Program-made: the position numbers and the translations under genes | DNA from: a virus | Taxonomy: Duplodnaviria; Heunggongvirae; Uroviricota; Caudoviricetes | Virus record (IMG/VR): IMGVR_UViG_3300021142_000006 | Direction: 5' to 3' (one strand) | DNA length: 64,000 nucleotides | In this document: positions 1 to 64,000 of the stretch, one piece after another | Layout: the number at the start of each line of letters is the position of its first letter | How positions within the stretch are numbered: position 1 is the stretch's first letter | The notes under the pieces: model-generated | The model's input: the letters and a program-made list of their open reading frames with translations, nothing else | Databases searched by the model: none | What the model was told of the DNA's origin: nothing

Positions 1-444
1 ATATACGCCTATAACAATGAAGCCTACCTCAAGAATTCCAATATCATTGATCTGGCTTACAAAGGTGGGGAACTTCCCTTCGTTGTCGGAGTTGACTCTG
101 GACAAGCTGGTTTCTTTGACCAAAAATATTACCGTGATGATGAGATTGCAAAAGATTTACCCAAAGAATTTGAAGATAATTATGCTGAAAAACCTGGTGA
201 TGAATGGTATAGAGCTTGCGCAGCACAAACCTTAGGCGAAGATGGATGGGGTACAGTACCTTACGGCGTTGTTAGCTCATCTGGCTGGGGTGACGGATCA
301 TATATCTGCACAGGTGAAAAGGATTCAGCTGAACAAGAATATATTGCTCTCGTTATTATATTCATTGAATACGATGGGGATTTCGATGATGACAATTGGG
401 ATGACGATTCATCCGAAGAAGAAGAAGATAATGACAATATTTAA
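1..444 (+). CDS. 3'-partial CDS, hypothetical protein (acidic C-terminus; GWGDGSY-type motif), open from window edge in frame 1
   Basis: Frame 1 is open from nt 1 to a TAA at 442-444 (147 codons, no ATG, so not in the ORF track). The translation is protein-like, whereas the overlapping listed ORFs 17..235, 44..226 and 242..550 look like noise. Confidence 0.5.
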   Translation: MYAYNNEAYLKNSNIIDLAYKGGELPFVVGVDSGQAGFFDQKYYRDDEIAKDLPKEFEDNYAEKPGDEWYRACAAQTLGEDGWGTVPYGVVSSSGWGDGSYICTGEKDSAEQEYIALVIIFIEYDGDFDDDNWDDDSSEEEEDNDNI

Positions 445-608
445 TATCTGTTTGTTTTGTTTTAAATATGGAGCTGCCGTGTCTACGGTGGCTCTTTTCT
501 TTTATTATTATAAACATATTACATTAAAATATATCTGTATAATAATTTGATGATTTCAATTATAAAGAATATCTTTGTAGTCAAATTTCAAAAACAAAAT
601 AATATACT

Positions 609-1148
609 ATGGGTTTAGACATGTATTTGCATAAGCACACTTATGTAAAAAATTGGGAACATCATTCAGATGAACAAAGGGTTAATATTACCGTAATGCA
701 AAACGGTAAAGAACATCCAACCATTAAAACCAATCGCATAAGCACAATTATTGAAGAAGTTGCTTACTGGCGAAAAGCAAATCAAATTCACAATTGGTTT
801 GTCCAAAATGTACAAGACGGTGATGATGATTGTGAAGAACACTATGTCGGTTTAGACCAACTTAAAGAACTGGTAGAAACCTGCAAAAAAGTATTAGCCA
901 GTTTGGAAAACTCTCCCAAAAAAACTATCCAAGTTGAAACTGGGTGGCATTCAGATGAACAAACAGATGTTGAAGTGGCAGAAAACACAGAACTGGCTGA
1001 AGAACTATTACCAACACAATCTGGCTTCTTCTTCGGCTCAACCCAATACGATGAATACTATATCAATGACCTAAAAGATACTATACAACAATTAGAACCA
1101 CTACTAACTGAAGAAGGCGGTAGCTTCTACTACTTATCTTCCTGGTAA
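609..1148 (+). CDS. hypothetical protein
   Basis: 179-aa ORF with protein-like composition, part of a small plus-strand block. Confidence 0.55.
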   Translation: MGLDMYLHKHTYVKNWEHHSDEQRVNITVMQNGKEHPTIKTNRISTIIEEVAYWRKANQIHNWFVQNVQDGDDDCEEHYVGLDQLKELVETCKKVLASLENSPKKTIQVETGWHSDEQTDVEVAENTELAEELLPTQSGFFFGSTQYDEYYINDLKDTIQQLEPLLTEEGGSFYYLSSW

Positions 1149-1280
1149 TATAACCCCTCAATAACAATATATCCCAGTATAATTGAATGCTGGGATATAT
1201 TTTTTAATCTATTCATATTACAATAATTCATATTTGTATAATAATAGTAAATTCATTAATTTTGTGCAAAATAAAACTGA

Positions 1281-1793
1281 ATGCTACATATTAATGAAAT
1301 ATTGAAATCAAAGAGAACATTCGATGAACCCATATATAGCCAGGTACTTGAACTATATGTACCCATTATAAATAATGACGGTGATCTGGCCTATATAAGC
1401 ACAACCCAATATCTCAATAAAAAAAGATTAATCACACCACCCACAAATGAGTTCTACATGTACTCAGACAATATAGTGGATTCATGCACATTCGAATCCA
1501 AAGACGATATCGCAAAGATTAATGAATTATTATATGTACCACACAAAATATATAAATTCGGTGAGATATACTCCAAACACTATACAGTATTCCTAAATGA
1601 AAAAAATAATATATATGATCCCATTAATATCGCTATATCCTGGGAACCTGTAAGCTACTCATACGAAGATAGAACCAGAATCATTACATCAGATAAACAA
1701 AAAGCTCAAGACAAACTCGATGTATTCAAAGTAGACCTGGCCAGAGAATTCACAGACAAAATAATGAAACTTAGAAGCATTCAACTAAAGTAA
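1281..1793 (+). CDS. hypothetical protein
   Basis: 170-aa ORF on the plus strand. Confidence 0.55.
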   Translation: MLHINEILKSKRTFDEPIYSQVLELYVPIINNDGDLAYISTTQYLNKKRLITPPTNEFYMYSDNIVDSCTFESKDDIAKINELLYVPHKIYKFGEIYSKHYTVFLNEKNNIYDPINIAISWEPVSYSYEDRTRIITSDKQKAQDKLDVFKVDLAREFTDKIMKLRSIQLK

Positions 1794-2144
1794 AGAATTC
1801 ATATAACAAAAAATTATATGTATTCATGTAAGGGGTAGGAATGGGGCGCAGAATTCAAAGAATTACATATAATTAAAAAAAATATTTGTTAAATAGGAGA
1901 GGGTGTCAAATTCTTTGTATTGTATTCACTATTTTTTTTTACCATTTTCTACCACAATTTACCACTTTTCCACACCTCATAAATGCTTGATTAGCAAGGG
2001 TTTACATAATGAATACAGATGAGTATATTTCTATAGAATTCATATGTTTTTATCTATAATATATTCTCGGTATTAAAAGGCATTAATTTAGTATTAATTT
2101 TATTGATCTGAATACAGATAGATATAAAAAAAAGGCTGGTATTT

Positions 2145-2375
2145 GTTGTATATACCTTTTTAATTGTGTTCTTTTACACCAGTGGATGAATTAATGGGTT
2201 TTGTTCAGGGTTGTATATACCTTTCAAATTGTGGTCTTTTACACCACTTCTGCGTTATGGTTGATCTGTTCTATGTTGTATATACCTTTCAAATTGTGGT
2301 CTTTTACACCATTGTTTTGGTAAAACGTTTTGGAAATGTGTTGTATATACCTTTAGGTGGTATAAGTTTAAAAGG
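2145..2375 (+). CRISPR. Mini-CRISPR array: 4 repeats of 36 nt (GTTGTATATACCTTTCAAATTGTGGTCTTTTACACC) and 3 spacers of exactly 29 nt
   Basis: Repeats at 2145-2180 (3 mismatches), 2210-2245 and 2275-2310 (identical), and 2340-2375 (degenerate after the first 15 nt, typical of a terminal repeat). Spacers at 2181-2209, 2246-2274 and 2311-2339 are unique and of uniform length. An AT-rich leader-like tract lies upstream (about 1990-2144). A GAGGA-TAAT-TCCTC hairpin follows immediately downstream (2387-2400). Orientation is inferred from the degenerate repeat being distal to the AT-rich leader. Confidence 0.7.
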
Positions 2376-2537
2376 TATTTGGTGAGTGAGGATAATTCCT
2401 CCTAACATATTAAAATATTTACAATGTTTATTCATTGTTCACCTTATGCTGTACAGCCAGCACGATCCAAATATTAATTTGGAACCTTATTTTATCAATA
2501 AATTAAGAGCTATTAATTATGTTACAAATGTAGTGAA

Positions 2538-3899
2538 TTAAATTGATAGTTCCAAATTTTGTTGAGGAATTTCTTGAGATTTTTTTAGTTTAGCGGCTTT
2601 AATTCTTCCAGCTTTTGAGTTTGGTTTTTCTTCCAGTCCCAATTTGTGTGCTATATTTGTTGCTGCCACGATATCTGCATCGAGGGTTTTTAGGTAATCG
2701 GTGCAAGCTGTGTTAACGCATTCGAATTTGGTATAGTCTTGTTTTGATCTATTTTCCTCATTGATTGTGTGGCAGGTTGGGCATTCTCTGGAAGTATTTT
2801 TTGGGTTAACCCATTGGATTGTAATTCCAGCCATTTCTGCTTTATATTTGATATATGTTTGCAGTTGGAAGTAAGCCCAAGATTTAAGGAATTGGTTATT
2901 TGTATCTTTGGTGATTCCAGTTAGGTCTTCCATCTTTATGATACCCACGTTATATTGTTGTGCTATTTTGATAATTTCGGCAGATATTCTATGGTTTGTG
3001 GTTTGCGCCCAATTTTTTTCTTTATCTCTGAATTGTTCGAGTGCTTTAAGTTTTTTGGTTCTTCCGTGACCGCCAGTTGTTAGTTTGAGAGCTTTTGCAA
3101 TTGATTGTCTATGTTTTAGCATTCTCATTCTATCGTGTTGTATTTTGGAGTTTATATCGATTTGGTATGGTTGTTTTTCTTCATCTGTGATAAAGAATGA
3201 GACTGGTCTATTGATGCCCATATCGATTCCCATTGTTTTATTTGGGATGATATCTTTTGATTTTGTTTCTGGTATATTGACTGTTAGGTAGAGGAAAAGA
3301 TCTTTTCCGTTATATTGTAATGAGCTATTGCACATTTTATATTCTTGTGTAATGGTTTTTCTTACAATAATTTTGTTATTGGATTTATCTTTTCCGAAGA
3401 AGAGTTCGAATGATATATTATTAAATTTTTGTTTTTGTGTTTGTGTGATTGGGAAATCTATTAGATATTTGTTATTATCTAAATATATTTTATTTGAGAA
3501 TCTGATTGGCAGTTTTTCTGATTTGTAGGAAGGGATTGATACTTTATTATTTAGTATATCGTAGAAGTTTTCGGTTATGGTTTTATATATATCTTGGTTC
3601 AGATTTGATCTGATGTCTGATGCTATATGTGGTAGGGAGGTGGTTATTCTGTAGCCGCTATTTTGGATTGAGGTGGTGAGTTGTGCTGTAAGTTTTTCCA
3701 CGGCAATTTTTTTGGTACATTTTTCTGTATCAAGGATTTCTTTAAGGTTAAAGTTATTATTGACGTGTTGTCTAATAATTTGGTTTCCTACTGTTGCGAG
3801 TTCTTTGGATATATCTTTAATAAAGTTATAGACTTTTGTTCTATCTTTGCTGGTTTCTCCTACTGGGATTAGTTTAATTTTTCTTGTGATGATTGACAT
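2538..3899 (-). CDS. TnpB-family RuvC nuclease, Cas12f-like CRISPR effector candidate (453 aa)
   Basis: RuvC-I motif GIDMG, RuvC-II motif IIKMEDLTG, a C-terminal CxxC...CxxxxC zinc finger and RuvC-III motif DADIVAATNIA. The N-terminus (RKIKLIPVGE) resembles the Cas12f/TnpB WED start. The mini-CRISPR array lies 160 bp from its stop. Confidence 0.75.
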   Translation of the reverse strand: MSIITRKIKLIPVGETSKDRTKVYNFIKDISKELATVGNQIIRQHVNNNFNLKEILDTEKCTKKIAVEKLTAQLTTSIQNSGYRITTSLPHIASDIRSNLNQDIYKTITENFYDILNNKVSIPSYKSEKLPIRFSNKIYLDNNKYLIDFPITQTQKQKFNNISFELFFGKDKSNNKIIVRKTITQEYKMCNSSLQYNGKDLFLYLTVNIPETKSKDIIPNKTMGIDMGINRPVSFFITDEEKQPYQIDINSKIQHDRMRMLKHRQSIAKALKLTTGGHGRTKKLKALEQFRDKEKNWAQTTNHRISAEIIKIAQQYNVGIIKMEDLTGITKDTNNQFLKSWAYFQLQTYIKYKAEMAGITIQWVNPKNTSRECPTCHTINEENRSKQDYTKFECVNTACTDYLKTLDADIVAATNIAHKLGLEEKPNSKAGRIKAAKLKKSQEIPQQNLELSI

Positions 3900-3946
3900 A
3901 TTAGTAAAATTCAGATATTAATTTAAAATTTGTGTGTGTGTGTGTA

Positions 3947-4285
3947 TTAGCGATTAAACCATACTATATGTGTAAAATCTTTTCTGTATGTTCCAGATTT
4001 TATATCGCTTGGGTATATTTCTATATTGGACATTTGAGTATTTGTTGCGTAGTTACCTATTCCGTCATAGTCGATAAATCCGCCACAATTAACGTTTGCT
4101 ATGAAGGTTTCTAATGTCATATGGGTGCCATATTCTGGTAAATTTCCCAATAGCTTTCATTACCGTTGGAATCATATTCAAATTTATGCCAAGACCCAGT
4201 TGAATCTTCATGATAAGTAAGTTTACCGTTGGAATCAAATTCTTGGTATGGAAATTCTGTTATCCCCAGTTGTTGTGCTTTGGTC
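3947..4285 (-). pseudogene. Frameshifted repeat-protein gene (two overlapping frames: 4285..4123 and 4150..3947)
   Basis: Manual translation gives MTKAQQLGITEFPYQEFDSNGKLTYHEDSTGSWHKFEYDSNGNESYWEIYQNMAPI-stop. The listed ORF 3947..4150 continues in another frame across the overlap. The repeated xDSNGxxxY motif suggests they were one gene. Confidence 0.35.
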
Positions 4286-4327
4286 ATTGTAACTAAAGTT
4301 TAAGATGTAAAGGTATAATAGGTTTGA

Positions 4328-5281
4328 TTATTTAAATCCGATTTCTTTATGTGCTTTTCCTCTTGGTATTTTTTTCATTCCTTTGAGGTGTGCTATGGCT
4401 GATTCATATTCTATATCGAGCAGAACAACGGATGTAAATAGTTCTTTTAGGTGTGACATGGATAGGCCTTCTGTGTCTTTAACCCAGCGATTTATATCAA
4501 TTTCAGATTTGCTATCACCAATTTTATTAAGGATATAGACTTTTCTAACTTCTTCTGATGGTGGTGAAACGTAATATCTTCTATCGAATCTGGATGGTCT
4601 GTTTGTGATTCTTTCGGCTAATTTTTCTGGATAATTGGTTGTTGCGATATAAACAACGTTTTCGATTTGTTTTATGCCATCCAAGATATTTAGCAATGCT
4701 GATGTGCAATCATTGCTATATTCGGCAACCGAATCGATATCTTCGATAATTACTATCAGTGGTCGATTGGGTTCAATTTGTCTAAATTTTGGGATTAGTT
4801 CGAGATATCCTTTGATTGAATTTTCGTCTTTGAGGTTTATTACGATACCTTCGAGTTCGTTAATAATTTGCTTCATACAAAGTTGAATAATACCAGATTT
4901 ACCACATCCAGGATCACCATGGAGTAATATACCTCTTTTATGCGTGGGTTTATATTGTTGGTAAAAGTCTTTCTTTTTCCAAAATGATTTTATATCCTTG
5001 AGGATATTTTCGATTTCCTCTGTTGGTAGTTCAAATAATTCATCAGTGTTTATTTTCTGATAAAGCATACAAAAATCATTAACTTTATAGTCCCATGTTA
5101 TTTCATATAATCCTGAGGGTAATGTGTTCAGTGAGGCTGTTGCTGGTAAAAACCCACCGTCACCTAAAATGCTCCATTGGCTAAAATTTTTGTATTCCAT
5201 ATTTATTGTTTCTCTTGTTACTGGTATTTCTTGATTATAATTTTTGTATTCCATTTTGATTTCTTTGGGATATAAAGCCAC
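4328..5281 (-). CDS. AAA+ ATPase
   Basis: Walker A motif GDPGCGKS, Walker B motif IVIIEDID, and a sensor/arginine-finger region ATTNYPEKLAERITNRPSRFDRR. Confidence 0.8.
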   Translation of the reverse strand: MALYPKEIKMEYKNYNQEIPVTRETINMEYKNFSQWSILGDGGFLPATASLNTLPSGLYEITWDYKVNDFCMLYQKINTDELFELPTEEIENILKDIKSFWKKKDFYQQYKPTHKRGILLHGDPGCGKSGIIQLCMKQIINELEGIVINLKDENSIKGYLELIPKFRQIEPNRPLIVIIEDIDSVAEYSNDCTSALLNILDGIKQIENVVYIATTNYPEKLAERITNRPSRFDRRYYVSPPSEEVRKVYILNKIGDSKSEIDINRWVKDTEGLSMSHLKELFTSVVLLDIEYESAIAHLKGMKKIPRGKAHKEIGFK

Positions 5282-5989
5282 CTATTTGTTTATTTCATCT
5301 CTAAGTCTTGCGGCCAAAGAATAATCTTCATCAGCAACGGCAACCAATAATCTTTCATTAAGATCATTTTTGCTGTAGGCATCAATATCATCAAAGTCAA
5401 CCGATTCTTTTTCATCTTTCAATATTAAAACCCAGGCTTTTAAATATTTGATAAGATTTTCTTTGTTGGCAAACCAATCATATTTTTCCTCAAATTCTTT
5501 GGTTTCATATATAGGTTCTGATTTGGTGATGCGAAATAATTTACCAAAGAATGTATTAACTGGTACTTTTTTGGTACCAACGTTAACAGATTTTTTGTAT
5601 TTTTTTGTTTTTTCAATACCTGATTTGGCGAATATGGCTTGGTTATTCATATATTCCAAATGGGAGATATCATCTTTGCTTAAACCAGCATTTTCCAAAT
5701 CAATAAAGATTTGTTTCAATGGTCTTTGAGATATTGGGCAATACGCTTTAACGGCATCCCTCCAAGTACCGTTTTCACTACCAATTGCTTCTTTTAATAT
5801 TTTTTTATTGAATAATTCTTGTTTTTTAAGTTCATGTTTCAATTCGTATTGGTTCTTACCAAGTAAAACCTGAGCAACGAGGCCACAATTGCATTGTGCT
5901 TGTTGTTTCCAATTATATAGCACTGTATCATTTTCCAATGCTAAAATTACAGTTGATAATGACTGAATGAGTTTTTCTTTCTTTGACAT
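5282..5989 (-). CDS. hypothetical protein with UVR-like C-terminal motif, translationally coupled to the AAA+ ATPase
   Basis: 235-aa ORF whose stop abuts the ATPase start. The C-terminus DEDYSLAARLRDEI resembles a UvrB/C UVR motif. Confidence 0.55.
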   Translation of the reverse strand: MSKKEKLIQSLSTVILALENDTVLYNWKQQAQCNCGLVAQVLLGKNQYELKHELKKQELFNKKILKEAIGSENGTWRDAVKAYCPISQRPLKQIFIDLENAGLSKDDISHLEYMNNQAIFAKSGIEKTKKYKKSVNVGTKKVPVNTFFGKLFRITKSEPIYETKEFEEKYDWFANKENLIKYLKAWVLILKDEKESVDFDDIDAYSKNDLNERLLVAVADEDYSLAARLRDEINK

Positions 5990-5999
5990 GTTAAATGTT

Positions 6000-6224
6000 T
6001 TATTTAGATTTGGTTAGATTTAATTTATCGCCAACCATGAATTTGCCGCAGGTGTCACTTATTTTTATATCTGTAACGGAATAAGAGCCACTGATGTAAT
6101 AGTTACACATATTGTTTTTATATACACCATTTATTGATGATACATACATGTCACCAGGTTGATATACATCAATACAAGAGGATAATAGTAGTAACAGTAA
6201 AATTGGGATAAATAGATTTTTCAT
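6000..6224 (-). CDS. small lipoprotein
   Basis: Signal peptide with an LLSSC lipobox. Confidence 0.5.
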   Translation of the reverse strand: MKNLFIPILLLLLLSSCIDVYQPGDMYVSSINGVYKNNMCNYYISGSYSVTDIKISDTCGKFMVGDKLNLTKSK

Positions 6225-6279
6225 AAAATTGATTTAGATTACAAAGATAAGATGCATATTTGATATCACCAAATTTATT

Positions 6280-6942
6280 TTACATATTAAATAATGTTTC
6301 AATATATTGTATTGTTGGGTAGTAATTACCTTTTCCGTTGTATTTTTCATCAACGGCGGTTTTAAATTGTTGGAGTGTTCCTCTGAAACAGCCAGCTGAT
6401 ATCATTTTATCTGAAAATGTAATGGTTATTGTCCTATTTGTGTTACCCAAAGAGGATATTGTCATATAATCTGATGTTTTCTCAACTTTAGCTTCACCAC
6501 ATATTACAACCATACCAGAAACTAAAGCGTTACCAAATACCTGAGCATTACCTAATACCTGAGCATTACCAGATACCTCAGATTTACCATATACGTGAGC
6601 ATTACCAGATACCCAAGCATTATCAAATACCTGAGCATTACCAGATACGTGAGCATTACCAGATACCCAAGCATTATCAAATACCTGAGCATTACCAGAT
6701 ACGTGAGCATTACCATATACCTGAGCATTACCTAATACCCAAGCATTACCAGATACATAAGCATTACCATATACGTGAGCATTACCAGATACCCAAGCAT
6801 CATCCAATAAGTTACTCACTTTCTCAATAAAACCACCTTTTGTTCCAGCTTTTCCCCATATGCAATCTTCTGTTAATTCAATACGGTAAAGTGTTTTGAA
6901 ATTGAATTGTATTTTTTCATCCGTTAATTTATATGGTGTCAT
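6280..6942 (-). CDS. hexapeptide-repeat (beta-helix type) protein
   Basis: About 17 tandem GNA[HQW]V[SYF] hexapeptide repeats. The underlying DNA has near-perfect 18-bp and 57-bp tandem repeats at about 6530-6800. Confidence 0.6.
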   Translation of the reverse strand: MTPYKLTDEKIQFNFKTLYRIELTEDCIWGKAGTKGGFIEKVSNLLDDAWVSGNAHVYGNAYVSGNAWVLGNAQVYGNAHVSGNAQVFDNAWVSGNAHVSGNAQVFDNAWVSGNAHVYGKSEVSGNAQVLGNAQVFGNALVSGMVVICGEAKVEKTSDYMTISSLGNTNRTITITFSDKMISAGCFRGTLQQFKTAVDEKYNGKGNYYPTIQYIETLFNM

Positions 6943-7202
6943 ATGTTATTATTTTTGCGTTTATAAATGTCTTTTACATCAATTACAAGTCCAATAAAAC
7001 CTACTATCCACTCTGCAAATCCAATAGCTTCATTTATAAAATGAGCTTGCATATCGGTTTGAGCAAGCATGTATGCACGTACAAAACCTTCCTTTTTATC
7101 TTGTATTGAATCCACAATCTCATAATCTAATCCACTTGTGATTATGCCATCATGTTTATATATCTTATTAGCTAATTCTTTTATTTCTTGTTCGGTTTTC
7201 AT
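6939..7202 (-). CDS. hypothetical protein
   Basis: 87-aa ORF with an ATGA start/stop overlap with the downstream gene. Confidence 0.5.
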   Translation of the reverse strand: MKTEQEIKELANKIYKHDGIITSGLDYEIVDSIQDKKEGFVRAYMLAQTDMQAHFINEAIGFAEWIVGFIGLVIDVKDIYKRKNNNI

Positions 7203-7213
7203 TTTAAATTTTG

Positions 7214-7525
7214 TTAATTTAGTTTACGTTCAAAAGATGTTTGTTTAACAATAATTCTATTCCAATTACTATCTATCGTGAACCAAGTTGCATCTACTTT
7301 TTCAATATTACAATGTCGGTGTTCACTTGAGCTTAGGTATAATCCATCACCCATAGGTATTCCAGACGGCATCATTGTAATGTCTGTTGTTGTATAAGAA
7401 TCGCCATAAATTAAACATTCGGTTGATTCTTTATAATAGATTGTTTTCGTATCCGTATTTTTACAACTAATAATTATTATTGGTGCTAATAAGATTACCA
7501 TCAATAATTTTAAGTCTCTTTTCAT
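7214..7525 (-). CDS. lipoprotein
   Basis: Signal peptide ending IIISC (lipobox). Confidence 0.55.
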   Translation of the reverse strand: MKRDLKLLMVILLAPIIIISCKNTDTKTIYYKESTECLIYGDSYTTTDITMMPSGIPMGDGLYLSSSEHRHCNIEKVDATWFTIDSNWNRIIVKQTSFERKLN

Positions 7526-7526
7526 A

Positions 7527-7730
7527 TTAAATTTTCTTATTTCTGGTAGTTAGATGATATTTGTTACATTGTGTGCATTTATACGCAACGAGTTTTGTAA
7601 ATGGTTGTGGGTTATTCTCATTGATAAGTTTGGCGGCAGATATTGCCGATTTATCATCTGGGAATTGTTTTTTTGGTGTACCGTTTTTTCCGATACAAGT
7701 CCACATGCCTTTATCTGTACATTTAATCAT
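7527..7730 (-). CDS. small Cys-containing hypothetical protein
   Basis: 67 aa with a C..C and C..C pattern. Confidence 0.4.
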   Translation of the reverse strand: MIKCTDKGMWTCIGKNGTPKKQFPDDKSAISAAKLINENNPQPFTKLVAYKCTQCNKYHLTTRNKKI

Positions 7731-7744
7731 TTGACAATTTAATT

Positions 7745-8077
7745 TTAAGATCTTTTGGTATATTGAATTGTTCCAATATCTTTTTTGATACAGGATATTT
7801 TACTTCTCTCATTTCCGAAACAGCTAACATTAGCATCAGATTGTCTTTTTTGGTTAATATAACCGTTTAAAAGATAGATATTATCAAATGATGTTCTGTT
7901 TTGGCAACCATGGTCAAAGTTTTCATCATATGGAACTTTTTGTTTAAATATTTGTATATCATTAAGGAAGAAGATTAAGAAATTTCTTCTTCTGTTATCA
8001 TTGCATTTTTTGCTATGTTGATATTTTTTTGTTAATTTATATTCCATCTTTTCACATTTTCTGTTCCTTAATTTCAT
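7745..8077 (-). CDS. hypothetical protein
   Basis: 110-aa ORF in the minus-strand array. Confidence 0.4.
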   Translation of the reverse strand: MKLRNRKCEKMEYKLTKKYQHSKKCNDNRRRNFLIFFLNDIQIFKQKVPYDENFDHGCQNRTSFDNIYLLNGYINQKRQSDANVSCFGNERSKISCIKKDIGTIQYTKRS

Positions 8078-8270
8078 TTTCCAGCTCCATCATCTCAATA
8101 TAACAATCTCTGAGGTGTGTATGCATTTTGCCAAGTTCAAAACCATAAACAATATCATCTTTTTCGCAATTGCATAAGTCTGATATGCATTGTGCATTAA
8201 GTTCGAACATTCTTTTATAATGTCCAATCTGTTCAAATTGTTCTTGAGTTATTATATATTTCTTTTCCAT
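8052..8270 (-). CDS. hypothetical protein
   Basis: 72-aa ORF. Confidence 0.4.
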   Translation of the reverse strand: MEKKYIITQEQFEQIGHYKRMFELNAQCISDLCNCEKDDIVYGFELGKMHTHLRDCYIEMMELENEIKEQKM

Positions 8271-8271
8271 A

Positions 8272-8460
8272 TTAATCTTTTTGATATATGCTCCAATCTG
8301 TTTTTAAATAATCTTTGTCCCACCAATCAGCTGGGACTTTAACACCATCCTCAAAGGAAATACCGTTCTTACCCATGTGAATATATTCATCATCGGTGAA
8401 GTATCTGTGGGTTACTTTTTTACCCTCTGAAATTGCAACTCTTGCTTCTTCTAAAGTCAT
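8272..8460 (-). CDS. hypothetical protein
   Basis: 62-aa ORF, tightly packed. Confidence 0.4.
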   Translation of the reverse strand: MTLEEARVAISEGKKVTHRYFTDDEYIHMGKNGISFEDGVKVPADWWDKDYLKTDWSIYQKD

Positions 8461-8558
8461 AATGTTATTTTAATGAAAATCAATATTTTCTTTTGCGTTA
8501 TATGCTAACATACAACCATCGATAAATTTTTTAGTTTTATATTTGTTTTCCACGGACA

Positions 8559-9146
8559 TTATGTGTGCAAATCTTTGCCAATCAAATTGCATAGGAATGT
8601 GCTAACTAATTCTGCTTCTGGGTTTCTCCAGGCATGATTAAGATAAACATCAGCATTCGCATGGTAGTGGTAATGGTTAAGTTTAAGATGTTCCTCAGCG
8701 GCCTTGGCTGTTAAGAAACAATTGGTATATTCTGGTACTAATGAGTATGAATATACCTCAAGATCTGGAACTCGTTCCTCTAACCAATCTTTAAGGTCAT
8801 CTTGCCATGAGTATTCGGAACGGTTATCCCACATCTCTTTAACTTCCGCCTCAACGAATTCGACATTAGAATCATTCAGGTAGTTAATAAGTTGTTCGAC
8901 TGTTTCTATCTCAATACCATTACCTCTATCCAAAAAGATGTGAATGTCTCCATTCAATTCAGCATCGTATACCTTTTTCCAATTTCTAATTTGAAATATA
9001 TGGGGCATACGAGTGCATCTTGGGTTTTGTGTGGTCATTTCCGTTGCAAGTTCAATTAACTTGCCATACATTTCATCGGATATTTCAATTGTTTTTGACA
9101 TTGTGTTTTTATTTATTTTGCAAATATACGGATAATCTTTCATCAA
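8559..9146 (-). CDS. hypothetical protein
   Basis: 195-aa ORF. Confidence 0.55.
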   Translation of the reverse strand: MMKDYPYICKINKNTMSKTIEISDEMYGKLIELATEMTTQNPRCTRMPHIFQIRNWKKVYDAELNGDIHIFLDRGNGIEIETVEQLINYLNDSNVEFVEAEVKEMWDNRSEYSWQDDLKDWLEERVPDLEVYSYSLVPEYTNCFLTAKAAEEHLKLNHYHYHANADVYLNHAWRNPEAELVSTFLCNLIGKDLHT

Positions 9147-9732
9147 CCTTTAATATATCATTTTTAATTTTTAGTTGAGCATTCTCATCCTCAACTTCAG
9201 TAAAGGTTTTGTCATATAAATCAATTAGTTTATAATATTCCTCTTCAGTTACTTGTTCTTCAACTGTCGCTGATTTTATAAAATATTGAATACCACGAGT
9301 ATATTCGGTATAATTAAAGGTATATACTTTTGGAATATTAAAAAACAGTATTTTTTTATTTATAGTAACATAACCAACTTTATCAGTTTGACCTATTGTC
9401 AAATATCTCCTGTAAATATTTAACGGTGGCATATCTGAAAAGTTTATGGTTAGCATTGGAATAGTACACTCAATAGGCTCATTATTTTTTTGAAGTTCTT
9501 CATGAAAAGTATTGAGTATAGTTGATTTAATCTTATCACTAACTTTGGGTTGAATGGTTGAGCTATCAATATTATAATCCCTTTTATGGGAATAAAAAGT
9601 TTCATAACCTGTACCAAAGGTCTTTTGGATATCTTTTTTTGAGATTACCATTTGATTATAAATTACCATTTGATTATAAAATGATTTGTCATTCAGGCAA
9701 AAGCTTGCCAATTGTATTAATTTTTCTTTCAT
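9109..9732 (-). CDS. hypothetical protein, paralogue of 11607..12173
   Basis: Shares an N-terminal L..L..FCLNDK.FY motif and a C-terminal TFNY...E..L..LF..K block with 11607..12173. Confidence 0.55.
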   Translation of the reverse strand: MKEKLIQLASFCLNDKSFYNQMVIYNQMVISKKDIQKTFGTGYETFYSHKRDYNIDSSTIQPKVSDKIKSTILNTFHEELQKNNEPIECTIPMLTINFSDMPPLNIYRRYLTIGQTDKVGYVTINKKILFFNIPKVYTFNYTEYTRGIQYFIKSATVEEQVTEEEYYKLIDLYDKTFTEVEDENAQLKIKNDILKVDERLSVYLQNK

Positions 9733-9896
9733 ATATTAATATTTGTAAATTTTGGTATCATAATATAAAGGTAAACAATTTTTTTAATTCAAACAAATAT
9801 AGAGGGAGAATTTTTGTTATTTTTATTGATTTTGAACACAAAGATATGTGTTTTTAACCGAAATACCAAATATTTATATAAAATTCTTCATTACAA

Positions 9897-11090
9897 ATGT
9901 CAAAATTTAAACTTTCAGAAGAACAAATTAACAGATTATTGGAAATTGCTGATGATTCAGAACTTAGCGAAGAACAACTTGCTGAGAAAAAGGATGCGTG
10001 TTACTATAAGGTTAAGAGCAGATACAAGGTATGGCCATCTGCTTATGCCAGTGGTGCATTGGTTAAATGTCGCAAAGCTGGGGCAAGCAATTGGGGTAGC
10101 AAATCTGAAGGTTTGGAAGAAACCGATGAAGAAATTGCTGAAAAATGGACAAAAAAGTACAAGAAAAGTATAGATTGTTCACATCCAAAGGGTTTTAGTC
10201 AAAAAGCTCATTGTGCTGGCAGAAAGAAAAGACAAGCTGGTGGTGAAACCAGTTCAAAATCTGTGAGTGAAGCTGAATTTTCAAGTCCTGAAATTGTATA
10301 TCACGGTGGTGACAAAAAAATTACCAAATTGGATCCTGATTCTATTAGAGGTGGGTTAAGAGCTAATTTAGGTTGGGGTACATATTTTTCATCGAGCGTA
10401 TATAAAGCTAAAGACTACGGTAAAGAAATTACTAAATTAGATATATCTAATCTTAATATTTTAGATTTAAATGATAAGATAGATGAAACATTAGTAAATA
10501 ATATCGAACAAATAGCAAAAGAAACCATGGATATTAATATCCATTTAGGTTCTATGTATGATTTTATTGCTGATATTTTTAAAAAATTGATTGGTCGTGA
10601 ATCTATATGGTATGGGTGGAGAATATTTAGTAATAAAATAAGCTGGGATACAGATAAACTTTGGTCGGAGCTTATTTTAAAGTTAGGTTATGATGGTATG
10701 CAGCAAGGACATTATGAATATGTAATATTCAATTTTGAAAAGGCAAATCAATATCTTATCGATGATACAACCGAATTGAATGATATGGATGAAGCAAAGA
10801 AAACGGATTATTCAAAGGAGAAATCCCAGGGTTTACATGGTTGGTTTTCAAGAAAAGGTGGCGGAGGATCAAAAGGTTGGGTTGATTGTAATACATGCAA
10901 AACTAATCCATCTGGAAGAAAGACCTGCAAAGCCTGTGGTAGAAAACCTGGAGAGAATAGAAAATATCCAGCTTGCAGACCAACACCAGCATCTTGTGGT
11001 ACGCCTAAAAAGGGTAGCAAATGGGGTAAGAAATCTAATGAGTCTTTGAATGAGTCTTTGGATAGAATGAAAGATATGATTAATTATTGA
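9897..11090 (+). CDS. hypothetical protein with Lys/Gly/Cys-rich C-terminal tail
   Basis: 397-aa plus-strand ORF within the minus-strand array. It has a KVWPSAYASGALVKCRK motif, and the C-terminus has several CxxC pairs in a K/G-rich tract. Confidence 0.6.
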   Translation: MSKFKLSEEQINRLLEIADDSELSEEQLAEKKDACYYKVKSRYKVWPSAYASGALVKCRKAGASNWGSKSEGLEETDEEIAEKWTKKYKKSIDCSHPKGFSQKAHCAGRKKRQAGGETSSKSVSEAEFSSPEIVYHGGDKKITKLDPDSIRGGLRANLGWGTYFSSSVYKAKDYGKEITKLDISNLNILDLNDKIDETLVNNIEQIAKETMDINIHLGSMYDFIADIFKKLIGRESIWYGWRIFSNKISWDTDKLWSELILKLGYDGMQQGHYEYVIFNFEKANQYLIDDTTELNDMDEAKKTDYSKEKSQGLHGWFSRKGGGGSKGWVDCNTCKTNPSGRKTCKACGRKPGENRKYPACRPTPASCGTPKKGSKWGKKSNESLNESLDRMKDMINY

Positions 11091-11596
11091 TATCTATTGA
11101 TATTTCTTTTAATCAAATCTGGATATTTTTTATAATTTATTTTTTCACTATATAAATCAAAGATTATTTCTTTGATCCAAATATTTTCTTCCCACTTATA
11201 ACACACAAATCTTATAGTTGTTGGTTTAATATTTTTATTATAACTATCATTATAATGAATGTAATATTTTTGACCATTTGGATGTTCATTAATCTCTATT
11301 TCAAAATCATCCAATTTAAATACAAGACGGTTATAAGCACCATAACGAATACCGTCTTGTCCGTTACAAAGTTCACTATCGAAATCATTTTCAACATAAA
11401 CAATAATGTATTCTAAATCCAATCCAAGTTGTTTGGATAGTAGATTAGTTGGTGTTAACTCTGTTAATTGTATTGATTTTTTATTATGCAAATCAACGAT
11501 AATATCCTCATAACAATAGAATCTTTTATCATCAGAGTATAATACCTCACCAGTATGGCGTATACCTAATAAATTGAAAATTTTGATATTGGACAT
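11084..11596 (-). CDS. hypothetical protein
   Basis: 170-aa ORF. Confidence 0.55.
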   Translation of the reverse strand: MSNIKIFNLLGIRHTGEVLYSDDKRFYCYEDIIVDLHNKKSIQLTELTPTNLLSKQLGLDLEYIIVYVENDFDSELCNGQDGIRYGAYNRLVFKLDDFEIEINEHPNGQKYYIHYNDSYNKNIKPTTIRFVCYKWEENIWIKEIIFDLYSEKINYKKYPDLIKRNINRYQ

Positions 11597-11606
11597 TTAT
11601 GTAATG

Positions 11607-12173
11607 TTATTGATAATTGCTTAGTCTTTTGCTAATTTTTTCCCTATCAGCCTCTTCTCGAAGTATTTTCTTATTATCTTCAAATAATTTGACCAATTCT
11701 AAAAATTGTTCATGTGTTATTTCTTCTTTAATTGAACCGCAAGATATATAATATTTCTTAACCACGAAATTTGCAACATAGTTAAATGTATATTCGATTT
11801 CTTTCTTAAAGAAAGGGAATTTTTTATCTATGGTAAATTTAGCATCAAATGGTTTACTCTCGTTAACTTTAAAGGCATCAAATATATTGATTGGCGGCTG
11901 ATCTTCAAAATTTATTTCTAAACAAGACTCTGGTGATAATCTTTTAGATAAATCAAATGTCTTTCTGATTGATTGATACATTTTAGATTTTAAATCTAAG
12001 ATATATTTGTTTTTAATAGTTGGTTGAATAGAATCAAAATCTATATCACATCTAATCGCATCTGAACCGTAATCATCTACAAAATAACGTTTAATAGATT
12101 TCTTTTTTGATTTTGATAAATAAAAATCTTTATCGTTTAAGCAAAATTTTACCAATTTTAATAAATCTGACAT
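11607..12173 (-). CDS. hypothetical protein, paralogue of 9109..9732
   Basis: Shares conserved N- and C-terminal blocks with 9109..9732. Confidence 0.55.
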   Translation of the reverse strand: MSDLLKLVKFCLNDKDFYLSKSKKKSIKRYFVDDYGSDAIRCDIDFDSIQPTIKNKYILDLKSKMYQSIRKTFDLSKRLSPESCLEINFEDQPPINIFDAFKVNESKPFDAKFTIDKKFPFFKKEIEYTFNYVANFVVKKYYISCGSIKEEITHEQFLELVKLFEDNKKILREEADREKISKRLSNYQ

Positions 12174-12299
12174 ATTATTATATTTTATATTAATTAATAA
12201 GTGATGTGAAGGTTAGATATCCAAATAAGAATATACAAACAAAAAACATTATATATAATAATGCAAGTGGCAAGTCTTCAAGCCAGAATCGAGATTTTC

Positions 12300-12596
12300 T
12301 CATATGGAACCATTTTTTTCGTTATAAAATTTAATAAAGGCATTAACACCATGATAGGCATTTTCCAAGAAAGAATCATAAAAATCTGAATCAATTATCA
12401 TTTTCCAGTTTGATGAATATACTTGGAATTGTCGCTTTGATATAGTTGGATGATAACCAAGTGATTCAATTTTTTCTAATACAGTAAATAATAGATTCCA
12501 ATCCTTATGTACAGGATATGTTTCATCAAAATTATCAAGAAGGGTATCATCGGTGATGTAACCCATAAATTTGGCAATAAGTTTATTTTTGTTCAT
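12300..12596 (-). CDS. hypothetical protein
   Basis: 98-aa ORF. Confidence 0.45.
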   Translation of the reverse strand: MNKNKLIAKFMGYITDDTLLDNFDETYPVHKDWNLLFTVLEKIESLGYHPTISKRQFQVYSSNWKMIIDSDFYDSFLENAYHGVNAFIKFYNEKNGSI

Positions 12597-12598
12597 TT

Positions 12599-12997
12599 TT
12601 AATGATTTAAAAAATCGTTTGTTTCATCCTCAGTTAAAAAGATATTAAGATAAGGTTCAATTGCTTGGGCATATTCGGTGAAGTCTTTAAAGTCTGATTT
12701 ATCAATCTTTCCAAGATTATAATAATCCAAATCTGTTGTATAATCAACTGGTGTGAAACCACAACCGATCCAATCAGGAGTTGCCAAAAGGCAAAAACCT
12801 GGAGCGCCATTGCACCACCAGGTCATAACACCATTGAAGTCCATATAACATTCCCAACCTTTATAGGTTGCTTTTACGAATGTATCTAACCAAGTTTCGG
12901 TTGTTGTATTGTTTGATATGTTCATAAGATTTTGTTTGAGAACATAAAGATATGAAACAATTTTGGAACAACCAAATTTATTTTTCAAGAGCAGCAA
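12599..12997 (-). CDS. hypothetical protein
   Basis: 132-aa ORF. Confidence 0.5.
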   Translation of the reverse strand: MLLLKNKFGCSKIVSYLYVLKQNLMNISNNTTTETWLDTFVKATYKGWECYMDFNGVMTWWCNGAPGFCLLATPDWIGCGFTPVDYTTDLDYYNLGKIDKSDFKDFTEYAQAIEPYLNIFLTEDETNDFLNH

Positions 12998-13175
12998 TCT
13001 TTGCTTTTATTTCATGCCACTCCTTTTGTATTTTATTGGTTTCATCAATAAGTTTCAATAATCGTGGGTGATTACCACCCATGAACATAGCAATATCCTT
13101 TTGAAATTTAAAGTTTTCCCAATAATTACCAGCAAGAATAATCTCAGCCTCTTTTAATGTTTGAAGTTCTGTCAT
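12978..13175 (-). CDS. hypothetical protein
   Basis: 65-aa ORF. Confidence 0.4.
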   Translation of the reverse strand: MTELQTLKEAEIILAGNYWENFKFQKDIAMFMGGNHPRLLKLIDETNKIQKEWHEIKAKIAALEK

Positions 13176-13177
13176 GA

Positions 13178-13459
13178 TTAAACGAAGTTGACCATTTTAC
13201 AGCAGGTATCGAAATCAAATTCCCTTAGCATTTTATTTGCTTTTGAAAGGTATTCATTGCGAGAATAACCTGGGTTGTCCCATGATTCATAAAACCAACC
13301 GCATTGGTCTTCGTGTGCAAAATGACATTGTTTTGAATGAAGCAGGTCAGCCAGACGTTGAGCTGGGCTTAACTTTTTAACGTATTCAAGTTGTTCTAAG
13401 AGTTCTTTTTTCTTAGCTTCCAATTCTTGGATTTGTTTATTAATTGATTCTAATGTCAT
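13178..13459 (-). CDS. hypothetical protein (coiled-coil N-terminus)
   Basis: 93-aa ORF. Confidence 0.45.
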   Translation of the reverse strand: MTLESINKQIQELEAKKKELLEQLEYVKKLSPAQRLADLLHSKQCHFAHEDQCGWFYESWDNPGYSRNEYLSKANKMLREFDFDTCCKMVNFV

Positions 13460-13470
13460 ATTATTTATTA

Positions 13471-13737
13471 TTAAATTAATTTAACTTTTTCGCCATATTC
13501 AGTGAGTGAATAATCAATATCGGATATTAGATTCCTGAAAATCAATGTGCATATTAATGGTTCAATCAAAGTATGAATTTTTTTACCAATTCTGATATGG
13601 TAGGTGACTTTATCAAAATCATCTTGCCAAATGAAACTACCGTTGCGCATTGCTTCAATAATATTCTTTTGATATATTGGCAACTCTGTTGGTATCTTTG
13701 GATCGTTTCCGAATCGTTGTAGTTTATTAAATTCCAT
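13471..13737 (-). CDS. hypothetical protein
   Basis: 88-aa ORF. Confidence 0.45.
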   Translation of the reverse strand: MEFNKLQRFGNDPKIPTELPIYQKNIIEAMRNGSFIWQDDFDKVTYHIRIGKKIHTLIEPLICTLIFRNLISDIDYSLTEYGEKVKLI

Positions 13738-14225
13738 ATCTTTTAAAATGCTATTGGTAATTCATTCCAGTTTGTTGTATATGCAGGTGAAACAAAATCA
13801 CGTCTTGTTTTAGTATTAATGTTAATCATACAAACCTTTTGGTTGGTACACGTTTATGAATATCAGACGATGTTTTTTGTCTAAGTGGTTTCCTGGCCTT
13901 TTCTTCCATTTCAATATTGCGTTCCCACATGGCATTTTGTTTGCGCATAACTTTTAAAAAGTAATCTCTGCGCTTTTCATATTCTGTTGCGTTCATAATA
14001 CAAAGATATGGAAACTAATTTAACTTTCCAAAAGTTTTAATGCCAATCTAAATAATTTTGAATCTGGATTGCCATAAAAATCCCATGGATCGTAAATACC
14101 TAATGTTAAAACATATAACATTGCCTCAAAAACAAATCAAACAAATAGTATCAAGCCAAGCAATCTTTTAAACCAACGGAATAAAAATATCATAAATTAT
14201 ATAATTTTTAGAACTTAGAATAAGT

Positions 14226-14519
14226 TCATTGGTGATGTATGTATCTAAAATATATTACTGTTAATACTAACAATAAATTTATAAATATTCCGAATAATGT
14301 GGTATAATATGCCCATTTTTGGTCTTTACAACACACCCTATAAAAGTTTGCCCAAAGTATAAGAGCTATGGTAACAAATATCCAACCTTGCAAGGATTGC
14401 CCATTTGCACTGTGTTCTGTCCACATTCTATGTATCTGGGATATGTTTGCACCCTCCAATAAAAAAACCGTAATAACAGGCGTTTTATCGACAATATTTT
14501 GATTGTTAATTATATTCAT
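14226..14519 (-). CDS. small multi-pass membrane protein
   Basis: 97 aa with three hydrophobic segments and conserved Trp residues. Confidence 0.45.
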   Translation of the reverse strand: MNIINNQNIVDKTPVITVFLLEGANISQIHRMWTEHSANGQSLQGWIFVTIALILWANFYRVCCKDQKWAYYTTLFGIFINLLLVLTVIYFRYIHHQ

Positions 14520-14625
14520 ATAGTTGAGAATGATAGGTATATCGCTAACGCAATAACTATAAGGATAATCAAACCAATCGGCAAATCCTCATTCCAAAAT
14601 TTTTTATCACTCATTAATATACCAT

Positions 14626-14811
14626 TTAAAGGTAAAAAAAACCACCACCATTAGAACTGAATAAGGAAACAAAGCCGCCTTGAGGAACATATAATTCATC
14701 GCCAAAAAATCCACGAAGTAGTTCTGGTGTGAATGATATTAACATCGCCAAAGCGAATAAGGTAATGATTCTTAATGAGAGCCATTCCCAATCTGTAATT
14801 ATTTTTTTCAT
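14626..14811 (-). CDS. small membrane protein
   Basis: Hydrophobic 61-aa ORF. Confidence 0.35.
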   Translation of the reverse strand: MKKIITDWEWLSLRIITLFALAMLISFTPELLRGFFGDELYVPQGGFVSLFSSNGGGFFYL

Positions 14812-14812
14812 A

Positions 14813-15028
14813 TTATTTATTTAATCTGTAATTATCGTAAACTTTTGATATTATATTATATGTCCATTTGAACCAAATAATTAAAATCCGCAATAGTAAA
14901 ACACCTACCATTATTAACTCAGATATTAAAAGATGATAAATAAACATCCAACCAAGAAATGTGAGTATTGAACATGTTAATATTAACAATAAAAATGTTA
15001 ATAAACCTTTAAAAATTTTGTGTTTCAT
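14813..15028 (-). CDS. small membrane protein
   Basis: Hydrophobic 71-aa ORF. Confidence 0.4.
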   Translation of the reverse strand: MKHKIFKGLLTFLLLILTCSILTFLGWMFIYHLLISELIMVGVLLLRILIIWFKWTYNIISKVYDNYRLNK

Positions 15029-15039
15029 ATATATTTTTA

Positions 15040-15375
15040 TTAATGATAATCTGGTTCGTTATTTTCAACTTCACTATTTATTTCATTTATCCACTTATTG
15101 AAGGGTATAATAAATTTATCTTCAACCAAAAGAACGATATAATAAATTCCAGCAAAAGCCAAACCTATCAAACCAATTGGCGTTAAAAAAATCCATGGTT
15201 GGTTTTTGAAATTATTAGACCTACTTAATATATCAAAAGCGAAAGCAAAAGCGAAAGCATAAGCAAGAATGGACGAAAAAATACAATAAGGATAAATATA
15301 ATCCTTAATTGTTAGAAATAAAATTAAGTTTACAACAACATAAATGATATTCCAAAATATAGCACTTATTCTCAT
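15040..15375 (-). CDS. membrane protein
   Basis: 111-aa ORF with several TM segments. Confidence 0.45.
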   Translation of the reverse strand: MRISAIFWNIIYVVVNLILFLTIKDYIYPYCIFSSILAYAFAFAFAFDILSRSNNFKNQPWIFLTPIGLIGLAFAGIYYIVLLVEDKFIIPFNKWINEINSEVENNEPDYH

Positions 15376-15382
15376 ATATTAT

Positions 15383-15820
15383 TTATTTAAATATTTCGTA
15401 TTTTGTTTTGATGATAGTTTTTATCTCAAGCAATCTGGAACCAGTTTGTTGATGAAAACTTTTATTTGCAAGAGCTTTGAACTCATTAGCCCATATGTGT
15501 TCCAATTCCTCTTTGGTATTAGCTGTCTTAACCAATTGCTCAATCATATCAGCCTCTCTATAAAACTTTTGAGCATAACGACCAAGAGATAACAACATTG
15601 TTCCCAAACTACCCATAACAGTACCTAATGTAAGATAAAAAGCAATTGGGTCTTTAAGATGATTTGATAGTTTATCAGCATTTGATGTAGATAAAAGATT
15701 ATCCATACTTGTCCATATTAAAAAGAACATAATTGTACATACAATACAAAAAATAACCCATACTTTGAATAGGTGAAGATTTTCAAAAAAGTGATCAAAA
15801 TAATTGTTTATCTTTTTCAT
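15383..15820 (-). CDS. membrane protein
   Basis: 145-aa ORF with TM segments. Confidence 0.45.
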   Translation of the reverse strand: MKKINNYFDHFFENLHLFKVWVIFCIVCTIMFFLIWTSMDNLLSTSNADKLSNHLKDPIAFYLTLGTVMGSLGTMLLSLGRYAQKFYREADMIEQLVKTANTKEELEHIWANEFKALANKSFHQQTGSRLLEIKTIIKTKYEIFK

Positions 15821-15883
15821 AAATCAAAGATATGCTATGTTTTTATAAAAAACGAATATTTCTTTTAGTAATAGATAACTTTC

Positions 15884-16081
15884 TTATTCCCAAACAGGTG
15901 TGTCACGAACATTATTTGGTAATGAATCAGGGATTTTGCTATGGTCAAGTATTACCAATGAGTCAATATTTTTTTTATAATATTGATCCGCATCTTTATG
16001 TGTATTGCATGATGTAAAAATCACAGTCCAAATGAATATTAACATAATAAGGAGGACTAAAGCTAATGTATTTTGTTTCAT
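15884..16081 (-). CDS. small lipoprotein
   Basis: Signal peptide with an FTSC lipobox. Confidence 0.45.
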   Translation of the reverse strand: MKQNTLALVLLIMLIFIWTVIFTSCNTHKDADQYYKKNIDSLVILDHSKIPDSLPNNVRDTPVWE

Positions 16082-16315
16082 ATATTTTATTTTTGATTAT
16101 AATACTAATAAATCTACGCTGAATATTCTATCTTCATCAGTACCGATTGTTTTTATCTGAACCTTTTCCAGTTGAAAATCGTTCACAACACATACTTGAT
16201 TGAAATCATTTAAGATTGCTTCTATTTGCAATTCTACAGCTATTTTAGCTTGTTGAAATTCTTTAACTGTCATAGCACAAAATTAATATAAATAAAATTA
16301 CTAAACAAATATTTA

Positions 16316-17353
16316 TTAATTTAATATTTGATGCGTAAGTTTATTCCAATCTTTAGATTTGATAAGTGTTTCATGAAAAGCGTATCTTATTTTCATGTTA
16401 TTAACTTTACCAGTATCTTTAAGTTTATTATAATCGATTTTAAGCAATTTGCAGACCTTTCTGAGGCCTCTGGTTGCTTGTGGGTAACTTATGTTACGAA
16501 AATCTTTCCATGACTTGTAATGGCTTTCTAATTTGATTCCCTTTGCCGTTAAGTCAAAGCAGTATTTGTAAATAGCCATGGCTAAATCGATGTTTGTTTC
16601 CAACTCATCAGCATTTTTGGGCATACCAAAGAAACGAAACTCAATTGTACCGAATTCTGGTCTTACAGTTATTGCCCATTTCTTTATATCAATACTAAGA
16701 TTGGCGCTACGCATCAAACCATCTTTTTTTATTTGAACAATATCTTTATTCAATGAATTATTGATAATGTTATTGATGGCATTTAAATTATCGTTTGGAT
16801 CATTAAATGTCCATGGAATCCATGGATTATTGATTATAAAGGTATTGAGATTATGAACAAATAATGAAAATGGAGCAAAAAATACTGAAGAGGTTGGTTC
16901 CGAACCCATGCCCAATTTATTTAATGTTTCATCGGTGTGATTAAATATCTTTTTAAGCCACAAATTCAATTCTACACCATATCCTAACTTAGTGAATATA
17001 CCAGTATAGTCTATATGAATATGTCCGCCCCCTTCAAAATTATTATTAAATGAACGACTTGATTCTATATAACCATATTCATCCATTAATTTTGATAACT
17101 TGGTGAATTGATCAAGCAATAATTTTTTATTCACAACCTTAACAGTTGGAATTTCAATATTATATGGGTCAACATCAATCTCTCTGAATTGGTCAAGCTT
17201 AGCAAATTTGGTCATGAACTTTTTATTCTTAGTAAGTTCAGTTTTGTCTAAGTAAGATCCGTTGTCATCAATATTTTTTTGACGTTCCTTATTCTTTAAT
17301 CTCCAGGTTGATTCAAAACCAAACCTAATATTTTTTGGATATTCAATTAACAT
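16316..17353 (-). CDS. putative amidoligase / carboxylate-amine ligase-like enzyme
   Basis: The GGGHIHIDYTG and TIEFRFFGMP blocks are reminiscent of GCS2/amidoligase signature regions. The assignment is weak. Confidence 0.3.
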   Translation of the reverse strand: MLIEYPKNIRFGFESTWRLKNKERQKNIDDNGSYLDKTELTKNKKFMTKFAKLDQFREIDVDPYNIEIPTVKVVNKKLLLDQFTKLSKLMDEYGYIESSRSFNNNFEGGGHIHIDYTGIFTKLGYGVELNLWLKKIFNHTDETLNKLGMGSEPTSSVFFAPFSLFVHNLNTFIINNPWIPWTFNDPNDNLNAINNIINNSLNKDIVQIKKDGLMRSANLSIDIKKWAITVRPEFGTIEFRFFGMPKNADELETNIDLAMAIYKYCFDLTAKGIKLESHYKSWKDFRNISYPQATRGLRKVCKLLKIDYNKLKDTGKVNNMKIRYAFHETLIKSKDWNKLTHQILN

Positions 17354-17557
17354 AAAATCGTTTTGTCGTACAAAGATACAACAAAACGAATTAGCAACAA
17401 AATAAAATTTGGGATATTTTATTTTTTGATGTTTTTATTTTTTTCAGTGTTTAGGGCTATCTTATCAAGATTATCGATAATCCATCTTAACATCTCAAGC
17501 TGGTTATCGCCATCCATATAAATTTTATATGCGGCTGGGAACCTTATCTTAAAGTTC

Positions 17558-18001
17558 TCAATTGTTTTCTGCGTTTGATCCATATAATGTTAATGTGTTA
17601 TTAGTACCATTAGTATAATAATAAAAGTTATATATATCATTATGAATTGATATAGGTTTTTTATCGCATTTGGCTTTATTCTTAATTGGGTTGATGATTC
17701 TGTAAATAAAATCAAGCTTCTGAGTTTTATCCGAAGCCTTTTTCATTGCTGTCTCATAAAATTCACTGCCAACATTTGTTCCTAACCATTGCAACATACT
17801 CATTGCGACCTTTATCTCATTGTTGGTCAAATAACCCCTGGGATGATTAATGATTTTATTGAGTGTGTGTTTCGATTTAAATTGATTATTAAATTCATCA
17901 ACCAAATAATGTTCTGGTATATGCCATATTTGACCATATTCATCCTTCATTTCAAGTCTATTGGTATTGAAACCAACAAATTTCCATTTTTTCTGATTCA
18001 T
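17558..18001 (-). CDS. hypothetical protein
   Basis: 147-aa ORF. Confidence 0.5.
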   Translation of the reverse strand: MNQKKWKFVGFNTNRLEMKDEYGQIWHIPEHYLVDEFNNQFKSKHTLNKIINHPRGYLTNNEIKVAMSMLQWLGTNVGSEFYETAMKKASDKTQKLDFIYRIINPIKNKAKCDKKPISIHNDIYNFYYYTNGTNNTLTLYGSNAENN

Positions 18002-18004
18002 ATA

Positions 18005-18556
18005 CTAAAAATTAAAATCAAAACAATCGTTTATACTATCAGCATCACCTGGCATTAATCCCCACTCATCATCATCACGATCACCACCAGGATGATGTTT
18101 ACATAAAACGGTTTCATCAAGATGGGATTTGAATTGCTTTGCCCATTTATTGAAAGCAAAATCTGGAACATGCATAATCTTGCCGCCACCAATATAAGTT
18201 AATGATGCATATGTTTTTTCATCATGTGTCATTTCTTCTGGCACATCAATATTTTCCAATTCTTCACCATCATTCTTTAACATACGATAATGTTCTCTTG
18301 TGATATCATTGGACATCTTCTTGAGGTCTTTGGATAAATTAAAACCTTTGTCATGGAGCCAATAGATATATGATCTATCTTCATGAAGTGTTTCAGCCAT
18401 TGTTTTATCCTTATGTTTACCAAACCATAATTTGGTTTCTGGTTCAAGACGAACCCTGAAATTAAGCAGAAATTCTTCATCCCTATCTTTTGGAATGAAG
18501 ACTTCACCACTATCGATATCCAAATACTTGTTATCTTTGTATATTAAATGTCCCAT
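18005..18556 (-). CDS. hypothetical protein
   Basis: 183-aa ORF. Confidence 0.5.
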   Translation of the reverse strand: MGHLIYKDNKYLDIDSGEVFIPKDRDEEFLLNFRVRLEPETKLWFGKHKDKTMAETLHEDRSYIYWLHDKGFNLSKDLKKMSNDITREHYRMLKNDGEELENIDVPEEMTHDEKTYASLTYIGGGKIMHVPDFAFNKWAKQFKSHLDETVLCKHHPGGDRDDDEWGLMPGDADSINDCFDFNF

Positions 18557-18557
18557 A

Positions 18558-18770
18558 TTATTTAACTAAGACTTCTGTGTCAACAACATACATTTTCCAA
18601 TCAGGTTTATTCTCCTTATAATACTTCTCAATCTTGGTCATGGCTTCTTGTCCACTTTCCGCTTCGACTGGGTGTATTTTTATTCTTTCCTGGCCATATA
18701 AATGACCGTGAAGTGTTGGATGAATAAACTTTTTCTTGGCCATTACTTGAACAATATATAATTCTGGCAT
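18558..18770 (-). CDS. hypothetical protein
   Basis: 70-aa ORF, overlapping ATGA-type junction. Confidence 0.4.
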   Translation of the reverse strand: MPELYIVQVMAKKKFIHPTLHGHLYGQERIKIHPVEAESGQEAMTKIEKYYKENKPDWKMYVVDTEVLVK

Positions 18771-19351
18771 TACTTATATAATTTATGCGGTCTACCTTGT
18801 ACCTTTTTTTTATGATTTATGAGAAACTCAGTGTAGGACATATCCATATGTTTCTTTAATTTACGGATAATAGTTAGAACATTTTTGATCTCTGTTTGGT
18901 TTTTATTTCTATTAACCATAAGTTCACTCAAATATTCATTTTCGCTTTTCATCTTTGACTTGATATAATTCTTATATGAATTGAATGACTTTTGAGGGTT
19001 ATTCATATTAATATGAGATTTATATGTAACAGGATTATTATACTCTGGTTTAAATCGCATGATCATTGCGGTTTCAATTGCTCTGGATAAATCAGAATTA
19101 CCGATTATTGCATATTCACATTTATTCCAATGTTTCTTGTTGTTTGGATTATATGAAGAATGTGTTCTAATTCTTTTTTTAAGATTCTCACTGAAACCAA
19201 TATAAACGATTTTATTGTTTCTCATGAGCCAATACACACCACAGTTTTGTGGGTTCGTTTTCCATAATATATGCTGGATATCAATACGCCTGTATTGTTC
19301 GAATTTAATCCTTTTGGAGCCAACATGCTCTTTTGTTAATTTTTTTATCAT
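18770..19351 (-). CDS. GIY-YIG nuclease-domain protein
   Basis: GVYWLMRNNKIVYIGFSENLKKRIRTH matches GIY...YIG...R...H spacing. Confidence 0.6.
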   Translation of the reverse strand: MIKKLTKEHVGSKRIKFEQYRRIDIQHILWKTNPQNCGVYWLMRNNKIVYIGFSENLKKRIRTHSSYNPNNKKHWNKCEYAIIGNSDLSRAIETAMIMRFKPEYNNPVTYKSHINMNNPQKSFNSYKNYIKSKMKSENEYLSELMVNRNKNQTEIKNVLTIIRKLKKHMDMSYTEFLINHKKKVQGRPHKLYK

Positions 19352-19611
19352 TATTTTAATAAGTTTTTGACTCCTTCAACAATTTGATTGAAATGTTGCA
19401 AATGATCATGGTTCATATACCAAATGAGCATGATGATTGATAATGCCCATAAGACATTACCTGGGGTTACATATTTTTTCATTAATCAAAAAATTTTTTA
19501 AGGTAACTAAAAAAACCCCATATGAATACGCATGTAACAGCTGCAACACAAATAACAACTGTACAAGCCACAGCTGGGTGTAAATGGCTCAATGATTCTA
19601 TTTCGTTCATA

Positions 19612-19914
19612 TTAATATTTTTTTGACAAGTTTTCAATATCATTTATATCATCATTGCTTAATTGGTAGTAAGCTCTTGATAACCTCATTAGTGCCTGAT
19701 TGAAATAGGAATACCCTGGGGTATCATTACCATTTACTCTACTGAAAAAATGAATTGTATTATCATTTTCAGATTTATATTGTCTTAATACATCCATGAT
19801 ATCTTCATCATTCATATTATCAATTAAGACTTTAAGAAGTTCTTCTTTATCGCTACGGCTACAATTATATACAATATCATCCGCATCAATATCAACATCT
19901 ATACTTATACTCAT
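19612..19914 (-). CDS. hypothetical protein
   Basis: 100-aa ORF. Confidence 0.45.
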   Translation of the reverse strand: MSISIDVDIDADDIVYNCSRSDKEELLKVLIDNMNDEDIMDVLRQYKSENDNTIHFFSRVNGNDTPGYSYFNQALMRLSRAYYQLSNDDINDIENLSKKY

Positions 19915-19915
19915 A

Positions 19916-20281
19916 TTATTTATTTTTTAGTGCGTTTTCAAATTCTGATGTTAAAAATTCCAAATCAAAGGATGGGTTATATATAACAATAATTTCATAT
20001 TTTTCGTAAATCCAGTCACATGCCAAACTCCACTCTGGAGCGGATATTCTTGTAGGCATGGTGTTGTGGTTTTTACCATATGGTTCAGCCAAAACAAATG
20101 TTGGTATATTGGAATGTTTTGTTTCATCTTCTATACTGACCTTGTAATGATATCTACATTGTTTATCAAAACCTTTATTTTTTAATAAAAGTGCGAGATT
20201 ATATGGTACCCATATTTGTTTTTCGTTATTCTTCTTCGTTTTCATTAATTTTATCTTTAAATTTATCACATAATTCTTCAA
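19916..20281 (-). CDS. hypothetical protein
   Basis: 121-aa ORF. Confidence 0.45.
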   Translation of the reverse strand: MKNYVINLKIKLMKTKKNNEKQIWVPYNLALLLKNKGFDKQCRYHYKVSIEDETKHSNIPTFVLAEPYGKNHNTMPTRISAPEWSLACDWIYEKYEIIVIYNPSFDLEFLTSEFENALKNK

Positions 20282-20390
20282 GAGTATCTGCTAATTTCTC
20301 TTGTTCTTCTTCGCTTAGCGAATGAAAGATATCTACTAAAGTGTCACAATAATATTGTACAACAACATAATTTATATTTAAAGGCATAAT

Positions 20391-20741
20391 CTATTTTTCA
20401 ATTTTTGTGTAACCAGAATTAATAATTACGATTTCATCAGCAAGATAAACATATGGTTTACTTTTTGTTTTATGTTTAAGCCCTTTTGCGGTACATGTAA
20501 CAATAACACGATCAGTTCTTTTAAACCTTTCTAAGTAATCTAAAGCATTATCATAACCATCAATAACATGTAAACCAGATGTATATTTAGTACCTTTACC
20601 ATCCATTACATTTTCCTTTATTTCGGCTTTAATAGTTTTTCCTATAGGTAATACCCTGGTGCCACCAATACCATGAAATAATGTAAGGAATTGACCTTTA
20701 TCGTTAATTTCAACTATCTTGTAGTATATTTTTTTAGACAT
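20391..20741 (-). CDS. hypothetical protein
   Basis: 116-aa ORF. Confidence 0.45.
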   Translation of the reverse strand: MSKKIYYKIVEINDKGQFLTLFHGIGGTRVLPIGKTIKAEIKENVMDGKGTKYTSGLHVIDGYDNALDYLERFKRTDRVIVTCTAKGLKHKTKSKPYVYLADEIVIINSGYTKIEK

Positions 20742-20965
20742 TATTTATGTTTTTTACAAAATGAACATTGGGGATAATGAAAATATTGTTTGTCTTTACT
20801 GTAGTTAGATGTCATGGGTACGGCATAATATTCACAACTATCTGAACCTTTATAGATGGTATATTCTTTAGAATTTACAGTGAAGGTTTTTTCTGTATCA
20901 TTCGATTTAAAAAAATAGCCATCACATGATGATAGAAATAATAATGCTATTAATAATTTTTTCAT
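20741..20965 (-). CDS. small lipoprotein
   Basis: Signal peptide with an LSSC lipobox. Confidence 0.45.
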   Translation of the reverse strand: MKKLLIALLFLSSCDGYFFKSNDTEKTFTVNSKEYTIYKGSDSCEYYAVPMTSNYSKDKQYFHYPQCSFCKKHK

Positions 20966-21005
20966 AATACTACAATAGTAATAAACAAATTTGAGGAAAG
21001 CAAAT

Positions 21006-21581
21006 TTAACTTTCTTGTTCGAAATTATACTGTTTAAATGTGCTAACCATTACTTTTTGTAAAAGATTATTTACGTCAATGTGAATAAGATTCCACAAAA
21101 TCATATCTATACAACCAGAAACATCCTTTGTTTTCTTAACCCTTTTTTTGTTAAATAAACTGTAATATTCATTCAATTCTACTTCAAGTCCAGTTTCTCT
21201 GGCTTCTTTTCCATCTACAGCTTCATAGAATTTTTTATGTTGAGGTAACATAGCTTTTAATTCGTTCATGCGTTTATTTTCATCTTCCGTTAACTCATTC
21301 ACATAATAATGTTTTTTAATGTTCTCAAAAAAATCAGATTGTCTGATACTTTTATGGAATTTATAGAACCATTCATCTTTCTCAGTTTTGGTTACACCAC
21401 AAAGTTTATCTAAGTTATGAATAAATGTATACCTATCGTATAAATTGTTAATCATATCTTGTAGCTCATCATCGGTTAATAATTTACTAAAAATATGATA
21501 GTAACAAGAACCAATATCCTCATTACAGGCTTTAAGTTTTTCAATAAAAATTTCGGCTAATAATTTCTTATTTATATACAT
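21006..21581 (-). CDS. hypothetical protein
   Basis: 191-aa ORF. Confidence 0.5.
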   Translation of the reverse strand: MYINKKLLAEIFIEKLKACNEDIGSCYYHIFSKLLTDDELQDMINNLYDRYTFIHNLDKLCGVTKTEKDEWFYKFHKSIRQSDFFENIKKHYYVNELTEDENKRMNELKAMLPQHKKFYEAVDGKEARETGLEVELNEYYSLFNKKRVKKTKDVSGCIDMILWNLIHIDVNNLLQKVMVSTFKQYNFEQES

Positions 21582-21748
21582 AAATATATTTTAGAATAAA
21601 GTAGATAAAATAAATATTAATGTAAATAAACTCATCAACTTTATGAAGAATCTATCCATAAGTGGAAGATCAAATTTAGCTAAGAGCATACTTATGCATA
21701 GGACAACAACCCAGGCATATGCGAGAATGGGTATTAAATTTCCCATGA

Positions 21749-22114
21749 TTAAAAGAATAAACCGTGAATCATCCATGAGATACCTAATGTAATCCAAGGT
21801 AATAATAACCCAAAAACTATATTATTCTTATCATCTTCTTTATTTGAAGAATAATTAGACCTTATTAAAGCATTCACAAATAAGCTAATACCTACAAACT
21901 GAAGTATTGTGAAATGTGGTAATGTAGGCATTGCTGGTAAAATAAACCAATAATACATGACATTTAATACATATCCCCATGAAAATGCGGAATAGATAAT
22001 TATAAAAAACAAGGCAATGAGTAGTGCAACAATATATGACATAATATTTGATTTTATAAAGTTAAGAATTATTTTTTGAATCTTTTTAATTTTTCTGTCT
22101 GTACAGCAAGACAC
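21749..22114 (-). CDS. membrane protein
   Basis: 121 aa with multiple TM helices. Confidence 0.4.
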   Translation of the reverse strand: MSCCTDRKIKKIQKIILNFIKSNIMSYIVALLIALFFIIIYSAFSWGYVLNVMYYWFILPAMPTLPHFTILQFVGISLFVNALIRSNYSSNKEDDKNNIVFGLLLPWITLGISWMIHGLFF

Positions 22115-22359
22115 TCATCAAATGTACCATATATACTATCTTCTGTTCTCTGTACACTATAATATTCTGGCATACCATTAACATAGGTATCAGTATCTTT
22201 ACGACTTACAGATAAATTATAAGTTACCTTGATACCACTGATAGCCATGACAACATTATCAATAGAACTAATTTTTGGTGATACGATTCTTGCTTTCGCA
22301 TCTGAACCGACAATTGTGTAAACCTCATCACCTGGGTCATATTTTGTTTGGAATATCAT
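22069..22359 (-). CDS. hypothetical protein
   Basis: 96-aa ORF. Confidence 0.4.
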   Translation of the reverse strand: MIFQTKYDPGDEVYTIVGSDAKARIVSPKISSIDNVVMAISGIKVTYNLSVSRKDTDTYVNGMPEYYSVQRTEDSIYGTFDECLAVQTEKLKRFKK

Positions 22360-22412
22360 ATTCTAATTATTTAATAGTACAAAGATAAAACATGATAATG
22401 ATATAACCAAAT

Positions 22413-22877
22413 TTATTTTGTTTTCTTTTTATAATATCGTTTTACGTCATTAAAATTCTTATGACATGAAAGATGTATTACTATTGGATATTTACCTTTA
22501 TCAACAATATCATGGTAAAGCTCAAAATTCTTTTCATCAAAAGCTTTGCGCCAATCCATGAACTCACCAGTTTCAGGGTCAAAATAACTTTGGGTATATT
22601 TATTACCACCCATAAAGAAATGATCCCATGAAGAAGAACCAATTATATGAAAATTTTCATTATACCAAGAATCTGGTTGATTACCAATAAATCTCATATA
22701 ATCATAATAATCAATAATGATATTTCCTGAGTCGAAAAACTTTCTTTTTTCTTTACCTTTTTCTTGATAACTTAGTTCTATCGATTCGTATGTGCTTTGT
22801 TTTGATTCTTTGTAGTTTATTCTGCTAAATGCCATAATTATAATGATAAGACTAAAATGAATAATAACCAACCCCAA
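22413..22877 (-). CDS. hypothetical protein (N-terminal TM anchor)
   Basis: 154-aa ORF. Confidence 0.45.
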   Translation of the reverse strand: MGLVIIHFSLIIIIMAFSRINYKESKQSTYESIELSYQEKGKEKRKFFDSGNIIIDYYDYMRFIGNQPDSWYNENFHIIGSSSWDHFFMGGNKYTQSYFDPETGEFMDWRKAFDEKNFELYHDIVDKGKYPIVIHLSCHKNFNDVKRYYKKKTK

Positions 22878-22965
22878 CCTTCTTTATTGTTGAAGGCCAA
22901 AAATATTACACCAAAAACCATTATTATTTGGAGTAATCTAAGTAGAATGTTTTCTGTTTTCATAG

Positions 22966-23718
22966 TTATAAAATTTTAACTTCTCGTTCTTCTTTATTTA
23001 CCTCAATAACAATTGGTTTGTTAACAAAATTATGACCATCATCAAGTATGCAAGCATTTACATACGTTGTGTTTTCATCATAATCAACATTGCGACCAGG
23101 GTGAATGTGACCACACATATGAACCAATGGTTTGATTTCTTTAACCCTATATCTCAATTGTTCACAACCAAGATATTCGTTTTGATCAGGTAAATAATCC
23201 AACTTATAAGATACTGGTGTATGAGTCATTATGATATCAGTATCAAGTGGTATTTGTTTCCATACCTCATCAATTTCATCACCTCTGTACTTATTAAAAC
23301 CCCAGCGATCACCATGAAACCACGGAGATACTGGAGAACCCCATATCTTTAATCCATTGATTGTTATATCACTGTTTTCAAGATAATGGATATTACCTGG
23401 CAAATTGTTTATCATTTGTTTTAACCAATATGGCTTAATCTTGGGCAATTCACCATTAACATCATCAATTTGGTAATCACCGAACTTTGGGTCAAATGTT
23501 TTATCATGGTTGCCGCATATGAAGACAATACCATATGTATATCTATCAACAATGCTTTCAAACCATTTAAATATGTCCTCAACTTCTCCCTTTTTACCAA
23601 GGTTGGTTAAATCACCACAATGACATAACAAATCACCATGTGGCAATAAATCTCCATATGCTTTGCTTGTAAGGTATTTATGTTTATTGTGTGTATCTGT
23701 TATGCAAACAATTTTCAT
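22966..23718 (-). CDS. calcineurin-like metallophosphoesterase
   Basis: Motifs CITDTH, GDL.....GNHD and GHIH in canonical order. Confidence 0.7.
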   Translation of the reverse strand: MKIVCITDTHNKHKYLTSKAYGDLLPHGDLLCHCGDLTNLGKKGEVEDIFKWFESIVDRYTYGIVFICGNHDKTFDPKFGDYQIDDVNGELPKIKPYWLKQMINNLPGNIHYLENSDITINGLKIWGSPVSPWFHGDRWGFNKYRGDEIDEVWKQIPLDTDIIMTHTPVSYKLDYLPDQNEYLGCEQLRYRVKEIKPLVHMCGHIHPGRNVDYDENTTYVNACILDDGHNFVNKPIVIEVNKEEREVKIL

Positions 23719-23719
23719 T

Positions 23720-24706
23720 TTATTTAAGTTTATATAATGTTCCTATTCTTCCTTTATTTTTGAGGAAAATTTCACCTAAGAAATAATCACCCTTATCTGT
23801 CCAAACCAAATATCCACGTGATTCCAAAAATGCTATTTCATCTTTGAATTTTAGCATTGGTTTATATGGAAGTATTTCCCCATAAAATCTATTATTGATA
23901 ATATTAACAATATTAAGTGGCTTGTTGTTCAAACAAATCATATTGTACCAGTAAATGTTCGATAAATGCTGATGATCTAACTCATCATATTTTAATACCT
24001 TGCCATCAAATGTTTTCCATGTATTTTCATGTAATTCATCTTTAGCTGTTTTAGATATATATTCGGTAAAATACTTTTTCAAATCATTTGTGTTAGTTTT
24101 ACCCAAAATTTTATTAAGCGCTTCTTTAGATAAAGGTAATTTGATAGCTTTATTTGTTGACTCAAGAATCGGTTTGAGATCATCATTATGTACTGATAGA
24201 CCATCAAATTTTCGGATATGGAAATTCTTATCAATACACCAGTCCCCAATTTTTGGCTTGTCATTAATTACCACATGAAGATCAATGGGGGTATTATTAA
24301 ACCATTGGGTCGATCTCAAAACATCTTGAGGGGTATCTGGAATATTATACACATTACCTTTGTTTTTGTGCATCATACCAGCAAGTTCATGTAGTGTGAA
24401 CTCCGTCACATCAATAGGAACCTCAATAATTTCTATTTTCAATTTTGTATCAGGAATTTCATCCTTAACAGAATCAGATGAAATATTAAGCGGATTGCTT
24501 TTAAGAAGTTTTATCTTCACACCTATGAAACTTGGCCAAGCACTTCCACGTGGTAAACGTTTATGGTCTTTAGATGTGTATATTTTACATCCTTTGGTAT
24601 AACTTAAAGCATCAGCTTCAGTTTCAACATAACCAAGAGAAACATATTCTGGTTTGAATATTAAATGGTCATCTTTAATAATTTGAAGTTCTTTAATAAG
24701 ATACAT
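23720..24706 (-). CDS. hypothetical protein
   Basis: 328-aa ORF. Confidence 0.55.
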   Translation of the reverse strand: MYLIKELQIIKDDHLIFKPEYVSLGYVETEADALSYTKGCKIYTSKDHKRLPRGSAWPSFIGVKIKLLKSNPLNISSDSVKDEIPDTKLKIEIIEVPIDVTEFTLHELAGMMHKNKGNVYNIPDTPQDVLRSTQWFNNTPIDLHVVINDKPKIGDWCIDKNFHIRKFDGLSVHNDDLKPILESTNKAIKLPLSKEALNKILGKTNTNDLKKYFTEYISKTAKDELHENTWKTFDGKVLKYDELDHQHLSNIYWYNMICLNNKPLNIVNIINNRFYGEILPYKPMLKFKDEIAFLESRGYLVWTDKGDYFLGEIFLKNKGRIGTLYKLK

Positions 24707-24751
24707 AAAATTTCTATTTTTTTTTAAAGGTAATAATTATTTTTGACAAAA

Positions 24752-26017
24752 TCAAATTTTATTTCCATTTAACATGTTGAATTTTGTTAACATGGATTTA
24801 AAATTCTTTTTATTTGGTTCAAATGCAAATGGATCAGATGTTCCAAACGATATTCTAAACCACTCACTATCTTGGACACCAAATGATTTAAATGGAACCA
24901 TAGCAAAATTACACTCATTAATCAAAAATGTCATAAAATCATCAATGTTAGTGAAATATTTCTTGTATGGCATCATAATAGTTAGGTAAATACCGCCACC
25001 AGGTTGGATATAATCAAACTTACCAATGTTATCTTCATCATTGAGTATATTTATGAACTCTTGTTGCATCATGCTGAATTGTTTTACCTTTTCATCGCAG
25101 AATAAAACGTAATCATCATCATCCAGATCGATATCCTTGAGATATCTTGCAACGGCAAGTTGTTCAGGCTTTGGTGCCCAAGCGCCAATATGCGAATATA
25201 TCTGTGTGGCTTTATCGATGATATAATATGGTGCCATTATCCAACCAACCCTAACACCAGTAGCACAAAGTGATTTAGATATACCATCAGCACATATTAA
25301 ATATTCTTTGATATTTTCATTAATTAATAATGGGTGTTCAGGTGTTGAGTGTGATAGATCATTATATATTTGGTCAAAGAATATATAAACAGGTTTATAG
25401 TTTGTTTCTTCCTTTTTTCTTTTTTCATTTTCAGCTAATACCAAATCGATAATATCTTTTAATTGTTCTTTGGTATATGTTGCACCAGTTGGGTTTTGTG
25501 GCGAACATAAACAGATAAGATGAACAATAGAGATAAATTTTTTAATGTCTTTGGCCAAAAGCAAAAAGTTATTTTCTGGCTTTGTAGAAATTTCTATGCT
25601 ATCAACATCATGTAAAAACGAATAATGGTTATTGTTCCATGACGGTACGGCATATATAACAAGGTCAGAGGGACTGAGTATTGTTTTAAATATGGTATAA
25701 ATTAATGGTCTAACACCACCGCCAATTAGAAATTCATTGGCACCATACTTATAACCATGATATGATGAATAAAAATCAGATAGAGATTCCCTAAGAGATT
25801 GTATACCCTGTGATGGTGGATAATTGGTATCATCATTCTCATAATGATCAATTATCATATTTTTCAATGTAGATGGAATTGGATGATATGTTGGGTCAAA
25901 GTCACCGATGGTGTAATTGAAAATATCTTTACTGTTTGGGTTATCTTTGATCTTCTGATTCAAAGCGATTATTTCTGAGCCGATTATTTCTTCAGCAAAA
26001 TGTGATAATTTGTTCAT
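24752..26017 (-). CDS. class I/II (fold type I) PLP-dependent aminotransferase
   Basis: SPQNPTG motif and a SKS....GVRVGW block containing the candidate PLP-lysine. Length is 421 aa. Confidence 0.65.
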   Translation of the reverse strand: MNKLSHFAEEIIGSEIIALNQKIKDNPNSKDIFNYTIGDFDPTYHPIPSTLKNMIIDHYENDDTNYPPSQGIQSLRESLSDFYSSYHGYKYGANEFLIGGGVRPLIYTIFKTILSPSDLVIYAVPSWNNNHYSFLHDVDSIEISTKPENNFLLLAKDIKKFISIVHLICLCSPQNPTGATYTKEQLKDIIDLVLAENEKRKKEETNYKPVYIFFDQIYNDLSHSTPEHPLLINENIKEYLICADGISKSLCATGVRVGWIMAPYYIIDKATQIYSHIGAWAPKPEQLAVARYLKDIDLDDDDYVLFCDEKVKQFSMMQQEFINILNDEDNIGKFDYIQPGGGIYLTIMMPYKKYFTNIDDFMTFLINECNFAMVPFKSFGVQDSEWFRISFGTSDPFAFEPNKKNFKSMLTKFNMLNGNKI

Positions 26018-26026
26018 ATTATATTT

Positions 26027-26386
26027 TTAATCTTCTTTATTATTTTCATAAATCTCATTCGTATCATACCAATCTTCAATGATAAATTCCAAAGTTAAAT
26101 CAGTTATTTTACCATCCCTTTTATTACCAATTACTTTGATTCCACCAGAATGAACTGTGCTTTGAGCATCACTATCATTATTCATCTCCAAATCTTTAAC
26201 GGTATTAAATAAATGTCTTGTAGCTAATTTTTTTAATTCTGATATATTGGGAACCCCATCCTCTGCCCAATGCCAGTGCCAATCAAGAAAAATCATGACT
26301 TTGTTAACCTTTTCAAAATCAAAGTTATCGATAATGTTATTTATCATAACATAAGGTTTCTTAAGTTCTATAATTTTTATTTCCAT
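26027..26386 (-). CDS. hypothetical protein
   Basis: 119-aa ORF. Confidence 0.45.
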   Translation of the reverse strand: MEIKIIELKKPYVMINNIIDNFDFEKVNKVMIFLDWHWHWAEDGVPNISELKKLATRHLFNTVKDLEMNNDSDAQSTVHSGGIKVIGNKRDGKITDLTLEFIIEDWYDTNEIYENNKED

Positions 26387-26399
26387 AATCTAATATTCT

Positions 26400-27173
26400 T
26401 TAACAACCAAGACCTGGTATTCTTTTATCATCATGATGTAATTCCAAATTGATTTTTTTCATCAACTTAGGTTTAACGGTTTTATAGTGTTTATTATAAA
26501 ACTTTTTGAACTCTGTCATGTCAACTTCAGGGAAACCATCCAGATTTTTTTCTGTTGATAAATAAGCTTGCATCTCATCATACATTACTTCTTCTGTATA
26601 ATGGTATTGAACCAAAGATTTTTTGAATTTCTTGATTTTACTTGGAGTTAAAATGGTATTAATGAGGTTATCCATAGTTTCCTTATACTCTGGAATAAGA
26701 TGATAAAATCCATGAGCAATTTCATGCTTCAATACATCAGATTTCATCTTTTGTGTGCCGATAAGATAAAAAGGGTATTCGCCACCAATATCGGCTATAA
26801 TGGTGTTATATATACGTTTCATTAAATAATCGTAGACATTTAATGAACCATAATATTTAAAATCAAGTAATATATCTGTTAAAACATGAGATGGTACATT
26901 GAAACCAGCAAAGTCCAATGTATAAGAAAATGAATTATCAGAACCAAGAACGTATCTACGTTGTTTGCTTGTTGCATACCAACGCTTATATAACTCAAGG
27001 TCATAAGCTTTATTTCTTACCTCTGGATTAGGAGATTCGTAGTACTCCTGATACCTAACAAATAACATAGATAGGTCATACATGGATGGCATTTCCACAC
27101 AATACAATCTATCAGCAATCTTGTGTAAGTTAAACTTTGGATTAAATTCGAGAGAGTTCTTATTTGCTTTCAT
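26400..27173 (-). CDS. hypothetical protein with HExxH motif (possible metallopeptidase)
   Basis: HEIAHGFYH motif present. Confidence 0.4.
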   Translation of the reverse strand: MKANKNSLEFNPKFNLHKIADRLYCVEMPSMYDLSMLFVRYQEYYESPNPEVRNKAYDLELYKRWYATSKQRRYVLGSDNSFSYTLDFAGFNVPSHVLTDILLDFKYYGSLNVYDYLMKRIYNTIIADIGGEYPFYLIGTQKMKSDVLKHEIAHGFYHLIPEYKETMDNLINTILTPSKIKKFKKSLVQYHYTEEVMYDEMQAYLSTEKNLDGFPEVDMTEFKKFYNKHYKTVKPKLMKKINLELHHDDKRIPGLGC

Positions 27174-27239
27174 GTTACAAAAGTAATAAATTATAACAAG
27201 ATGCCAAAATTTAATTGAACTATTTTGATATATTTTTTA

Positions 27240-27833
27240 TTATAATACCGAATCGTATAACCATGATTGGTCAACCGATATATTGGTATCATAAATACAT
27301 TCCTCGATCTCAATTTTATCATATTTGATATTATAATATTTGAGATATCTTGAAATCAACATCATATTTATAAAAAACATAAAATAAAAATAATCCTCAC
27401 TTTTACGATTTCTGTAAGTTATCATTTGATAATAATGAGTGTCATCTTTTTTAAACACGTTTTTACTTAAATGATACGATAGGCTTTTGATATCATTTTT
27501 ATGGAAATCTAAATCAAAACCAATGGGTAATTTTAACCTAAAATGAGTTTCATAATATAAATGGTCTGGATGTTTTTTTCTTGTCATGCAGGGCTCTATC
27601 TCAACCTTTTGGCGGAGAATAGTGTAACCGATTTCCTGTAACTTGCAAACAATACTATCCAATTTAGGTTTATAATCATCTCCAGAATGTTTGGATGAGG
27701 TCATAACCTGGTTTTCAAAGTTATTGTTGTTCTCAGTTTCAATGACAATAGCTTTAAGGCCAATTGATTCACAATCGGATTTAAATTTATCAATATCAGT
27801 TGTATTGACCGTTATATGAATCTCATAGTTCAT
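27240..27833 (-). CDS. hypothetical protein
   Basis: 197-aa ORF. Confidence 0.5.
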   Translation of the reverse strand: MNYEIHITVNTTDIDKFKSDCESIGLKAIVIETENNNNFENQVMTSSKHSGDDYKPKLDSIVCKLQEIGYTILRQKVEIEPCMTRKKHPDHLYYETHFRLKLPIGFDLDFHKNDIKSLSYHLSKNVFKKDDTHYYQMITYRNRKSEDYFYFMFFINMMLISRYLKYYNIKYDKIEIEECIYDTNISVDQSWLYDSVL

Positions 27834-28001
27834 TTCCTAAAACGATTTTTTATGGCTTGAGTGGCAAAATATGCCAGCAACAATATAATAAGTATATCAA
27901 AAATTGTCCACATCAATGAGAATAAAAAACCAATGATGTGTGGTATAACCATTAATAATATAATGGCACATATCATAAATAATGCAAAATATCTCATATA
28001 A

Positions 28002-28253
28002 TTAAGATTTAAAAGTTAACCAATCACCATCACGCTGATCGCTATTCCAAACAACATCTTTCCACCCAGCTTTTTTGTATCTCTCAACAATTATTTTGTG
28101 ATGCTCCAAAGTATAACCAGATGGTATAGAATCTATTGCTAAAATACCACCTAAACTTAATTTTTGAGATGATAATATTACATCAAATTTCTTTTCGTAA
28201 AAATCCACTTCTTTAAGAAAAGCTTCATTTAAACTATTTGGTGAAATTGCCAT
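28002..28253 (-). CDS. hypothetical protein
   Basis: 83-aa ORF. Confidence 0.4.
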   Translation of the reverse strand: MAISPNSLNEAFLKEVDFYEKKFDVILSSQKLSLGGILAIDSIPSGYTLEHHKIIVERYKKAGWKDVVWNSDQRDGDWLTFKS

Positions 28254-28278
28254 GATATTTATTTTTTATTATACAAAT

Positions 28279-28572
28279 TTACTTCTTTTTTTTATTTTTT
28301 CCAAGTTTTTCTTCTTGTTTTTTTCTTTCAACTTCTTCTTCGTGAATGAAATTGCTTAATGGGTTATCATAAGCAGTTAAACATATCATCAATTGTGTTA
28401 TAGCTCCATTACAACTATAAAAAGCTGCCCAATAACCCTCCTCACTTATTTCCCTGGGATTGGCATTACGCATTGCATTAATTTCATTGAGACGTTTTTG
28501 TTGTTTTCTTATTTGATGCAAAAGTTGTCCCTCAATTAAGAAAGCTTTAGAATCTTTAGTGTTAGTAGTCAT
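28279..28572 (-). CDS. hypothetical protein
   Basis: 97-aa ORF. Confidence 0.4.
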   Translation of the reverse strand: MTTNTKDSKAFLIEGQLLHQIRKQQKRLNEINAMRNANPREISEEGYWAAFYSCNGAITQLMICLTAYDNPLSNFIHEEEVERKKQEEKLGKNKKKK

Positions 28573-29194
28573 AATTCAAATCAATTATAGTTTTACTTAG
28601 TTTATTTAAAGCAATCTTTTGATATTTTTTATTGAAACCAGATACATTCCTTGGGCTTGGTAATACATGAACAAAATGATTCCTTTGTGTATATAACATA
28701 TCAGAATCATCATCAATTATAATATAATTTTCAATATTAGATTTTTCCATATATTTTAATTGTTCTTCCTTTGACCAATTAATATGGTGAAAATGTAGAT
28801 GTTTTTCCAGGAATGCTTCAATTTCACACCCTCTTGGTATTGTGCTATTATAGCCAATATGGTAGGTCTTTCTACCATCAATCCATAAATGTGGTGTTGT
28901 ACCAATAACTTCCCCAACAAAACCCCTATTTTTCCACATATGTTTTATACAATTCAAATTAGCATCATAGGATTCTGTTATAAAGCTGGTAAAACGTTTT
29001 GAACTGGATATAACAATCTTAGCATCAGTCTTGCTTATAAGTTCATTAAGCAATTCAGTTGATTTAGGACAAAACATTTCACCCCATTCATCATTCAAAT
29101 CAAATCTGGCCTGTATTCTTTTGCTTTTGCTTACCTTATGATAAAAAGCTTGATGATTTAATACGCCATCGATATCCAAAAAAATCACTTTCAT
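28562..29194 (-). CDS. HAD-superfamily hydrolase
   Basis: N-terminal FLDIDGVLN matches the DxDGVL motif I. Confidence 0.55.
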   Translation of the reverse strand: MKVIFLDIDGVLNHQAFYHKVSKSKRIQARFDLNDEWGEMFCPKSTELLNELISKTDAKIVISSSKRFTSFITESYDANLNCIKHMWKNRGFVGEVIGTTPHLWIDGRKTYHIGYNSTIPRGCEIEAFLEKHLHFHHINWSKEEQLKYMEKSNIENYIIIDDDSDMLYTQRNHFVHVLPSPRNVSGFNKKYQKIALNKLSKTIIDLNYDY

Positions 29195-29287
29195 ATTTAC
29201 AAATATAAGAAATGTTTTTCAAATAACCAAAAAAAATAAGCACTAAGAATAGTGCTGACATTTCTTTTAATAAAGACTAATTTTTTA

Positions 29288-30049
29288 TTACCATATAAAT
29301 AATGGTGCAAACCAAACTGGAGATACATAGTAAGGATCATAGTATGATTCATAGTAAACCACCTCTTCCTCTATAACCTCGATGGTTTCAGTTTCTTCAA
29401 CAGGATTATCATTGTTGATTAAATCTTGCTTACGCAATTCTGCTTCTTGCTTGATAAGTTCAATCATAAGTTTTGAACCCTGTTCAACAATATCTTTGAT
29501 TACATCTTCACCACCAAGTTGTTCAATTGAAATTGCTGTCTTAACAATATCATCAATTTCCATCCAGATATCATCCGATAATAAATCAATTTGCCAGCCT
29601 GTTTTGGTAGTGTCAAAACGATTTTCATTTATGAAACTCATGAAAACAATCTCGAATGAGTTCATTTTTTTGAACCTTGAAACGGCTATGCGAACATCAT
29701 CAAAACGTTCATCAACCTTATATGCATCAAACTCAGCATCTGTGTTGAAATCAAAGTATTTTGCAAAAGCAAACTCACCTTTTTCCAAGTCAACAAATGA
29801 GAATATATCATATATCTTGAGATATTCCTGATAACGAACCATGAATGTGTCAAACACTTTTTTACCCAGTTCAGTTATGGTGTATTGGTCACCAGTGATC
29901 TTAACATAACCTTTGGATAATAAATCAATGAACAATGGCTCAAGAATATGATCATCTTCATTCATAATCGTTTTAAATTTGCGATTATTGTTAAGTATTT
30001 CATTTAACAATATAATCGCCTGAAAGGTTTTAGCTTCGTTAGTACTCAT
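29288..30049 (-). CDS. acidic hypothetical protein
   Basis: 253-aa ORF. Confidence 0.5.
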   Translation of the reverse strand: MSTNEAKTFQAIILLNEILNNNRKFKTIMNEDDHILEPLFIDLLSKGYVKITGDQYTITELGKKVFDTFMVRYQEYLKIYDIFSFVDLEKGEFAFAKYFDFNTDAEFDAYKVDERFDDVRIAVSRFKKMNSFEIVFMSFINENRFDTTKTGWQIDLLSDDIWMEIDDIVKTAISIEQLGGEDVIKDIVEQGSKLMIELIKQEAELRKQDLINNDNPVEETETIEVIEEEVVYYESYYDPYYVSPVWFAPLFIW

Positions 30050-30075
30050 GATTAATTAGCTTTTACTGTTGTGTA

Positions 30076-30840
30076 TTAATTAGCTTTTACTGATCCGTTT
30101 CTTTTATTTTTTAATGCCGCAAGAGCATCAGAACCAGAACTTGAACCAAGAACTTTATCGATTTCTTGTGCAGAACTCATTGTAGAGTCGCTAACTTCCG
30201 CATATGCTTCAGATGTAAGTGCTGTTTGAGATACCTTTTCTTGCATACGTTTCATTGTCTGCATTAAACCATCGGTATCAACACTTGACATTGTTTTGTT
30301 GATGGTAAGAGAAGCATCGGCGATTTGCTTTTCAGATTTAAGCATCTTAACATCAGTTTCGGTCTTGGTAATGGTATTACGTAATTCCTTGATAGTGGCA
30401 TCAAGTTTAGCCAATTTAGCTTCCTGAGTTGTGGCATTTTTGGCATAAGTTTCAGCCTGTGTTAATGCGTTTTGGTGTTCAGTTGCGGCTGTTTCTGCCA
30501 ATTTGGTTAAATTCTCAACATCAGCACCAGGTTGTTCCATTTTATCAAGCAATGCATTTGCTTTGGTTTCCCATTCATCAGCCTTTGCTCTGAATTTTGC
30601 TTCATCAGCACGAAGACCAAGAACCATAGCTTTGATTTGTGCTTCACCTTCGATACCTTGTTGCAACTTTGTGCGTAATTCACGAAGGATCTGGTCTGCC
30701 ATCTCAACTGGGTTTTCCAGTGTATCGGCAATAGTGTTGGCTTTAGCCTTAAAAATTAGAGCAAGACGTTTTCTGAAACTTACTCCGAGTATTGCAAGCA
30801 TACCACCTACAATAATTAATGCAATCATAAAATTTGACAT
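30076..30840 (-). CDS. PspA/IM30-like coiled-coil protein with N-terminal TM segment
   Basis: N-terminal hydrophobic helix followed by a long A/E/K-rich coiled coil. The ADQILRELR region resembles PspA. Confidence 0.4.
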   Translation of the reverse strand: MSNFMIALIIVGGMLAILGVSFRKRLALIFKAKANTIADTLENPVEMADQILRELRTKLQQGIEGEAQIKAMVLGLRADEAKFRAKADEWETKANALLDKMEQPGADVENLTKLAETAATEHQNALTQAETYAKNATTQEAKLAKLDATIKELRNTITKTETDVKMLKSEKQIADASLTINKTMSSVDTDGLMQTMKRMQEKVSQTALTSEAYAEVSDSTMSSAQEIDKVLGSSSGSDALAALKNKRNGSVKAN

Positions 30841-31025
30841 AGTTTTTATTTTTTTTTACAAATGTACGTATTATTTCAGTATAAACAAAGTTTTATTCAA
30901 TTATTTTTTAAAATCGTAAATAACATCAATAAAATCATCCAAATCCAAACGTAACTTACATCAGTAGTTTTTAATCAATAGGGGGACTTCGAAATCCCTT
31001 GAACAGGTACTCCTATTGAAGTTTG

Positions 31026-31147
31026 TAGTCAGGGATGGATTCGAACCATCATAACTCAGTAAAAACTGCTGCGTTGTATAATGTTGTTGGTAAGTTATTC
31101 TTGCAGTAACCCAACATACATGCGTCTACCAATTCCGCCACCTGACT
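31026..31147 (-). ncRNA. tRNA-like element (Leu-type D arm, canonical T arm, about 36-nt insertion where the anticodon arm should be)
   Basis: Minus strand reads AGTCAGG-TG-GCGGAATTGGTAGACGC ... GATGGTTCGAATCCATC-CCTGACT-A. It has a 7-bp acceptor, a D arm identical to bacterial tRNA-Leu and a T arm with GGTTCGAATCC. Between them are 70 nt forming an extended hairpin (TGTATGTTGG/CCAAC..ATACA) rather than a standard 5-bp/7-nt anticodon arm. No CCA is encoded. Confidence 0.4.
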
Positions 31148-31561
31148 ATTTCACTTTTTTAAAGAGAAGTGTAACTCTGGGTCGTAAGTGCCACCACCAG
31201 TTTTAAAGATTAAACTGGAACTATTATAACTCACCGAGGGGTTCCCAATTCTCCACCCTATACTTTTCAGTCCAATACTCCCTATATGTATTGTTAAGGA
31301 TTCACTGACTACTGAACGTGCAATTTATTGATCGTATCTTCTACACTATGTGAGTTAATATCTTTAAACTATTCGCCAAAAAAGAAACTTCAATTGCGCC
31401 TGATAAAACTTTTTTGACTTGGTACTTACTCTATTATAGGCTCCCCAGTCCTGTCTAATAATTTGCTGATACTTCATTTCCGATTACTCTGTTTAGAAAG
31501 TGGAACCGTTAAGGTAGCCATCGCAACTCGGACAATTACTCAACATGTTTTTTATAATAAT

Positions 31562-32434
31562 TTATTTTGCTGAGATATTTAACATAGTACCACCAGAACC
31601 TGTCATAACATTAGGTAGTTTACCATCCCAGGTGCTTGCTTTGATATACTCAACATATGTTGGTGTTACAACTTGTTGTTTCAAACGAATAGCAGCGGCT
31701 TCACCTGCGGCTGTAATTACCTTGGAAGCTGAATCACCACGAGCATCAGCAATCTTTTTATTTGCTTCAGCTACAGACATTTGCAATTGCATAACCGATG
31801 TTTCAGCATCTTGTTTAGCTTTAACCTTTGCATTGATTGATGCCGCTAAGTTTGCATCTGTTGGGCGAGGTTGTGATGTAATATTGAAACCATCCACAAT
31901 GAAACCATCGTTTGCAAGTTTTTTGCTAATGTTGTTGGCTACATCATGTTCATAGGCTGGTAAATTAGTAAGTATGCTATCAACTGTTATATGACCTGAT
32001 ACATCTTGCATACAACCACGAACAATGTTCTTAATATACTGATTTGTAATTGATTCAAGATCATCATTTCTCCATTTAAGATAAATGTGAGATGCTTTAG
32101 TTGCATCAACATGATAGTTTAAACCAACATCAACCCTGAAACCAGCACCACCTTGACAAGCAATTGTAATAGCTTGAAGACCTTCTTGACCTTCATTTTT
32201 TGCATCAGTCCATACCTCATGTTGCATGGTTGTTGGTATAGTTATAATTTGGCTTTGGCCAGGGAAAAAGAACTGCCAACCAGTTAATAATGGCAAACTA
32301 TCCAAACCACGATAGTTACCTGAATTGCTAATCTTAAAACCAGCCTCTGTTGGGCTAATTCTTGTACAAGATTCCATTGAAATACTTGTGCTCAATATAA
32401 GGAGTAGAGCTACTCCGTAAGTTAACTTTTTCAT
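31562..32434 (-). CDS. SPFH/band-7 (stomatin/HflC-like) lipoprotein
   Basis: Signal peptide with an ESC lipobox, followed by an SPFH core and an A/K/Q-rich coiled-coil tail. Confidence 0.7.
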   Translation of the reverse strand: MKKLTYGVALLLILSTSISMESCTRISPTEAGFKISNSGNYRGLDSLPLLTGWQFFFPGQSQIITIPTTMQHEVWTDAKNEGQEGLQAITIACQGGAGFRVDVGLNYHVDATKASHIYLKWRNDDLESITNQYIKNIVRGCMQDVSGHITVDSILTNLPAYEHDVANNISKKLANDGFIVDGFNITSQPRPTDANLAASINAKVKAKQDAETSVMQLQMSVAEANKKIADARGDSASKVITAAGEAAAIRLKQQVVTPTYVEYIKASTWDGKLPNVMTGSGGTMLNISAK

Positions 32435-32697
32435 TATTTATTTTTACGCTTTAGATATTTGTGATAAACATATTCAATTGGTAAACCAAAAGAAATGATT
32501 AATAAAATGTGACCAATTATAAAGGCAGGTGTGGAAGCCATATTCATCAATATGAATGATAAATCTGTGAACCCAAGTATTACAAATACTATTAAGGCTA
32601 TCAACGCTATTTTAAGCGTTTTTGATTGTTTAATGCTTTTGAAGTTTAACATTTTAATGTTTTTTGTGGTAACAACCAAGTTCATTTCTGTGAACAT
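32434..32697 (-). CDS. small membrane protein (possible NfeD-like partner of SPFH)
   Basis: 87 aa with two TM helices. Its stop overlaps the SPFH start. Confidence 0.35.
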   Translation of the reverse strand: MFTEMNLVVTTKNIKMLNFKSIKQSKTLKIALIALIVFVILGFTDLSFILMNMASTPAFIIGHILLIISFGLPIEYVYHKYLKRKNK

Positions 32698-32785
32698 TTT
32701 TTAAATGTTTTTTTGTGGATGAACATGATATAATCATACAAAAAGAAATTGCAAATACAATAATTTTTTTCATATATTTTTATTT

Positions 32786-33664
32786 TTAACGTCTACGGCC
32801 ACCGCCAAATGAAGAACGCCCACCTCCGAATGAAGACCTGCCACCACCAAAGGATGACCTGCTCGATGAAAATCCTGAAGAAGACCTTCCGAAACCACCA
32901 CTACGAACAGGGGCTGATGTATTACGCACACTGAATGAACGTTGTGAGGTTGTTGGTGAACTTATTGATTGACGAGGGGTATAAGATGAAGCTGGACGAT
33001 ATCCGCTACCGCTACGATAGTTAGATGTCCTATAGGTATTGTGGTAAACATTAGTTGTGCGATATGTTTGTCTGTAATATGGTCGAGAATAACCATAACC
33101 ATAATAAGAACGATATGGATGGTAATAGCGAGGATAGTAACCCCAGTGGTACATTGGTACATAGTATGGGTGCGGATATAAGAAATAAGACATGAATAAC
33201 CAATCACCTACAGTGTAGTGAGAAGTGTACATATATGTATTTCCGCAATATGCTTGATTACCAGCAATTTGCATTGTTTGTTGTTGGGGATTAACAGTTA
33301 GGGTTGCAACTGTTACAGAATTGGTTGCACTTGTTTCGTCAACAACGGTGAGTGTATGATTGGCTGATTCGACAACTTTAAGATAGTCGATGTTACCATC
33401 ATTGTTAAGATCAAGATTATTGATCTTGTTGTTTGATTGGTTGATTGCTTGTTCTATTGTTTGCGGATCCTTTGTATTCTTCAACAAATTGGCAAATTCA
33501 TTTACATCGAAACCTGGCACATTTGCGGTTTGGACATCAATGTTACTTGGTTGGGACTGATTAATAGTGACATTGTTAGTTTGTGCGCTAACTTGTGGTT
33601 CACCACATGAATGTAGTCCGAGTGACAATCCTAAAAAGGATGCAATAAAGATTATTTTTTTCAT
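32786..33664 (-). CDS. lipoprotein with Tyr-rich region and C-terminal SSFGGGR repeats
   Basis: Lipobox LHSC. The C-terminus has RSSFGGGRSSFGGGRSSFGGGRRR, encoded by a 24-bp tandem DNA repeat. Confidence 0.55.
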   Translation of the reverse strand: MKKIIFIASFLGLSLGLHSCGEPQVSAQTNNVTINQSQPSNIDVQTANVPGFDVNEFANLLKNTKDPQTIEQAINQSNNKINNLDLNNDGNIDYLKVVESANHTLTVVDETSATNSVTVATLTVNPQQQTMQIAGNQAYCGNTYMYTSHYTVGDWLFMSYFLYPHPYYVPMYHWGYYPRYYHPYRSYYGYGYSRPYYRQTYRTTNVYHNTYRTSNYRSGSGYRPASSYTPRQSISSPTTSQRSFSVRNTSAPVRSGGFGRSSSGFSSSRSSFGGGRSSFGGGRSSFGGGRRR

Positions 33665-33722
33665 TAGATTTAAATTTAGAATACAAATATAGAAACTCTT
33701 TTTTTAAAAACCAAATTTATTT

Positions 33723-34757
33723 TTAAATAAATAAATTTGTTGTCGTAATCTCAAAAAATTTGAACTTAAAATCATGATGTTTTAGGATGAAAGATGCATT
33801 ATCAAGTTTGATAATTTCAGCATCAGACAATTTTACTGTCAAATGATAATCATCTTCCATTGAGTCAGGTAAATAATTAGTATCTTCCCTACTTATGATT
33901 AATGCTTTATCACTTGGGGTCATTAGGATGTCCCTACATTTATAATCTTTACCACCAGATTCTTCATAAACCAAGTATTTCTTTGGCTCCGACCTTAGAT
34001 TCAAATATTTACCAACTGTTAGCGCATCTTCATTGAATAGGTTCATTTCCTTAATCAAGTTAACCAATAGGTCAAATGTACACATGTTAATCATTTTGAA
34101 AAACACATGTATGCTTTCGGTATGGTCTTTATTAATCAACATGTCGTTGATAACCTCAGTGATTGTATCGGTATCGAGGTCATTGAAATCCTTACGGTAT
34201 TTTATTCTATTAAGACGGTTGACAAAATAATCACCAAGATTATATGTATTAACTGTTAATAGAAATATTAATTTTGTTTGATATGTACCATCCATTAACG
34301 CCAATAAATCCCTGGAACTATTTCTGCTTTCATAATGGTCATGATTATATATCTTCTCAAATTCATCGATGAATATAATACATTCACCAATTTTTGGGTT
34401 AACCAAAAAGCTTATAAAATCCGAACCTTCATAAGGTGTGTTGATAAGAATAACTGGTTTATTCATCTCAATACAGAACTTCTGAGCAGTTATGGTTTTA
34501 CCACCACCCTTTATACCTGAAAGAATAATACCCATATTCTTATCGGAGTTTACCTCATAAGACTTTTTAAAACGATTTATGATATCAGTATTGGTACCAT
34601 ATATTTTTGAGGGTAAAATAAAATCGGATTGCCTGGTTAAATAATATTCATTATTCCTTGGCTCATAATCCAAAGTGTAAACACCAACTGGTACTTTATC
34701 AAAAGTATCAGTGATATCCATTAATTTAAAAACTTTATTTATTTGTACTACTGACAT
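33723..34757 (-). CDS. putative P-loop ATPase
   Basis: GIKGGGKT Walker A-like motif and IIFIDEFE Walker B-like motif. Confidence 0.45.
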   Translation of the reverse strand: MSVVQINKVFKLMDITDTFDKVPVGVYTLDYEPRNNEYYLTRQSDFILPSKIYGTNTDIINRFKKSYEVNSDKNMGIILSGIKGGGKTITAQKFCIEMNKPVILINTPYEGSDFISFLVNPKIGECIIFIDEFEKIYNHDHYESRNSSRDLLALMDGTYQTKLIFLLTVNTYNLGDYFVNRLNRIKYRKDFNDLDTDTITEVINDMLINKDHTESIHVFFKMINMCTFDLLVNLIKEMNLFNEDALTVGKYLNLRSEPKKYLVYEESGGKDYKCRDILMTPSDKALIISREDTNYLPDSMEDDYHLTVKLSDAEIIKLDNASFILKHHDFKFKFFEITTTNLFI

Positions 34758-34775
34758 ACTATATTATATTTTTTT

Positions 34776-35162
34776 TTATTGAAAAGATATGCTCATATCA
34801 TTATCATCTGATATGATTTGTGCCGAATTTAAAGTTTCGAAATAGCCAACCCAAAATGGTGAGATAATCCAATCATTACCATTATCTGCCTTTAAACATA
34901 TTGAATAGTGATAATTATCCCAATCTCTTGTTTTTTTGGTATCATAGATTAATTTATCTTCTGGTGACAAACTTTTATAATAATAACCTTTTTTACCATA
35001 AAAATCATTATCAACCTTATAGCGTATATAATGTTCTTTAATACGTTTGAGATTAGCTTTAGCAATATCGAGATTATCCCACCCCATTTCAAGGATTTCA
35101 TCTCTATCTTGACTACCAAATGAATCACCTGTAGTATACCAGATTTTTATTTTATGCTTCAT
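34776..35162 (-). CDS. hypothetical protein
   Basis: 128-aa ORF. Confidence 0.45.
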   Translation of the reverse strand: MKHKIKIWYTTGDSFGSQDRDEILEMGWDNLDIAKANLKRIKEHYIRYKVDNDFYGKKGYYYKSLSPEDKLIYDTKKTRDWDNYHYSICLKADNGNDWIISPFWVGYFETLNSAQIISDDNDMSISFQ

Positions 35163-35168
35163 ATTATA

Positions 35169-35555
35169 TTATTTTAAATTACTAAAAATTGCTTTTATAA
35201 ACATTCCTGTATTACCTGCAAGATCATAATTATTAAGATCTTTTGGTTTAACCCATTGATATGATAAATGTTCATCTGATATGGTAACCTCAGGTTTTTT
35301 ATCAAGAACCTTAAAATAAACACTAACGATATTATGTTTTTTTGCTGAGATATAATCACCAGCATACTTTGGTGCTTTTATTGTAATACCAGTTTCCTCA
35401 AATGTTTCTCTAATGGCACCATCAATTTCAGTTTCACCACTTTCAATTTTTCCACCAGGCAAACACCAACCTGTAATAGTCCTATCTTTTGGTGGCCTTT
35501 CTAATAATAAAATCTCATCATCAACTATGATGCAACAAACTGCCGATCTTTTCAT
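35169..35555 (-). CDS. NUDIX hydrolase
   Basis: Nudix box GGKIESGETEIDGAIRETFEETGI. Confidence 0.8.
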   Translation of the reverse strand: MKRSAVCCIIVDDEILLLERPPKDRTITGWCLPGGKIESGETEIDGAIRETFEETGITIKAPKYAGDYISAKKHNIVSVYFKVLDKKPEVTISDEHLSYQWVKPKDLNNYDLAGNTGMFIKAIFSNLK

Positions 35556-35560
35556 TTATT

Positions 35561-36304
35561 TTATTTTTTATTATATATTATTTCGAACCATCTATCCATC
35601 AAGAATCTTGTGTATATTTGAGGATCGAGACCATAAGAACCTAATGACCAACCATCATTTAATTCAATTAAAGAGGTATATATGAATGGATCATTATCAT
35701 CCATAATACCTAAGTCTATGGTATATGATATTGGCGCATTTTCATAATCGTTAATCAGCTTAGGTAAATCAGTTAGATAAGGGAATTTTGTACAATCGCC
35801 AGTATAATTCTTGATACCAACAATCTGACCCTTATTAATGAAAACACGATATTCAGAACTAAAATTTACAACTTCAGATGTAATTATTTTTGTATCATCA
35901 GGATATGAAAAAAGAGTATCATAACTACTTTCTTTCCTTATCACCCCACTTGGGAATAGTTTTAAATCAATCGATTTTATGAATAATGGTACTTTCCTTT
36001 CGCTTTTTAATTCACCCAATGTGGTAAATTTTATTTCACGATCACAATACTTTATTAAACATTCAGGTATATGCAAAGGTTTAGGAACCTCAATACCGCA
36101 TTTATTAAAATACGTTTTGGTATCTTCAATTGAACCAATAAATATTGGTTGTTCTGATGGTTGTTTATTTAAGTTAATGCTGGGTACTTCCATTGGATCA
36201 TCAACAAATACAACTTCAATACCTCTTTGACAAAATCCAAGATATGCTGAATGTATATAATCATCAGCTATCTGGTCACCAGCTTTATATAGATACGCTT
36301 TCAT
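35561..36304 (-). CDS. hypothetical protein (possible ATP-grasp fold)
   Basis: 247 aa. The suggestion comes from a weak EYRVFINKGQIVG-type block. Confidence 0.35.
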   Translation of the reverse strand: MKAYLYKAGDQIADDYIHSAYLGFCQRGIEVVFVDDPMEVPSINLNKQPSEQPIFIGSIEDTKTYFNKCGIEVPKPLHIPECLIKYCDREIKFTTLGELKSERKVPLFIKSIDLKLFPSGVIRKESSYDTLFSYPDDTKIITSEVVNFSSEYRVFINKGQIVGIKNYTGDCTKFPYLTDLPKLINDYENAPISYTIDLGIMDDNDPFIYTSLIELNDGWSLGSYGLDPQIYTRFLMDRWFEIIYNKK

Positions 36305-36305
36305 A

Positions 36306-36659
36306 TTACAGTGGTGGTAAATCCATTAATTCACAAACAATATCATCATCGAGTTGCTTTCCATATAATATTTCGATATTGGTGATAATCTCTGCTTTTG
36401 TGAAAACAAATTTGTTATCAATAAATTCAAGAACAACCTCCATTGGTTTTTGCCAATCGCCACCACCAAAGAAATGTATTTTATTTTCGGATATTTCAAC
36501 AAATCCGTAATTTTCTAAATCAAGTTCTTCAAGATGTCCATCTTGTTCTTGTTGTGGAAAACCAGTAAGCGTTTGGATTATGTATAATATATCTTCTGGT
36601 TGATAAACGATAAACCCATTATGAGGTGCAACCGCTAATAATCTGTCAACTATTTTCAT
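36306..36659 (-). CDS. hypothetical protein
   Basis: 117-aa ORF, overlapping junctions. Confidence 0.45.
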   Translation of the reverse strand: MKIVDRLLAVAPHNGFIVYQPEDILYIIQTLTGFPQQEQDGHLEELDLENYGFVEISENKIHFFGGGDWQKPMEVVLEFIDNKFVFTKAEIITNIEILYGKQLDDDIVCELMDLPPL

Positions 36660-37195
36660 TTATTCAATTTTTTAAATTCTTCGATTACAAAATTAAGAAT
36701 TTCTTCTGAATATTCCAACTCTCCAGGTATAGTTTTATGAAATCCGCCATAATTTTTTACCATAACGTCAAATATTTCGTTATCAAGTTGAATAGCTTCA
36801 TCCAAAGTTTGATTTCTTCCCTTTGGATCATAATGTATGCCCCTTAAAAGGTTAATGTTAAGGTTATTTCTCTTTGAGAATTCCTCATGCACATAATACT
36901 TAAATAAGTCAGTAGTATCATCTTTACCATAGATTACGCTATTGATAAGTGGCGAATCACTAACGATAATTTCTACTTGATTTTCCAAACGCCAAATACG
37001 ATGTTGTTGTTTGGCAAAGATATAATTTTGATTAGCTAAAACATGATGTGATTTTTGCCAAGTCATATCTTTGGCATACTCACCAGTAAAATCTACAGAA
37101 TATCCAAGATTTTTAATATCAGAGGTTAATCTTAAACCCATTTTACTTTTACCTGCGCCAGGCCCTCCAAAAAAATTGACAATTAATGTCTTCAT
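36656..37195 (-). CDS. P-loop NTPase / nucleotide kinase-like protein
   Basis: N-terminal FFGGPGAGKS Walker A motif. Confidence 0.5.
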   Translation of the reverse strand: MKTLIVNFFGGPGAGKSKMGLRLTSDIKNLGYSVDFTGEYAKDMTWQKSHHVLANQNYIFAKQQHRIWRLENQVEIIVSDSPLINSVIYGKDDTTDLFKYYVHEEFSKRNNLNINLLRGIHYDPKGRNQTLDEAIQLDNEIFDVMVKNYGGFHKTIPGELEYSEEILNFVIEEFKKLNK

Positions 37196-37770
37196 CGTTT
37201 AATATACTTTTTTAATTTTATTCTCGCTTCGCTTAGATGCCATTTAGAGGTATTAACACATATATCTAATCGCTCGGCTATATCTTTATGTGAATACCCA
37301 TTGAAAAACATCATAAATACAATTAATTCTTTATCTGACAAAACACTGTGAATAGTATTAATCAATGCGTCATAATTTAATTTTGAATCACATTCATTAT
37401 CTATCTTGGGTTTAAAAGTTATTTCACGCCCATTATCTTCGTCTTCAAGAGAATAATCAGAAAATTGAACTGTGTTATCATAAAATTTACTATTAGATTG
37501 TCTGAAATCATATATAGTATTTTTTAAAATGCGTATCATAAAACCTTCAAAAGAACCTTTATAGCTATACAAATGTATTTTCATAAAGATTTTGTTGAAA
37601 GCTATATTTATAATTTCATCAGCATAATCATAAAATTCTGATTTTTTTGCAATATATGATACAAATAAGATATTGTATCTATTATACAAAGCTTTTTGAG
37701 CTTTTAAATCATTTTTTTTACATAATACTATCAGTTCTTCCAAACTTGTTTCATTCTGAAATGTAATCAT
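37192..37770 (-). CDS. sigma-70 family (ECF-like) RNA polymerase sigma factor
   Basis: Region 2-like N-terminal half and a region 4 HTH (YSHKDIAERLDICVNTSKWHLSEARIKLKK). Confidence 0.6.
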   Translation of the reverse strand: MITFQNETSLEELIVLCKKNDLKAQKALYNRYNILFVSYIAKKSEFYDYADEIINIAFNKIFMKIHLYSYKGSFEGFMIRILKNTIYDFRQSNSKFYDNTVQFSDYSLEDEDNGREITFKPKIDNECDSKLNYDALINTIHSVLSDKELIVFMMFFNGYSHKDIAERLDICVNTSKWHLSEARIKLKKYIKR

Positions 37771-38414
37771 GGTATATAGAGTATGGTTGGTGAGTTTTTA
37801 TTAACATCAATACCAGGAAATTTATCACCAAATAATTTCAGGTTAAATGGATTTGTTATGATATGCGTACCATGCTTAGTAGGTATCTCAGCAATTATCG
37901 ATCTCCATTTAGAGGAAACACCAGGATTTTTGTTATTCATTTCATTATGTTCTTTATTAATGAAATGAATAATGGCATTATATTTATCACTCATATCAGG
38001 AATAACCTCCTTGGTAACAGGATCAATCAAATCAATATCAACAATCCACCTTTTGTTTTCTTCAGAGTGATGCGAACCACAGGCCATGGAATAAGCATTT
38101 TTAACCTGAACATATTGTTGATTGATGATATAATCCGTAATAATCTTCATTGTGTATAATGCAATCTTTTCTGTATCTAATCTGTTAAGATTGATATAAG
38201 CACGAGCATTCTTATCTTTACAATTATTTATGATACGATCTTGTAATTTCAAAAGATCGTCTGGTTTGTAAAGATAGTAGTTATCAACAACCTTTACACC
38301 AGTTTCCATCTCACGATTATCCTTCCTTCTTTTGAGCACTTGTATCAGGTACATGGTGTTAGGTATATTGAAATCTAACAATGAATTTATTATTTCGAAA
38401 TTATTGATTGACAT
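37767..38414 (-). CDS. hypothetical protein
   Basis: 215-aa ORF. Confidence 0.5.
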   Translation of the reverse strand: MSINNFEIINSLLDFNIPNTMYLIQVLKRRKDNREMETGVKVVDNYYLYKPDDLLKLQDRIINNCKDKNARAYINLNRLDTEKIALYTMKIITDYIINQQYVQVKNAYSMACGSHHSEENKRWIVDIDLIDPVTKEVIPDMSDKYNAIIHFINKEHNEMNNKNPGVSSKWRSIIAEIPTKHGTHIITNPFNLKLFGDKFPGIDVNKNSPTILYIP

Positions 38415-38907
38415 GTTCTAATTTTGTTGCTAATGCAAAGTTACTTAATTCTTTGATACCAGTAACCTCCATTATGATTAAATCTTTGATTTCTTGTGGA
38501 AAAATAATTTCCTGATTGATATCCTCAAGCTCGACTTCAAGTATTGTTAAGTTTGTACCATCAATTTCATCGAACTCAAAATGAAAACCATTTGCAAAAT
38601 GAACATATCTTTGTTTATAAAGGCCTTTAAAAACTTTATTGCTTAATTCTTCGAATTTTAATTGATCGATATCCTCATGCATTTCAACGTATTCACCAAT
38701 TCCTTTCTGTATTTTATGCAGATATTCATATGATTCATGGACATTATTTGGCCAATCCGTTAGATCAATTTTTTGTCGAACTCTCTTAACTAAATCACCA
38801 TCATGTAAATAATATTGACTAATACCATAAATTTTATCCCATTGTACTGGAAATGATGGTAATTTCTTCATAAGAAATCTACGCTCTATCTCTTTAACCT
38901 CTTTCAT
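38401..38907 (-). CDS. CYTH-domain (triphosphate tunnel metalloenzyme) protein
   Basis: N-terminal EIERRFLMKKLP matches the CYTH ExExK start, with multiple downstream acidic/basic strand motifs. Confidence 0.45.
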   Translation of the reverse strand: MKEVKEIERRFLMKKLPSFPVQWDKIYGISQYYLHDGDLVKRVRQKIDLTDWPNNVHESYEYLHKIQKGIGEYVEMHEDIDQLKFEELSNKVFKGLYKQRYVHFANGFHFEFDEIDGTNLTILEVELEDINQEIIFPQEIKDLIIMEVTGIKELSNFALATKLEHVNQ

Positions 38908-39916
38908 ATGTGTTTCTGAATATTTGAATTAATTGTGGACTTATACTGAAACGCTTTTCGTTAATTTCCAAACTTTTATTAAAATCACCATCTTTTGTTC
39001 TTTCAATAGCCGCTTTCCAATCACAATACATTTCAACAATATCTTGCAATGTCATATCACTTACTGGGCTATTTAATTCTCGATATTCATCAATATTCCA
39101 TGATTTAAATGTTAGATCTAAATGTGTGTTTGTTGGATCGTCAGATGTTATACATCTCCAAATACCAGCCGAAGAAGCATTTAAATACCCACGAGAAATT
39201 AATTCCTTCTCCATTTTCTCAGTACCAAATGTAATAAAATCTAATTCATTACATTGAACAACATATTTTACATTTGGCGTGGCTAAACCAGTATCATAGG
39301 CATGTTGTAAATTTTCTGATGGTGTTAACCATTCCAGGTTTTCAATGTAATTTTCAAGCTTTCTGCCATTTTTATGATTAACTTGATATCTATCATTTGG
39401 TGGTGATGGTAGAAAAGCATTAGCAACCAATGAATGTATGAAAAAGTTTTTACCAATATTATTAGTTTGTAATCTAATTCTCGCATAACCTTTTGGTGTT
39501 ACATGTGCTTTCATTATCATTTCCTTACCAATAAAATCACCTTGTGATTCTCTATGGATTATTGTTGATAATCGCTTAACCCTACCACGTGATGATATTT
39601 GATATATACCAACATAACCAGAAATATCCATCCACAATTCATTAAACTCCACAAATTGTGGGTGATGAGAGTTATTAGCATAGTGGTGGTCTAATGCCAC
39701 TTCTAATTCTTTAAGACTGGCTTTATATTCATCTGAACCATATGTCATATTTGACAGTCTTGGAGTTAACTCATCGAATAATTCCTTTTCTGGTGAATGT
39801 AACTTAGATTCATCATGAATATTAGCCCTTACTAATAATTCTTTTGAAAAATTGTTTAAATTTTGTGATACTTTGCGAATATGTTCGAGTGTATCAGCTT
39901 TGCTATCGTATGCCAT
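38894..39916 (-). CDS. HNH homing endonuclease (NUMOD4 + HNH_3 modules) with flanking domains
   Basis: WMDISGYVGIYQISSRGRVKRL matches NUMOD4. QVNHKNGRKLENYIENLEWLTPSEN matches HNH_3. Confidence 0.7.
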   Translation of the reverse strand: MAYDSKADTLEHIRKVSQNLNNFSKELLVRANIHDESKLHSPEKELFDELTPRLSNMTYGSDEYKASLKELEVALDHHYANNSHHPQFVEFNELWMDISGYVGIYQISSRGRVKRLSTIIHRESQGDFIGKEMIMKAHVTPKGYARIRLQTNNIGKNFFIHSLVANAFLPSPPNDRYQVNHKNGRKLENYIENLEWLTPSENLQHAYDTGLATPNVKYVVQCNELDFITFGTEKMEKELISRGYLNASSAGIWRCITSDDPTNTHLDLTFKSWNIDEYRELNSPVSDMTLQDIVEMYCDWKAAIERTKDGDFNKSLEINEKRFSISPQLIQIFRNTYERG

Positions 39917-39918
39917 AA

Positions 39919-40230
39919 TTAAAATATAAAATCTTGTAAATCGTAAGCATCTTTTTTGCTTAACATGAAATCAAAACTTTCGGTTAATGTTTTGATTCGT
40001 ACAGTTCTAACACCAAACATACCATCAAGACTGAAAGAAGTTATACTTGATAATGGTATAACTTTTACAGATTTGGTAAAGCCATATACAATAATAGATA
40101 TTGCATTTTTTGTTGCTTTAATTGTTTTTGTAGCTGTACATGAATAATACCTTTCGTTAGGGTTTTTGTATGGCTCAAAAACTAATGGTTTAAATAAACC
40201 GTTTTCATCAAACATATCTGATGGTAGCAT
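39919..40230 (-). CDS. hypothetical protein
   Basis: 103-aa ORF. Confidence 0.45.
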   Translation of the reverse strand: MLPSDMFDENGLFKPLVFEPYKNPNERYYSCTATKTIKATKNAISIIVYGFTKSVKVIPLSSITSFSLDGMFGVRTVRIKTLTESFDFMLSKKDAYDLQDFIF

Positions 40231-40240
40231 ATTAGAAATG

Positions 40241-40495
40241 TTATTTTAGTATATTGTCAGAATATTCTTTTGGGTGCTGTTTTTCTTTCAGCTTAGCAGC
40301 TTTTTCCGCTTTCTTTGATTTTGTTTCCTTACCTTTTTCATCGGCAACAGAAACAGTAGCTGGTTTAGAAATTTCACGGACATTTTTCTTCCATTCTGAT
40401 TTTGGTGCATAGGTAGCACGGCCAAAGCTAACCTCATTGTCAGCAACTTCATTACTTACACGCTTGTAAGTGTCTTGTACTTTGATACATTTCAT
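40241..40495 (-). CDS. Lys-rich hypothetical protein
   Basis: 84-aa ORF. Confidence 0.4.
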   Translation of the reverse strand: MKCIKVQDTYKRVSNEVADNEVSFGRATYAPKSEWKKNVREISKPATVSVADEKGKETKSKKAEKAAKLKEKQHPKEYSDNILK

Positions 40496-40549
40496 ATTAT
40501 TTATCTTTAGGTTACAAAAATAATTAAAAATTTCGATTAAAACAACTTT

Positions 40550-41187
40550 ATGAGTAAAACTTTAAAAAACGAATATATGCGCCAGTACCGTAAAAAAAAC
40601 AAAGAAGCGCTTAAAGAACAAAAGAAAAAATCAGATAAAAAATATTACGATAAAAACATTGATAAATTGAAAAGCTATACCAAGGAATATCGTGAGAAAA
40701 ACAAAGAACGCAAACTAAATATAACGAACTTAACAAAGAACATATTAAGGTAAAAGAAGCCCAATATAGATCTGATAATAAACTTAAAATCAGAGCTTAT
40801 CGTAATGCTTATAATAGTAGCCGAAAAGAAAAAGATCCTCTGTTTAATTTAAAAGCCAATATGAGATGTTCAATTGTCAATGCAATTAAAAAAGGTGGAT
40901 ATAAAAAGAATAGTAAATCTGAAACAATTCTTGGTTGCACATTTGATGTGTTTAAAACACATCTTGAGAATCTATTTGAGCCCTGGATGTCTTGGGACAA
41001 TTACGGAAACCCAAAAGACAATATCTACACCCCTAATAAAACATGGGATATCGATCATGTAATACCATTAGCCACAGCGCAAAATGAGAACGACATAATA
41101 GCTTTAAATCATTACACTAATCTAAAGCCACTATGTAGTTATCAAAATAGGTTTATTAAGAAAGACAAACATGTCGTATTAACTTAA
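40550..41187 (+). pseudogene. HNH endonuclease with N-terminal YxxxNKE repeats, interrupted by a frameshift near 40700-40750
   Basis: ORF 40550..40753 (frame 2) carries Y..KN.E..K repeats. Frame 1 is open from 40696 and continues the same repeat pattern (KYNELNKEHIKV...) into ORF 40861..41187, which has an HNH motif (DIDHVIPLA...N...N). The frames overlap at an A-rich tract. Confidence 0.5.
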
Positions 41188-41378
41188 CTACCTACAATAT
41201 TAACAGTTATCCCATGCATACAAGCGTATTTGATGGTTTTACCAAAAATGTCTGTTTCTTCTATGTCAAACGCCTTATGTGATAATACTATAGTTCTCAC
41301 ATCAGTTTTAAGCATCTTTTTGACCATTTCAACAAAATCCGCAGGTATATCATTTTCAAGATCCAGAATAGTTTTCAT
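41184..41378 (-). CDS. hypothetical protein
   Basis: 64-aa ORF. Confidence 0.35.
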   Translation of the reverse strand: MKTILDLENDIPADFVEMVKKMLKTDVRTIVLSHKAFDIEETDIFGKTIKYACMHGITVNIVGS

Positions 41379-41441
41379 CTTTATATTTTTTTACAAATTT
41401 ATTAATAATAATTGATAGAAACAAAATTAGTTATCCACTTT

Positions 41442-41849
41442 TTAAAGGATTTGGATATTTGGGTATTTATTTTGAGTTGAGGTAATATAGGAAGTCATGT
41501 CTTCAACTGTATCAAAATACTTGTTACGAGTATTTCCGTTGGAGAATCGCATAAAAATATGTGGTTTATAATATACATTTTTATCAGATGGGTCAACATA
41601 AGAATTATGTGATTTAACAAAATCATCAATCTTATCTGAATCGATTATCATGTCTGGTTCATAACCTAATATTTGACCAGATAAACCATTTTTGTAATAT
41701 TCATAATGATCTTGTGGCTGAGGTTTTTCACCTCTTAAACGAGCAAAAAATCCAGGTTTAGTTGGTTTAGTAATATGTTCAAAATCTGCATTGTACTCGT
41801 CAATTATTGTTCGCATTGTGCAAACTTGATTCAAGTTAAATAGTCTCAT
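41442..41849 (-). CDS. hypothetical protein
   Basis: 135-aa ORF. Confidence 0.45.
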   Translation of the reverse strand: MRLFNLNQVCTMRTIIDEYNADFEHITKPTKPGFFARLRGEKPQPQDHYEYYKNGLSGQILGYEPDMIIDSDKIDDFVKSHNSYVDPSDKNVYYKPHIFMRFSNGNTRNKYFDTVEDMTSYITSTQNKYPNIQIL

Positions 41850-41852
41850 AAA

Positions 41853-42576
41853 TTTTATTTATAATCTTTTTCTACATAAGTTACTTTACCATTACTATAG
41901 GTTCGTTTATATCTAACCCAATAACCAATAGTATCACCCCAGCTATCTGAAATTTTACCTTGCTCAACAGGCTCATCAACATAAATTTGTTTTGATTCAA
42001 ACCTGCTTGTGATGCAACATCACGAATATATTCCGTTGTTGTAAAATCCTCAATACTATCTTTAATACAAGCAAAATGCAATGTTTGACCGTGGAAATAT
42101 TGATGACAACCCTGGAAATAGTTCAATAACTTCTCATGCATGGAGTTGAATTGGTCATTATCAGGAAAAACATCGTTTAACCAATACCATTGGACAACAG
42201 CGGCTTCATATAAAGACGTTGGGGTGTCGGCATTGAACTCAAGCATCTTTGGTATTCCATCCTTGCCCATTGCAAAGTCAAAACGGCCATAAAAACTTGG
42301 TTCTTCATTGTCCCATGATCGTATAATCATTGGCACCAATTCTGGATTGATGAATAATTTATCAAATAAATTATTATCAATAACGTGTTGAACGGCCTGT
42401 AAACATAGATCAAAAACAACATTTGAAGCATTCTCAATGGTGTTTATTTCATCCATTGTGAATTTATAATAAGCATCTTCATTCCAATACTTGTTGTCAA
42501 GGGAATGAAATTCAAATGACAGACTTTCCAGTTTATTAATATAATCTGGTCTTGCAGATATTTTTATGCGTTGCAT
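41853..42576 (-). CDS. glutathionylspermidine-synthase-like (YgiC/YjfC family) ATP-grasp enzyme, apparent frameshift near 42003
   Basis: N-terminus MQRIKISARPDYINKL..FEFH, then RFDFAMG and LEFNADTPTS hallmark motifs. The listed ORF ends at 41881 with a non-homologous tail. Shifting frame at the CAAAACAAA tract gives ESKQIYVDEPVEQGKISDSWGDTIGYWVRYKRTYSNGKVTYVEKDYK to a stop at about 41853. Confidence 0.6.
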
Positions 42577-42578
42577 AG

Positions 42579-42959
42579 TTATGATTTTATACGTATATAA
42601 ATTTTATTTGGGTGTTTACCGACCCAAACAAATGAATTGACAGGACAAAGAGCGACATGTTTGCCTTTTTTATCGTTAGGAAATTTGCATAGGTAATAAC
42701 CCCAATCCATTTCCTCATCGTATTTTGACAATACACAATCAGACGGAATTTCTTCAGTGGAAAGTAATAATGTAATTTCATCAGTACTATTGGATAATCG
42801 ATCAAGCATTTCTGGGGCACCATCGACCATAAGACAGTCGTTAAAATCGCCACCTTGCTCAATATACTCTGGTAGTATAGCAAACCAGAGATCTTGCATC
42901 TTTTTAAATTCTATTAATCGCATCATAAATTGTCTGTTTATAAGACAAAGATAAAACAA
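42579..42959 (-). CDS. hypothetical protein
   Basis: 126-aa ORF immediately upstream of the GspS-like gene. Confidence 0.45.
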   Translation of the reverse strand: MFYLCLINRQFMMRLIEFKKMQDLWFAILPEYIEQGGDFNDCLMVDGAPEMLDRLSNSTDEITLLLSTEEIPSDCVLSKYDEEMDWGYYLCKFPNDKKGKHVALCPVNSFVWVGKHPNKIYIRIKS

Positions 42960-42969
42960 TTAATTCGAA

Positions 42970-43455
42970 CTAACAAATAATTTTTTGAATATTTTTTTCG
43001 TGACCAGTTGTTATGGATTCAATTGATTCGAGTGGATCACCATCGTAATCCATAGCGCAAATATATTGCTCACCCTTATATTCCTTCGTCTTCAAGGTAA
43101 TCAAATCAATGTCAAATCTTTCGCTGTTGTCCAAAAATAATTCGAAAGAATGGAATAAACCTTTAAGATATGTTTCTTTTACATAATGAGAACCTGATTT
43201 TAGGTTCATATTTTCAACCTCTTCGGATAATAAATCATTATACCCATAAACATCAACAATCTCACCTTCATCATCTATAACCTCAATTGTTGCAGTTTCA
43301 ACAAGTGTCCCATATAACTCAAAGATAGGATTATTGTCATCTATTAATTCTGGGTTAGCTTGTATCTTATCCCAATTTTTAACCTGATCCTTTGTTAATT
43401 TGCCAGCTGTAAGGTCAACACCAGCTCCTTTTATATTGATAAGAAAAATTCTCAT
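42970..43455 (-). CDS. hypothetical protein
   Basis: 161-aa ORF. Confidence 0.5.
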   Translation of the reverse strand: MRIFLINIKGAGVDLTAGKLTKDQVKNWDKIQANPELIDDNNPIFELYGTLVETATIEVIDDEGEIVDVYGYNDLLSEEVENMNLKSGSHYVKETYLKGLFHSFELFLDNSERFDIDLITLKTKEYKGEQYICAMDYDGDPLESIESITTGHEKNIQKIIC

Positions 43456-43511
43456 TTAAGTAATGTGATTTTGAAAATAAATATGTATCAATTTTTCAAT
43501 GTTCTGAAAAA

Positions 43512-43931
43512 TTAATAATTTCTTTCAAGATCACGTTTTATATCTCTCTCTTTAATCGCCTCTTTCTTATTATAATTCTTCTTACCCTTACACATCGCAA
43601 TAACCATCTTAAATAGGCCATTATCGTTCCTAAATACCTTTAATGGTATAATTGTAAGATTGGCATCTAATTCACGCTTAAACTTCCTTAATTCACTTTT
43701 ATTCAACAATAACTTCTTATCTCTCTTTGGATCATGAGAATAAGCCGTTTTTACTTCATTGATATTAAAGTTTTTAACATATAACTCATTACCATCGAAA
43801 TAGCAATAGCCATCGACCAAAGATGCTTTGCCATCTTTTAATTGTTTGATTTCAGAACTTTGCAATACGATACCTGCTGTTTCTGTAAACAGAAATTCGT
43901 AATCAAATTTAGCTTTTCTATTTTCTATCAT
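43512..43931 (-). CDS. smpB: SsrA-binding protein SmpB
   Basis: Near-colinear match to bacterial SmpB: NRKAKFDYEFLFTETAGIVLQSSEIKQLKDGKASLVDGY, DPKRDKKLLLNKSELRKF and CKGKKNYNKKEAIKERD. Confidence 0.85.
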   Translation of the reverse strand: MIENRKAKFDYEFLFTETAGIVLQSSEIKQLKDGKASLVDGYCYFDGNELYVKNFNINEVKTAYSHDPKRDKKLLLNKSELRKFKRELDANLTIIPLKVFRNDNGLFKMVIAMCKGKKNYNKKEAIKERDIKRDLERNY

Positions 43932-44430
43932 GGTCTAAATTAAATAATGTGTTAATTAATTGGTCGATGTTATCAAACATTTCTATATTGTACTTTGAAC
44001 AAAAGATGTCAACGTTACCTTTGCGCCAATAACCTTCTGGACAACAAACAAACATTTTACCAGGTTGAGCAAATTTTCCAAGTTCAAGTAAAGATATGGG
44101 TGACATTGTTTCAGGAATGAAATTCATGATTATATAATCAGAATGTTCCAAAGCATTTAATTCCCATTCCACTTGTTGAAAGAATTGTGCGTTGGTTATA
44201 TTTTGTTCCCAAGAGGAATCCCAATCACTCCTTCTTGGGTTAAATACGTTAAAAGAACTTTGTAATTTTCCACTAACATATTTTTGCCAGTCTTCGGCTG
44301 TCCCTTGTTCTATGCTCCCACCAAGAAATACAGATTTAATATTATGGTATCTATCTGCAATATTCATTGGGGGTGTAAATATTCTATTTTTCATAAAAAA
44401 AAATGTCCCACCTTTAAGTAGGTAGGACAA
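43918..44430 (-). CDS. nucleoside 2-deoxyribosyltransferase-like / DNPH1-like protein
   Basis: SVFLGGSIEQG block and overall Rossmann-like pattern. The assignment is weak. Confidence 0.35.
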   Translation of the reverse strand: MSYLLKGGTFFFMKNRIFTPPMNIADRYHNIKSVFLGGSIEQGTAEDWQKYVSGKLQSSFNVFNPRRSDWDSSWEQNITNAQFFQQVEWELNALEHSDYIIMNFIPETMSPISLLELGKFAQPGKMFVCCPEGYWRKGNVDIFCSKYNIEMFDNIDQLINTLFNLDHDRK

Positions 44431-44459
44431 AATTAATAAACATTTTTGATTATTCCAAA

Positions 44460-45116
44460 TTAATACTTAACAAATTTAAAACCTGTCAATTTTTCAACAT
44501 CAGATACTTTAACAACCCATTTAGATTTTCCAACTGGGTGATCGAATGTGTTATTCATGATATAAGCATACCAAGTATTAGTTTTAACAATATAAATAAC
44601 TTTCCAGCATTGTGTAGGTACAGTTAAAGATTTAACTTTTTTAGCGTTACCCACTGAACCGCACCATACATAAACAGAGTCATTTTTTAAAGTATAATCA
44701 CGTGTGTCTTCCTCAACAGTTTTCCAGTCACCAGCATTTGTTGCATGTGGCTGTGGTGCCATGTTGGAAAAATAGAAACATTCCACCATTTCATCAGCAT
44801 CACATTGGTTATCCGCAGCTGGACACATATGACCTCTATCATAACCTGAACCAACATAATCCTTTCCAAGATTTGTTTCTTTATATAATTTTGGATCTGG
44901 TTGGAAATTATCCTTACGTGATAATTTATCATCACCACAAGATAAACGTGACTTTGTGTCAATCCATTTAACCAACACTGGATATTTCAATACAGTGTCA
45001 AATAATGTGGTGTAACCCTTATGTTTAATCTCAACGCAATTCTTTGTGCTAACTTGAGCAAATGATAATATTGTAGTTAGAACAAATATTACCGATAAAA
45101 TCATTCTTTTCATCAT
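44460..45116 (-). CDS. secreted DNA/RNA non-specific endonuclease (Serratia NucA/EndoG family)
   Basis: Signal peptide, DRGHM catalytic motif and the downstream NMAPQ block of the family. Confidence 0.7.
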   Translation of the reverse strand: MMKRMILSVIFVLTTILSFAQVSTKNCVEIKHKGYTTLFDTVLKYPVLVKWIDTKSRLSCGDDKLSRKDNFQPDPKLYKETNLGKDYVGSGYDRGHMCPAADNQCDADEMVECFYFSNMAPQPHATNAGDWKTVEEDTRDYTLKNDSVYVWCGSVGNAKKVKSLTVPTQCWKVIYIVKTNTWYAYIMNNTFDHPVGKSKWVVKVSDVEKLTGFKFVKY

Positions 45117-45336
45117 ATATTTTTAGTTTAATAATAAATATATGATAAAACATTAAAAAATAAAGGTTAATTCTTCTTAGGATTCCTCAATAAAAACAGA
45201 ATCTCCTGTATAAATGCTTCAATTACAAATAATTCGATCCAATGCTTCATCAACATCGTATCATTCTTTTGATATAACCAAATGTATATAACAATTATTA
45301 GTAATATGACAGATAGTATTGATATTTTAAAAATTT

Positions 45337-45855
45337 TCATAGTAAATTATTTTCAATGTATTCAAACATTTCTTTATATGTTTCATCATATAAAGAATCC
45401 TTGAAATGTGGGTATTCTAACACATATTTTTTATGCATAGATGAACCATTATTTTTGGAATATTGCATATTTGCAATACGATCACACAATTTTATATAAG
45501 TAGCATAAGGTAGATTTCTGATACCTTCATAATATTTGGCATTTGCCCTTTCAAACCTATTCTTACCTTTTTCGTTGGTAACAGCATAAACATACTCAGC
45601 AACCTTTTCACTATTGGTTATATCCATAATATCATTATATGTTACCCTTGCATCTTCTATTGCATCATGGAAATAACAACCAGTTTCAACATCAAAATAT
45701 TCATTTTGTGGTATGAGATGTTTGAATTGCCTACATACATAGACAACCATATCCAAATGATGTACATATGGTAAGGTTTTATCATATTTTTGATTAACTT
45801 CTTCATGGAGCTTGCTGGCAGTATCTCTGTGGAAGTTATAATAACGCATCATCAT
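45337..45855 (-). CDS. HD-domain phosphohydrolase
   Basis: H...HD...D pattern (HHLDMV ... FHDAIED). Confidence 0.55.
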   Translation of the reverse strand: MMMRYYNFHRDTASKLHEEVNQKYDKTLPYVHHLDMVVYVCRQFKHLIPQNEYFDVETGCYFHDAIEDARVTYNDIMDITNSEKVAEYVYAVTNEKGKNRFERANAKYYEGIRNLPYATYIKLCDRIANMQYSKNNGSSMHKKYVLEYPHFKDSLYDETYKEMFEYIENNLL

Positions 45856-46559
45856 GACTTTTCGTTTTTGCTTTTAACCTTTATTTTGAATCCAAATGAT
45901 GTGGATTGGATTGTTTTGACTTTATCTGTGCTTATGAAATTATAAGTATTTTGTGCAACAAAGGAAATGGTTTTTCCTGGAAATAATGAAATTGATGATG
46001 AACCAAACATATTATAATCATTCATATCATTTACACTTGGTTGGTAGTAATATTCGAATGAAAAAGCAACAGCTGGGTATGTCAATTTTAATTTTGCTCT
46101 GAATGAATTTCTTAATATTGTTTGTAAACTCAATTCAGAATATCTTCTATATTCATAAACAGAACAATAAGATAAAGCAAGGAATAATTTATCACTGAAA
46201 ACATACTTTTTACCCACACCCAAACCAATCCAATTATCTGATGATATTGAACGAATCAATGATGAGTTATATTCATGATAGGCGAATACGGTTATATCTT
46301 TTTCTTTGTAACCAATATCTTCTCTGGTTAAAAACTCATTGTCAATTTGTTTGGTTCCAGTATATTTCAATGAATAGTACGGATTGATATCCAAAACAAA
46401 ATTACCACAATCAAAATGATTTGATCCATTAATCATTAATGCTGGTTGATCACCAACCTTTGTGGTTGCATATGTTCCAGTAATGTTATTATCAAGGCTA
46501 TAATTAATTTGACCATAACCCAAAGTCGGAATCAATAATAATAGTAAAAACTTTTTCAT
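45852..46559 (-). CDS. signal-peptide beta-barrel outer-membrane-protein-like protein
   Basis: Signal peptide, alternating hydrophobic beta-strand pattern and aromatic residues near the C-terminus. Confidence 0.45.
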   Translation of the reverse strand: MKKFLLLLLIPTLGYGQINYSLDNNITGTYATTKVGDQPALMINGSNHFDCGNFVLDINPYYSLKYTGTKQIDNEFLTREDIGYKEKDITVFAYHEYNSSLIRSISSDNWIGLGVGKKYVFSDKLFLALSYCSVYEYRRYSELSLQTILRNSFRAKLKLTYPAVAFSFEYYYQPSVNDMNDYNMFGSSSISLFPGKTISFVAQNTYNFISTDKVKTIQSTSFGFKIKVKSKNEKS

Positions 46560-46566
46560 ATTTTAT

Positions 46567-47388
46567 TTATAATTTTGAAAATCTATCAGCATTTCGTTCA
46601 GCAGCTTCTTTTAGGTAAGCTAAAACCTGTGGAACCTCATGTTCTTCTATATTTTTAATGTAGACACCACGTGATGCTCCCTTCCTTGGGTGAAGAACCC
46701 AAAGTTGCAAAGCTACCCTTGCCTCTGGTTCATCATAGATGTGACCACCATCGCAATGTTCACAATGACCATATACACCAAGACGTTTTGCCCTTGTTTC
46801 AACACATATCCATTTATTAATAGCATCGTGACCAAATCCACGGCCATGCTGGGCTTGATTAATCGTTTCAACCGAAGGTATTTGTTCTGGAGTTGGGGGA
46901 GCAATTTCAACTTTCTCACCATCAACCCAACCTAACCACTTTTGTAAATCCTCATCATAATAACCATTATAATCAGTAAAATCACCTAATCTTTTGCGTT
47001 TCAAAAGTTCATAAACTTCATCTTGAGTAATTTTATCTGACCACTTTCGACCAGTATTTCCAAAGTCATACCAATCATCGGATATTCGTTTTGTGGCTGG
47101 ATTTAATGCCTCACCATCACAATGAGGACATTCGTGATTTTCACGGTAAATCTCAAAATAGAAGTTTACAATTTCATTGTAATCATCGAGGTTCCAATGT
47201 TCAGCAAATGTTTCCAATTCCTGTGGTGAACCCCAACCCTTATTCTCACCTATCATATAATCCTCATGGTTACCCCAATAAGGATAGTCTGGATTTTTCT
47301 TTAGTAATTCAAGTTGCCATTCTTTGGCTTTCAATAGTTCGAGATCTTTCTGATCGTATTTATTGTTTAAATCTGGATAACTTCTCAT
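46567..47388 (-). CDS. hypothetical protein
   Basis: 273-aa ORF containing CPHC and CEHC pairs. Confidence 0.5.
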   Translation of the reverse strand: MRSYPDLNNKYDQKDLELLKAKEWQLELLKKNPDYPYWGNHEDYMIGENKGWGSPQELETFAEHWNLDDYNEIVNFYFEIYRENHECPHCDGEALNPATKRISDDWYDFGNTGRKWSDKITQDEVYELLKRKRLGDFTDYNGYYDEDLQKWLGWVDGEKVEIAPPTPEQIPSVETINQAQHGRGFGHDAINKWICVETRAKRLGVYGHCEHCDGGHIYDEPEARVALQLWVLHPRKGASRGVYIKNIEEHEVPQVLAYLKEAAERNADRFSKL

Positions 47389-47825
47389 ATTCTGAATTTT
47401 AATATTTTATTGTGATAAACTGACATTACACTTCCTTGACCGTGAGTAATTGCAAATTGCCAACCCATATATTCATAGATGTCTGATGGCCAATTATTTG
47501 TTAAACTATCCAGTGGTTTTGTTAACTCTGTACCCTCAGCCTCAGCCAGGTTAAATACAGCGTATAAAATTTCCCACGGATATGGTTCACAACCTTGTTT
47601 ATAGCAAACATTATCCCAACGGTCATCGTGACGTTTTTCAATATTAATCATTAATTGGTCAAATAATTCTTGATTACCATTAAAGAACTTTTTAACTCTT
47701 TCACGATTGCCTTTTTTACGTTCTTCATTTAAACCAAATTCTTTTAAGGACTCTTTACCTTCATCACTCTCAAAATATTCTTCAAGCGAATCGTATTGTC
47801 CGTCTTTACCCCATTTCATAATCAT
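47385..47825 (-). CDS. hypothetical protein
   Basis: 146-aa ORF. Confidence 0.5.
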   Translation of the reverse strand: MIMKWGKDGQYDSLEEYFESDEGKESLKEFGLNEERKKGNRERVKKFFNGNQELFDQLMINIEKRHDDRWDNVCYKQGCEPYPWEILYAVFNLAEAEGTELTKPLDSLTNNWPSDIYEYMGWQFAITHGQGSVMSVYHNKILKFRI

Positions 47826-47918
47826 TAATTTTAAACAAAGATATAAAATTAATTTCAGAAAAACAAAAATACCCCCAGTTTTTTTTTCTGAGGGTATTCA
47901 TTTAAATTATTTATGTTA

Positions 47919-48557
47919 TTACCAGCTACCGCCAGAATCAAATGATGATGATGATGAACTACTGTCATATGAAGAAGATGAACTGCTGTCATATGAGGAA
48001 GAAGAGGAACTACTATCATATGATGAACTATTGTCATAAGAAGGACTGCTATCGTAAGAAGGAGAGTTATCATAAGATGGTGATGAATCAATCCAAGATT
48101 GTTGTGTAGAACCTGGGTCAGAAGGTGTAAATGTTGTATCAGACATTGGTACAGTATTATCCTGAACGAAAGTATCTGTATTGTCCTGTACAATAGGATC
48201 TGTATTATCTTGAACAAAATCATCAGATTGACTACTCATGATAATATCTGCGGCCATAACTAAAGGTGTTACAACATCAACATCGTCATCTTCATCAATC
48301 ATCGGTTTTTCATTTTCAAAATAAATCCCCTTTTTATTTAATTCTTGGATATGATCATTTAATTTAGGTTGTGTCGGTGGCACTGGTTCATACATTTTAA
48401 ATGAATCCGTTTGTGAGTTTATTGATTCTGGTTCATGATGATGGTTTTTTTCTATATCATCATTTTTTTGTAATTTTCTTATCATAATAATAAGAATAAT
48501 AAGAACCGATAATACAATTGGCGAAATAATCAAAAGAGATGTAATTGTGTTTGACAT
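47919..48557 (-). CDS. membrane-anchored protein with Ser/Tyr/Asp-rich tandem repeats
   Basis: N-terminal TM helix. The C-terminal SPSYD/SSSSYD repeats are encoded by about 24-bp DNA tandem repeats at 47930-48080. Confidence 0.5.
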   Translation of the reverse strand: MSNTITSLLIISPIVLSVLIILIIMIRKLQKNDDIEKNHHHEPESINSQTDSFKMYEPVPPTQPKLNDHIQELNKKGIYFENEKPMIDEDDDVDVVTPLVMAADIIMSSQSDDFVQDNTDPIVQDNTDTFVQDNTVPMSDTTFTPSDPGSTQQSWIDSSPSYDNSPSYDSSPSYDNSSSYDSSSSSSSYDSSSSSSYDSSSSSSSFDSGGSW

Positions 48558-48591
48558 AGATTTTTTTTTATGAATTTAATAATTGTATCAA

Positions 48592-48969
48592 TTATATATG
48601 TAAATATTGTGCTGTTAAAAATAACTGTAAATAATGTAGACATTGATCTATACCAATGACTACGAATGCCCAATGATAATTTTTTGATGCGAATAATGGA
48701 CTGGTTATTCTACTGGTAACGAAATCCGTTAAACCATGTGCAAAAAAGGTAATTGTAAATACAAATAAAACCGTTGGTGCAAATGATAATTTAAATACAT
48801 ACCACCAGAAACCTGCTGTAATAAGAGCATAGGTTAACACATGAAATGTTAATGCATCAAACCTTTTGCTCTTATTTTCAGCTTGCCATGAAGTCTGACA
48901 AAAAAAGTCAGCAAACCAATGTATAAAAATTATCAATAATATATTAATAATTATCTGGTTGGTTAACAT
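48592..48969 (-). CDS. membrane protein (4 TM)
   Basis: 125-aa hydrophobic ORF. Confidence 0.45.
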   Translation of the reverse strand: MLTNQIIINILLIIFIHWFADFFCQTSWQAENKSKRFDALTFHVLTYALITAGFWWYVFKLSFAPTVLFVFTITFFAHGLTDFVTSRITSPLFASKNYHWAFVVIGIDQCLHYLQLFLTAQYLHI

Positions 48970-50549
48970 ATTTCTTCAAGTTTTTTACGAATCTCGGTTA
49001 AAGTCGTTTGGTTATAGAATTTACCATCTTCGTAAATGGTTTGTAGAATTCCAGCGGCTTCCATTTCTGGAGTACATTGTGTATTTACAATATATTCACC
49101 ATCATAATCTTTAGTAACACAAACCCTACCTTTAAGTGATTTTTTGGTGCTCTTACCAGAAGCATCCCTATCAGTTACTGGTTCTTTGTAGATGTCATAT
49201 GATTGACGAATTTGGAATACGCTTTCGTCAGGATGTGAAGTTGCATCTTGCAATACTTCAAACCAAGCGCCTTTAGCGGCAAAACCTAAAGTATCACGAG
49301 TATTATATTGGTATGTGAATGAACCAACACCAAGTACAATATTAGTAGAAGCAAAACCTTTAGCGGCTAACCTTTCATAGATTTTAATCTGACGATCCAA
49401 TGTGATTGAATCACCGTAAATGGCACCAATGTGTGGGTCAAGAACTTTGTAACCTTGTTCGTTAACTGTACCACCGAAGATTTCCCAAAGTAATTCGATT
49501 ACACCTTTTTCTTCACTTGTCCAAATTTCATTTTTGTTTTCCGATAAATCTCGGTCACTTTGTAAAAATGAACCACAGATAATATCTACTGGATCACCTG
49601 AGTCAGGACGAATAACCAACTTACCATCACGAGCCATAATAGCTTCTTTGTTTGCTGGTAAGTATTCGGTAATCAACTCCCACAAATCAAATGTATCTGA
49701 CACAATGGAAAGAATACCTTTAGGGAATATCTGCAACCAATCGGCAATCATTTGTTGTTCACCAACTGTAAAAATCTTAGTACAACTAACTGAATGTTCG
49801 CTTGCGTTTACTGAATTGATAAAAACTTCATTTTCAGGTTCATCATAAAAATAACGAGCGCCTGGGATGCAAATAATTGTATCAGAACCTCTAAATGAAG
49901 TAGCATGTCCTAAACCACTTGATAACATATCCCAAGGAGATAAACCACGAGCAGAGAAATCATGAGCAAGGAAAGGAATTAACCATGCGTTAGCTGGATC
50001 TGTTTTCATAACCCAATTAACTAAATTCCTGCGATATTGTAAGGCAATAGTTGCTGATGTTGATGGTTTCCAAGCCAATGATGAAATGATTGTTTCCAAA
50101 TATAAAGTTAACCATGCAAAACCATCAATTGTATTGATGAATGTCATGTGTGGTATATTAGGTAATGTTTCAATACCTTCTGGTAATGATTTGATTCGAA
50201 TTGGTAAATAACCAACATCATGAAGAGCTTCGAAGTGTGAAGCATCATAATCCATTCCAAGATACATTGACATGTCTTTACCAAATTTAATAGCGATATC
50301 TTTTGGTTGGCTAAAGAAATGTTCTGTGAACTCGTCATGTAGCCAACGAACAAGTAATTGTTGACCAAATGATACAATTTTTTTGATACCACCTGGAGCA
50401 TATTTAACGCTACGTGGAATCCATGTGCCGTACAATCTTGTTGTACCTGGGGCTAACATTGCTTTGTGCGCTGTTTTATAGCCATCTACATAATATAAAC
50501 TACAAGGTTTAAACATATTTATTTTTTGTTTTAGAATGTAAAGATACAA
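48963..50549 (-). CDS. nadV: nicotinamide phosphoribosyltransferase (NAMPT/NadV)
   Basis: 528 aa. N-terminal YKTAHK..L region plus conserved GSDT and IRPDSGDP blocks typical of NAMPT. Confidence 0.85.
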   Translation of the reverse strand: MYLYILKQKINMFKPCSLYYVDGYKTAHKAMLAPGTTRLYGTWIPRSVKYAPGGIKKIVSFGQQLLVRWLHDEFTEHFFSQPKDIAIKFGKDMSMYLGMDYDASHFEALHDVGYLPIRIKSLPEGIETLPNIPHMTFINTIDGFAWLTLYLETIISSLAWKPSTSATIALQYRRNLVNWVMKTDPANAWLIPFLAHDFSARGLSPWDMLSSGLGHATSFRGSDTIICIPGARYFYDEPENEVFINSVNASEHSVSCTKIFTVGEQQMIADWLQIFPKGILSIVSDTFDLWELITEYLPANKEAIMARDGKLVIRPDSGDPVDIICGSFLQSDRDLSENKNEIWTSEEKGVIELLWEIFGGTVNEQGYKVLDPHIGAIYGDSITLDRQIKIYERLAAKGFASTNIVLGVGSFTYQYNTRDTLGFAAKGAWFEVLQDATSHPDESVFQIRQSYDIYKEPVTDRDASGKSTKKSLKGRVCVTKDYDGEYIVNTQCTPEMEAAGILQTIYEDGKFYNQTTLTEIRKKLEEIC

Positions 50550-50587
50550 ATCTATTTTAAAATTACAAACTTTTTATTGATTTTTTT

Positions 50588-51037
50588 TTAAACATCAAAA
50601 TCATCACCGCCATTTTTACCATCAGTCTTGACACGCATCATGGCAATGGATAATATTGCCATTGCAGGTAACAATGCTGTACGATCATCCAACAAATGGT
50701 TATAATATATTTTTCTATTATTACCATATGGTAATTCAATAACGTTTTCATTAACACCATCAATCTCAAACCCACCTTTAGTTAAACAATAATCTTTAAT
50801 GTAATCATATCTATCTGGCTTACATGCAGTAAAAATTACAATATAAGCACCAAGTTCCTTAGCTTCCCTAACCAATTTGAATACTTCTTCATAGTTAAAG
50901 TCATCAAATTTCCAGGGTGAAAGTGTATCGTCAAAGTCAATCGCCAACAAGATTTTTTTATGTTCCTTCCATTCCTTAACAAGCCTTACAATATACCTTT
51001 CCATATTCGGATGATATTCATAGTTAAAATTTTCCAT
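50588..51037 (-). CDS. HAD-family phosphatase
   Basis: DFDDTL motif I. Confidence 0.55.
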   Translation of the reverse strand: MENFNYEYHPNMERYIVRLVKEWKEHKKILLAIDFDDTLSPWKFDDFNYEEVFKLVREAKELGAYIVIFTACKPDRYDYIKDYCLTKGGFEIDGVNENVIELPYGNNRKIYYNHLLDDRTALLPAMAILSIAMMRVKTDGKNGGDDFDV

Positions 51038-51041
51038 AGTA

Positions 51042-51806
51042 TTAATTTTTATATTTCCAAATAAATTTTCCAGCGGTTTTAACTTTACCCTTCAAACAAG
51101 TTGTAATGTTTGTGGGAAATATATTTAATTCAGTTCCAGCCTCTTTTGCACTTTTCCAATCTCGTATATATTCACCTTCTTTAGTATATTGTTGAATTGG
51201 TATTGATAATTTATCAATCATTGATTCTTTGCTTTGTTCAGTTAAAGTACTTTTTTTACCTTTCATTGGATGTGTGTTTGTTTTAAAAAACTTTTTCATA
51301 CTTTCCGATTTTTTTTGTTTAACTTCATCTGGCATTTTTTTACCATACTGCCAATGTTTCTCACCACCTTGTGCTTCGGATTTTAATTTTCTTCGCCATT
51401 CTGGGTGTTTTTCACCAAGATGTGCCAATCGACATTTTTCCTTTGTTTCATCACTACGTTTAACGCCTAACGAACTGCCAGCAACTTTACAAACATTATA
51501 TTCGCTGTTTGAGTTATCGATCCACCATTGTTCACGAATCAATAAATCCTCTTTTTTATCGACCTTTTCAAGTATGATAAATTCAAAATTATCCTCACCA
51601 TATTTAGTCCAGGCTCTTTGCAGATAGTCGGAATGGTGTATTTCTTTTTTTAATTGTCGTAAATGTATTGTTTTACGTTTATAAAAGTTTACAGCCGATC
51701 CCACATATTTATGACCGTTGATTTTGTTTACTATTCCATATATTGCTTTCATAACAATAAATATATGGGAAAAGGACAAAATTCTACCCTTGATCGTCAA
51801 AGTCAA
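51042..51806 (-). CDS. GIY-YIG homing endonuclease with C-terminal NUMOD-type DNA-binding module
   Basis: IYGIVNKINGHKYVGSAVNFYKR...H matches the GIY-YIG motif. The C-terminus has a NUMOD1-like helix. Confidence 0.75.
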   Translation of the reverse strand: MTLTIKGRILSFSHIFIVMKAIYGIVNKINGHKYVGSAVNFYKRKTIHLRQLKKEIHHSDYLQRAWTKYGEDNFEFIILEKVDKKEDLLIREQWWIDNSNSEYNVCKVAGSSLGVKRSDETKEKCRLAHLGEKHPEWRRKLKSEAQGGEKHWQYGKKMPDEVKQKKSESMKKFFKTNTHPMKGKKSTLTEQSKESMIDKLSIPIQQYTKEGEYIRDWKSAKEAGTELNIFPTNITTCLKGKVKTAGKFIWKYKN

Positions 51807-51984
51807 CGCATAAAATAATTTTTTTATGTTCCTTCCATTCCTTAACTAATCTTGAAATGTATCTTTCCATATTAGGATCATACTCATAATTAAATGTTTC
51901 CATATTTTCATTTTTAAATAAAGGTTTACAATCGTGAATTATGCTCGAACTATATATAGTCATACCACATTTTTGCATGTCCAT
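51784..51984 (-). pseudogene. Duplicated 5' fragment of the HAD phosphatase gene (about 38 codons) upstream of the GIY-YIG gene
   Basis: METFNYEYDPNMERYISRLVKEWKEHKKIILCVDFDDQG copies the N-terminus of 50588..51037. The DNA at 51793-51902 is about 80% identical to 50929-51038. Confidence 0.5.
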
Positions 51985-52053
51985 GAACCGCCACCAAATT
52001 TTATATTTTCTTCCATCATAAAGGACTTTGATATATTATCGTTATATTTTTAT

Positions 52054-52380
52054 TTATCGTATTAGAATTACATTACCTTTTAACATATATAAACTATCAT
52101 TAGATGTATATCGGATTTGATAGTAATATGAACCCATATCTTGAAGAATACCATTATAGGAGCCATCCCAACCAGAATTATCTGTTGATCGATATATCAA
52201 TCTACCAGAACGGTTAAACACGCAGAAATCTAATATTTTCTCTGATGTTAAATTCACGATTTTGAATCTATCATTCACATTATCATTATTTGGTGTAAAT
52301 GCATTTGGAACGGCAAGTTTTGATTGTGAATAACATAATATTGTTATAAACAACAAGGGAATAAATAAAAGTGTTTTCAT
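52054..52380 (-). CDS. secreted protein consisting of a T9SS/gliding-motility C-terminal sorting domain
   Basis: Signal peptide, then VPNAFTPNNDNVNDRF...NRSGRLIY...GWDGSYNG...GSYYYQI matches the type-B T9SS CTD consensus. Confidence 0.55.
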   Translation of the reverse strand: MKTLLFIPLLFITILCYSQSKLAVPNAFTPNNDNVNDRFKIVNLTSEKILDFCVFNRSGRLIYRSTDNSGWDGSYNGILQDMGSYYYQIRYTSNDSLYMLKGNVILIR

Positions 52381-52391
52381 ATTTTATGTTT

Positions 52392-52802
52392 TTATAAATT
52401 TAACCAATAATCTTCTCCATATTCTAAGAATATTTCTGAACCAACAGGTATATCTTTTGTTGCGTAAATATATGCTCTACTTCTATTTTTTGTTATACCA
52501 ATAGAAGAATTATTTGCAAATCCATCAATTTTGGTCAACCCTTCAGCATCATTTGCATAAATTACAGGTGATTGATAATCATATGTATCCAATGTTTTAT
52601 AATCATCAAGTTCAACTAAATAATATCTTTTAATATGTCCAGAATCGTTTATAGAATTAACTTCCTCATTCGATATTATATTACCTTTGAAGTATCCAAT
52701 TATACTATCTTTCTTAAAAAATCTTTTGGCAAATAAACCATTACCAGCATTAGGTATGGTTGATTGTTTAACAACCAAAGATTTTGTTTCCAATTTATTC
52801 AT
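52392..52802 (-). CDS. SET-domain protein (putative lysine methyltransferase)
   Basis: IPNAGNGLFA start, a YANDA block in the NHS-equivalent position and C-terminal FLEYGEDYW, as in minimal viral/bacterial SET proteins. Confidence 0.65.
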   Translation of the reverse strand: MNKLETKSLVVKQSTIPNAGNGLFAKRFFKKDSIIGYFKGNIISNEEVNSINDSGHIKRYYLVELDDYKTLDTYDYQSPVIYANDAEGLTKIDGFANNSSIGITKNRSRAYIYATKDIPVGSEIFLEYGEDYWLNL

Positions 52803-52805
52803 AAA

Positions 52806-53369
52806 TTAATTATCAAACCAAAAAACTATTCTGGCAATATTATTGCCCTTCTCAAGCATCTTCATTGCGGCAAGAATAGCACGATATTCAATAGCAATAT
52901 TAAAAGTATCCAATTTATCATGGATTTTGATTGCCTTCGCAAATTCCTGAGTTGTAAGCCAAGAAAATGAATGCCAATCTGGTTGTGATGTATATCTTGT
53001 TTTACCAAAATTATCTTTAATAATTTCATTACCCCATCTTTCGGCCTGTTCAAGAGTACATTCATTTTCACCTTTACCATCTTCGGTAATATACATATAC
53101 GCATCAATCTTTGAATAAAAACCAAGTTCATCCAAAGGTGGTAAACCCTTAGCTGAAAATGATTCTGCAAAAGAACATCTAACACCATCACATAAAATAC
53201 CAAACATAGCATAATTTCTACCAGGGTTGAATTTACCACCGAAAGAATACCAATATGGTTTCTGAATATTTTTGATTTCTTCAGGTGATGAGTATTTTAT
53301 ATCCTGATTGTATTTATTATATTTTTCTCTATTAGTGTACTCAACGTACATATGAATATCGCAACCCAT
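52806..53369 (-). CDS. hypothetical protein
   Basis: 187-aa ORF. Confidence 0.5.
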   Translation of the reverse strand: MGCDIHMYVEYTNREKYNKYNQDIKYSSPEEIKNIQKPYWYSFGGKFNPGRNYAMFGILCDGVRCSFAESFSAKGLPPLDELGFYSKIDAYMYITEDGKGENECTLEQAERWGNEIIKDNFGKTRYTSQPDWHSFSWLTTQEFAKAIKIHDKLDTFNIAIEYRAILAAMKMLEKGNNIARIVFWFDN

Positions 53370-53371
53370 TT

Positions 53372-54337
53372 TTAAAAAACATTTAATTGTTGAATGAAAT
53401 CTTCTTTAATGGTAATATCTGAAAAATTGATATCAGCTTTATCTTTAACACTATTCGTGCAATAGATTTTTGTAAAGTATTTACTTAGTTCAGATAAACC
53501 AGCACTAAATATACCATGTGTTACCACCAAGTAAATATTGCCGTAATCTTTTGGTTGTACCGAACTTGATAAATTTCTACGTTCTTGGATTGTTTTTGCA
53601 ATTTCAATAAACGTTCTACCACCATCACAAATATCATCAAAAATAAAGAAATCTTTGTCAGCATCTGTTACTGACATGTGAACATTTGTGTAATCAATCT
53701 TACCAGTATCAAGATTACGATGTTTTGAAGCAATGATTACCTCATTTTTGTATTTCAAAGCTTCTGCCACATGAAATACTTTTTTCAAAGCACCAGCATC
53801 AGGAGATATAAAACGAACATTGTCATAATTTAGAGCTATTTTATCCCCATCGGTAAATTTTCCATCCTGGATTTGCGTTCTGAGATAATCAGATAAAGCA
53901 AAACGTGCCAACTCAGTGTTATCAATTTTTTTGAAGTTATTTATACATGCCTCAAGCACATCTGAATGAGGATCAACCACAGTAACGGACTCGTAATTTT
54001 GAGAATTGATAATAGGAGCAATAACGTGTTTAACGTAATTAATACCACCTTCCATGAACTTTCTGTCACTTCTGGCACCCATACAATATGGAATGTATAA
54101 TTCAATTGATTTTACACCTATACCACGAAGAGCTTGTGTGGCACAAATAATAAGTTCCAGATCCTGAAAATTATTCAATCTGGATTTAATTTTGATAGGT
54201 ATTGTTTGATTTGTAATACCGTAGAATGTATGTATATTTTCTTCTATCAGTCTTAATGACTGCTGACCGTCTGGGAAACGGCTAATTTCATATTTTATAC
54301 TATTTGTAGGGTTAACCAGATTTAATACATCTGTCAT
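53372..54337 (-). CDS. ribose-phosphate pyrophosphokinase-like (PRPP synthetase family)
   Basis: VVDPHSD, ISPDAGA and IFDDICDGGRT blocks correspond to the Prs flexible loop, PP loop and ribose-5-P loop. Confidence 0.75.
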   Translation of the reverse strand: MTDVLNLVNPTNSIKYEISRFPDGQQSLRLIEENIHTFYGITNQTIPIKIKSRLNNFQDLELIICATQALRGIGVKSIELYIPYCMGARSDRKFMEGGINYVKHVIAPIINSQNYESVTVVDPHSDVLEACINNFKKIDNTELARFALSDYLRTQIQDGKFTDGDKIALNYDNVRFISPDAGALKKVFHVAEALKYKNEVIIASKHRNLDTGKIDYTNVHMSVTDADKDFFIFDDICDGGRTFIEIAKTIQERRNLSSSVQPKDYGNIYLVVTHGIFSAGLSELSKYFTKIYCTNSVKDKADINFSDITIKEDFIQQLNVF

Positions 54338-54390
54338 CGCTTATAATTTTTTACAAAAATAAGCATTAAATAATTAACAACCAAATTTTT

Positions 54391-54963
54391 TTAGAAAATT
54401 TCGTTAATTATTCCATACCTCAATGCCTCATCAGCTCCAAAGTACCAATCTGTCTTCATCTTCTTTGCTAAAGTCATCTTTCTTCTGCTCAACTTGGTTC
54501 TCTCAATCAAATGGTCATCATATAATTGATCCAATGCCATGTTTTCCTTCAGGTCACTACTCATAGTAGTCAAGGTAGAGTTTATCTCTCCGATAAGACT
54601 TGTTTCATGATACATAAATCTACACATCCTATGCGCTTTTACATAATGTCCTGATACAGCAATATTCAAAGCTATTGACATAATAGAACCATAACACCAA
54701 ATATGAACAGGGGTTTTAGATGACTCTATTACCCCAATAATTGCACCACCAGCAGCTACATCACCACCCTCACTACATAAATGGAAATTTATCGGCATTC
54801 TCTCATATTTAGAATCAGCCTTCTCCATTTTTGTATCATATTCATTAATTATTAATATGAGATTAGCAGCTTCAGCAACAATTTCCTTATCAATGTCACC
54901 AAATAACACAATTTCCCTGGAAGGCTCTTCAATATCTAAATCTTCTTGCTTACTTTTACTCAT
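54391..54963 (-). CDS. ClpP-like serine protease
   Basis: GGDVAAGGAI, GSIMSIA and RFMYHET blocks parallel ClpP oxyanion/Ser/His regions. Confidence 0.5.
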   Translation of the reverse strand: MSKSKQEDLDIEEPSREIVLFGDIDKEIVAEAANLILIINEYDTKMEKADSKYERMPINFHLCSEGGDVAAGGAIIGVIESSKTPVHIWCYGSIMSIALNIAVSGHYVKAHRMCRFMYHETSLIGEINSTLTTMSSDLKENMALDQLYDDHLIERTKLSRRKMTLAKKMKTDWYFGADEALRYGIINEIF

Positions 54964-55062
54964 ATTAACAAATATAAAATATGTCTTATTATATATAAAA
55001 ATAGGAATTCCCCTACTATATATAATTAGTAAAGGAACTCCAATTATTACATATTTTTTTTG

Positions 55063-56403
55063 TTAATTTATGACTTCAGATTGTGCTTCCTCTTCGTCAA
55101 TAAACCCAGAATCCTTAATAATTCCTTCTAACACTTTGAAGTTGAAGTTCTTATGTTTGAAGATCCTAACAGCAAGGCCTGATTCAAGTCTGATACATGA
55201 ACCTTCTGACCAGTGTGTTGAGTCAGTTGGGTCGACACCATCTGAAACTTGGTTAACATATTCAATGAATTTGTCATTAAAATCACGGTCATCAGTGATG
55301 TTATGTCTTAATTTAAATTCATTTACCGTAAAACGGTCAAGTTCTGGTGAGTGTTTAACACCGATTTCAGAACAACGTCTTTTAACGTCATCCCATGAGT
55401 AGTCAACCATTTTACCATCTTCATTTGTCATTGTCATACGGTAAACAAATACGTCTGATTGACCGTCAGCACAACCATACTTGAAAATCATGTGTTTATT
55501 ATCACCAGCATTTGAATACAACTTGGTGAAGTTTTTGTCACCAATTTTTGTTGTATCCACCATACCCATAATTGGTCTGCCAAGTGACTCATATCCAACA
55601 ATTTCAAAATATACCGTTTCACCTTTTCTCAGGTTGTCTTTAAATAGGTTGAATGCTTTATCACGAATTGTTGGATCATGGAATTGTGTTCCTGAGCTTT
55701 CCTCAATAACAACCCTTCTTGTTCCATTTAGAAATGACCAATCCTTTTCTTTGATTTTGGCACCAAAAAACTTTGCAATCTTTTCGATTGTTGTTAACTT
55801 TCTGTCAATCAACACGTGACCAACCCTTCCAGATGTTCCATGTTGCTTAGATGTGATGATAATTAAATCGTTTGGTTCGATTTTATCAATGTTAACAATC
55901 ATATGTTTGGTATCGATATGTTCAAAGAACATTTCAGATGTTTTTGCTTTGCGAACTTTCTTTGGTTGATTCTCCTTAGCCGCTTTAACAGTTGCTGGAT
56001 TAACATATTTATTACAGATAGGTACACCTTTCCAAGTGTCGAATTCGTAACCTTCCACATCAAGACCAGTTATTTCAATGAATGCAAAATAGTGTAATGG
56101 AACCCAAAACCCATCTGAAATTTCACCACGAAACTTTTGAGCCCTAACCCTACGGTTATCATCAAACATACCTGGCTTAGCTTCAGTATTTTTGTTCTTA
56201 GTATTATCCCTATAAAGATTATTGGCTTTACAGAATTCGTCAGATAATTGTCCGTCACACGGAAAATACACACCCCATTCAGATTCCTTAGAATCCAATC
56301 CAATAACCACTTGGTTACCATGGCAAGTTGCCAACTGCACTTTATCCGCATTTGAATGTGGCCTTACATCTTTTAATCTTGTTACAATTGCTGTGTATGA
56401 CAT
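55063..56403 (-). CDS. ATP-dependent RNA ligase (Rnl2-like nucleotidyltransferase with N-terminal OB-like domain)
   Basis: Motif I KQHGTSG (KxHG[TS]), with downstream motif III/IV-like blocks (ETVYFEIVGYE, DVFVYRM). Confidence 0.55.
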   Translation of the reverse strand: MSYTAIVTRLKDVRPHSNADKVQLATCHGNQVVIGLDSKESEWGVYFPCDGQLSDEFCKANNLYRDNTKNKNTEAKPGMFDDNRRVRAQKFRGEISDGFWVPLHYFAFIEITGLDVEGYEFDTWKGVPICNKYVNPATVKAAKENQPKKVRKAKTSEMFFEHIDTKHMIVNIDKIEPNDLIIITSKQHGTSGRVGHVLIDRKLTTIEKIAKFFGAKIKEKDWSFLNGTRRVVIEESSGTQFHDPTIRDKAFNLFKDNLRKGETVYFEIVGYESLGRPIMGMVDTTKIGDKNFTKLYSNAGDNKHMIFKYGCADGQSDVFVYRMTMTNEDGKMVDYSWDDVKRRCSEIGVKHSPELDRFTVNEFKLRHNITDDRDFNDKFIEYVNQVSDGVDPTDSTHWSEGSCIRLESGLAVRIFKHKNFNFKVLEGIIKDSGFIDEEEAQSEVIN

Positions 56404-56410
56404 AAGTTTA

Positions 56411-56444
56411 TTATTTAGGGTACAAATATTTGTACCCTAAATAA
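56411..56444. promoter_or_regulatory. 34-bp perfect palindrome at the RNA-ligase start
   Basis: TTATTTAGGGTACAAATATTTGTACCCTAAATAA is its own reverse complement. It lies just upstream of the start codon at 56403. Confidence 0.6.
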
Positions 56445-56465
56445 TAAATACAATAATAATTTTAA

Positions 56466-56505
56466 AAAACAAAAAACCACCTAATTTTTTTTAGGTGGTT
56501 TTATA
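56466..56505 (-). terminator. rho-independent terminator downstream of the thioredoxin gene
   Basis: CCACCTAA-TTTTTT-TTAGGTGG hairpin flanked by A and T runs (bidirectional in form). Confidence 0.6.
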
Positions 56506-56523
56506 AATTTAATTAATGATAAA

Positions 56524-56835
56524 TTATCTCAAATTGTTAATCATCTCATTAATCTTAGGCTTTGGTTGAATTCCTTTGAATTGTTCCATTGTTTTACCAC
56601 CTTTCATAAGGAATACATGGGGTATGGATTGTATACCATATTCTGCTGATAATTCAGCATTTTCATCAACGTTTACCTTGAAGAAGGCAACATCATTATT
56701 TTCCTTGGACATTGTTTCCAACAATGGGGTTAACATTTTGCAAGGACCGCACCATGGTGCATAAAAGTCAACAACAACTTTGTCATTGCTTGCTATAGCT
56801 TCATCAAGCTGAGCTTTCGATTTAATTTCTATCAT
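56524..56835 (-). CDS. trx: thioredoxin
   Basis: WCGPC active site and thioredoxin-length fold (103 aa). Confidence 0.9.
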   Translation of the reverse strand: MIEIKSKAQLDEAIASNDKVVVDFYAPWCGPCKMLTPLLETMSKENNDVAFFKVNVDENAELSAEYGIQSIPHVFLMKGGKTMEQFKGIQPKPKINEMINNLR

Positions 56836-56836
56836 A

Positions 56837-57544
56837 TTATTTAGATTCTTTTCTTTGTTTATCAGTAAAATTTAATTCATCTTTAAGGTTGTCCATTACA
56901 GCATTTAAATTTATTTCATCACCAACACTCATGCTCTTTAAAGAAGCTGTTTTAGCGCTTCTATATGACCTTATATTAGAACTGAATGCCGCATATGTTG
57001 CACCTATCGAATTATCATTTGTAGCCCAACTAAGAGTACTTTTATCAGACATACCCATTGCGCCACCAACAGAAATAGCGTCTTGATTTGCACCCAGGTA
57101 AACAAATTTCCAGTTATCCTTTTCTTTTTGTTCGATTATGTTTTTGATAGCATTACCTTTATATTCTCTACTGGCGTTTTCTTCACCATCAGTGATAATT
57201 ACCATAATGATATCACGGTCAGTTTTTTCCAATTCATTGATTGTTTTACCAATAGCATCGTGTAATGCTGTTGAACCCCTTGGTTGATAGGTTTCACCAT
57301 ATACTAAGTCGTTAACGTCTTTAATTGGTGTGGATTTATAATTCAATTCATATCTGTCATCAAATTGCACCAAAGTTACAAATGCTTCACCTTCAGCATT
57401 TTTTTGTTCGTTTAAAAACTTATTAAAGTTCTCAACAGTTGCTTTAGCAATACTTGACATTGAACCTGAACGATCCAATATAACAACAATTTCGGTTTGA
57501 TTTAATTTTTTTTCTGTGTCAACCACATTAATTTGTTCTTGCAT
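56837..57544 (-). CDS. von Willebrand factor A (vWA) domain protein
   Basis: MIDAS motif DRSGSM, with downstream T and D residues of the vWA fold. Confidence 0.7.
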   Translation of the reverse strand: MQEQINVVDTEKKLNQTEIVVILDRSGSMSSIAKATVENFNKFLNEQKNAEGEAFVTLVQFDDRYELNYKSTPIKDVNDLVYGETYQPRGSTALHDAIGKTINELEKTDRDIIMVIITDGEENASREYKGNAIKNIIEQKEKDNWKFVYLGANQDAISVGGAMGMSDKSTLSWATNDNSIGATYAAFSSNIRSYRSAKTASLKSMSVGDEINLNAVMDNLKDELNFTDKQRKESK

Positions 57545-57568
57545 AAATTTTAATTTTTATTTATTTTA

Positions 57569-57778
57569 TTATTCAATACGTTTATCAACGCCATATTTTT
57601 CCATTTGAGCAACACATAGTGCCGATATTTTTCTGAAAAGCTCCATGGTGTTAGTATGTGGGTCAGAACCTTTGTACCATGTTTCATGTGCTTTGTTAAG
57701 ATTATGTTGGATTGCTGATAATGCATCTCCAAGATGAAAATCTTTTATAATGTCTGGGCGGTACTTGTTTTTACTCAT
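57569..57778 (-). CDS. hypothetical protein
   Basis: 69-aa ORF. The overlapping alternative 57550..57732 is less likely. Confidence 0.35.
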   Translation of the reverse strand: MSKNKYRPDIIKDFHLGDALSAIQHNLNKAHETWYKGSDPHTNTMELFRKISALCVAQMEKYGVDKRIE

Positions 57779-57844
57779 CGCTTCTTGATAGTTCCGCTCA
57801 CCATCGATTGCCTCATAAACTTATTGACGTGTCATATTATTAAT

Positions 57845-58081
57845 TTATTTATTTATAAAATTTGATTTTCCTTTATATGGAGTTTCTTTAAAAGAAGATT
57901 CACCTAAAACAAATAATAAACCATTTATTAATTTATTTTGTTTAATCATTTTAGATAGATGACTTGGTGAGATTTTAAATTGTTTAGCACATTCTAACAA
58001 TGAATCAAATCTCTTTATTTTTTCACCATCTTTAATAAGAAATACTTCTTTTTTTATACATTTCAATTTTTGATTATTCAC
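57845..58081 (-). CDS. small NUMOD1-like DNA-binding protein (orphan homing-endonuclease DNA-binding module)
   Basis: KRFDSLLECAKQFKISPSHLSKMIKQNK resembles IENR/NUMOD1 helices found at HEG C-termini. Confidence 0.4.
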   Translation of the reverse strand: MNNQKLKCIKKEVFLIKDGEKIKRFDSLLECAKQFKISPSHLSKMIKQNKLINGLLFVLGESSFKETPYKGKSNFINK

Positions 58082-58117
58082 TTTATCTAATAGTTAAAAC
58101 ATTTTGTAAATCTAATC

Positions 58118-58906
58118 CTATTTTATAAATCTATTAACGAAATCATTAAAATCCATAATTCTACGATAACCAACATCATACTTTTTATTATGTAAGGCAT
58201 CGAATAAAAAACAACAAATACCATTTTCATTTAGTTCAACAAAATTTTCAAATCTATCATCAATAAAAAAATCAATATTTTCATTTTTTGCAATATCAAC
58301 TTTAGATTTTCCATAGCCAACACTAAAAACAGGGACTGATGGAAATCCATATTTACTTAACCATTCTTCAGTCCAATCTTGTCTTATAGATCTGGCTGTT
58401 ATATAGCAATCTGGTGAAAAACCTAAAGACTTTGGATCTATTTTAGGAGGTATATTTAACCAAAATTCTTTATTATTATCTAATTTTTTTAAATTTTCCG
58501 CCATTTTTCTATCAAAACTCCAGAAATGAGGTTTATCTAAATGAAACCAATCACAATAATACTCAATAAAATTATTTATTGTATCGTCAATATCGAGACC
58601 AATTTTTGGTGGTTTAAGGAATCTATGTCTTCGGTCATCACCTTGTGGGTATATTTTGTAATATTCGGTGAGGAAGGCAAGTTGTGTCATTGCCATAGAT
58701 GAATGCAAAAGACCTGTTTCTTTATCAAAATCCTCACCACGTTTTATAGCATTGATATGCCTCTCTGCACAGGCCAATACATCTGACCACTTTCTACCGT
58801 TTTCCCAAGTTCTGTCACCATGTTTTTCAGACCCATATGTCATAACTTCAGCAAGCTGCTCGATAGCATATGGTGGTGTGAGATCGTATCTTAACTTTTT
58901 ACGCAT
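58118..58906 (-). CDS. MazG-like dATP/dGTP pyrophosphohydrolase N-domain fused to HAD-type deoxyribonucleotidase-like C-domain
   Basis: N-terminal YGSEKHGDRTWENGRKW...RH pattern. The C-terminus has an LDIDDT HAD motif I. Confidence 0.45.
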   Translation of the reverse strand: MRKKLRYDLTPPYAIEQLAEVMTYGSEKHGDRTWENGRKWSDVLACAERHINAIKRGEDFDKETGLLHSSMAMTQLAFLTEYYKIYPQGDDRRHRFLKPPKIGLDIDDTINNFIEYYCDWFHLDKPHFWSFDRKMAENLKKLDNNKEFWLNIPPKIDPKSLGFSPDCYITARSIRQDWTEEWLSKYGFPSVPVFSVGYGKSKVDIAKNENIDFFIDDRFENFVELNENGICCFLFDALHNKKYDVGYRRIMDFNDFVNRFIK

Positions 58907-58956
58907 TTATATTTATTTACAATACAATAGTAATCAAATGGTTTGATAAAAGCAAA

Positions 58957-59430
58957 TTAATGATGAACCTTTATCTCTCTTTTTTTGAGTAGTTCAATAA
59001 TTTCATTGTAATGGTATGGACGAAATTCTGGATGTCCGTCAAGACCGCAATCCATCGTCCTACCATTTCCGTTGCTAAAACGGTTTTGTGGCAAATTATG
59101 TTGATGACCATATAGATGATAACTCCCTTTATGACACGCTTCCCATTCAAGAATAGGATAATGGAATAAAACGAATAAGTCATCATCTATAATAACATCT
59201 TCTTGTTTAGAAACTTTTGTGAAGCAATTTTGTAAATTATCACGATTATTCTTTATATGTGAGTCATGATTACCCAATATCAAATATCTTTCTTGACAAT
59301 GTATTTGATCCATAAATTTTCTTACGTTTTCAAAACCACCGAACGCAATATCACCAAGAATGAATAAAACATCATCATATTTTACCGTATTATTAATATT
59401 CTTAACAAGTGTTTGATTATGTTCATCCAA
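58957..59430 (-). CDS. calcineurin-like metallophosphoesterase
   Basis: GDIAFGG, GNHD and GHQH motifs. Confidence 0.6.
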   Translation of the reverse strand: MDEHNQTLVKNINNTVKYDDVLFILGDIAFGGFENVRKFMDQIHCQERYLILGNHDSHIKNNRDNLQNCFTKVSKQEDVIIDDDLFVLFHYPILEWEACHKGSYHLYGHQHNLPQNRFSNGNGRTMDCGLDGHPEFRPYHYNEIIELLKKREIKVHH

Positions 59431-59567
59431 TGATTGAAAATCACGAATGGCACCACGTTCCCAAGTCGTTAAGCTTTTAATTAAGTTTTTATGAGAATAA
59501 TGTGTTCACGTGTCCGAGGTAAACCACAAATTTCTTGCAGAAGCCTCGGACGTATTTGTTTTAAATT

Positions 59568-60455
59568 TTAACATATATTATTTCTTTTAATTAATTGATA
59601 ATAGGATGATTTACTTATATTCAATTTTTTATAAATTTCTTTATGTGATAAACCCTCATTTAACATTCTAAAAATAGCAATTTTATTCTGATCAGCTTTT
59701 TCATTTCTACCAACAAAGGATAAATCAATTTCAGACCATTTTCTTTCCAAGAAAGGTAAATTATAACCAATAGCCTTTTCTTTAATTTTTTTACAAAATA
59801 CACTATTACTAATTTCTAAAGTAGCATATCCCAATTTATTAATTCTTGTATGTCCACCTAAATCCAAAACATTATTAAAATAATCTAAAACAGGCAACCA
59901 ATTTTTATGCGTTTTAATTCTTATATGAAAATCGCATCTATTATGTAATTTACGAATATTTCCATCACCATCAGTAAACCCAATAAATATACTAAATAAT
60001 TTATCAAAATCCAAGTTTTTGAAAACATTTATATTTGGTGGATTTATAGTTTTATTTGATTTAATATCAAAACGATCAACAAAAATATTTATAATATCTT
60101 TATGCATTAAGGAAAGTATGCAAGCCGAATATTTTTTATTATTAATTTTATCTTGTGTTTTAACATATAAATGTTCAGATAATTTATTTAAATGTTCTTT
60201 ATCTTTACCTGATAAGGTAATGGATAACCGTCCATCTTCGATGTGACCATCAGCTAATATAAAACCAACCCAATAATAAGTATCTAAATTATCAGTTAAC
60301 AAATAATTCGCATCACCAATTCTTTTAACATATTTTTTTGTTGAGCAGCTCCTACATTCTGTTCCTTCTTTCTCAGAACATTTAAAACTTTCAATTGATT
60401 TATATTTTAAAACTTTATCACAAGTTTTACATATTCTATTTAATGATTTTTCCAT
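59568..60455 (-). CDS. LAGLIDADG-type homing endonuclease with N-terminal Cys cluster and C-terminal HTH
   Basis: Two dodecapeptide-like motifs (VGFILADGHI and IGFTDGDGNI) and a C-terminal sigma-region-4-like HTH. Confidence 0.55.
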   Translation of the reverse strand: MEKSLNRICKTCDKVLKYKSIESFKCSEKEGTECRSCSTKKYVKRIGDANYLLTDNLDTYYWVGFILADGHIEDGRLSITLSGKDKEHLNKLSEHLYVKTQDKINNKKYSACILSLMHKDIINIFVDRFDIKSNKTINPPNINVFKNLDFDKLFSIFIGFTDGDGNIRKLHNRCDFHIRIKTHKNWLPVLDYFNNVLDLGGHTRINKLGYATLEISNSVFCKKIKEKAIGYNLPFLERKWSEIDLSFVGRNEKADQNKIAIFRMLNEGLSHKEIYKKLNISKSSYYQLIKRNNIC

Positions 60456-60560
60456 ATTTATATAGTTTTATACACATATAAATATACTGATTTTTATGAA
60501 AAATTAATGTGTATCTGATGTAAACCAGATATTTCTTTCGTTACTATTAAATTTCATTGT

Positions 60561-61166
60561 TTATTTTTTTTTCAATTTATATGTTGTTATTTGCTCAAGT
60601 TCGCTTGTTCTAAAAATCATTATCTCTTCTTTGTTAGTGAATTTAGAACCGTCTGGATTTCTGAAATATTTAAATTTGCGGTTATCATCAGATCTTTTAT
60701 TTACGCCATGTAACACATTTCCGAATATACATATATCTCCAGTAAAGAAAGGTCTTGCGTAATCCCTTAAAACTTCTGTTTTGATGAAAAGCCAATTTTC
60801 TTCAGTTTCAAATATTATATAATCTACAGAACTATGTATATAACCTGGTTTACCTACTGGGTTTGTCCATTCAATATATTGATATTTATCTGTTTTACCA
60901 TCAATATATTCATGTGTTCCTTTATCGTAGAAATTAAATGACTTTATGGATTTAATATCAAAATAATATTTAATTTTATCTTTGATAATTAATTCATTTG
61001 GAAAATCATCGTAAGGGGTTACTTCAATATCCCAGTGTTCATGTCTATCTTGAGTTGGCGTTGATATTTTATAATCACCGTATTGTTCGAAATCATTAAC
61101 AAATTTTTCTTCAGTTTTTCTACCAGCTAAAACAAACTCACTTTGTGTATTACCCATATTTTTCAT
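60561..61166 (-). CDS. hypothetical protein
   Basis: 201-aa ORF. Confidence 0.5.
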   Translation of the reverse strand: MKNMGNTQSEFVLAGRKTEEKFVNDFEQYGDYKISTPTQDRHEHWDIEVTPYDDFPNELIIKDKIKYYFDIKSIKSFNFYDKGTHEYIDGKTDKYQYIEWTNPVGKPGYIHSSVDYIIFETEENWLFIKTEVLRDYARPFFTGDICIFGNVLHGVNKRSDDNRKFKYFRNPDGSKFTNKEEIMIFRTSELEQITTYKLKKK

Positions 61167-61704
61167 AAATCTTTTTAGTTATCTCAGCATCATAAAGTGA
61201 ATTATGTTGATTCAATGGTTTCTCCATATCCAACAAAACATGCCTTTTTTCCTTGGGATTAATCCCCTTAGTTTTTAATAATGTAAATATATCAAAAGGT
61301 TGCGCTGTTGTAAAGTTTTTTGGCGGTTTTCTCATGGTATTTCCTTCCATAATAAGATCAACCATGAGAAACCAATCCCAAAAAACACAATCACCCCAAA
61401 ACTCAATTTGCTTAAATTGATTTAACCAATCTTTTAACGCTTGTTTAATAGTTTGAAAATCATTTTTTATGTATAATGTATCATTTTCCTCATCATTGTG
61501 AAGATAATGAAAATAATCATTATATAGTAAATTGTCTATAACATTTTTATTGATCCATTCATCACATTGTGATTTATCATAATCATTAAATTCTGCATAG
61601 AATTTTTTATTAGTATCAGTTACAATACCAATTGATACTGGGGTGGTGTTCTTATGTAATCCAGTAAATTCAAGATCAAAAAAGATCTTTGTAATATTTT
61701 TCAT
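61150..61704 (-). CDS. DEDD-family 3'-5' exonuclease
   Basis: Exo I motif FFDLEFTG, with downstream Exo II/III-like acidic and YDA motifs. Confidence 0.5.
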   Translation of the reverse strand: MKNITKIFFDLEFTGLHKNTTPVSIGIVTDTNKKFYAEFNDYDKSQCDEWINKNVIDNLLYNDYFHYLHNDEENDTLYIKNDFQTIKQALKDWLNQFKQIEFWGDCVFWDWFLMVDLIMEGNTMRKPPKNFTTAQPFDIFTLLKTKGINPKEKRHVLLDMEKPLNQHNSLYDAEITKKIYEKYG

Positions 61705-61912
61705 ATAATTTATATGTTCGTGACCAAATTTTTGTTTTTGTCATTTCGGAAACACTATAGATTTTTAATCTGACAGCCATGAATACTACCGCTGAACCTG
61801 TATAAGGTCTTCTGGACATATCTTTGAGTTTATAATCATAGATATGCCATTGATCATGGTAATAGGATACATGAAACCTATTTCTAATCTTTCTGAGTAG
61901 TTTGGTTTTCAC
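61676..61912 (-). CDS. hypothetical protein
   Basis: 78-aa ORF. Confidence 0.35.
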   Translation of the reverse strand: MKTKLLRKIRNRFHVSYYHDQWHIYDYKLKDMSRRPYTGSAVVFMAVRLKIYSVSEMTKTKIWSRTYKLYEKYYKDLF

Positions 61913-62333
61913 TTTCTTGAAAGTTCTTAAAATTTGTTAATAAACTCAATATGTTTTCAGTACCAGATGGATTCATAGAATGCACTATAAAAAAGGGTAA
62001 CTTTTGATTATGTTCCATACAATAATCAATCAACCATTTCGCACAATCATATCCAGTTTTTTCTTTAAATTCCTGAGATTCTACCCATTCAGTATAATTA
62101 TCCCAATTTGCTTCTGTTGCATAATGTTCATCAGCAAGGTCATGATCAAAAGACACAATTTCAGGTAAACCATATTTTGTTATATGCTTAACAAAAGCAT
62201 CATGATCTTTAACAATAACCCAATCCTTTTCAAGATATATTGGATTCATTTTACCAATCCTTTGGTACATATATGATATGCAATCCAAGGGAATTCTGTA
62301 ATCATCTAAAAAAAGGCGATATTTATTACTCAT
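61884..62333 (-). CDS. hypothetical protein
   Basis: 149-aa ORF. Confidence 0.5.
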   Translation of the reverse strand: MSNKYRLFLDDYRIPLDCISYMYQRIGKMNPIYLEKDWVIVKDHDAFVKHITKYGLPEIVSFDHDLADEHYATEANWDNYTEWVESQEFKEKTGYDCAKWLIDYCMEHNQKLPFFIVHSMNPSGTENILSLLTNFKNFQESENQTTQKD

Positions 62334-62547
62334 ATATAAAATTAATTTTTCCTTTGGATGAATAAATATATTCTCTTTGTTTACTTAATATTTGATAAAT
62401 TGAAGAGGCGCTTACACCATAATATGACGCAGCTTCCTTTACTTTTTTGAAATCGATTGATTCACCAGTATTATTATTCATCGAAATAATTTTTTTAAAA
62501 TGTTTATATTTTACATTTGTATTAACTTTATCAAGTTTATAAGACAT
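62326..62547 (-). CDS. small NUMOD1-like DNA-binding protein
   Basis: FKKVKEAASYYGVSASSIYQILSKQ helix-turn-helix resembling NUMOD1. Confidence 0.4.
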   Translation of the reverse strand: MSYKLDKVNTNVKYKHFKKIISMNNNTGESIDFKKVKEAASYYGVSASSIYQILSKQREYIYSSKGKINFIYE

Positions 62548-62549
62548 AT

Positions 62550-63218
62550 TTATAATTTTATAATTTGATCAAATTCTTTATTTGTTGGTTCAACGTATGA
62601 TTTTATCATTTTGTACATGACAGAATCGGATATCACTTTACCTTCTTCTTTTTCACGTTTTGCAAGCTGAGCCTTTAATTTTTCAGCGTTTGAAAAATCA
62701 AAAACAACGGCAATCTTGATATAATCATCAGGAAAAAGACGAAGTAATTTGTTTCTACCTTTTAATGTCATGTTTGTTCTATCAATGACAATATCAAGTC
62801 TTTCGTTTATGGCTCGCATAATTCCGAATCTGAAAATCTTTTCAATATCCTTAAAATCCTTAAAGTCAAAATGATCAAATGCTTGATTATAATTAAGACC
62901 TATTTCTTTTCCTTTCTTTGTTAATATATCATCTGTGGAAGCGACATGGTAATCCCCATTTGGTAACAACACGTTTTTTACGTATGTTGACTTACCAATA
63001 CCTGGAGGGCCCACCAAAAAATATACCACAGGTTTTGTTTTCATTTCGATAAAATATAGTTTTCTTTCTAATAATATTGAAAGAACTTTTGTTAATTCAC
63101 TATCACCGTATAGCTTAGAGAAACTGACGACCATGTTACTTGCTGATTTTAGTTGCTCTTTATTTTCGCAGCTAAGGATAACTTGGTTGACCTTCTTATA
63201 AGCTAATACGTTTTTCAT
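62550..63218 (-). CDS. P-loop kinase (polynucleotide-kinase/AAA_33-like)
   Basis: LVGPPGIGKST Walker A motif and VIDRTN Walker B-like motif, about 220 aa. Confidence 0.5.
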   Translation of the reverse strand: MKNVLAYKKVNQVILSCENKEQLKSASNMVVSFSKLYGDSELTKVLSILLERKLYFIEMKTKPVVYFLVGPPGIGKSTYVKNVLLPNGDYHVASTDDILTKKGKEIGLNYNQAFDHFDFKDFKDIEKIFRFGIMRAINERLDIVIDRTNMTLKGRNKLLRLFPDDYIKIAVVFDFSNAEKLKAQLAKREKEEGKVISDSVMYKMIKSYVEPTNKEFDQIIKL

Positions 63219-63703
63219 GCTAATCTGAATTTTGAAATATAATCTCTTATTTTTACATTGTTTTTGCCTCCAATCATTTTTATCCAGTTTTCTTGGGTTC
63301 TTGCGATTTTTGTATCTGGATTTTTAGCCCACTCAATGAAATCAGGATATTTCACTCTATTAAATATACGCTCATCAAGTAAAAAAACAACCGCTGTAAG
63401 CTGATCTCCAAGATCTGGTTCATGAAACACGGCAGTCTTAACTCCAAGCTTGTGCAGGTTCAAGTAATGATTGTTTAACGATCCCACAGGTAAACCAGTT
63501 TCCAAATCAGCCTTAGTATTTGTGGTTCCACCGTTTAGTATGATGAATGTTTTCCAGTTCTTAGCCCAGTCTTTATAGGCTTCATTATTGTGTTTTAAAC
63601 CATATTCAACGACAGCATGGCCAAACTGAATACCTTGCTGAATCGGACTAATATTATACGGTACAAGACCATACATTCTAAGCTCTAACTTCTCTTTTTT
63701 CAT
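63215..63703 (-). CDS. hypothetical protein, possibly PTH2-like peptidyl-tRNA hydrolase
   Basis: QQGIQFGHAVV is reminiscent of the PTH2 GK.AAQ..HA block. The assignment is weak. Confidence 0.25.
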   Translation of the reverse strand: MKKEKLELRMYGLVPYNISPIQQGIQFGHAVVEYGLKHNNEAYKDWAKNWKTFIILNGGTTNTKADLETGLPVGSLNNHYLNLHKLGVKTAVFHEPDLGDQLTAVVFLLDERIFNRVKYPDFIEWAKNPDTKIARTQENWIKMIGGKNNVKIRDYISKFRLA

Positions 63704-63863
63704 TTTCGTTTCTTTTTTCTAATAATTTACTTTTCCTGGGTTCTGGCACATTTTTATAGTCATATGGGCAATGTTTGCACCCATTACCACAACAATATCC
63801 TCTTTCAAGAAGAAATTCAGATGTAAAAATAGTAAATTTTTCTGTTTTTTCAAATTTTTCCAT
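63678..63863 (-). CDS. small Cys-rich protein
   Basis: CCGNGCKHCPY cluster. Confidence 0.35.
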   Translation of the reverse strand: MEKFEKTEKFTIFTSEFLLERGYCCGNGCKHCPYDYKNVPEPRKSKLLEKRNENEKREVRA

Positions 63864-64000
63864 TAAAATATTTCAATTTGTCTTATAGCTAAATCAATTT
63901 CGGTTAATTCACTTTTTGAATATTTTTTCGTTTCAGGTACATCATCCAACCCAATAACCTCTGGATTACCAAATTTACCATGAGCAGCACCAACCAATTT
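63864..64000 (-). CDS. 5'-partial CDS (C-terminal 45 codons) running off the window edge
   Basis: Minus-strand frame open from 64000 down to a TAA at 63866..63864. Confidence 0.4.

Follow-up and report, generated by a model that had tools for sequence, protein, structure and literature searches.

Organization of the locus

The window, here the whole 64-kb stretch of viral DNA that was analyzed, carries a gene for a compact RuvC nuclease of the Cas12f family, followed downstream and in the same orientation (minus strand) by a structured intergenic region and a short CRISPR array (Table 1). The array comprises three 36-nt repeats, one 15-nt partial repeat and three 29-nt spacers (2145-2354). 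The repeats start at 2145, 2210 and 2275, a period of exactly 65 nt; the copies at 2210 and 2275 are identical and the copy at 2145 differs by three mismatches, in agreement with a preliminary description of this DNA. A 12-nt core of the repeat has four copies in the 64 kb, where 0.41 would be expected; none of 100 shuffled sequences contained as many. The same description had placed the array about 160 bp from the stop codon of the nuclease gene, a figure that assumes a degenerate repeat of the full 36 nt; measured to the partial repeat itself, the gap is 183 nt.

The array is assigned to the minus strand because the 3′ end of its repeat and the scaffold preceding it are homologous to the validated Al3Cas12f guide. 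Read in this direction, the 15-nt partial copy, previously described as a degenerate terminal repeat, is the first, leader-proximal element of the array, fused to a tracrRNA-like scaffold, and the repeat at 2145-2180 is the true terminal repeat. A plus-strand reading was rejected: the mutated repeat would come first and the truncated one last, and the conserved ...ATACAAC end would point away from the spacers, unlike in validated Cas12f guides. An Rfam search of positions 1500-4500 at E ≤ 1 returned no match, CRISPR-DR families included. The repeats may resemble type VI-B (Cas13b) repeats of Bacteroidota (GTTG...TTTGAAAGGTA..ACAAC), a likeness on which literature string searches gave nothing usable.

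Table 1. Features of the cas12f locus, in the order in which they are read on the minus strand.
Feature	Position	Strand	Sequence, parts or basis
cas12f gene, 453 aa	2538..3899	-	ORF; RuvC triad D226/E324/D409; zinc finger C373, C376, C394, C399
Promoter-like element, Bacteroidota type	2525..2556	-	-33 TTTG at 2556-2553; -7 TACATTTG at 2532-2525
tracrRNA-like structured scaffold, about 140-150 nt	2355..2493	-	Covariation, MFE, covariance model; parts in order: 5′ hairpin; stem 1 (2463-2458 / 2451-2446) with pseudoknot loop GCTGTA (2457-2452); closing helix GGTGA/TCACC enclosing internal hairpins; anti-repeats last
Anti-repeat segments	2359..2378	-	Complementarity scan
Half repeat, covalently continuous with the scaffold	2340..2354	-	AAAGGTATATACAAC; hairpin with anti-repeat; 3′ end is the pseudoknot partner TACAAC
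Spacer 1, read as guide of a natural single-guide RNA	2311..2339	-	ACATTTCCAAAACGTTTTACCAAAACAAT
Full repeat	2275..2310	-	GGTGTAAAAGACCACAATTTGAAAGGTATATACAAC
Spacer 2	2246..2274	-	ATAGAACAGATCAACCATAACGCAGAAGT; in-frame peptide IEQINHNAEV
Full repeat	2210..2245	-	Same sequence as 2275-2310
Spacer 3	2181..2209	-	CCTGAACAAAACCCATTAATTCATCCACT; reverse complement gives VDELMGFVQ
Terminal degenerate repeat	2145..2180	-	3 mismatches
Possible transcription-unit end	2126..2144	-	ATACC pairs with GGTAT of the terminal repeat; then AGCC and T8

Candidate transcription signals lie on both sides of this unit. The promoter-like element overlaps the cas12f stop codon upstream of the scaffold, and the arrangement TTTG-N19/20-TAnnTTTG precedes 9 of the 18 scaffold units of the clade, whereas a search interval of that kind would contain TAnnTTTG by chance about 8% of the time. 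Together, TTTG and TAnnTTTG make up the established promoter consensus of Bacteroides (reported by Bayley et al. 2000), which makes the element a putative promoter. A sigma-70 promoter scan, uninformative for a Bacteroidota-type system, found sites no more numerous than in shuffles. At the far end, the sequence immediately past the terminal repeat possibly marks the end of the transcript; a consensus terminator scan that needs three G-C pairs flagged no terminator at the array end.

The nuclease is a Cas12f1 effector

The 453-aa ORF contains the motifs GIDMG, IIKMEDLTG and DADIVAATNIA, and the three residues of its tri-split RuvC site and the four zinc-finger cysteines are invariant across 28 homologues; the three motifs and a C-terminal zinc finger had already been recognized in the preliminary description. 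Judged from these intact catalytic residues, the protein should be nuclease-competent. Profile searches give full-length matches to the PADLOC models Cas12u3 (1.9e-90, residues 3-420 on profile positions 2-389 of 398) and Cas12f (5.4e-88), as well as a match to the Pfam family Cas12f1-like_TNB (PF07282, E 1.4e-14). Sequence matches in the PDB comprise Al3Cas12f, SpCas12f1, CnCas12f1 and AsCas12f (E 5e-51 to 1e-34); Al3Cas12f is the best solved relative (5e-51 over residues 77-400), AsCas12f stands at 1e-35, and the match to dCas12f is weaker (3.7e-20). In a Foldseek search of the PDB with the AF2 model (pLDDT 86.2), ranks 1-22 are all Cas12f or dCas12f (7.5e-28 to 1e-15), headed by AsCas12f1 (422 aa; PDB 8DZJ, 7WJU, 8J12) at 7.5e-28, with Al3Cas12f at about 1e-25. 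By profile, sequence and predicted fold, the last with the WED/REC/RuvC/TNB organization of Cas12f, the nuclease is a Cas12f1 (type V-F1/V-U3) effector.

Other families were ruled out as closest kin by profile and Foldseek scores, namely the Cas12p 'hacker', Cas12j, Cas12k and LaTranC. The PADLOC Cas12j model matches weakly and over residues 219-331 only (1.5e-6); moreover, Cas12j (CasPhi) is a class of about 700-800 aa without a tracrRNA, against 453 aa and a tracr-like scaffold here. The NCBIfam Cas12f2 model, which represents a different subfamily, was missed (98.7 bits versus 450).

The preliminary description had proposed an undescribed, phage-specific miniature Cas12 subtype. Such a subtype would fit the low identity to characterized Cas12f proteins (25-29% in Foldseek, visibly higher in the best local alignment with Al3Cas12f) and the make-up of the clade, in which every member found comes from metagenomes; those with sufficient flanking sequence sit on contigs that are phage-like or belong to IMG/VR viruses (the latter 29-310 kb), and a Cas12f name appears in none of the five clusters checked, several of which have NCBI members. 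However, existing V-F/V-U3 profile HMMs cover the full length at 1e-90, and the system agrees with Cas12f1, the validated Al3Cas12f included, in fold, size and architecture of the guide RNA, which makes a new subtype very improbable. Nor is the size unusual: 453 aa lies within the 422-497 aa of V-U3 proteins (PMC7229846), and a phage-borne TranC of 414 aa, CauTranC9, smaller than the window protein, has been described (bioRxiv 10.64898/2026.03.27.714800).

A predicted, conserved scaffold RNA continues into the array

The intergenic scaffold has a conserved start about 45 nt past the cas12f stop codon and an MFE z-score of -4.2. In a 14-sequence alignment, compensatory changes affect 13 of the 21 predicted pairs, and 95% of alignment cells are paired, compared with at most 49% in slid controls; shuffles reached the observed pairing values in 0 of 500 cases on four of five measures and in 1 of 500 on the fifth. 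A covariance model finds a single match in the 64-kb window (114 bits) and recovered scaffolds outside its training set (L021, L023 and L025).

The anti-repeats are complementary to both ends of the repeat. The segment ATACCTTTTAAA (2378-2367) is complementary to TTTGAAAGGTAT of every repeat, and TTATACC (2365-2359) to the repeat 5′ end GGTGTAA; RNAduplex gives -17.1 kcal/mol for the anti-repeat:repeat pair versus -5.0 ± 2.1 with shuffled repeats. At locus L024, anti-repeat and repeat have changed together. Covariation also links the pseudoknot loop with the repeat 3′ end, as GTTGTA/TACAAC, GTTGTG/CACAAC (L024) and GUUGGA/UCCAAC (validated Al3Cas12f); in the window, the loop GCTGTA leaves one C-A mismatch against the repeat end TACAAC. 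The cis hairpin formed by half repeat and anti-repeat could compete with pairing in trans.

Across 12 related phage loci, all 18 scaffold units lead directly into a guide, and most then continue into repeat-spacer units. Three loci (L011, L014 and L116) have a duplicated scaffold without an adjacent ORF, and L022 has one downstream unit with a guide but without repeats.

Relation to known guide RNAs and loci

The same guide-RNA plan is found in the Al3Cas12f/Cas12f-MG119 family (Alistipes, Bacteroidota; PDB 9NZO, 9NZR; PMC13186708). Both the Al3Cas12f sgRNA and the window RNA begin with a 5′ hairpin and a stem 1 whose loop pairs with the last six repeat nucleotides, and proceed through internal hairpins, an anti-repeat and a repeat portion of about 15-17 nt to the guide; the 17-nt repeat portion of the engineered Al3Cas12f sgRNA and the 15-nt half repeat of the window belong to the same length class. 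The tracr-repeat junction is a natural genomic loop in the window, whereas it is an engineered GAAA tetraloop in the Al3Cas12f sgRNA. Compared with Al3Cas12f, the window protein is about 50 aa shorter N-terminally, distant in sequence and phage-borne. The family reportedly uses T-rich PAMs, and Al3Cas12f is described as an obligate dimer (PMC13186708).

Like the window, V-U3/Cas12f1 loci (Karvelis et al. 2020, PMC7229846) have no adaptation genes, encode an effector of this size class and place a tracrRNA region between the gene and the downstream array. Those loci are bacterial (Clostridia, Bacilli) and their tracrRNA is separate from the array, whereas the tracrRNA of the window continues into the half repeat and spacer 1. 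Huge-phage type V-U/Cas14 loci lack Cas1/2/4 and have compact arrays with some host-gene spacers (Al-Shayeb et al. 2020, PMC7162821); the window resembles them in its phage-borne compact effector, conserved catalytic residues, short array and absence of Cas1/2/4, while its fused tracr-guide is not described in that study. TranC proteins (transposon-CRISPR intermediates) are presented as compact TnpB-derived nucleases with CRISPR arrays and as transitional forms on the way from a single guide RNA to a separate tracrRNA and crRNA (Jin et al. 2025 Cell, summarized in PMC13565253 and bioRxiv 10.64898/2026.03.27.714800). The fold match of the window protein to LaTranC is weak (4e-8) compared with that to Cas12f (1e-28), and the profile places it in V-F1/V-U3.

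The dCas12f-sigmaE systems of Bacteroidota are derived from Cas12f1 and combine a half direct repeat and tracrRNA into an omegaRNA-like single guide (PMC13472631; for an evolutionary scenario, see PMC10691335). They include duplications of entire scaffold-guide units, as well as loci that have both single guides and CRISPR arrays (PMC13472631, PMC10691335). The window shares their chimeric design of scaffold, half repeat and guide, a likeness of the RNA alone that does not imply membership. Whereas the dCas12f proteins of these systems lack nuclease activity and part of the C-terminus and are encoded on chromosomes in linkage with rpoE/HTH genes, the window locus has an intact nuclease and no sigma factor gene nearby, has kept its array and is phage-borne.

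Conservation, genomic context and mobility

The 744-nt intergenic stretch containing scaffold and array is 100% identical in the seven independent assemblies that span it, and two contigs ending inside it agree up to their ends. An identical protein occurs in 36 collection blocks, on contigs of up to about 150-159 kb, with the same repeats and spacers in all 10 loci listed for it. Because scaffold and array are identical in independent assemblies, the locus is no assembly artefact, a concern raised in the preliminary description. Wherever a contig includes the flanking gene and extends far enough, it also has the locus, always equally far from that gene; empty sites were not observed. The array is invariant across the sampled population. 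A sister strain, with a protein of the same 90%-identity cluster, has two units at this site, and their spacers are wholly different from those of the window.

A decaying remnant with a fossil array, devoid of current function, would account for the small number of spacers (three), the missing adaptation genes, the invariance of the array in the sampled population and the pseudoknot mismatch. It is extremely unlikely given an ORF that is intact and identical in dozens of assemblies, conserved catalytic residues, compensatory evolution in the RNA and the complete replacement of spacers in the sister strain.

The surroundings are those of a phage: 52 of the 55 large ORFs lie on one strand and PHROG matches are present. 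No tRNAs were found in the window. Among called genes within ±10 kb, cas1, cas2 and cas4 domains are not on record, and none of 10 mid-sized window ORFs matched PADLOC adaptation proteins, in line with the earlier view of a compact phage-borne type V CRISPR-Cas locus in which a catalytically intact, TnpB-derived nuclease and a mini-array occur without adaptation genes. The records for the same ±10 kb likewise list no sigma-70_r2/r4 or HTH family. A megablast search of INPHARED with the first 12 kb found no matching phage, and tblastn for close phage relatives returned distant TnpB-like genes only. The source is a large phage, whose host is probably a member of the Bacteroidota.

The locus could instead be an IS200/IS605-type TnpB with its omega or right-end RNA, a selfish transposon in the phage whose repeats are tandem duplications of the RNA 3′ end. 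The protein exceeds the 100-bit cut-off of the NCBIfam model guided_TnpB (152.9 bits), and NCBIfam names it only as 'RNA-guided endonuclease TnpB family'; JGI calls relatives 'IS605 OrfB transposase'; the scaffold-plus-guide unit resembles an omegaRNA; and the downstream unit of L022 has a guide and lacks repeats. Yet the surrounding ±10 kb have no recorded Y1 transposase domain, the scaffold is present in a single copy in the 64-kb window and begins past the stop codon with no ORF overlap, and position and intergenic sequence are constant in every assembly, with no empty site. The repeat-spacer units are regular (65-66 nt) and their spacers differ between strains. Fold and sequence are also much nearer to Cas12f than to ISDra2 or ISFba1 TnpB; the first TnpB appears at Foldseek rank 23, and TnpB structures score 1e-13 to 1e-11. 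With neither a neighboring TnpA, which the preliminary description had named among the signs of this origin, nor any trace of mobility, a TnpB transposon is very unlikely.

Origin of the spacers

Spacer 2, read in frame, encodes the conserved C-terminal motif of the type I restriction subunit HsdR (EcoEI_R_C domain). In L018, a 1000-aa HsdR ORF ends in a sequence that agrees with this spacer at 26 of 29 nt; of the three substitutions, two are synonymous and one alters the last residue (Ala to Val). The motif is conserved family-wide, and spacer 2 scores 22-23/29 in other homologues. A match in L019 (24/29) was judged to be chance. The reverse complement of spacer 3 encodes a peptide similar to Bacteroidota SlyD-type FKBP genes (family motif GNELMGFVQE), with a 21-nt exact stretch (23/29), in frame, in a slyD-like ORF of a Bacteroidetes MAG and 22/29 in L122; the match breaks down over the PAM-distal 6-7 nt. 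Both the hsdR and the slyD matches come from 20-mer scans, in which about one chance match is expected per scan, and the slyD assignment is the weaker lead of the two. These similarities suggest that the guides include at least one, and probably two, taken from genes of bacterial chromosomes (the hsdR 3′ end and a slyD-like gene).

An exact protospacer was found for none of the three spacers. Spacer 1 had no target in the 64-kb window, IMG/VR, INPHARED or PLSDB; 20-mers of all three spacers gave 0 matches in IMG/VR; and none of seven spacers, drawn from the window together with its sister strain, had a match in INPHARED or PLSDB. No spacer matched elsewhere in the 64 kb with up to three mismatches, which gives no sign of self-targeting, and a comparison of 87 unique spacers of the clade with all the loci of the set gave nothing beyond short chance matches.

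Guides similar to host genes raise the question of whether the module mainly binds its targets, silencing or regulating host genes such as hsdR rather than cleaving them, as with dCas12f, Cas12m or the 'dCas14' proposed for a huge phage. The chimeric single guide resembles that of the Bacteroidota dCas12f-sigmaE systems (PMC13472631, PMC10691335), and repression has been proposed for one phage Cas14 (Al-Shayeb et al., PMC7162821). However, the RuvC residues and zinc finger are invariant among the homologues, dCas12f proteins are truncated at the C-terminus, the neighborhood has no recorded rpoE or HTH partner, and the 3′ end of hsdR, where spacer 2 matches, is a poor site for repression. A role chiefly in binding is unlikely.

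Proposed mode of action

The locus is most likely a phage-borne type V-F1 (V-U3-like) Cas12f interference module without adaptation genes, equipped with a natural single guide; all of it reads on the minus strand. One minus-strand transcript, probably driven by the Bacteroidota-type promoter immediately beyond the end of cas12f, would consist of a tracrRNA-like scaffold of about 140 nt, the half repeat and spacer 1, which on the scaffold would form a natural single-guide RNA of the design used in engineered Cas12f sgRNAs, and finally three full repeats with two further spacers. The transcript would presumably be processed, and the same scaffold may also act in trans for the downstream units, its anti-repeats binding both ends of each repeat and the stem-1 loop forming a pseudoknot with the repeat 3′ end. 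The Cas12f protein, probably dimeric like its relatives (PMC13186708, PMC7229846), would then cleave double-stranded DNA that is complementary to the guides and flanked by a PAM. Because the guides appear to derive from bacterial chromosomal genes, the most likely use would be to attack the chromosome or the defences of the host during infection, or else competing elements in which such genes occur. Any additional spacers would have to come from outside, through host Cas1-Cas2 acting in trans or through recombination.

A more far-reaching proposal, possible but doubtful, is that the clade represents a nuclease-active phage Cas12f lineage standing between the split tracrRNA/crRNA and a re-fused single guide, in which the sgRNA scaffold at the head of each array also serves the repeats in trans, and that the phage cuts the chromosome of its Bacteroidota host, hsdR included, as a weapon of counter-defence or host takeover.

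Significance

Phage type V-U/Cas14 loci (2020), the biochemistry of Cas12f1 and chimeric Cas12f-derived guides are already published, and the present locus does not overturn current understanding. It adds a well-documented phage lineage to Cas12f1 and offers a natural, ready-made single-guide design for a 453-aa effector whose residues indicate nuclease competence. It also provides a living example of the fusion between tracrRNA and half repeat, a proposed step in the evolution of guide RNAs in this branch. Should spacers 2 and 3 indeed derive from hsdR and slyD, the locus would represent a phage directing a CRISPR nuclease at host chromosomal genes and at host defence.

Cas12f protein and locus context

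The 453-aa protein encoded at the locus is a Cas12f1 of ordinary size, not a new subtype. It matches the PADLOC profiles Cas12u3 (1.9e-90) and Cas12f (CAS-V-F, 5.4e-88) over its full length, Pfam places a Cas12f1-like TNB domain in it, and NCBIfam assigns residues 98–419 to the generic 'RNA-guided endonuclease TnpB family'. Among solved structures, the best sequence match is Al3Cas12f from Alistipes (9NZO/9NZR, 5e-51), followed by SpCas12f1, CnCas12f1 and AsCas12f; the identities of the matched PDB entries are taken from PMC13186708. In a Foldseek search with an AlphaFold2 model (pLDDT 86), ranks 1 to 22 are Cas12f structures (7.5e-28 to 1e-15), with weaker matches to TnpB (1e-13 to 1e-11), Cas12p (6e-12) and LaTranC (4e-8). 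V-U3, the former name for part of Cas12f1, comprises proteins of 422–497 aa in loci without adaptation genes (PMC7229846), and the phage protein is therefore unexceptional in length. The full-length profiles, the fold and the size thus speak against the undescribed miniature Cas12 subtype proposed in the preliminary description, whose core, a compact type V nuclease with an array on a phage, is supported except for the polarity it gave the array. The nuclease is expected to be active, since D226, E324 and D409 and the four cysteines C373, C376, C394 and C399 are invariant in an alignment of 28 homologues.

As first described, no adaptation genes are seen, either in domain records within 10 kb of the locus or in a PADLOC search of 10 mid-sized window ORFs. 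The neighboring TnpA considered at that stage was not found, as the domain records for the 10 kb around cas12f contain nothing of TnpA type. In all contigs that carry the flanking 170-aa gene and extend far enough, cas12f is present at an unchanged distance.

The window is phage-like, with 52 of 55 large ORFs on one strand and PHROG matches that include NAMPT, a PRPP synthase-like protein, RNA ligase and HNH endonuclease. No close relative was found in INPHARED, and no tRNA genes in the 64 kb. The NAMPT and ribose-phosphate pyrophosphokinase-like genes form an NAD-salvage pair that may recall phage NAD+ reconstitution against NAD-depleting defenses.

Coordinates of features in the window (cas12f to the final element listed in minus-strand order, then other features)
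Feature	Position	Strand	Remarks
cas12f ORF	2538–3899	minus	453 aa; RuvC motifs (GIDMG; E in IIKMEDLTG; DADIVAATNIA); CxxC...CxxxxC zinc finger
Promoter-like element	TTTG 2556–2553; TACATTTG 2532–2525	minus	TTTG-N19/20-TAnnTTTG pattern
Non-coding stretch		minus	183 nt, between cas12f and half repeat
Pseudoknot loop	2452–2457	minus	GCTGTA
Anti-repeat	2378–2367	minus	ATACCTTTTAAA; directly upstream of half repeat
Half repeat	2340–2354	minus	AAAGGTATATACAAC; 15-nt partial repeat
Spacer 1	2311–2339	minus	29 nt
Repeat	begins 2275 (plus-strand coordinate)	minus	36 nt
Spacer 2	2246–2274	minus	29 nt
Repeat	begins 2210 (plus-strand coordinate)	minus	36 nt; identical to 2275 copy
Spacer 3	2181–2209	minus	29 nt
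Repeat	begins 2145 (plus-strand coordinate)	minus	36 nt; 3 mismatches
Final element		minus	AAATACCAGCC-T8
(TG)n microsatellite	3930–3947		~8 units; ~30 nt upstream of cas12f start codon
YdcK-type beta-solenoid repeat protein	6280–6942		GNAxVxGNAxV...; 202 vs 220 aa between same-phage assemblies
250-aa ORF	22966–23718		PADLOC candidate defense family PDC-S10, 4.6e-63
HNH endonuclease	38894–39916		
Nicotinamide phosphoribosyltransferase (NAMPT)	48963–50549		PHROG 448, 1e-151
GIY-YIG/NUMOD homing endonuclease	51042–51806		between NAMPT and ribose-phosphate pyrophosphokinase-like genes
Ribose-phosphate pyrophosphokinase-like protein	53372–54337		3e-59
ClpP-like protease	54391–54963		
RNA ligase	55063–56403		
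VWA-domain protein	56837–57544		

Array structure and reproducibility

The repeats, the three unique spacers and the adjacent RuvC ORF are confirmed, with a period of exactly 65 nt. The 64 kb hold four copies of the 12-nt repeat core, none of them outside the array, against 0.41 expected. The locus is real and not an assembly artefact. The exact Cas12f protein is on record in 36 collection blocks, on contigs of up to about 150–159 kb, and the same repeats and spacers occur in 10 of the 10 loci shown for it. The recurrence of the repeats in other assemblies, proposed earlier as a check, was found: seven assemblies span the 744-nt intergenic stretch that holds scaffold and array, all with 100% identity across it, and two contigs that end within it are identical up to their ends. 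Neighboring genes vary among assemblies (202 vs 220 aa; 308 vs 317 aa).

On the gene's own strand the repeat reads GGTGTAAAAGACCACAATTTGAAAGGTATATACAAC. The element order on that strand (Table) makes the 3-mismatch copy the degenerate terminal repeat, a role previously given to the partial copy, which is instead the leader-proximal element. The repeat family (2145–2310 and relatives; GTTG...ATTTGAAAGGTATATACAAC) may resemble Bacteroidota type VI-B (Cas13b) direct repeats; literature string searches for this likeness gave no match. If true, it could bear on spacer origin.

A fused guide-RNA scaffold

The anti-repeat is complementary to TTTGAAAGGTAT in every repeat. Folding of 2311–2560 gives a z-score of −4.2, and the anti-repeat:repeat duplex, whose 12-bp and 7-bp helices engage both repeat ends, reaches −17.1 kcal/mol versus −5.0 ± 2.1 with shuffled repeats. 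RNAalifold on 14 aligned scaffolds reveals compensatory changes in 13 of 21 pairs. With the pseudoknot included, 95% of cells in this alignment pair (slid controls, at most 49%), and the observed pairing values were reached by 0/500 shuffles on four of five measures and by 1/500 on the fifth. A covariance model built from the alignment has a single match in the window (2340–2493, 114 bits) and also recovers scaffolds outside its training set, in the related loci L021, L023 and L025 (~108 bits). In most loci the stem 1 loop reads GTTGTA and is the complement of the repeat's six final bases, TACAAC, with which it would form a pseudoknot; the related locus L024 has GTTGTG with repeats ending CACAAC.

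The experimentally validated Al3Cas12f sgRNA (PMC13186708 supplement) begins with a 5′ hairpin and a stem 1 whose loop, GUUGGA, is complementary to the repeat end UCCAAC, and continues with internal hairpins, the anti-repeat, an engineered GAAA loop, a 17-nt repeat portion and the guide (PMC13186708). This plan is common to the phage scaffold, half repeat and guide; the phage genome thus encodes in one piece the counterpart of the engineered Cas12f sgRNA. The scaffold is likewise equipped to serve as tracrRNA for the downstream full repeats.

Related loci, promoter-like signal and turnover

Homologous loci came from two sources, proteins 58–64% identical on phage-like contigs of up to 296–331 kb, and IMG/VR viral contigs of 29–310 kb at 41–53% identity. 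All those fetched carry a conserved ~145-nt element with a half repeat at its end and a guide directly after it, and full repeat-spacer units usually come next. Each locus has one or two scaffold units, upstream and/or downstream of cas12f. Two are present in L011, L014, L022, L024 and L027, some lying upstream of cas12f; no protein gene adjoins some of the second units, and the downstream unit of L022 has a guide without repeats. Downstream of its cas12f, L021 contains a non-coding region (3400–4300) in which a GC-rich hairpin (GGGGGACCGAAGGTCCCCC) is repeated several times; the phage is elsewhere AT-rich.

The pattern TTTG-N19/20-TAnnTTTG precedes 9 of 18 scaffold units, for the most part those that come first in their locus; the −7 motif has a background chance of ~8% in a comparable window. 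This pattern is the Bacteroides/Flavobacterium promoter consensus, and together with the Alistipes origin of the nearest characterized relative it points to a probable Bacteroidota host. In a sigma-70 scan of the window, sites were no commoner than in shuffles; such a scan is uninformative for a Bacteroidota-type system.

A sister strain (179.6-kb contig; L116, 2857–3700, and L117) carries, at the matching genomic site, a Cas12f that shares the 90%-identity cluster of the window protein. Its two scaffold-array units have nearly identical scaffold and completely different spacers, some irregular and short, with a run of N within the L117 array. Array content is thus subject to turnover among close relatives, though unchanging within the population sampled. 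Contigs L113, L115 and L118 stop precisely at the edge of the array, suggesting that assemblies break there. The window's pseudoknot loop mismatches its own repeat end, TACAAC, and the same GCTGTA loop is paired in unit 1 of the sister strain (L116) with repeats ending TACAGC; by this fit, the window's single unit may be the product of recombination or deletion between two units.

Spacer targets

Spacers 1–3 have no match in the rest of the window, IMG/VR, INPHARED or PLSDB. With the first 20 nt of spacer 2 as query and array copies excluded, one metagenome scan led to a 1000-aa ORF whose extreme 3′ end matches the spacer at 26/29 positions. The ResIII, HSDR_N and EcoEI_R_C domains of this ORF identify it as the R subunit of a type I restriction system. 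Of the three differences, two are synonymous and the third replaces Ala by Val at the final residue. The spacer translates to IEQINHNAEV, the family's conserved C-terminal motif (...LIExINHNAE[AV]A), and other HsdR family members match 22–23/29 at the same place (5′ flanks TCATTA and GTCTT). Spacer 2 is thus likely derived from an hsdR-type gene. Many database homologues of EcoEI_R_C are short proteins (100–280 aa) with that domain only.

Spacer 3 has a 21-nt exact, in-frame match (23/29) to a SlyD-type FKBP gene in a Bacteroidetes MAG. The spacer encodes VDELMGFVQ versus GNELMGFVQE in family members, one of which matches 22/29 (5′ flank CCAATTT). The SlyD-type gene is a weaker lead as a possible source, since about one chance match is expected from scans of this kind.

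Relation to known systems

In phages, Al-Shayeb et al. 2020 (PMC7162821) described type V-U/Cas14 loci that lack Cas1/2/4, whose catalytic residues are conserved, whose arrays are compact and some of whose spacers match host genes. Within the Cas12f1 branch, a half repeat fused to the tracrRNA re-creates an omegaRNA-like guide, and such fused units are duplicated (Altae-Tran et al. 2023, PMC10691335). The 2026 dCas12f-sigmaE paper (PMC13472631) shows chimeric guides experimentally and notes loci with guides and arrays. TranC, which include a 414-aa phage member (bioRxiv 10.64898/2026.03.27.714800), are presented in PMC13565253 and that preprint as intermediates on the way from a single guide RNA to separate tracrRNA and crRNA.

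What is distinctive here is the combination of intact nuclease, retained array, fused first guide and phage location, which is consistent across the whole clade and makes for an instructive RNA layout. That it represents a natural dual-mode guide system with which phages attack chromosomal and defense genes of the host is a tentative reading that we consider possible rather than probable.

Follow-up and report, generated by a model that had tools for sequence, protein, structure and literature searches.

Type V-F (Cas12f/Cas14) nucleases bind one guide RNA as an asymmetric homodimer and cleave double-stranded DNA in a PAM-dependent manner, and cas1, cas2 and cas4 accompany part of the type V-F loci. 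The TnpB proteins of the IS200/IS605 family belong to transposons that have TnpA or recognisable ends, are usually present in several copies, and take their guide from the flanking DNA. CRISPR-Cas systems are also carried by phages: they have reportedly been found in huge phages (Al-Shayeb et al. 2020), and the Vibrio phage ICP1 is said to direct CRISPR spacers against the PLE island (Seed et al. 2013); a review (PMC11656645) summarises both. Viral mini-arrays and RNA anti-CRISPRs are set apart by the lack of a cognate viral effector, by repeats identical to those of the host, and by spacers against related viruses. The TranC systems are described as intermediates between transposons and CRISPR (Jin et al., Cell 2025, cited in bioRxiv 10.64898/2026.03.27.714800 and PMC13565253), and one of them, CauTranC9, is phage-encoded and has an array reported to target phages (bioRxiv 10.64898/2026.03.27.714800).

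The locus analysed here belongs to a large freshwater phage and lies in a 64-kb stretch of DNA (the window) that also carries NAMPT, RNA ligase, HNH endonuclease and phage ATPase families. No relative of this phage was found among GenBank phages (megablast, 20 kb); IMG/VR contigs with homologous effector loci reach 310 kb. Repeat tools and the sequence itself delimit an array at positions 2145–2354, made up of three 36-nt repeats (shuffled sequences would be expected to give no matches), three 29-nt spacers and a 15-nt partial repeat (Table 1). The G+C content of the spacers is 38, 38 and 28%, against 30.8% for the window, which holds no second copy of the array; Rfam and tRNA scans of the window gave nothing. 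A sequence-only reading of the region had described three uniform 29-nt spacers in a phage-borne CRISPR-type array. Both points hold, and the spacers have the positions and sequences it gave them. The repeats are accompanied by an effector gene and a scaffold RNA. What that reading had missed was that a Cas12f-like effector lies next to the array, that there is a tracr/omega-like scaffold, which strand is read, and that the first guide is fused directly to the partial repeat. By its sequence, the system is a phage-borne type V-F/TranC-like one, a kind that is already known. The explanation favoured here, to which a probability of roughly 60% is given, is that the array is the guide store of an adaptation-less phage type V system with a Cas12f-like effector, aimed at host-resident DNA.

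Table 1. Features of the phage locus (window coordinates) and of the located target (contig coordinates)
Feature	Position	Strand	Details
TnpB-derived, Cas12f-like RNA-guided nuclease gene, 453 aa	2538–3899	−	RuvC D226/E324/D409 and CxxC...CxxxxC zinc finger
Structured scaffold RNA, tracrRNA/omegaRNA-like, ~160 nt	2340–2502	−	RNAalifold, covariance model, MFE fold
Guide 1 (spacer 3 of the sequence-only reading)	2311–2339	−	ACATTTCCAAAACGTTTTACCAAAACAAT; joined directly to scaffold
Repeat	2275–2310	−	GGTGTAAAAGACCACAATTTGAAAGGTATATACAAC (minus-strand reading)
Guide 2 (spacer 2 of that reading)	2246–2274	−	ATAGAACAGATCAACCATAACGCAGAAGT
Repeat	2210–2245	−	Same sequence as 2275–2310
Guide 3 (spacer 1 of that reading)	2181–2209	−	CCTGAACAAAACCCATTAATTCATCCACT; protospacer located
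Terminal repeat	2145–2180	−	15-nt 3′ handle intact; 3 mismatches elsewhere in the repeat
Flank past terminal repeat	2115–2144	−	T8 run at 2126–2133 on minus strand
Guide 3 protospacer	Ga0214166_1010313 (L088), 2331–2359		29/29
Guide 3 protospacer	Ga0214199_1004881 (L099), 447–475		29/29

The effector passes the NCBIfam guided_TnpB model NF040570 (152.9 bits, cut-off 100), a property shared with the TnpB proteins of IS200/IS605, and matches the Pfam family Cas12f1-like_TNB (PF07282) with a value of 1.4e-14. Its best solved structures are those of Cas12f (9nzo and 9nzr; 5e-51 with the single sequence and 7e-81 with a profile), followed by entries for CnCas12f1, AsCas12f1 and SpCas12f1. Like the type V-F examples compared (AsCas12f1, CnCas12f1, SpCas12f1 and Un1Cas12f1), the effector is miniature and TnpB-like, and it has a single RuvC site (D, E, D) as well as a zinc finger/TNB; the three catalytic residues and the Cys pairs were invariant across 27 homologues. 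In contrast to type V-F, the effector falls below the cut-off of the NCBIfam CRISPR_Cas12f2 model NF049972 (98.7 against 450 bits), but that 'exception' model is narrow and covers one subgroup, and the failing score thus leaves membership of the wider Cas12f clade possible. The system also departs from type V-F in being phage-carried and in its lack of Cas1, Cas2 and Cas4 families: these, as well as a TnpA/Y1 transposase, were absent from the called genes in the 10 kb on each side (precomputed Pfam hits), and the array has no visible route for spacer acquisition. The window contains one effector and one scaffold, both on the same strand, and the array lies 183 bp from the effector gene.

The scaffold is supported by covariation. 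Over 10 related modules RNAalifold gave 27 scaffold pairs, 12 of them with compensatory changes, and 95.9% of the scaffold cells were paired, as against 31–45% with slid partners; none of 500 shuffles equalled the observed value. A covariance model scored 112 bits at the scaffold and found no other match in the window; it also recovered six scaffolds outside its training set, all of them on the effector strand, and the MFE fold reproduced the scaffold helices. The last 15 nt of the scaffold (2340–2354, minus strand, AAAGGTATATACAAC) have exactly the sequence in which the repeats end at their 3′ side and pair with an upstream anti-repeat, AUACCUUU, and from there the RNA continues straight into the first 29-nt guide. 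The idea that these 15 nt are a decayed fourth repeat was discarded, as they form the 3′-end of the conserved scaffold RNA. The helix between anti-repeat and handle was 91% paired over the 10 modules, and one-sided G-U changes in it form pairs on the gene strand only. Cognate scaffold–repeat duplexes were predicted to be the most stable: that of the window repeat with its own anti-repeat reached −17.1 kcal/mol, as compared with −6 to −14 for the others, and with the window anti-repeat this value was equalled only by the repeat of a close relative (L109). Transcription of the plus strand was rejected, given the strand of the effector gene together with the covariation of the scaffold and its G-U pairs. 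The functional reading strand of the array is almost certainly the minus strand, so that each guide is the reverse complement of a spacer as the sequence-only reading had written it. Promoter-like sites upstream of the scaffold were no more frequent than in shuffled sequences. Beyond the terminal repeat, the T8 run may mark the end of transcription, and read-through of the flank could yield a fourth pseudo-guide; the promoter/terminator scan scored no terminator-like hairpin there, and the flank matched no other sequence in the window or in the related phage loci.

This architecture combines traits of several known systems. As in type V-F, the scaffold is of the tracrRNA type, long and structured, the guide follows on the 3′ side of a 36-nt repeat that ends in ...ACAAC, the array is adjacent, the repeat pairs with the tracrRNA anti-repeat (here as predicted), and a T-rich stretch lies 5′ of the protospacer (here at one protospacer). 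Unlike a separate type V-F tracrRNA gene, the window scaffold is physically fused to the repeat handle and guide 1. It resembles the omegaRNA of TnpB in starting just 3′ of the gene and ending in an attached guide, and in a long-range GGUGA/UCACC pairing that surrounds internal hairpins. In contrast to IS200/IS605 TnpB, the element has no TnpA within 10 kb and is present in one copy in the window, and its guide, which is not simply flanking DNA, is followed by repeat-guide units. A TnpB-sized nuclease with a short CRISPR array is common to TranC, as is the occurrence of undivided (reRNA/omegaRNA-like) and split (tracrRNA plus crRNA) guide forms, seen here at the level of sequence architecture. 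The repeats of 32–38 bp, the number of repeats (3–20) and the lack of adaptation genes given for TranC (bioRxiv 10.64898/2026.03.27.714800) likewise apply. A possible difference from TranC is that the undivided guide RNA in the window family heads the array itself, and that some relatives add a second scaffold-plus-array module with no gene. The order scaffold-guide-(repeat-guide)n is kept in loci whose effectors are 41–64% identical.

The sequence-only reading had been unable to place the spacers elsewhere in the window, and indeed no self-target was found there (the best non-self match had eight mismatches). Among viruses, blastn of the array against GenBank phages gave chance matches only (E ≥ 0.7), the best match of 54 family guides to the same phages had an E of 0.6, and the seeds of the three window guides and of two guides of relatives had no match in IMG/VR. 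No cross-targeting among related phages was seen when the family guides were compared with ∼1.8 Mb of related loci. Catalogued phages do not appear to be the aim of the system. Guides 1 and 2 could not be placed by exact seeds: a 22-mer of guide 1 had no match in IMG/VR, and a 22-mer of guide 2 had none in IMG/VR or metagenome_contigs. A 20-mer of guide 1 was present in nine genomes, representing three unrelated Bacteroidota genes (oxidoreductase-like, transporter-like and SusD-like), but the agreement ends at nt 20–21, and these matches were consequently read as due to chance and rejected as targets (∼1 such match is expected by chance in 596 Gb). Guide 3, a 22-mer of which had no match in genome_contigs, was the one guide of the three to be placed: a 20-mer scan revealed a match of 29/29 nt on two metagenome contigs (Table 1), and the chance of all nine bases past the 20-nt seed matching is ∼4e-6. 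A further candidate for guide 3 (L089) was rejected; there a 21-nt seed is followed by five mismatches, and the gene concerned is unrelated and differs in strand and reading frame. It had been anticipated that the identity of a protospacer would be informative, and that self-targeting, or the absence of any database match, would count against the idea; what emerged was no target in the window and one full-length match elsewhere, for one of the spacers, with the other two unplaced. The protospacer is flanked by ...GGAACTTTTTATG on its 5′ side and by CACCAGG on its 3′ side; the TTTTTATG that directly precedes it is a candidate PAM from a single site.

The protospacer lies inside a gene (P0121) for a 319-aa orphan protein with no PADLOC, Pfam or PHROG match. 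Its AlphaFold model (pLDDT 86.6) showed a weak MarR/TFE-type winged-helix likeness in a Foldseek comparison with the PDB (best E 0.02), and the protein is predicted to be tandem winged-helix-like. In a full HMMER search, its ∼280 N-terminal residues resembled the N-terminal region of AAA+ proteins of ∼560 aa whose ATPase part, which the target does not have, matches PADLOC IetA models. The locus, of which 3.7 kb are assembled, is small and variable, with orphan genes, two paralogous winged-helix-like proteins and a weak sigma-70-region-2-like gene; no homologue of the target gene or of its neighbour was found in PHROG or among GenBank phages. The neighbour family occurs on contigs of Bacteroidetes metagenome-assembled genomes (MAGs) beside WYL regulators, toxin-antitoxin genes and housekeeping genes, the last of these also sharing MAG contigs with distant members (41% identity), and it is absent from 2.9 million IMG/VR contigs. 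The target contigs look cellular and Bacteroidota-like, and the target DNA appears to come from the same lake metagenome series as the phage. The phage is represented in JGI 3300020733 and 3300021135 and in ENA assemblies ERZ272718xx–ERZ272719xx (e.g. ERZ27271916), the target in Ga0214166 and 3300021124. Since guide 3 matches 29/29 in bacterial-looking DNA, the phage seems to aim at least part of its system at something in the host cell, while the array of CauTranC9 is reported against phages. Rival phages or host defence/transcription genes had been proposed as targets, and of these the host side is now the better supported; with no PADLOC, Pfam or PHROG assignment and weak fold matches, a defence role of the target is suggested by the neighbourhood alone.

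The target contig might instead derive from an uncatalogued rival phage, satellite or plasmid of the same host, in which case the array would serve competition between viruses or elements, as in the superinfection exclusion proposed for huge-phage arrays and viral mini-arrays. This reading is possible, though clearly less probable than targeting of host-resident DNA. Phage and viral arrays are often aimed at related viruses (PMC11656645), as reported also for the phage-borne TranC9 array (bioRxiv 10.64898/2026.03.27.714800); the orphan genes, the winged-helix-like paralogues and the sigma-70-region-2-like gene would suit a mobile element as well, and the contigs with the target or its closest neighbours are all short (≤6.5 kb). 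Yet none of the five guide seeds searched for in IMG/VR and none of the 54 family guides compared with GenBank phages found a viral target, and the association of the neighbour family with housekeeping genes, its absence from IMG/VR and the lack of PHROG matches in the target locus all speak against a viral origin of the target.

It is unlikely that the cassette is a selfish TnpB-type element of no benefit to the phage, maintained or spread by homing into cassette-free relatives, with spacers that are relics of earlier flanks and a 29/29 match that records past residence in a bacterial locus. Several traits would fit such an element: the pass in the guided_TnpB model, the omegaRNA-like fusion of scaffold and guide, the decayed repeats and truncated guides present in relatives, and the varying gene neighbourhood of the cassette among phages. 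The array also looks static, as the scaffold and array region is 100% identical across six contigs from different samples. Against this, there is no TnpA gene within 10 kb and a single copy in the window; the window guides, bounded by repeats and uniformly 29 nt long, do not look like random flanks; scaffold, handle and catalytic residues have all stayed intact, under visible constraint; and the would-be homing guide after the terminal repeat matches no other sequence compared. Very improbable indeed is the reading that the locus is an orphan viral mini-array, or an RNA anti-CRISPR, by which the Cas effector of a host is exploited or blocked: short arrays of this kind (here three spacers) with no adaptation genes are common in viruses (PMC11656645), but the gene of a cognate effector is found at a distance of 183 bp, on the strand of the adjacent scaffold, anti-repeat and repeats co-vary between relatives, a repeat scan of IMG/VR gave homologous phage loci only, and no guide matched a virus. 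The implicit picture of a lone array in the sequence-only reading was close to this last alternative.

Under the favoured explanation, in which the guides are aimed at host-resident DNA, the locus would be transcribed from the minus strand and the first guide would act as part of a natural single-guide or omega RNA, while the scaffold, as a tracrRNA, would pair in trans with the later full repeats and thereby load guides 2 and 3. The nuclease would then cut double-stranded DNA beside a 5′ motif (TTTTTATG at the sole protospacer), and the phage would direct it against DNA resident in its Bacteroidota host; a mobile element residing there could be meant, or else an island of accessory or defence type. 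The model for such host-DNA targeting is phage ICP1 with its CRISPR system against the PLE island; the window system shares with those of ICP1 and the huge phages a phage-encoded effector with its own array, often with no adaptation module, and spacers against host-resident DNA (PLE in ICP1) or competing phages. The effector type differs, being Cas12f-like in the window; ICP1 has type I-F, and huge phages have CasPhi and others. If the target is a host defence island or a satellite, the locus would be a freshwater Bacteroidota-phage counterpart of the arms race between ICP1 and PLE.

An array of unplaced targets has in this way become a defined three-part system of nuclease, scaffold RNA and guides, and the strand, the guide boundaries and one natural target with its flank, which are prerequisites for an experimental test, are in hand. 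As a compact genome editor, a nuclease of 453 aa whose guide RNA comes naturally fused has practical interest, and the presence of undivided and split forms of guide RNA together in one related set of phages bears on the origin of type V CRISPR from TnpB. A more far-reaching proposal, which we regard as doubtful, is that the phage family preserves, still living, the successive steps from TnpB to CRISPR and that the target locus is a previously unrecognised host anti-phage element. If so, an omegaRNA-like guide, undivided, would stand at the head of each array and would provide, in its 3′ handle, the template of the repeat, modules would duplicate with no gene, and arrays of one to ∼10 guides would grow and decay without Cas1-Cas2; such growth would imply that spacers are gained independently of adaptation proteins, e.g. 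by recombination or duplication at the handle. Large phages would then be a site of origin of type V arrays, and freshwater Bacteroidota would possess a host-resident anti-phage element that the phage counters as ICP1 counters PLE. The relatives span a range from one fused guide (the downstream module of L010) to 7–9 repeats (L012 and L113).

The array spans window positions 2145-2354 (see table) and holds three full repeat copies; when the window was searched with up to three mismatches allowed, these three were found, compared with none in 100 shuffles. All three mismatches of the terminal repeat fall outside the 15-nt handle, the 3′-end that the repeats share with the scaffold RNA. The sequence-only reading had described three uniform, AT-rich 29-nt spacers for which no second site in the window could be spotted by eye. 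Each is indeed exactly 29 nt long and has the sequence reported; their G+C contents (38, 38 and 28%) resemble that of the window (30.8%), and every non-self position shows at least eight mismatches. Its interpretation, that the protospacers would probably be found in rival phages or in host defence or transcription genes and would reveal the function of the system, was borne out in part: the target of one of the three guides was identified; the other two found no place in exact-seed searches covering some of the collections. Judged from their sequences, the array, the nuclease gene beside it and the scaffold form a real, functional-looking system.

Coordinates of the array, guide RNA, nuclease and target features (G1, G2 and G3 are the guides as read on the minus strand, i.e. 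the reverse complements of spacers 3, 2 and 1; L009-L015 and L107-L113 are relative loci with homologous effectors)
Feature	Locus	Position	Strand	Details
Terminal repeat	window	2145-2180		36 nt, direct; three mismatches
Repeat	window	2210-2245		36 nt, direct
Repeat	window	2275-2310		36 nt, direct
Partial repeat copy	window	2340-2354		15 nt
G1	window	2339-2311	minus	ACATTTCCAAAACGTTTTACCAAAACAAT
G2	window	2274-2246	minus	ATAGAACAGATCAACCATAACGCAGAAGT
G3	window	2209-2181	minus	CCTGAACAAAACCCATTAATTCATCCACT
Scaffold	window	2340-2502	minus	covariance model, 112 bits; sole match in the window
Nuclease ORF	window	2538-3899	minus	453 aa; ends 183 bp from the array
Upstream scaffold and array	L010	8981-9960
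Upstream scaffold and array	L015	9453-9960
Upstream scaffold and array	L009/L013	9477-9900
Upstream scaffold and array	L011	9365-9950
Upstream scaffold and array	L012	9539-9970
Second complete scaffold with own array	L107	11811-12330		directly after first array
Second complete scaffold with own array	L109	8990-9440		directly after first array
Second complete scaffold with own array	L108, L110-L112			directly after first array
Truncated repeats and shortened guides	L109	8660-8690, 8887-8920		guides of 12-23 nt
Truncated repeats and shortened guides	L113	11496-11545		guides of 12-23 nt
Truncated repeats and shortened guides	L107	11633-11705		guides of 12-23 nt
Target locus	L088 (Ga0214166_1010313)	1-591 and 2025-2672		two winged-helix-like paralogues (~315-320 aa) flanking a 359-aa gene
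Target locus	L099 (Ga0214199_1004881)	141-1100		as for L088

The 453-aa protein belongs to the Cas12f/TnpB superfamily; it scores 152.9 bits, above the cut-off of 100, with the NCBI model of RNA-guided TnpB-family nucleases, matches the Pfam Cas12f1-like TNB domain, and falls outside the narrow NCBI Cas12f2 model. The closest solved structures were the Cas12f depositions 9nzo/9nzr (5e-51 with the single sequence, 7e-81 with a family profile), followed by CnCas12f1, AsCas12f1 and SpCas12f1 and, more weakly, by Cas14a/Un1Cas12f1. When 27 homologues were aligned, the zinc-finger cysteines and the RuvC residues D226, E324 and D409 did not vary, so the nuclease looks active. No gene called in the 10 kb to either side gave a Pfam match to Cas1, Cas2, Cas4 or a Y1-transposase. 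The short intergenic region ahead of the nuclease gene contains a (TG)7 microsatellite (window 3931-3945), 32 bp from the start codon; its length could in principle change, influencing expression.

To define the guide RNA, homologous loci were collected by an IMG/VR repeat scan, which rendered two phage loci, and by protein searches, which rendered more. In all of them a stretch of ~150-160 nt is conserved 3′ of the effector gene and on the same strand, ending in ...CACUCACC(A/G)AAUACCUUU-loop-AAGGUAUAUACAAC; a sequence of guide length follows, and after it come full repeats that likewise end 3′ in AAGGUAUAUACAAC. When ten modules were aligned, RNAalifold predicted five helices comprising 27 pairs, 12 of them with compensatory changes. 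Paired cells amounted to 95.9%, against 31-45% when the 3′ partners were slid by one to three columns, and none of 500 shuffles reached the observed covariation. The last helix joins an anti-repeat to the handle, and the changes in it are one-sided G-U wobbles, which pair on the effector strand only. Besides the window scaffold, a covariance model built from this alignment detected six scaffolds outside its building set (86-93 bits), located upstream of the effector genes in L009 to L013 and L015; every scaffold it found lies on the effector strand. Since covariation, G-U pairs and covariance-model matches all place the scaffold on that strand, the array is almost certainly to be read on the minus strand. 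The 15-nt partial copy, an apparent fourth repeat, is the 3′ strand of the scaffold terminal stem, so that G1 joins the scaffold with nothing between them, the arrangement of an omegaRNA or an engineered single-guide RNA; G2 and G3 each come after a full repeat. The scaffold is predicted to pair also in trans with full repeats: the duplex of the window scaffold with its own repeat was computed at -17.1 kcal/mol, a value equalled by the repeat of the closely related L109, the remaining repeats giving -6 to -14 kcal/mol. The divergent L012 scaffold likewise favours the L012 repeats in predicted duplexes.

The effectors of the relatives are 41-64% identical to that of the window, and their array layouts form a graded series. 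The downstream scaffold of L010 bears a single fused guide and no repeats; L015 has one repeat, the window three, L014 four, and L012 and L113 seven to nine. Across relatives the 3′ part of the repeat (the handle) is conserved and the 5′ part is freely variable. The upstream scaffold of L010 is followed by at least nine spacers; in this module and in its L015 counterpart the fused handle is degenerate (AAGGGAATCATTCACAA) and precedes a ~31-nt stretch conserved between both. As this stretch resembles a leader more than a guide, the two modules appear to be in a split, true-tracrRNA state, which, with the downstream module of L010 undivided, would place both forms in one locus. The second modules of L107 to L112 come without a second nuclease gene, and such a unit has the appearance of a duplicated guide module. 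The truncated repeats and shortened guides of some relatives suggest decay or recombination inside the arrays, not orderly spacer acquisition. In six assemblies of the phage of the window, scaffold and array are identical base for base, with no sign of spacer turnover.

Protospacers were sought with exact PAM-proximal seeds of 20-22 nt for each guide, preceded where needed by a "not C" base that kept the array itself out of the matches. IMG/VR contained no exact seed match for G1, G2 or G3; neither did the JGI metagenome contigs for G2, nor 185,579 species-representative genomes for the G3 22-mer. The G1 20-mer matched nine genomes, representing three unrelated genes in Chryseobacterium, Mucilaginibacter and Sunxiuqinia, with the match ending at nt 20-21; as 596 Gb of sequence should contain about one such match by chance, these are probably fortuitous. 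The G3 20-mer matched two metagenome contigs. In one, Ga0214166_1010313 (2,673 bp, 35% G+C), all 29 of the 29 positions are identical, the flanks being TTGATTTGGAACTTTTTATG and CACCAGGTACC; the chance of the nine bases beyond a 20-nt seed all matching is ~4e-6. The other (L089) was dismissed as a chance match because identity ends after 21 nt and the gene concerned is an unrelated one. Contig Ga0214199_1004881, from another sample, bears the identical protospacer and flanks. In the JGI numbering, the phage contigs (Ga0214172, Ga0214247) lie close to the target contigs, which suggests that all of them come from one sampling series.

The sense strand of P0121, a 319-aa gene, carries the G3 protospacer. 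The product of this gene forms a single 90%-identity cluster among 5.8 billion proteins; Pfam, PADLOC and PHROG gave no assignment for it, and GenBank phages no homologue. An exhaustive HMMER search rendered 26 distant relatives, among them a paralogue (30% identical) whose gene lies two positions upstream of P0121 on that contig. Some relatives, of ~560 aa, join a P0121-like N-terminal half to an AAA+ ATPase domain matching PADLOC IetA models. The AlphaFold model of P0121 is confident (pLDDT 86.6) and helical, with winged-helix-like modules, and Foldseek found weak MarR/TFE-type similarity (best E, 0.02). The conserved 359-aa gene between both paralogues has no assigned role and its family no relative among 2.9 million IMG/VR contigs. 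Its homologues occur on contigs of Bacteroidetes MAGs, adjoining housekeeping genes (nucleoside phosphorylase, aldolase, and IF-2B-family and AP-endonuclease-family Pfam matches) and also WYL/WCX regulators, an AAA ATPase, a HepT/MNT toxin-antitoxin pair and an ADP-ribosylglycohydrolase; on other Bacteroidota contigs a WYL-related protein or an AAA ATPase precedes the 359-aa gene instead. From this neighbourhood, the target locus (3.7 kb known) is best read as strain-variable, defence-island-like or mobile DNA resident in a Bacteroidota cell, presumably the host of the phage, and the paralogues together with the 359-aa gene may make up an accessory or defence module not yet characterised. The phage itself encodes a 317-aa AAA+ ATPase (window 4328-5281, minus strand) upstream of the nuclease gene, with two small ORFs between; a local search revealed no similarity to the AAA+-fused relatives of the target, so this shared domain is probably a coincidence.

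What the sequences show is a Cas12f-like nuclease gene that is intact, a structured and conserved scaffold encoded on its strand, a handle common to scaffold and repeats, guides of uniform length and one perfect natural protospacer in foreign DNA. Minus-strand transcription would yield an RNA of scaffold plus G1 for direct loading into the nuclease, and the units repeat-G2 and repeat-G3 would use the scaffold as their tracrRNA. The complex would cut target DNA beside a 5′ motif, exemplified by the single instance TTTTTATG, which is T-rich, as are many Cas12f PAMs; the array copy would escape because ...ATACAAC precedes the guide there instead. If the host-resident locus is cut in this way, an element harmful to the phage would be disabled or destroyed.

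The system would work like type V-F (Cas12f) and, by its sequence architecture, fits TranC, a class named recently that comprises TnpB-like nucleases linked to short arrays, with the ancestral right-end RNA functionally split into tracrRNA and crRNA (bioRxiv 10.64898/2026.03.27.714800; PMC13565253; both citing Jin et al., Cell 2025). A phage-borne example, CauTranC9, is also reported, its array being said to target phages (bioRxiv 10.64898/2026.03.27.714800). Precedents are established both for phage CRISPR systems that lack an adaptation module and for phage-encoded systems aimed at host defence islands (PMC11656645). The window system is a variant of a kind already known; what may be unusual is its physical layout, with an undivided guide RNA heading each array and gene-less duplicate modules in some relatives.

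The window is phage-like, with densely packed small ORFs, and encodes a nicotinamide phosphoribosyltransferase, an RNA ligase, an HNH endonuclease and ATPases matching phage protein families. At least 23 metagenome contigs, reaching 150 kb, carry the identical effector, and homologous effector loci occur on IMG/VR viral contigs as long as 310 kb; GenBank phages included no relative of this phage. An AT-rich motif of ~46 nt (…ATATTACA…TGTATAATAAT) recurs in intergenic positions ahead of plus-strand genes (window 501-546, 1200-1245 and 2037-2066) and is a possible promoter or regulatory element of the phage. Imperfect 18-27-nt tandem repeats cluster in apparently coding DNA at 47938-48219. An 18-nt tandem repeat of ~15 copies (6526-6793) lies inside a minus-strand ORF (6280-6942) for a GNAxVxGNAxV-type beta-solenoid repeat protein with a faint B_solenoid_ydck Pfam match; its copy number varies among assemblies of the same phage, rendering a product of 202 or 220 aa.

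Follow-up and report, generated by a model that had tools for sequence, protein, structure and literature searches.

A probable non-decoding tRNA-Leu mimic in a Caudoviricetes phage and the modular phage RNA family that shares its chassis

The window, i.e., the whole 64,000-nt stretch of Caudoviricetes DNA analysed here (IMG/VR record IMGVR_UViG_3300021142_000006), has its biggest gap at 30841-31561 after greedy covering with ORFs of at least 50 aa. This block of 721 nt contains no ORF longer than 41 aa, in line with the first-pass annotation, which had called it ORF-free, and the only other gap of at least 250 nt in the window was found at 1794-2163. The GC content of the block (0.343) is above that of the whole window (0.308) and below that of the flanking genes (0.37–0.39); the GC enrichment formerly ascribed to it is marginal and holds against the window mean only, and within the block only a tRNA-like element (0.418) and a hairpin downstream of it (0.444) stand out. 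The element is located between two same-strand genes (SPFH on one side, PspA on the other), with the next start codon 185 nt away. SmpB is encoded at 43512-43931, 12 kb from the element, in agreement with the earlier reading, and the phage also encodes an RNA ligase and an RNA-repair HAD phosphatase (HAD_SAK_2). Neither an ordinary tRNA nor a tmRNA was detected in the window by ARAGORN or Rfam. Relatives of the phage carry tRNA arrays at the equivalent position, and in one relative (L005) both tools detect a tmRNA directly downstream of the SPFH gene. The host is possibly a member of the Bacteroidota. DNA homology searches of the 721-nt block against cultured phages gave no match, a synteny search via the PspA gene gave no relatives among viral contigs, and the relatives reached via SPFH have no DNA in common with the block. 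Its features, in the order of the minus strand, are:

31414-31476, minus strand: conserved upstream block with a candidate promoter, 80% identical over 64 nt to L090 4543-4604
31148-31171, minus strand: putative 5' leader hairpin CACUU-CUCUUUAAAA-AAGUG and a trailing AAAU (U at -1)
31026-31147, minus strand: tRNA-Leu-like element of 122 nt
31141-31147, minus strand: acceptor 5' strand AGUCAGG, paired with CCUGACU at 31027-31033 (7/7 Watson-Crick)
31122-31140, minus strand: U8, G9 and D arm GCGG-AAUUGGUAGA-CGC with A14, A15 and G18G19, as in phage tRNA-Leu
31051-31121, minus strand: central module of 71 nt (direct reading and MFE fold)
31116-31111 with 31090-31085, minus strand: candidate helix TGTTGG/CCAACA within the module
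31098-31093 with 31056-31051, minus strand: candidate helix ATAACT/AGTTAT within the module
31068-31057, minus strand: candidate hairpin CAGU-UUUU-ACUG within the module
31120-31116 with 31079-31075, minus strand: rival nested helix TGTAT/ATACA within the module
31034-31050, minus strand: T arm GAUGG-UUCGAAU-CCAUC, with U48 (31051) just before it
31026-31033, minus strand: acceptor 3' strand CCUGACU and A73 (31026), followed by a CAA trailer, CCA not being encoded
30975-31019, minus strand: downstream hairpin with an 8-bp outer stem, a 13-nt 5' bulge, an inner 6-bp stem and a UCGA loop

In a search of 1 kb, the Rfam tRNA model (RF00005) scored the element at 40.0 bits (E 8.9e-07) against a gathering score of 29; a covariance model did match here, where the first-pass annotation had named a blank result, together with read-through transcripts only, as refuting its reading. 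The element was missed by a whole-window Rfam run (fast filters, gathering threshold), default ARAGORN called no gene at it, and a generic scan of the window for expanded tRNAs found it and no other. The D arm, T arm and 7-bp acceptor previously described for it were all recovered, the D arm carrying G18G19 and the T arm a UUCRANY loop, and the element can be described as a constant tRNA-Leu chassis plus a 71-nt module that replaces the anticodon and variable arms. The D arm (GGCGGAATTGGTAGACGC) is 96–100% identical over 21–25 nt to annotated phage tRNA-Leu genes, and its 20-mer occurs once in the window versus 0 times expected by chance. All 51 chassis positions are intact, and the T stem is a compensated variant (GATGG/CCATC). 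The acceptor starts with an A1-U72 pair, which is unusual in bacterial elongator tRNA. Other loci can be aligned over about 15 nt directly 5' of the element.

The module accounts for the roughly 70 nt that had been noticed in place of an anticodon arm, its 71 nt comparing with a D-to-T spacing of 31–36 nt in the ordinary tRNA-Leu genes of related loci. It contains no 5-bp stem with a 7-nt loop bearing U33 and a Leu anticodon (NAG or NAA). Its fold energy is unremarkable (z -1.23), and covariation is insufficient to separate a pseudoknot (TGTTGG/CCAACA plus ATAACT/AGTTAT) from the nested fold. A remote and partial similarity links it to one group of related elements (subfamily A, see below), in which ATAAC and AGTTAT have the same spacings of 23 nt and 37 nt around them as in the window module. 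Among the modules of the family described below it is a singleton (blastn, E 1e-4), so that conservation of this particular module is not demonstrable. The best antisense match to the module in the window is 12 nt long, which is within the range of shuffled controls. The module also holds a short frame, AUG UAU GUU GGG UUA CUG CAA GAA UAA. Across the modules of the family, no Rfam model other than that of tRNA ever matches.

The 414 nt upstream of the element had been taken as structured-looking; their fold has a z-score of -1.29, with 21 of 200 shuffled sequences folding equally well or better, and no Rfam match with E <0.2 was obtained there, so the suggestion of structure did not hold up. 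Conservation within these 414 nt is confined to 31414-31476, and the matching block in L090 is followed, about 45 nt downstream, by a degenerate chassis element. A promoter scan returned a sigma-70-like TAGACA-18 nt-TAGAGT at 31457-31428 (minus strand), and the block may, judging by this motif, be a promoter. A small ORF of 37 aa in the upstream block was rejected as a gene, its sole homologue (in L090) being interrupted by a stop codon. On the other side of the element, an outer 8-bp stem (TCAATAGG/CCTATTGA) encloses GGGAUU-UCGA-AGUCCC; the hairpin reported earlier as a second acceptor/T-arm-like minihelix at 30977-31026 hence exists, at 30975-31019, whereas its T-arm-like nature was not borne out. 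TTCGAA is a palindrome and therefore resembles a T loop on both strands, the tRNA model gives no match at the hairpin with E up to 10, the fold z-score is -1.44, and no homologue was found in 237 related loci. A simple scan scores 30975-31019 as a terminator-like hairpin, and it is probably an unconserved terminator-like or 3'-end hairpin. Hairpins or terminators also come after some other family members. A larger ncRNA, one of the identities proposed for the block, is not supported, the flanks being neither conserved nor significantly structured.

Viral contigs were scanned with a pattern consisting of a tRNA-Leu D arm, 60–90 nt of any sequence and a T loop, with acceptor, U8, U48 and A73 not required, and more than 119 viral contigs matched. 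The acceptor closes at 6–7 of 7 bp in 107 of the 121 matches listed (88%), compared with about 1.3% by chance. A family was then defined by a tRNA-Leu D arm, a T arm, a closing acceptor stem and a D-to-T interval of 45 nt or more made up of non-anticodon sequence, and was analysed as a set of 133 distinct members, a flank set of 139 elements and 237 related loci. The window element falls within this definition, bears the commonest acceptor and D arm, and has a chassis identical to that of the commonest class. The acceptor AGTCAGG/CCTGACT is found in 72 of the 133 distinct members, and every one of the 45 acceptor variants in the family is paired; in subfamily A, four of the seven acceptor pairs have undergone compensatory changes. 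The T-stem pairs 49-65 to 52-62 are standard in 130–133 of the 133 members, with 14 stem variants, and the T stem, too, shows compensatory changes across the family. Among nucleotides that the search did not demand, U8G9 is present in 133/133 members, U48 in 131/133 and A73 in 111/133, the discriminator being other than A in 16%. G-U pairs are tolerated on the tRNA-sense strand only, and this strand specificity together with the covariation indicates selection on RNA.

The D-to-T interval varies from 45 to 110 nt across the family. The 133 distinct elements contain 75 mutually unrelated module types, 43 of which sit on one and the same chassis; modules are conserved within a type and unrelated between types. 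Subfamily A, which represents one module type, is 91% conserved across 89 contigs and has no match in cultured phages. A looser pattern intended for intermediates between the window module and subfamily A gave one new true member and three chance matches. Up to five tRNA-Leu-type genes occur per contig (four expanded ones with different modules plus one ordinary tRNA-Leu), and expanded elements often lie within tRNA arrays. Standard tRNA-Leu calls were obtained for none of 98 distinct AGTCAGG-type elements versus all nine short-middle tRNA-Leu genes of the same loci, and no family member has a usable Leu anticodon arm. No universal partner gene was found next to the elements, the largest neighbour cluster being a 75-aa protein at 26 loci; with no neighbour protein conserved and no antisense target in the window, there is no pointer to a partner. 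Among 185,579 species-representative genomes, the chassis sequence was found in only 11 small contigs of metagenome-assembled genomes (MAGs), and apart from these it appears, from the sequences searched, to be phage-specific. A copy in the cultured Bacteroides phage BS-TP2 (PQ571275.1, at about 19550-19657, with DUF2303 and NinG as neighbouring genes) carries no annotation, and AGTCAGG-type elements occur in freshwater phages. No description of such a phage tRNA-Leu-chassis family was found in full-text literature searches or in Rfam 15. Homing endonucleases, which are typical of tRNA regions, are common near the elements.

The flanks of the 139 elements resemble those of tRNAs. Position -1 is T in 115 (83%), C74 is present in 127 (91%) and C75 in four (3%), and the same signature of U-1, C74 and non-C75 is seen in 168 ordinary tRNAs of the same loci. 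Leaders reach -5 kcal/mol or lower in 32% of cases versus 14% of their shuffles. In E. coli, leucine identity rests on A73, the A15-U48 pair, G18G19 and the contacts between D and T loops, and tRNA-Leu variants without anticodon and variable arms are still active (PMC9976931). The element contains this identity set in full, under rules that come from E. coli and Aquifex and may not be those of this phage's host. Leucylation is proposed because the elements needed by LeuRS are kept and LeuRS needs neither the anticodon nor the variable arm. Some LeuRS enzymes do use the variable arm.

Taken at a probability of about 0.55, the stretch 31147-31026 (minus strand) is a non-decoding tRNA-Leu mimic that belongs to a large modular phage RNA family. 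A nearly invariant chassis is kept, i.e., the acceptor stem, U8, the D arm with A14, A15 and G18G19, U48, the T arm and A73, and a structured module of 45–110 nt that is specific to the lineage (71 nt here) takes the place of the anticodon and variable arms. The RNA would most likely be a processed, probably leucine-chargeable, non-decoding tRNA scaffold carrying a variable module, as far as can be judged from sequence. It may be co-transcribed with the minus-strand genes around it or have a dedicated promoter, its 5' end would be cut by RNase P at U-1, and its 3' end would be trimmed and then completed by the CCA-adding enzyme, giving an RNA that could be leucylated yet would be incapable of decoding. 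On this view the chassis would be a handle, stable, open to processing and possibly charged, on which the module is displayed; in the conflict over tRNAs, some factor of the host or the phage could be bound or decoyed by the module. Of the earlier proposal of a tRNA-derived regulatory RNA, the derivation from tRNA is supported by the tRNA model and the D arm, and the regulatory role is putative.

Other explanations of the element were weighed against the non-decoding mimic. It is rather unlikely that the tRNA shape acts as a cis signal, recruiting RNase P or RNase Z to cut read-through transcripts from SPFH to PspA or to set the 5' end of a downstream mRNA, with the RNA as a by-product and the module without function. 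The location between two same-strand genes, the tRNA-type flanks and the many family members that stop 15–30 nt ahead of an ATG are in line with such a signal, but the next start codon in the window is 185 nt off, an ordinary tRNA or a bare chassis would suffice, and neither the conservation (91% in subfamily A) and diversity of modules nor the retention of the LeuRS identity nucleotides U48 and A73 is explained. Improbable, too, is a decaying pseudogene, i.e., a phage tRNA-Leu gene broken by an insertion and left functionless. Default tRNA finders reject the element, its module has no close homologue, and relatives have tRNA arrays here where the window has no ordinary tRNA; decay would, however, strike chassis and module alike, whereas the chassis is intact at 51 of 51 positions, acceptor and D arm have their commonest form and the T stem is compensated. 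None of the 98 distinct elements combines the AGTCAGG chassis with a normal anticodon arm, so that no functional parent is visible. The idea of a functional tRNA with a short insert, which some nuclease and the phage RNA ligase would remove to give a decoding tRNA, takes up the intron-containing or fragmented tRNA suggested before and is very improbable. The phage has an RNA ligase and a repair phosphatase, and ARAGORN in intron mode (-i) produces a cloverleaf with a 27-nt insert, but this parse forces Val(aac) onto a Leu body and puts the insert at 35/36, which is not a canonical position. In the family as a whole, such parses scatter over 38 different anticodons, with inserts anywhere between positions 32 and 40, and fail altogether in 43 of the 133 members. 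The extra ~27–35 nt are too short for a group I intron, Rfam gives no group I intron signal in the window while the same model detects one in a relative (L006), and subfamily A has no excisable anticodon stem-loop.

Two further readings concern the surroundings of the element and its DNA. A miniature analogue of tmRNA, charged with Leu, bound by SmpB and entering stalled ribosomes with the short frame of the module, is highly improbable. The window encodes SmpB 12 kb away and contains no tmRNA, a tmRNA follows directly on the SPFH gene in a relative, and the frame in the module ends in UAA. Against this, the tmRNA that had been put forward as a hypothesis was found neither by ARAGORN in tmRNA mode nor by Rfam, although both detect the tmRNA of L005; pair 3-70 is U-A instead of G-U, and the expected binding site of SmpB is taken up by a full, intact D stem. 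Subfamily A does not conserve the frame (1-nt indel; ATA or ATC as "start" in some), and none of the 237 loci has an SmpB gene within ~5 kb of the elements. The chance that the element works at the DNA level, as attP or another recombination site derived from a tRNA gene, is close to negligible. Phages often integrate into tRNA-Leu genes, and an unrelated match, RHEph01, is a normal tRNA-Leu adjoining an integrase gene. The element contains both tRNA halves, which disagrees with the attP-like copy of a host tRNA considered previously, as does the near-absence of the chassis from cellular genomes (11 MAG contigs). Covariation and strand-specific G-U pairs point to selection on RNA, and several copies with different middles occur on one genome.

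Beyond the non-decoding mimic itself, phages may keep a modular platform in which a leucine-chargeable, non-decoding tRNA body is combined with dozens of modules, often several per genome, as a new class of ncRNA; this broader proposal is tentative and, on present evidence, doubtful. Host defences directed at tRNAs or aminoacyl-tRNAs, at their acceptor end or elbow, might be titrated by such RNAs acting as sponges or decoys; alternatively, the RNAs might be Leu-charged adaptors for extra-ribosomal reactions or ribosome rescue. For the latter, an SmpB gene in a window without tmRNA provides context. If the platform reading is true, the family would be a new functional class of phage ncRNA and not a mere tRNA oddity. 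tRNA mimicry is well known; a natural family with a constant tRNA-Leu body and dozens of interchangeable modules did not come up in the full-text searches or in Rfam 15, and the present one extends over hundreds of phage contigs with several copies per genome. Since standard annotation overlooks such genes (ARAGORN is blank), phage tRNA regions likely hold many uncounted RNA genes. Charged non-decoding tRNAs in infection are directly testable because the conserved part is a minimal LeuRS substrate.

Among the closest known systems, bacterial and phage (type II) tRNA-Leu has the same acceptor, D arm, T arm, U8, A14, A15-U48, G18G19 and A73, and the element flanks (U-1, CCA not encoded) are the same as those of ordinary tRNAs of these phages; the family differs in having 45–110 nt of type-specific sequence in place of the anticodon stem-loop and regular variable arm. 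An engineered tRNA scaffold for recombinant RNA expression, with cargo in place of the anticodon arm, was reportedly devised by Ponchon and Dardel in 2007. As in that scaffold, a tRNA body that would provide for processing and stability carries its cargo at the place of the anticodon arm, whereas the phage system is natural and built on a tRNA-Leu body; the family thereby offers natural designs for tRNA-scaffolded RNA expression. tmRNA, YrlA/Y-RNA-like RNAs and viral 3' tRNA-like structures likewise graft partial tRNA mimicry (acceptor/T arm) to other modules, and some are aminoacylated, but tmRNA carries G3-U70, a tag ORF and pseudoknots and lacks a D stem, YrlA ends in a Ro-binding stem instead of an acceptor stem, and viral tRNA-like structures are located at the 3' ends of RNA genomes. 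The Rfam models of these three groups gave no match at the element. The minimalist substrates of E. coli LeuRS (Larkin et al. 2002, as far as they are described in PMC9976931) keep the same parts, i.e., A73 and the tertiary core of D and T loops, and the anticodon and variable arms that are dispensable there are missing in the phage elements; those substrates are laboratory deletions, whereas the phage elements replace the arms with a structured module and their charging is only predicted.

Species 1 and 2 of T4 (rnaC and rnaD) are stable non-tRNA RNAs of 119–139 nt within a phage tRNA cluster, and the 3' end of rnaC consists of a canonical T arm and an acceptor-like 3' strand. They differ from the window element in lacking a tRNA-Leu D arm and any sequence similarity to it, and tRNA-family models score rnaC weakly (17.5 bits, E 0.59); the likeness would be an analogy of genomic location, homology not being demonstrated. 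The phage family may nevertheless bear on the 50-year-old question of the role of the small stable RNAs encoded within the tRNA cluster of T4. The T arm of rnaC is identical to that of one family member (L087).

The tRNA-like element at 31147-31026 (-) is real. It reads AGUCAGG-UG-GCGG-AAUUGGUAGA-CGC, then 71 nt, then GAUGG-UUCGAAU-CCAUC-CCUGACU-A, and the description of a 122-nt tRNA-Leu-like element in the first-pass annotation was borne out by the Rfam tRNA model, which scored 40.0 bits on 1 kb (threshold 29, E 8.9e-07) and required large insertions at both the anticodon and the variable positions, as well as by the D arm, which with its flanks is 96-100% identical over 21-25 nt to tRNA-Leu genes annotated in cultured phages. 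A single copy of the D-arm 20-mer is present in the window (0 expected by chance), and a scan across the window for tRNA-like elements of 60-200 nt returned this element alone; default ARAGORN and whole-window Rfam at the gathering threshold reported nothing at its position. The D and T arms are 71 nt apart, against 31-36 nt in ordinary tRNA-Leu genes of related loci, so that about 35-40 nt are extra.

The element is a member of a large phage family. An IMG/VR pattern scan (tRNA-Leu D arm, 60-90 nt, GGTTCGAATCC) matched at least 119 stretches. Among the matches listed, 107 of 121 (88%; chance expectation about 1.3%) have 6-7 of 7 positions paired between the 5' heptamer and the one following the T arm, and many have the exact acceptor of the window (AGTCAGG/CCTGACT) and A73 around a wholly different middle, i.e., the sequence between D and T arms. 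In the collected related loci, a relaxed finder identified 133 distinct expanded elements, i.e., those with at least 45 nt of non-anticodon sequence between the D and T arms of the tRNA-Leu chassis (acceptor stem, D arm, T arm). T-stem pairs, U8G9, U48, and A73 were not demanded by this search; T-stem pairs 49-65 to 52-62 were standard in 130-133 of the 133 elements, U8G9 was present in all, U48 in 131, and A73 in 111. There were 45 acceptor variants and 14 T-stem variants, including ACAGG/CCTGT, GCAGG/CCTGC, ACAAG/CTTGT, and GATGG/CCATC of the window. G-U pairs are frequent on the element strand, where the other strand would show A-C mismatches, and the selected molecule is thus an RNA in the tRNA sense. 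A 27-sequence subfamily alignment contained compensatory changes at four of seven acceptor pairs and one T-stem pair, a covariation reached by 0 of 500 column shuffles.

An unannotated member was also present in the cultured Bacteroides phage BS-TP2 (L135 1495-1602, PQ571275.1 ~19550-19657), with acceptor GGTATCG/CGATACC and a 57-nt module; it lies between the DUF2303/YfdQ and NinG genes and recurs on at least 12 IMG/VR contigs. In gut/Bacteroides-type members (L015, L034, L040, L041, L051, L053, L109, and others), a conserved hairpin (GACAGCCCGG-AAAG-ACGGGCA) lies 3-6 nt ahead of the 5' end of the element; it may act as a transcription signal or belong to the precursor. L001, which is most closely related to the window phage (SPFH 83% aa identity), carries a diverged chassis element at ~6366-6490 (GGTCAGGTGGTGGAAACGGCAGACAC...ACAGTTTCGAACCCTGGACTGACCA), immediately 5' of an ordinary tRNA-Leu(UAA), and a 78-nt GGTCAGG-type gene at 1302-1379 that ARAGORN called tRNA-Asp(atc). 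Six metagenome contigs (L145, L186, L193, L201, L219, L220) terminate inside or beside a chassis element, which fits assembly breaks at a repeat with several copies per genome.

The middle is a module and not a degenerate anticodon arm. At blastn E 1e-4, the 133 middles fell into 75 clusters, with 43 clusters on AGTCAGG-type chassis. Up to four expanded elements occur per contig, with middles of 49, 74, 107, and 109 nt; such a contig also has an ordinary tRNA-Leu(UAA) with a different acceptor, and many expanded elements lie inside or adjoin tRNA arrays. A standard tRNA-Leu call was obtained for 0 of 98 AGTCAGG-type elements versus 9 of 9 short-middle tRNA-Leu-type genes with other acceptors. 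Rfam searches of the middles returned no known ribozyme, riboswitch, or sRNA, the tRNA model being the sole match.

Selection acts on the modules. Subfamily A, a module type retrieved with a pattern based on the stretch of the window's middle to which it is similar, comprised 41 viral and 48 metagenome contigs, most of them sampled in freshwater lakes, at a mean identity of 91%, loops included. The window's own module was a singleton at E 1e-4 and shares with subfamily A the motif GGTTA-N4-5-AARRATAAC as well as the spacings (23 nt from D arm to ATAAC, 37 nt from ATAAC to AGTTAT). Either module could form two helices: S1 (TGTTGG/CCAACA in the window, AAGGTTA/TAACCTT in subfamily A, position kept and bases differing, one compensatory pair within subfamily A) and S2 (ATAAC/GTTAT). 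Together they could form an H-type pseudoknot; a nested fold (TGTAT/ATACA in the window) is the alternative, the covariation being no guide between the two. The fold z-score of the window module was unremarkable (-1.23).

The identities proposed in the first-pass annotation fared less well. Read as an intron-containing tRNA, the element is forced by ARAGORN intron mode into tRNA-Val(aac), with 27 nt inserted at 35/36 and a body that in all other respects is that of a tRNA-Leu; across the family, the same mode produced 38 different 'anticodons', placed the insert anywhere between positions 32 and 40, and could not parse 43 of 133 elements. The tmRNA hypothesis had been raised because of a phage SmpB gene, which was confirmed at 43512-43931 (-) (35% identity, E 3e-19, to E. 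coli SmpB). Despite this gene, no tmRNA was found anywhere in the 64-kb window, neither ARAGORN tmRNA modes nor Rfam tmRNA models matched the element, its pair 3-70 is U-A, its D stem is complete, and in other loci SmpB genes were not linked to elements; tmRNA was hence rejected. The same tools did succeed in relatives of the window phage, detecting a 446-nt tmRNA downstream of the SPFH gene of L005 (5996-6441) and, in the neighbourhood of the tRNA region of L006, a group I catalytic intron of 98 bits (7140-7367).

An attP-like copy of a host tRNA was likewise dismissed. The chassis 5' half (AGTCAGGTGGCGGAA-N1-3-GGTAGACGC) was found in only 11 of 185,579 species-representative genomes, in every case on short contigs of metagenome-assembled genomes, five of them labelled Flavobacterium, Sediminibacterium, or Chitinophagaceae; with the chassis nearly absent from cellular genomes, the element is no copy of a host tRNA. 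The element thus fails the defining tests of tmRNAs and intron-containing tRNAs, and, having no anticodon arm, that of a tRNA.

RNase P processing with its preference for U at position -1, and CCA repair, are well established for tRNAs. Of 139 elements, 115 are directly preceded by a T, and C occupies position 74 in 127 but position 75 in only 4. This flank signature is shared with 168 ordinary tRNAs of the same loci, which suggests the same maturation route, i.e., RNase P at the 5' end followed by 3' trimming and CCA addition. The conserved chassis corresponds to the published E. coli leucine identity set, i.e., A73, the A15-U48 Levitt pair, G18G19, and the D/T-loop contacts, and E. coli variants truncated of both anticodon and long variable arm are still charged, these parts being dispensable (PMC9976931). 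On these grounds, the RNA is probably leucylated yet unable to decode.

By analogy, the element would work like a tRNA mimic or natural tRNA scaffold. In genomic location, the closest precedents are rnaC and rnaD, two small stable RNAs encoded within the tRNA cluster of T4. T4 rnaC (L222, NC_000866, 1409-1547 (-)) ends in a canonical T arm, but its best score with a tRNA-family model is only 17.5 bits (E 0.59), too low to show homology; its T arm and the start of its acceptor 3' strand (CCGGGTTCGAATCCCGGCGTT) recur unchanged in family member L087/L097, where the tRNA-Leu D arm is complete. This identity may reflect chance or a distant relationship. The family is a kind of tRNA-like RNA for which an earlier description is possible, though full-text literature searches found none and Rfam 15 holds no model. 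It stands out by its size and modularity, and because its link to LeuRS is testable.

The element is surrounded by the following features:

30076-30840 (-): PspA/IM30 gene, its start codon bordering the 721-nt ORF-free block
30975-31019: hairpin whose outer stem has 8 bp and inner stem 6 bp, with a bulge of 13 nt on the 5' side
31171-31148: leader hairpin then AAAU, directly preceding the element
31476-31414: sole conserved piece of the upstream 414 nt
31562-32434 (-): SPFH/Band-7 gene, its stop codon forming the other border

The longest ORF within the block is at most 41 aa. First described as the only sizeable non-coding block, it is the largest ORF-free gap of the 64 kb, but a second gap of at least 250 nt exists at 1794-2163. 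Its GC content is 0.343 (window 0.308); since the two flanking genes reach 0.37-0.39, the reported GC enrichment is confined to the element (0.418) and the hairpin just after it (0.444). This hairpin had been taken for a T-arm-like minihelix; it is present, but it was not matched by the tRNA model, had no conserved counterpart in related loci, and was scored terminator-like in a hairpin/terminator scan. Behind other family members, too, hairpins or terminators are often present. The structure claimed for the upstream 414 nt was not significant (fold z -1.29). Its conserved piece is 80% identical over 64 nt to L090, where the counterpart lies ~45 nt upstream of a degenerate chassis element, and contains a sigma-70-like TAGACA-18-TAGAGT, which makes it a possible promoter. 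The family as a whole is enriched in leader hairpins, with 32% reaching -5 kcal/mol or below versus 14% of shuffles.

No neighbouring protein was conserved near elements of the related loci, and no antisense match of the module beyond chance was found within the window. The window encodes an RNA-repair-type gene set consisting of an RNA ligase homologue (55063-56403 (-), PHA02142 OB fold, at most 46% identity to annotated phage RNA ligases), a phosphatase domain of the HAD_SAK_2 'Swiss Army Knife RNA repair' type (28562-29194 (-)), and a calcineurin-like phosphoesterase (22966-23718 (-)). RNA ligase, HAD phosphatase, and SmpB are characteristic of conflict over translation and tRNAs, so that the element may plausibly act as a decoy or scaffold, a speculative reading.

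In the DUF5662 protein encoded at 38894-39916 (-), a homing-endonuclease module (NUMOD4/HNH_3) is inserted, and homing endonucleases recur close to tRNA-like elements in other loci. Auxiliary genes at 35169-38414, 48963-50549, and 24752-26017 (NUDIX, R2K ATP-grasp, sigma-70/ECF-like factor, NAPRTase, class I/II aminotransferase) suggest a large phage with many host-takeover functions. The second gap (370 nt, GC 0.254) adjoins a gene for a TnpB-like protein (2538-3899 (-), Cas12f1-like TNB domain and OrfB_IS605), a few hundred nt beyond its 3' end, the side expected for an omega-RNA or IS end.
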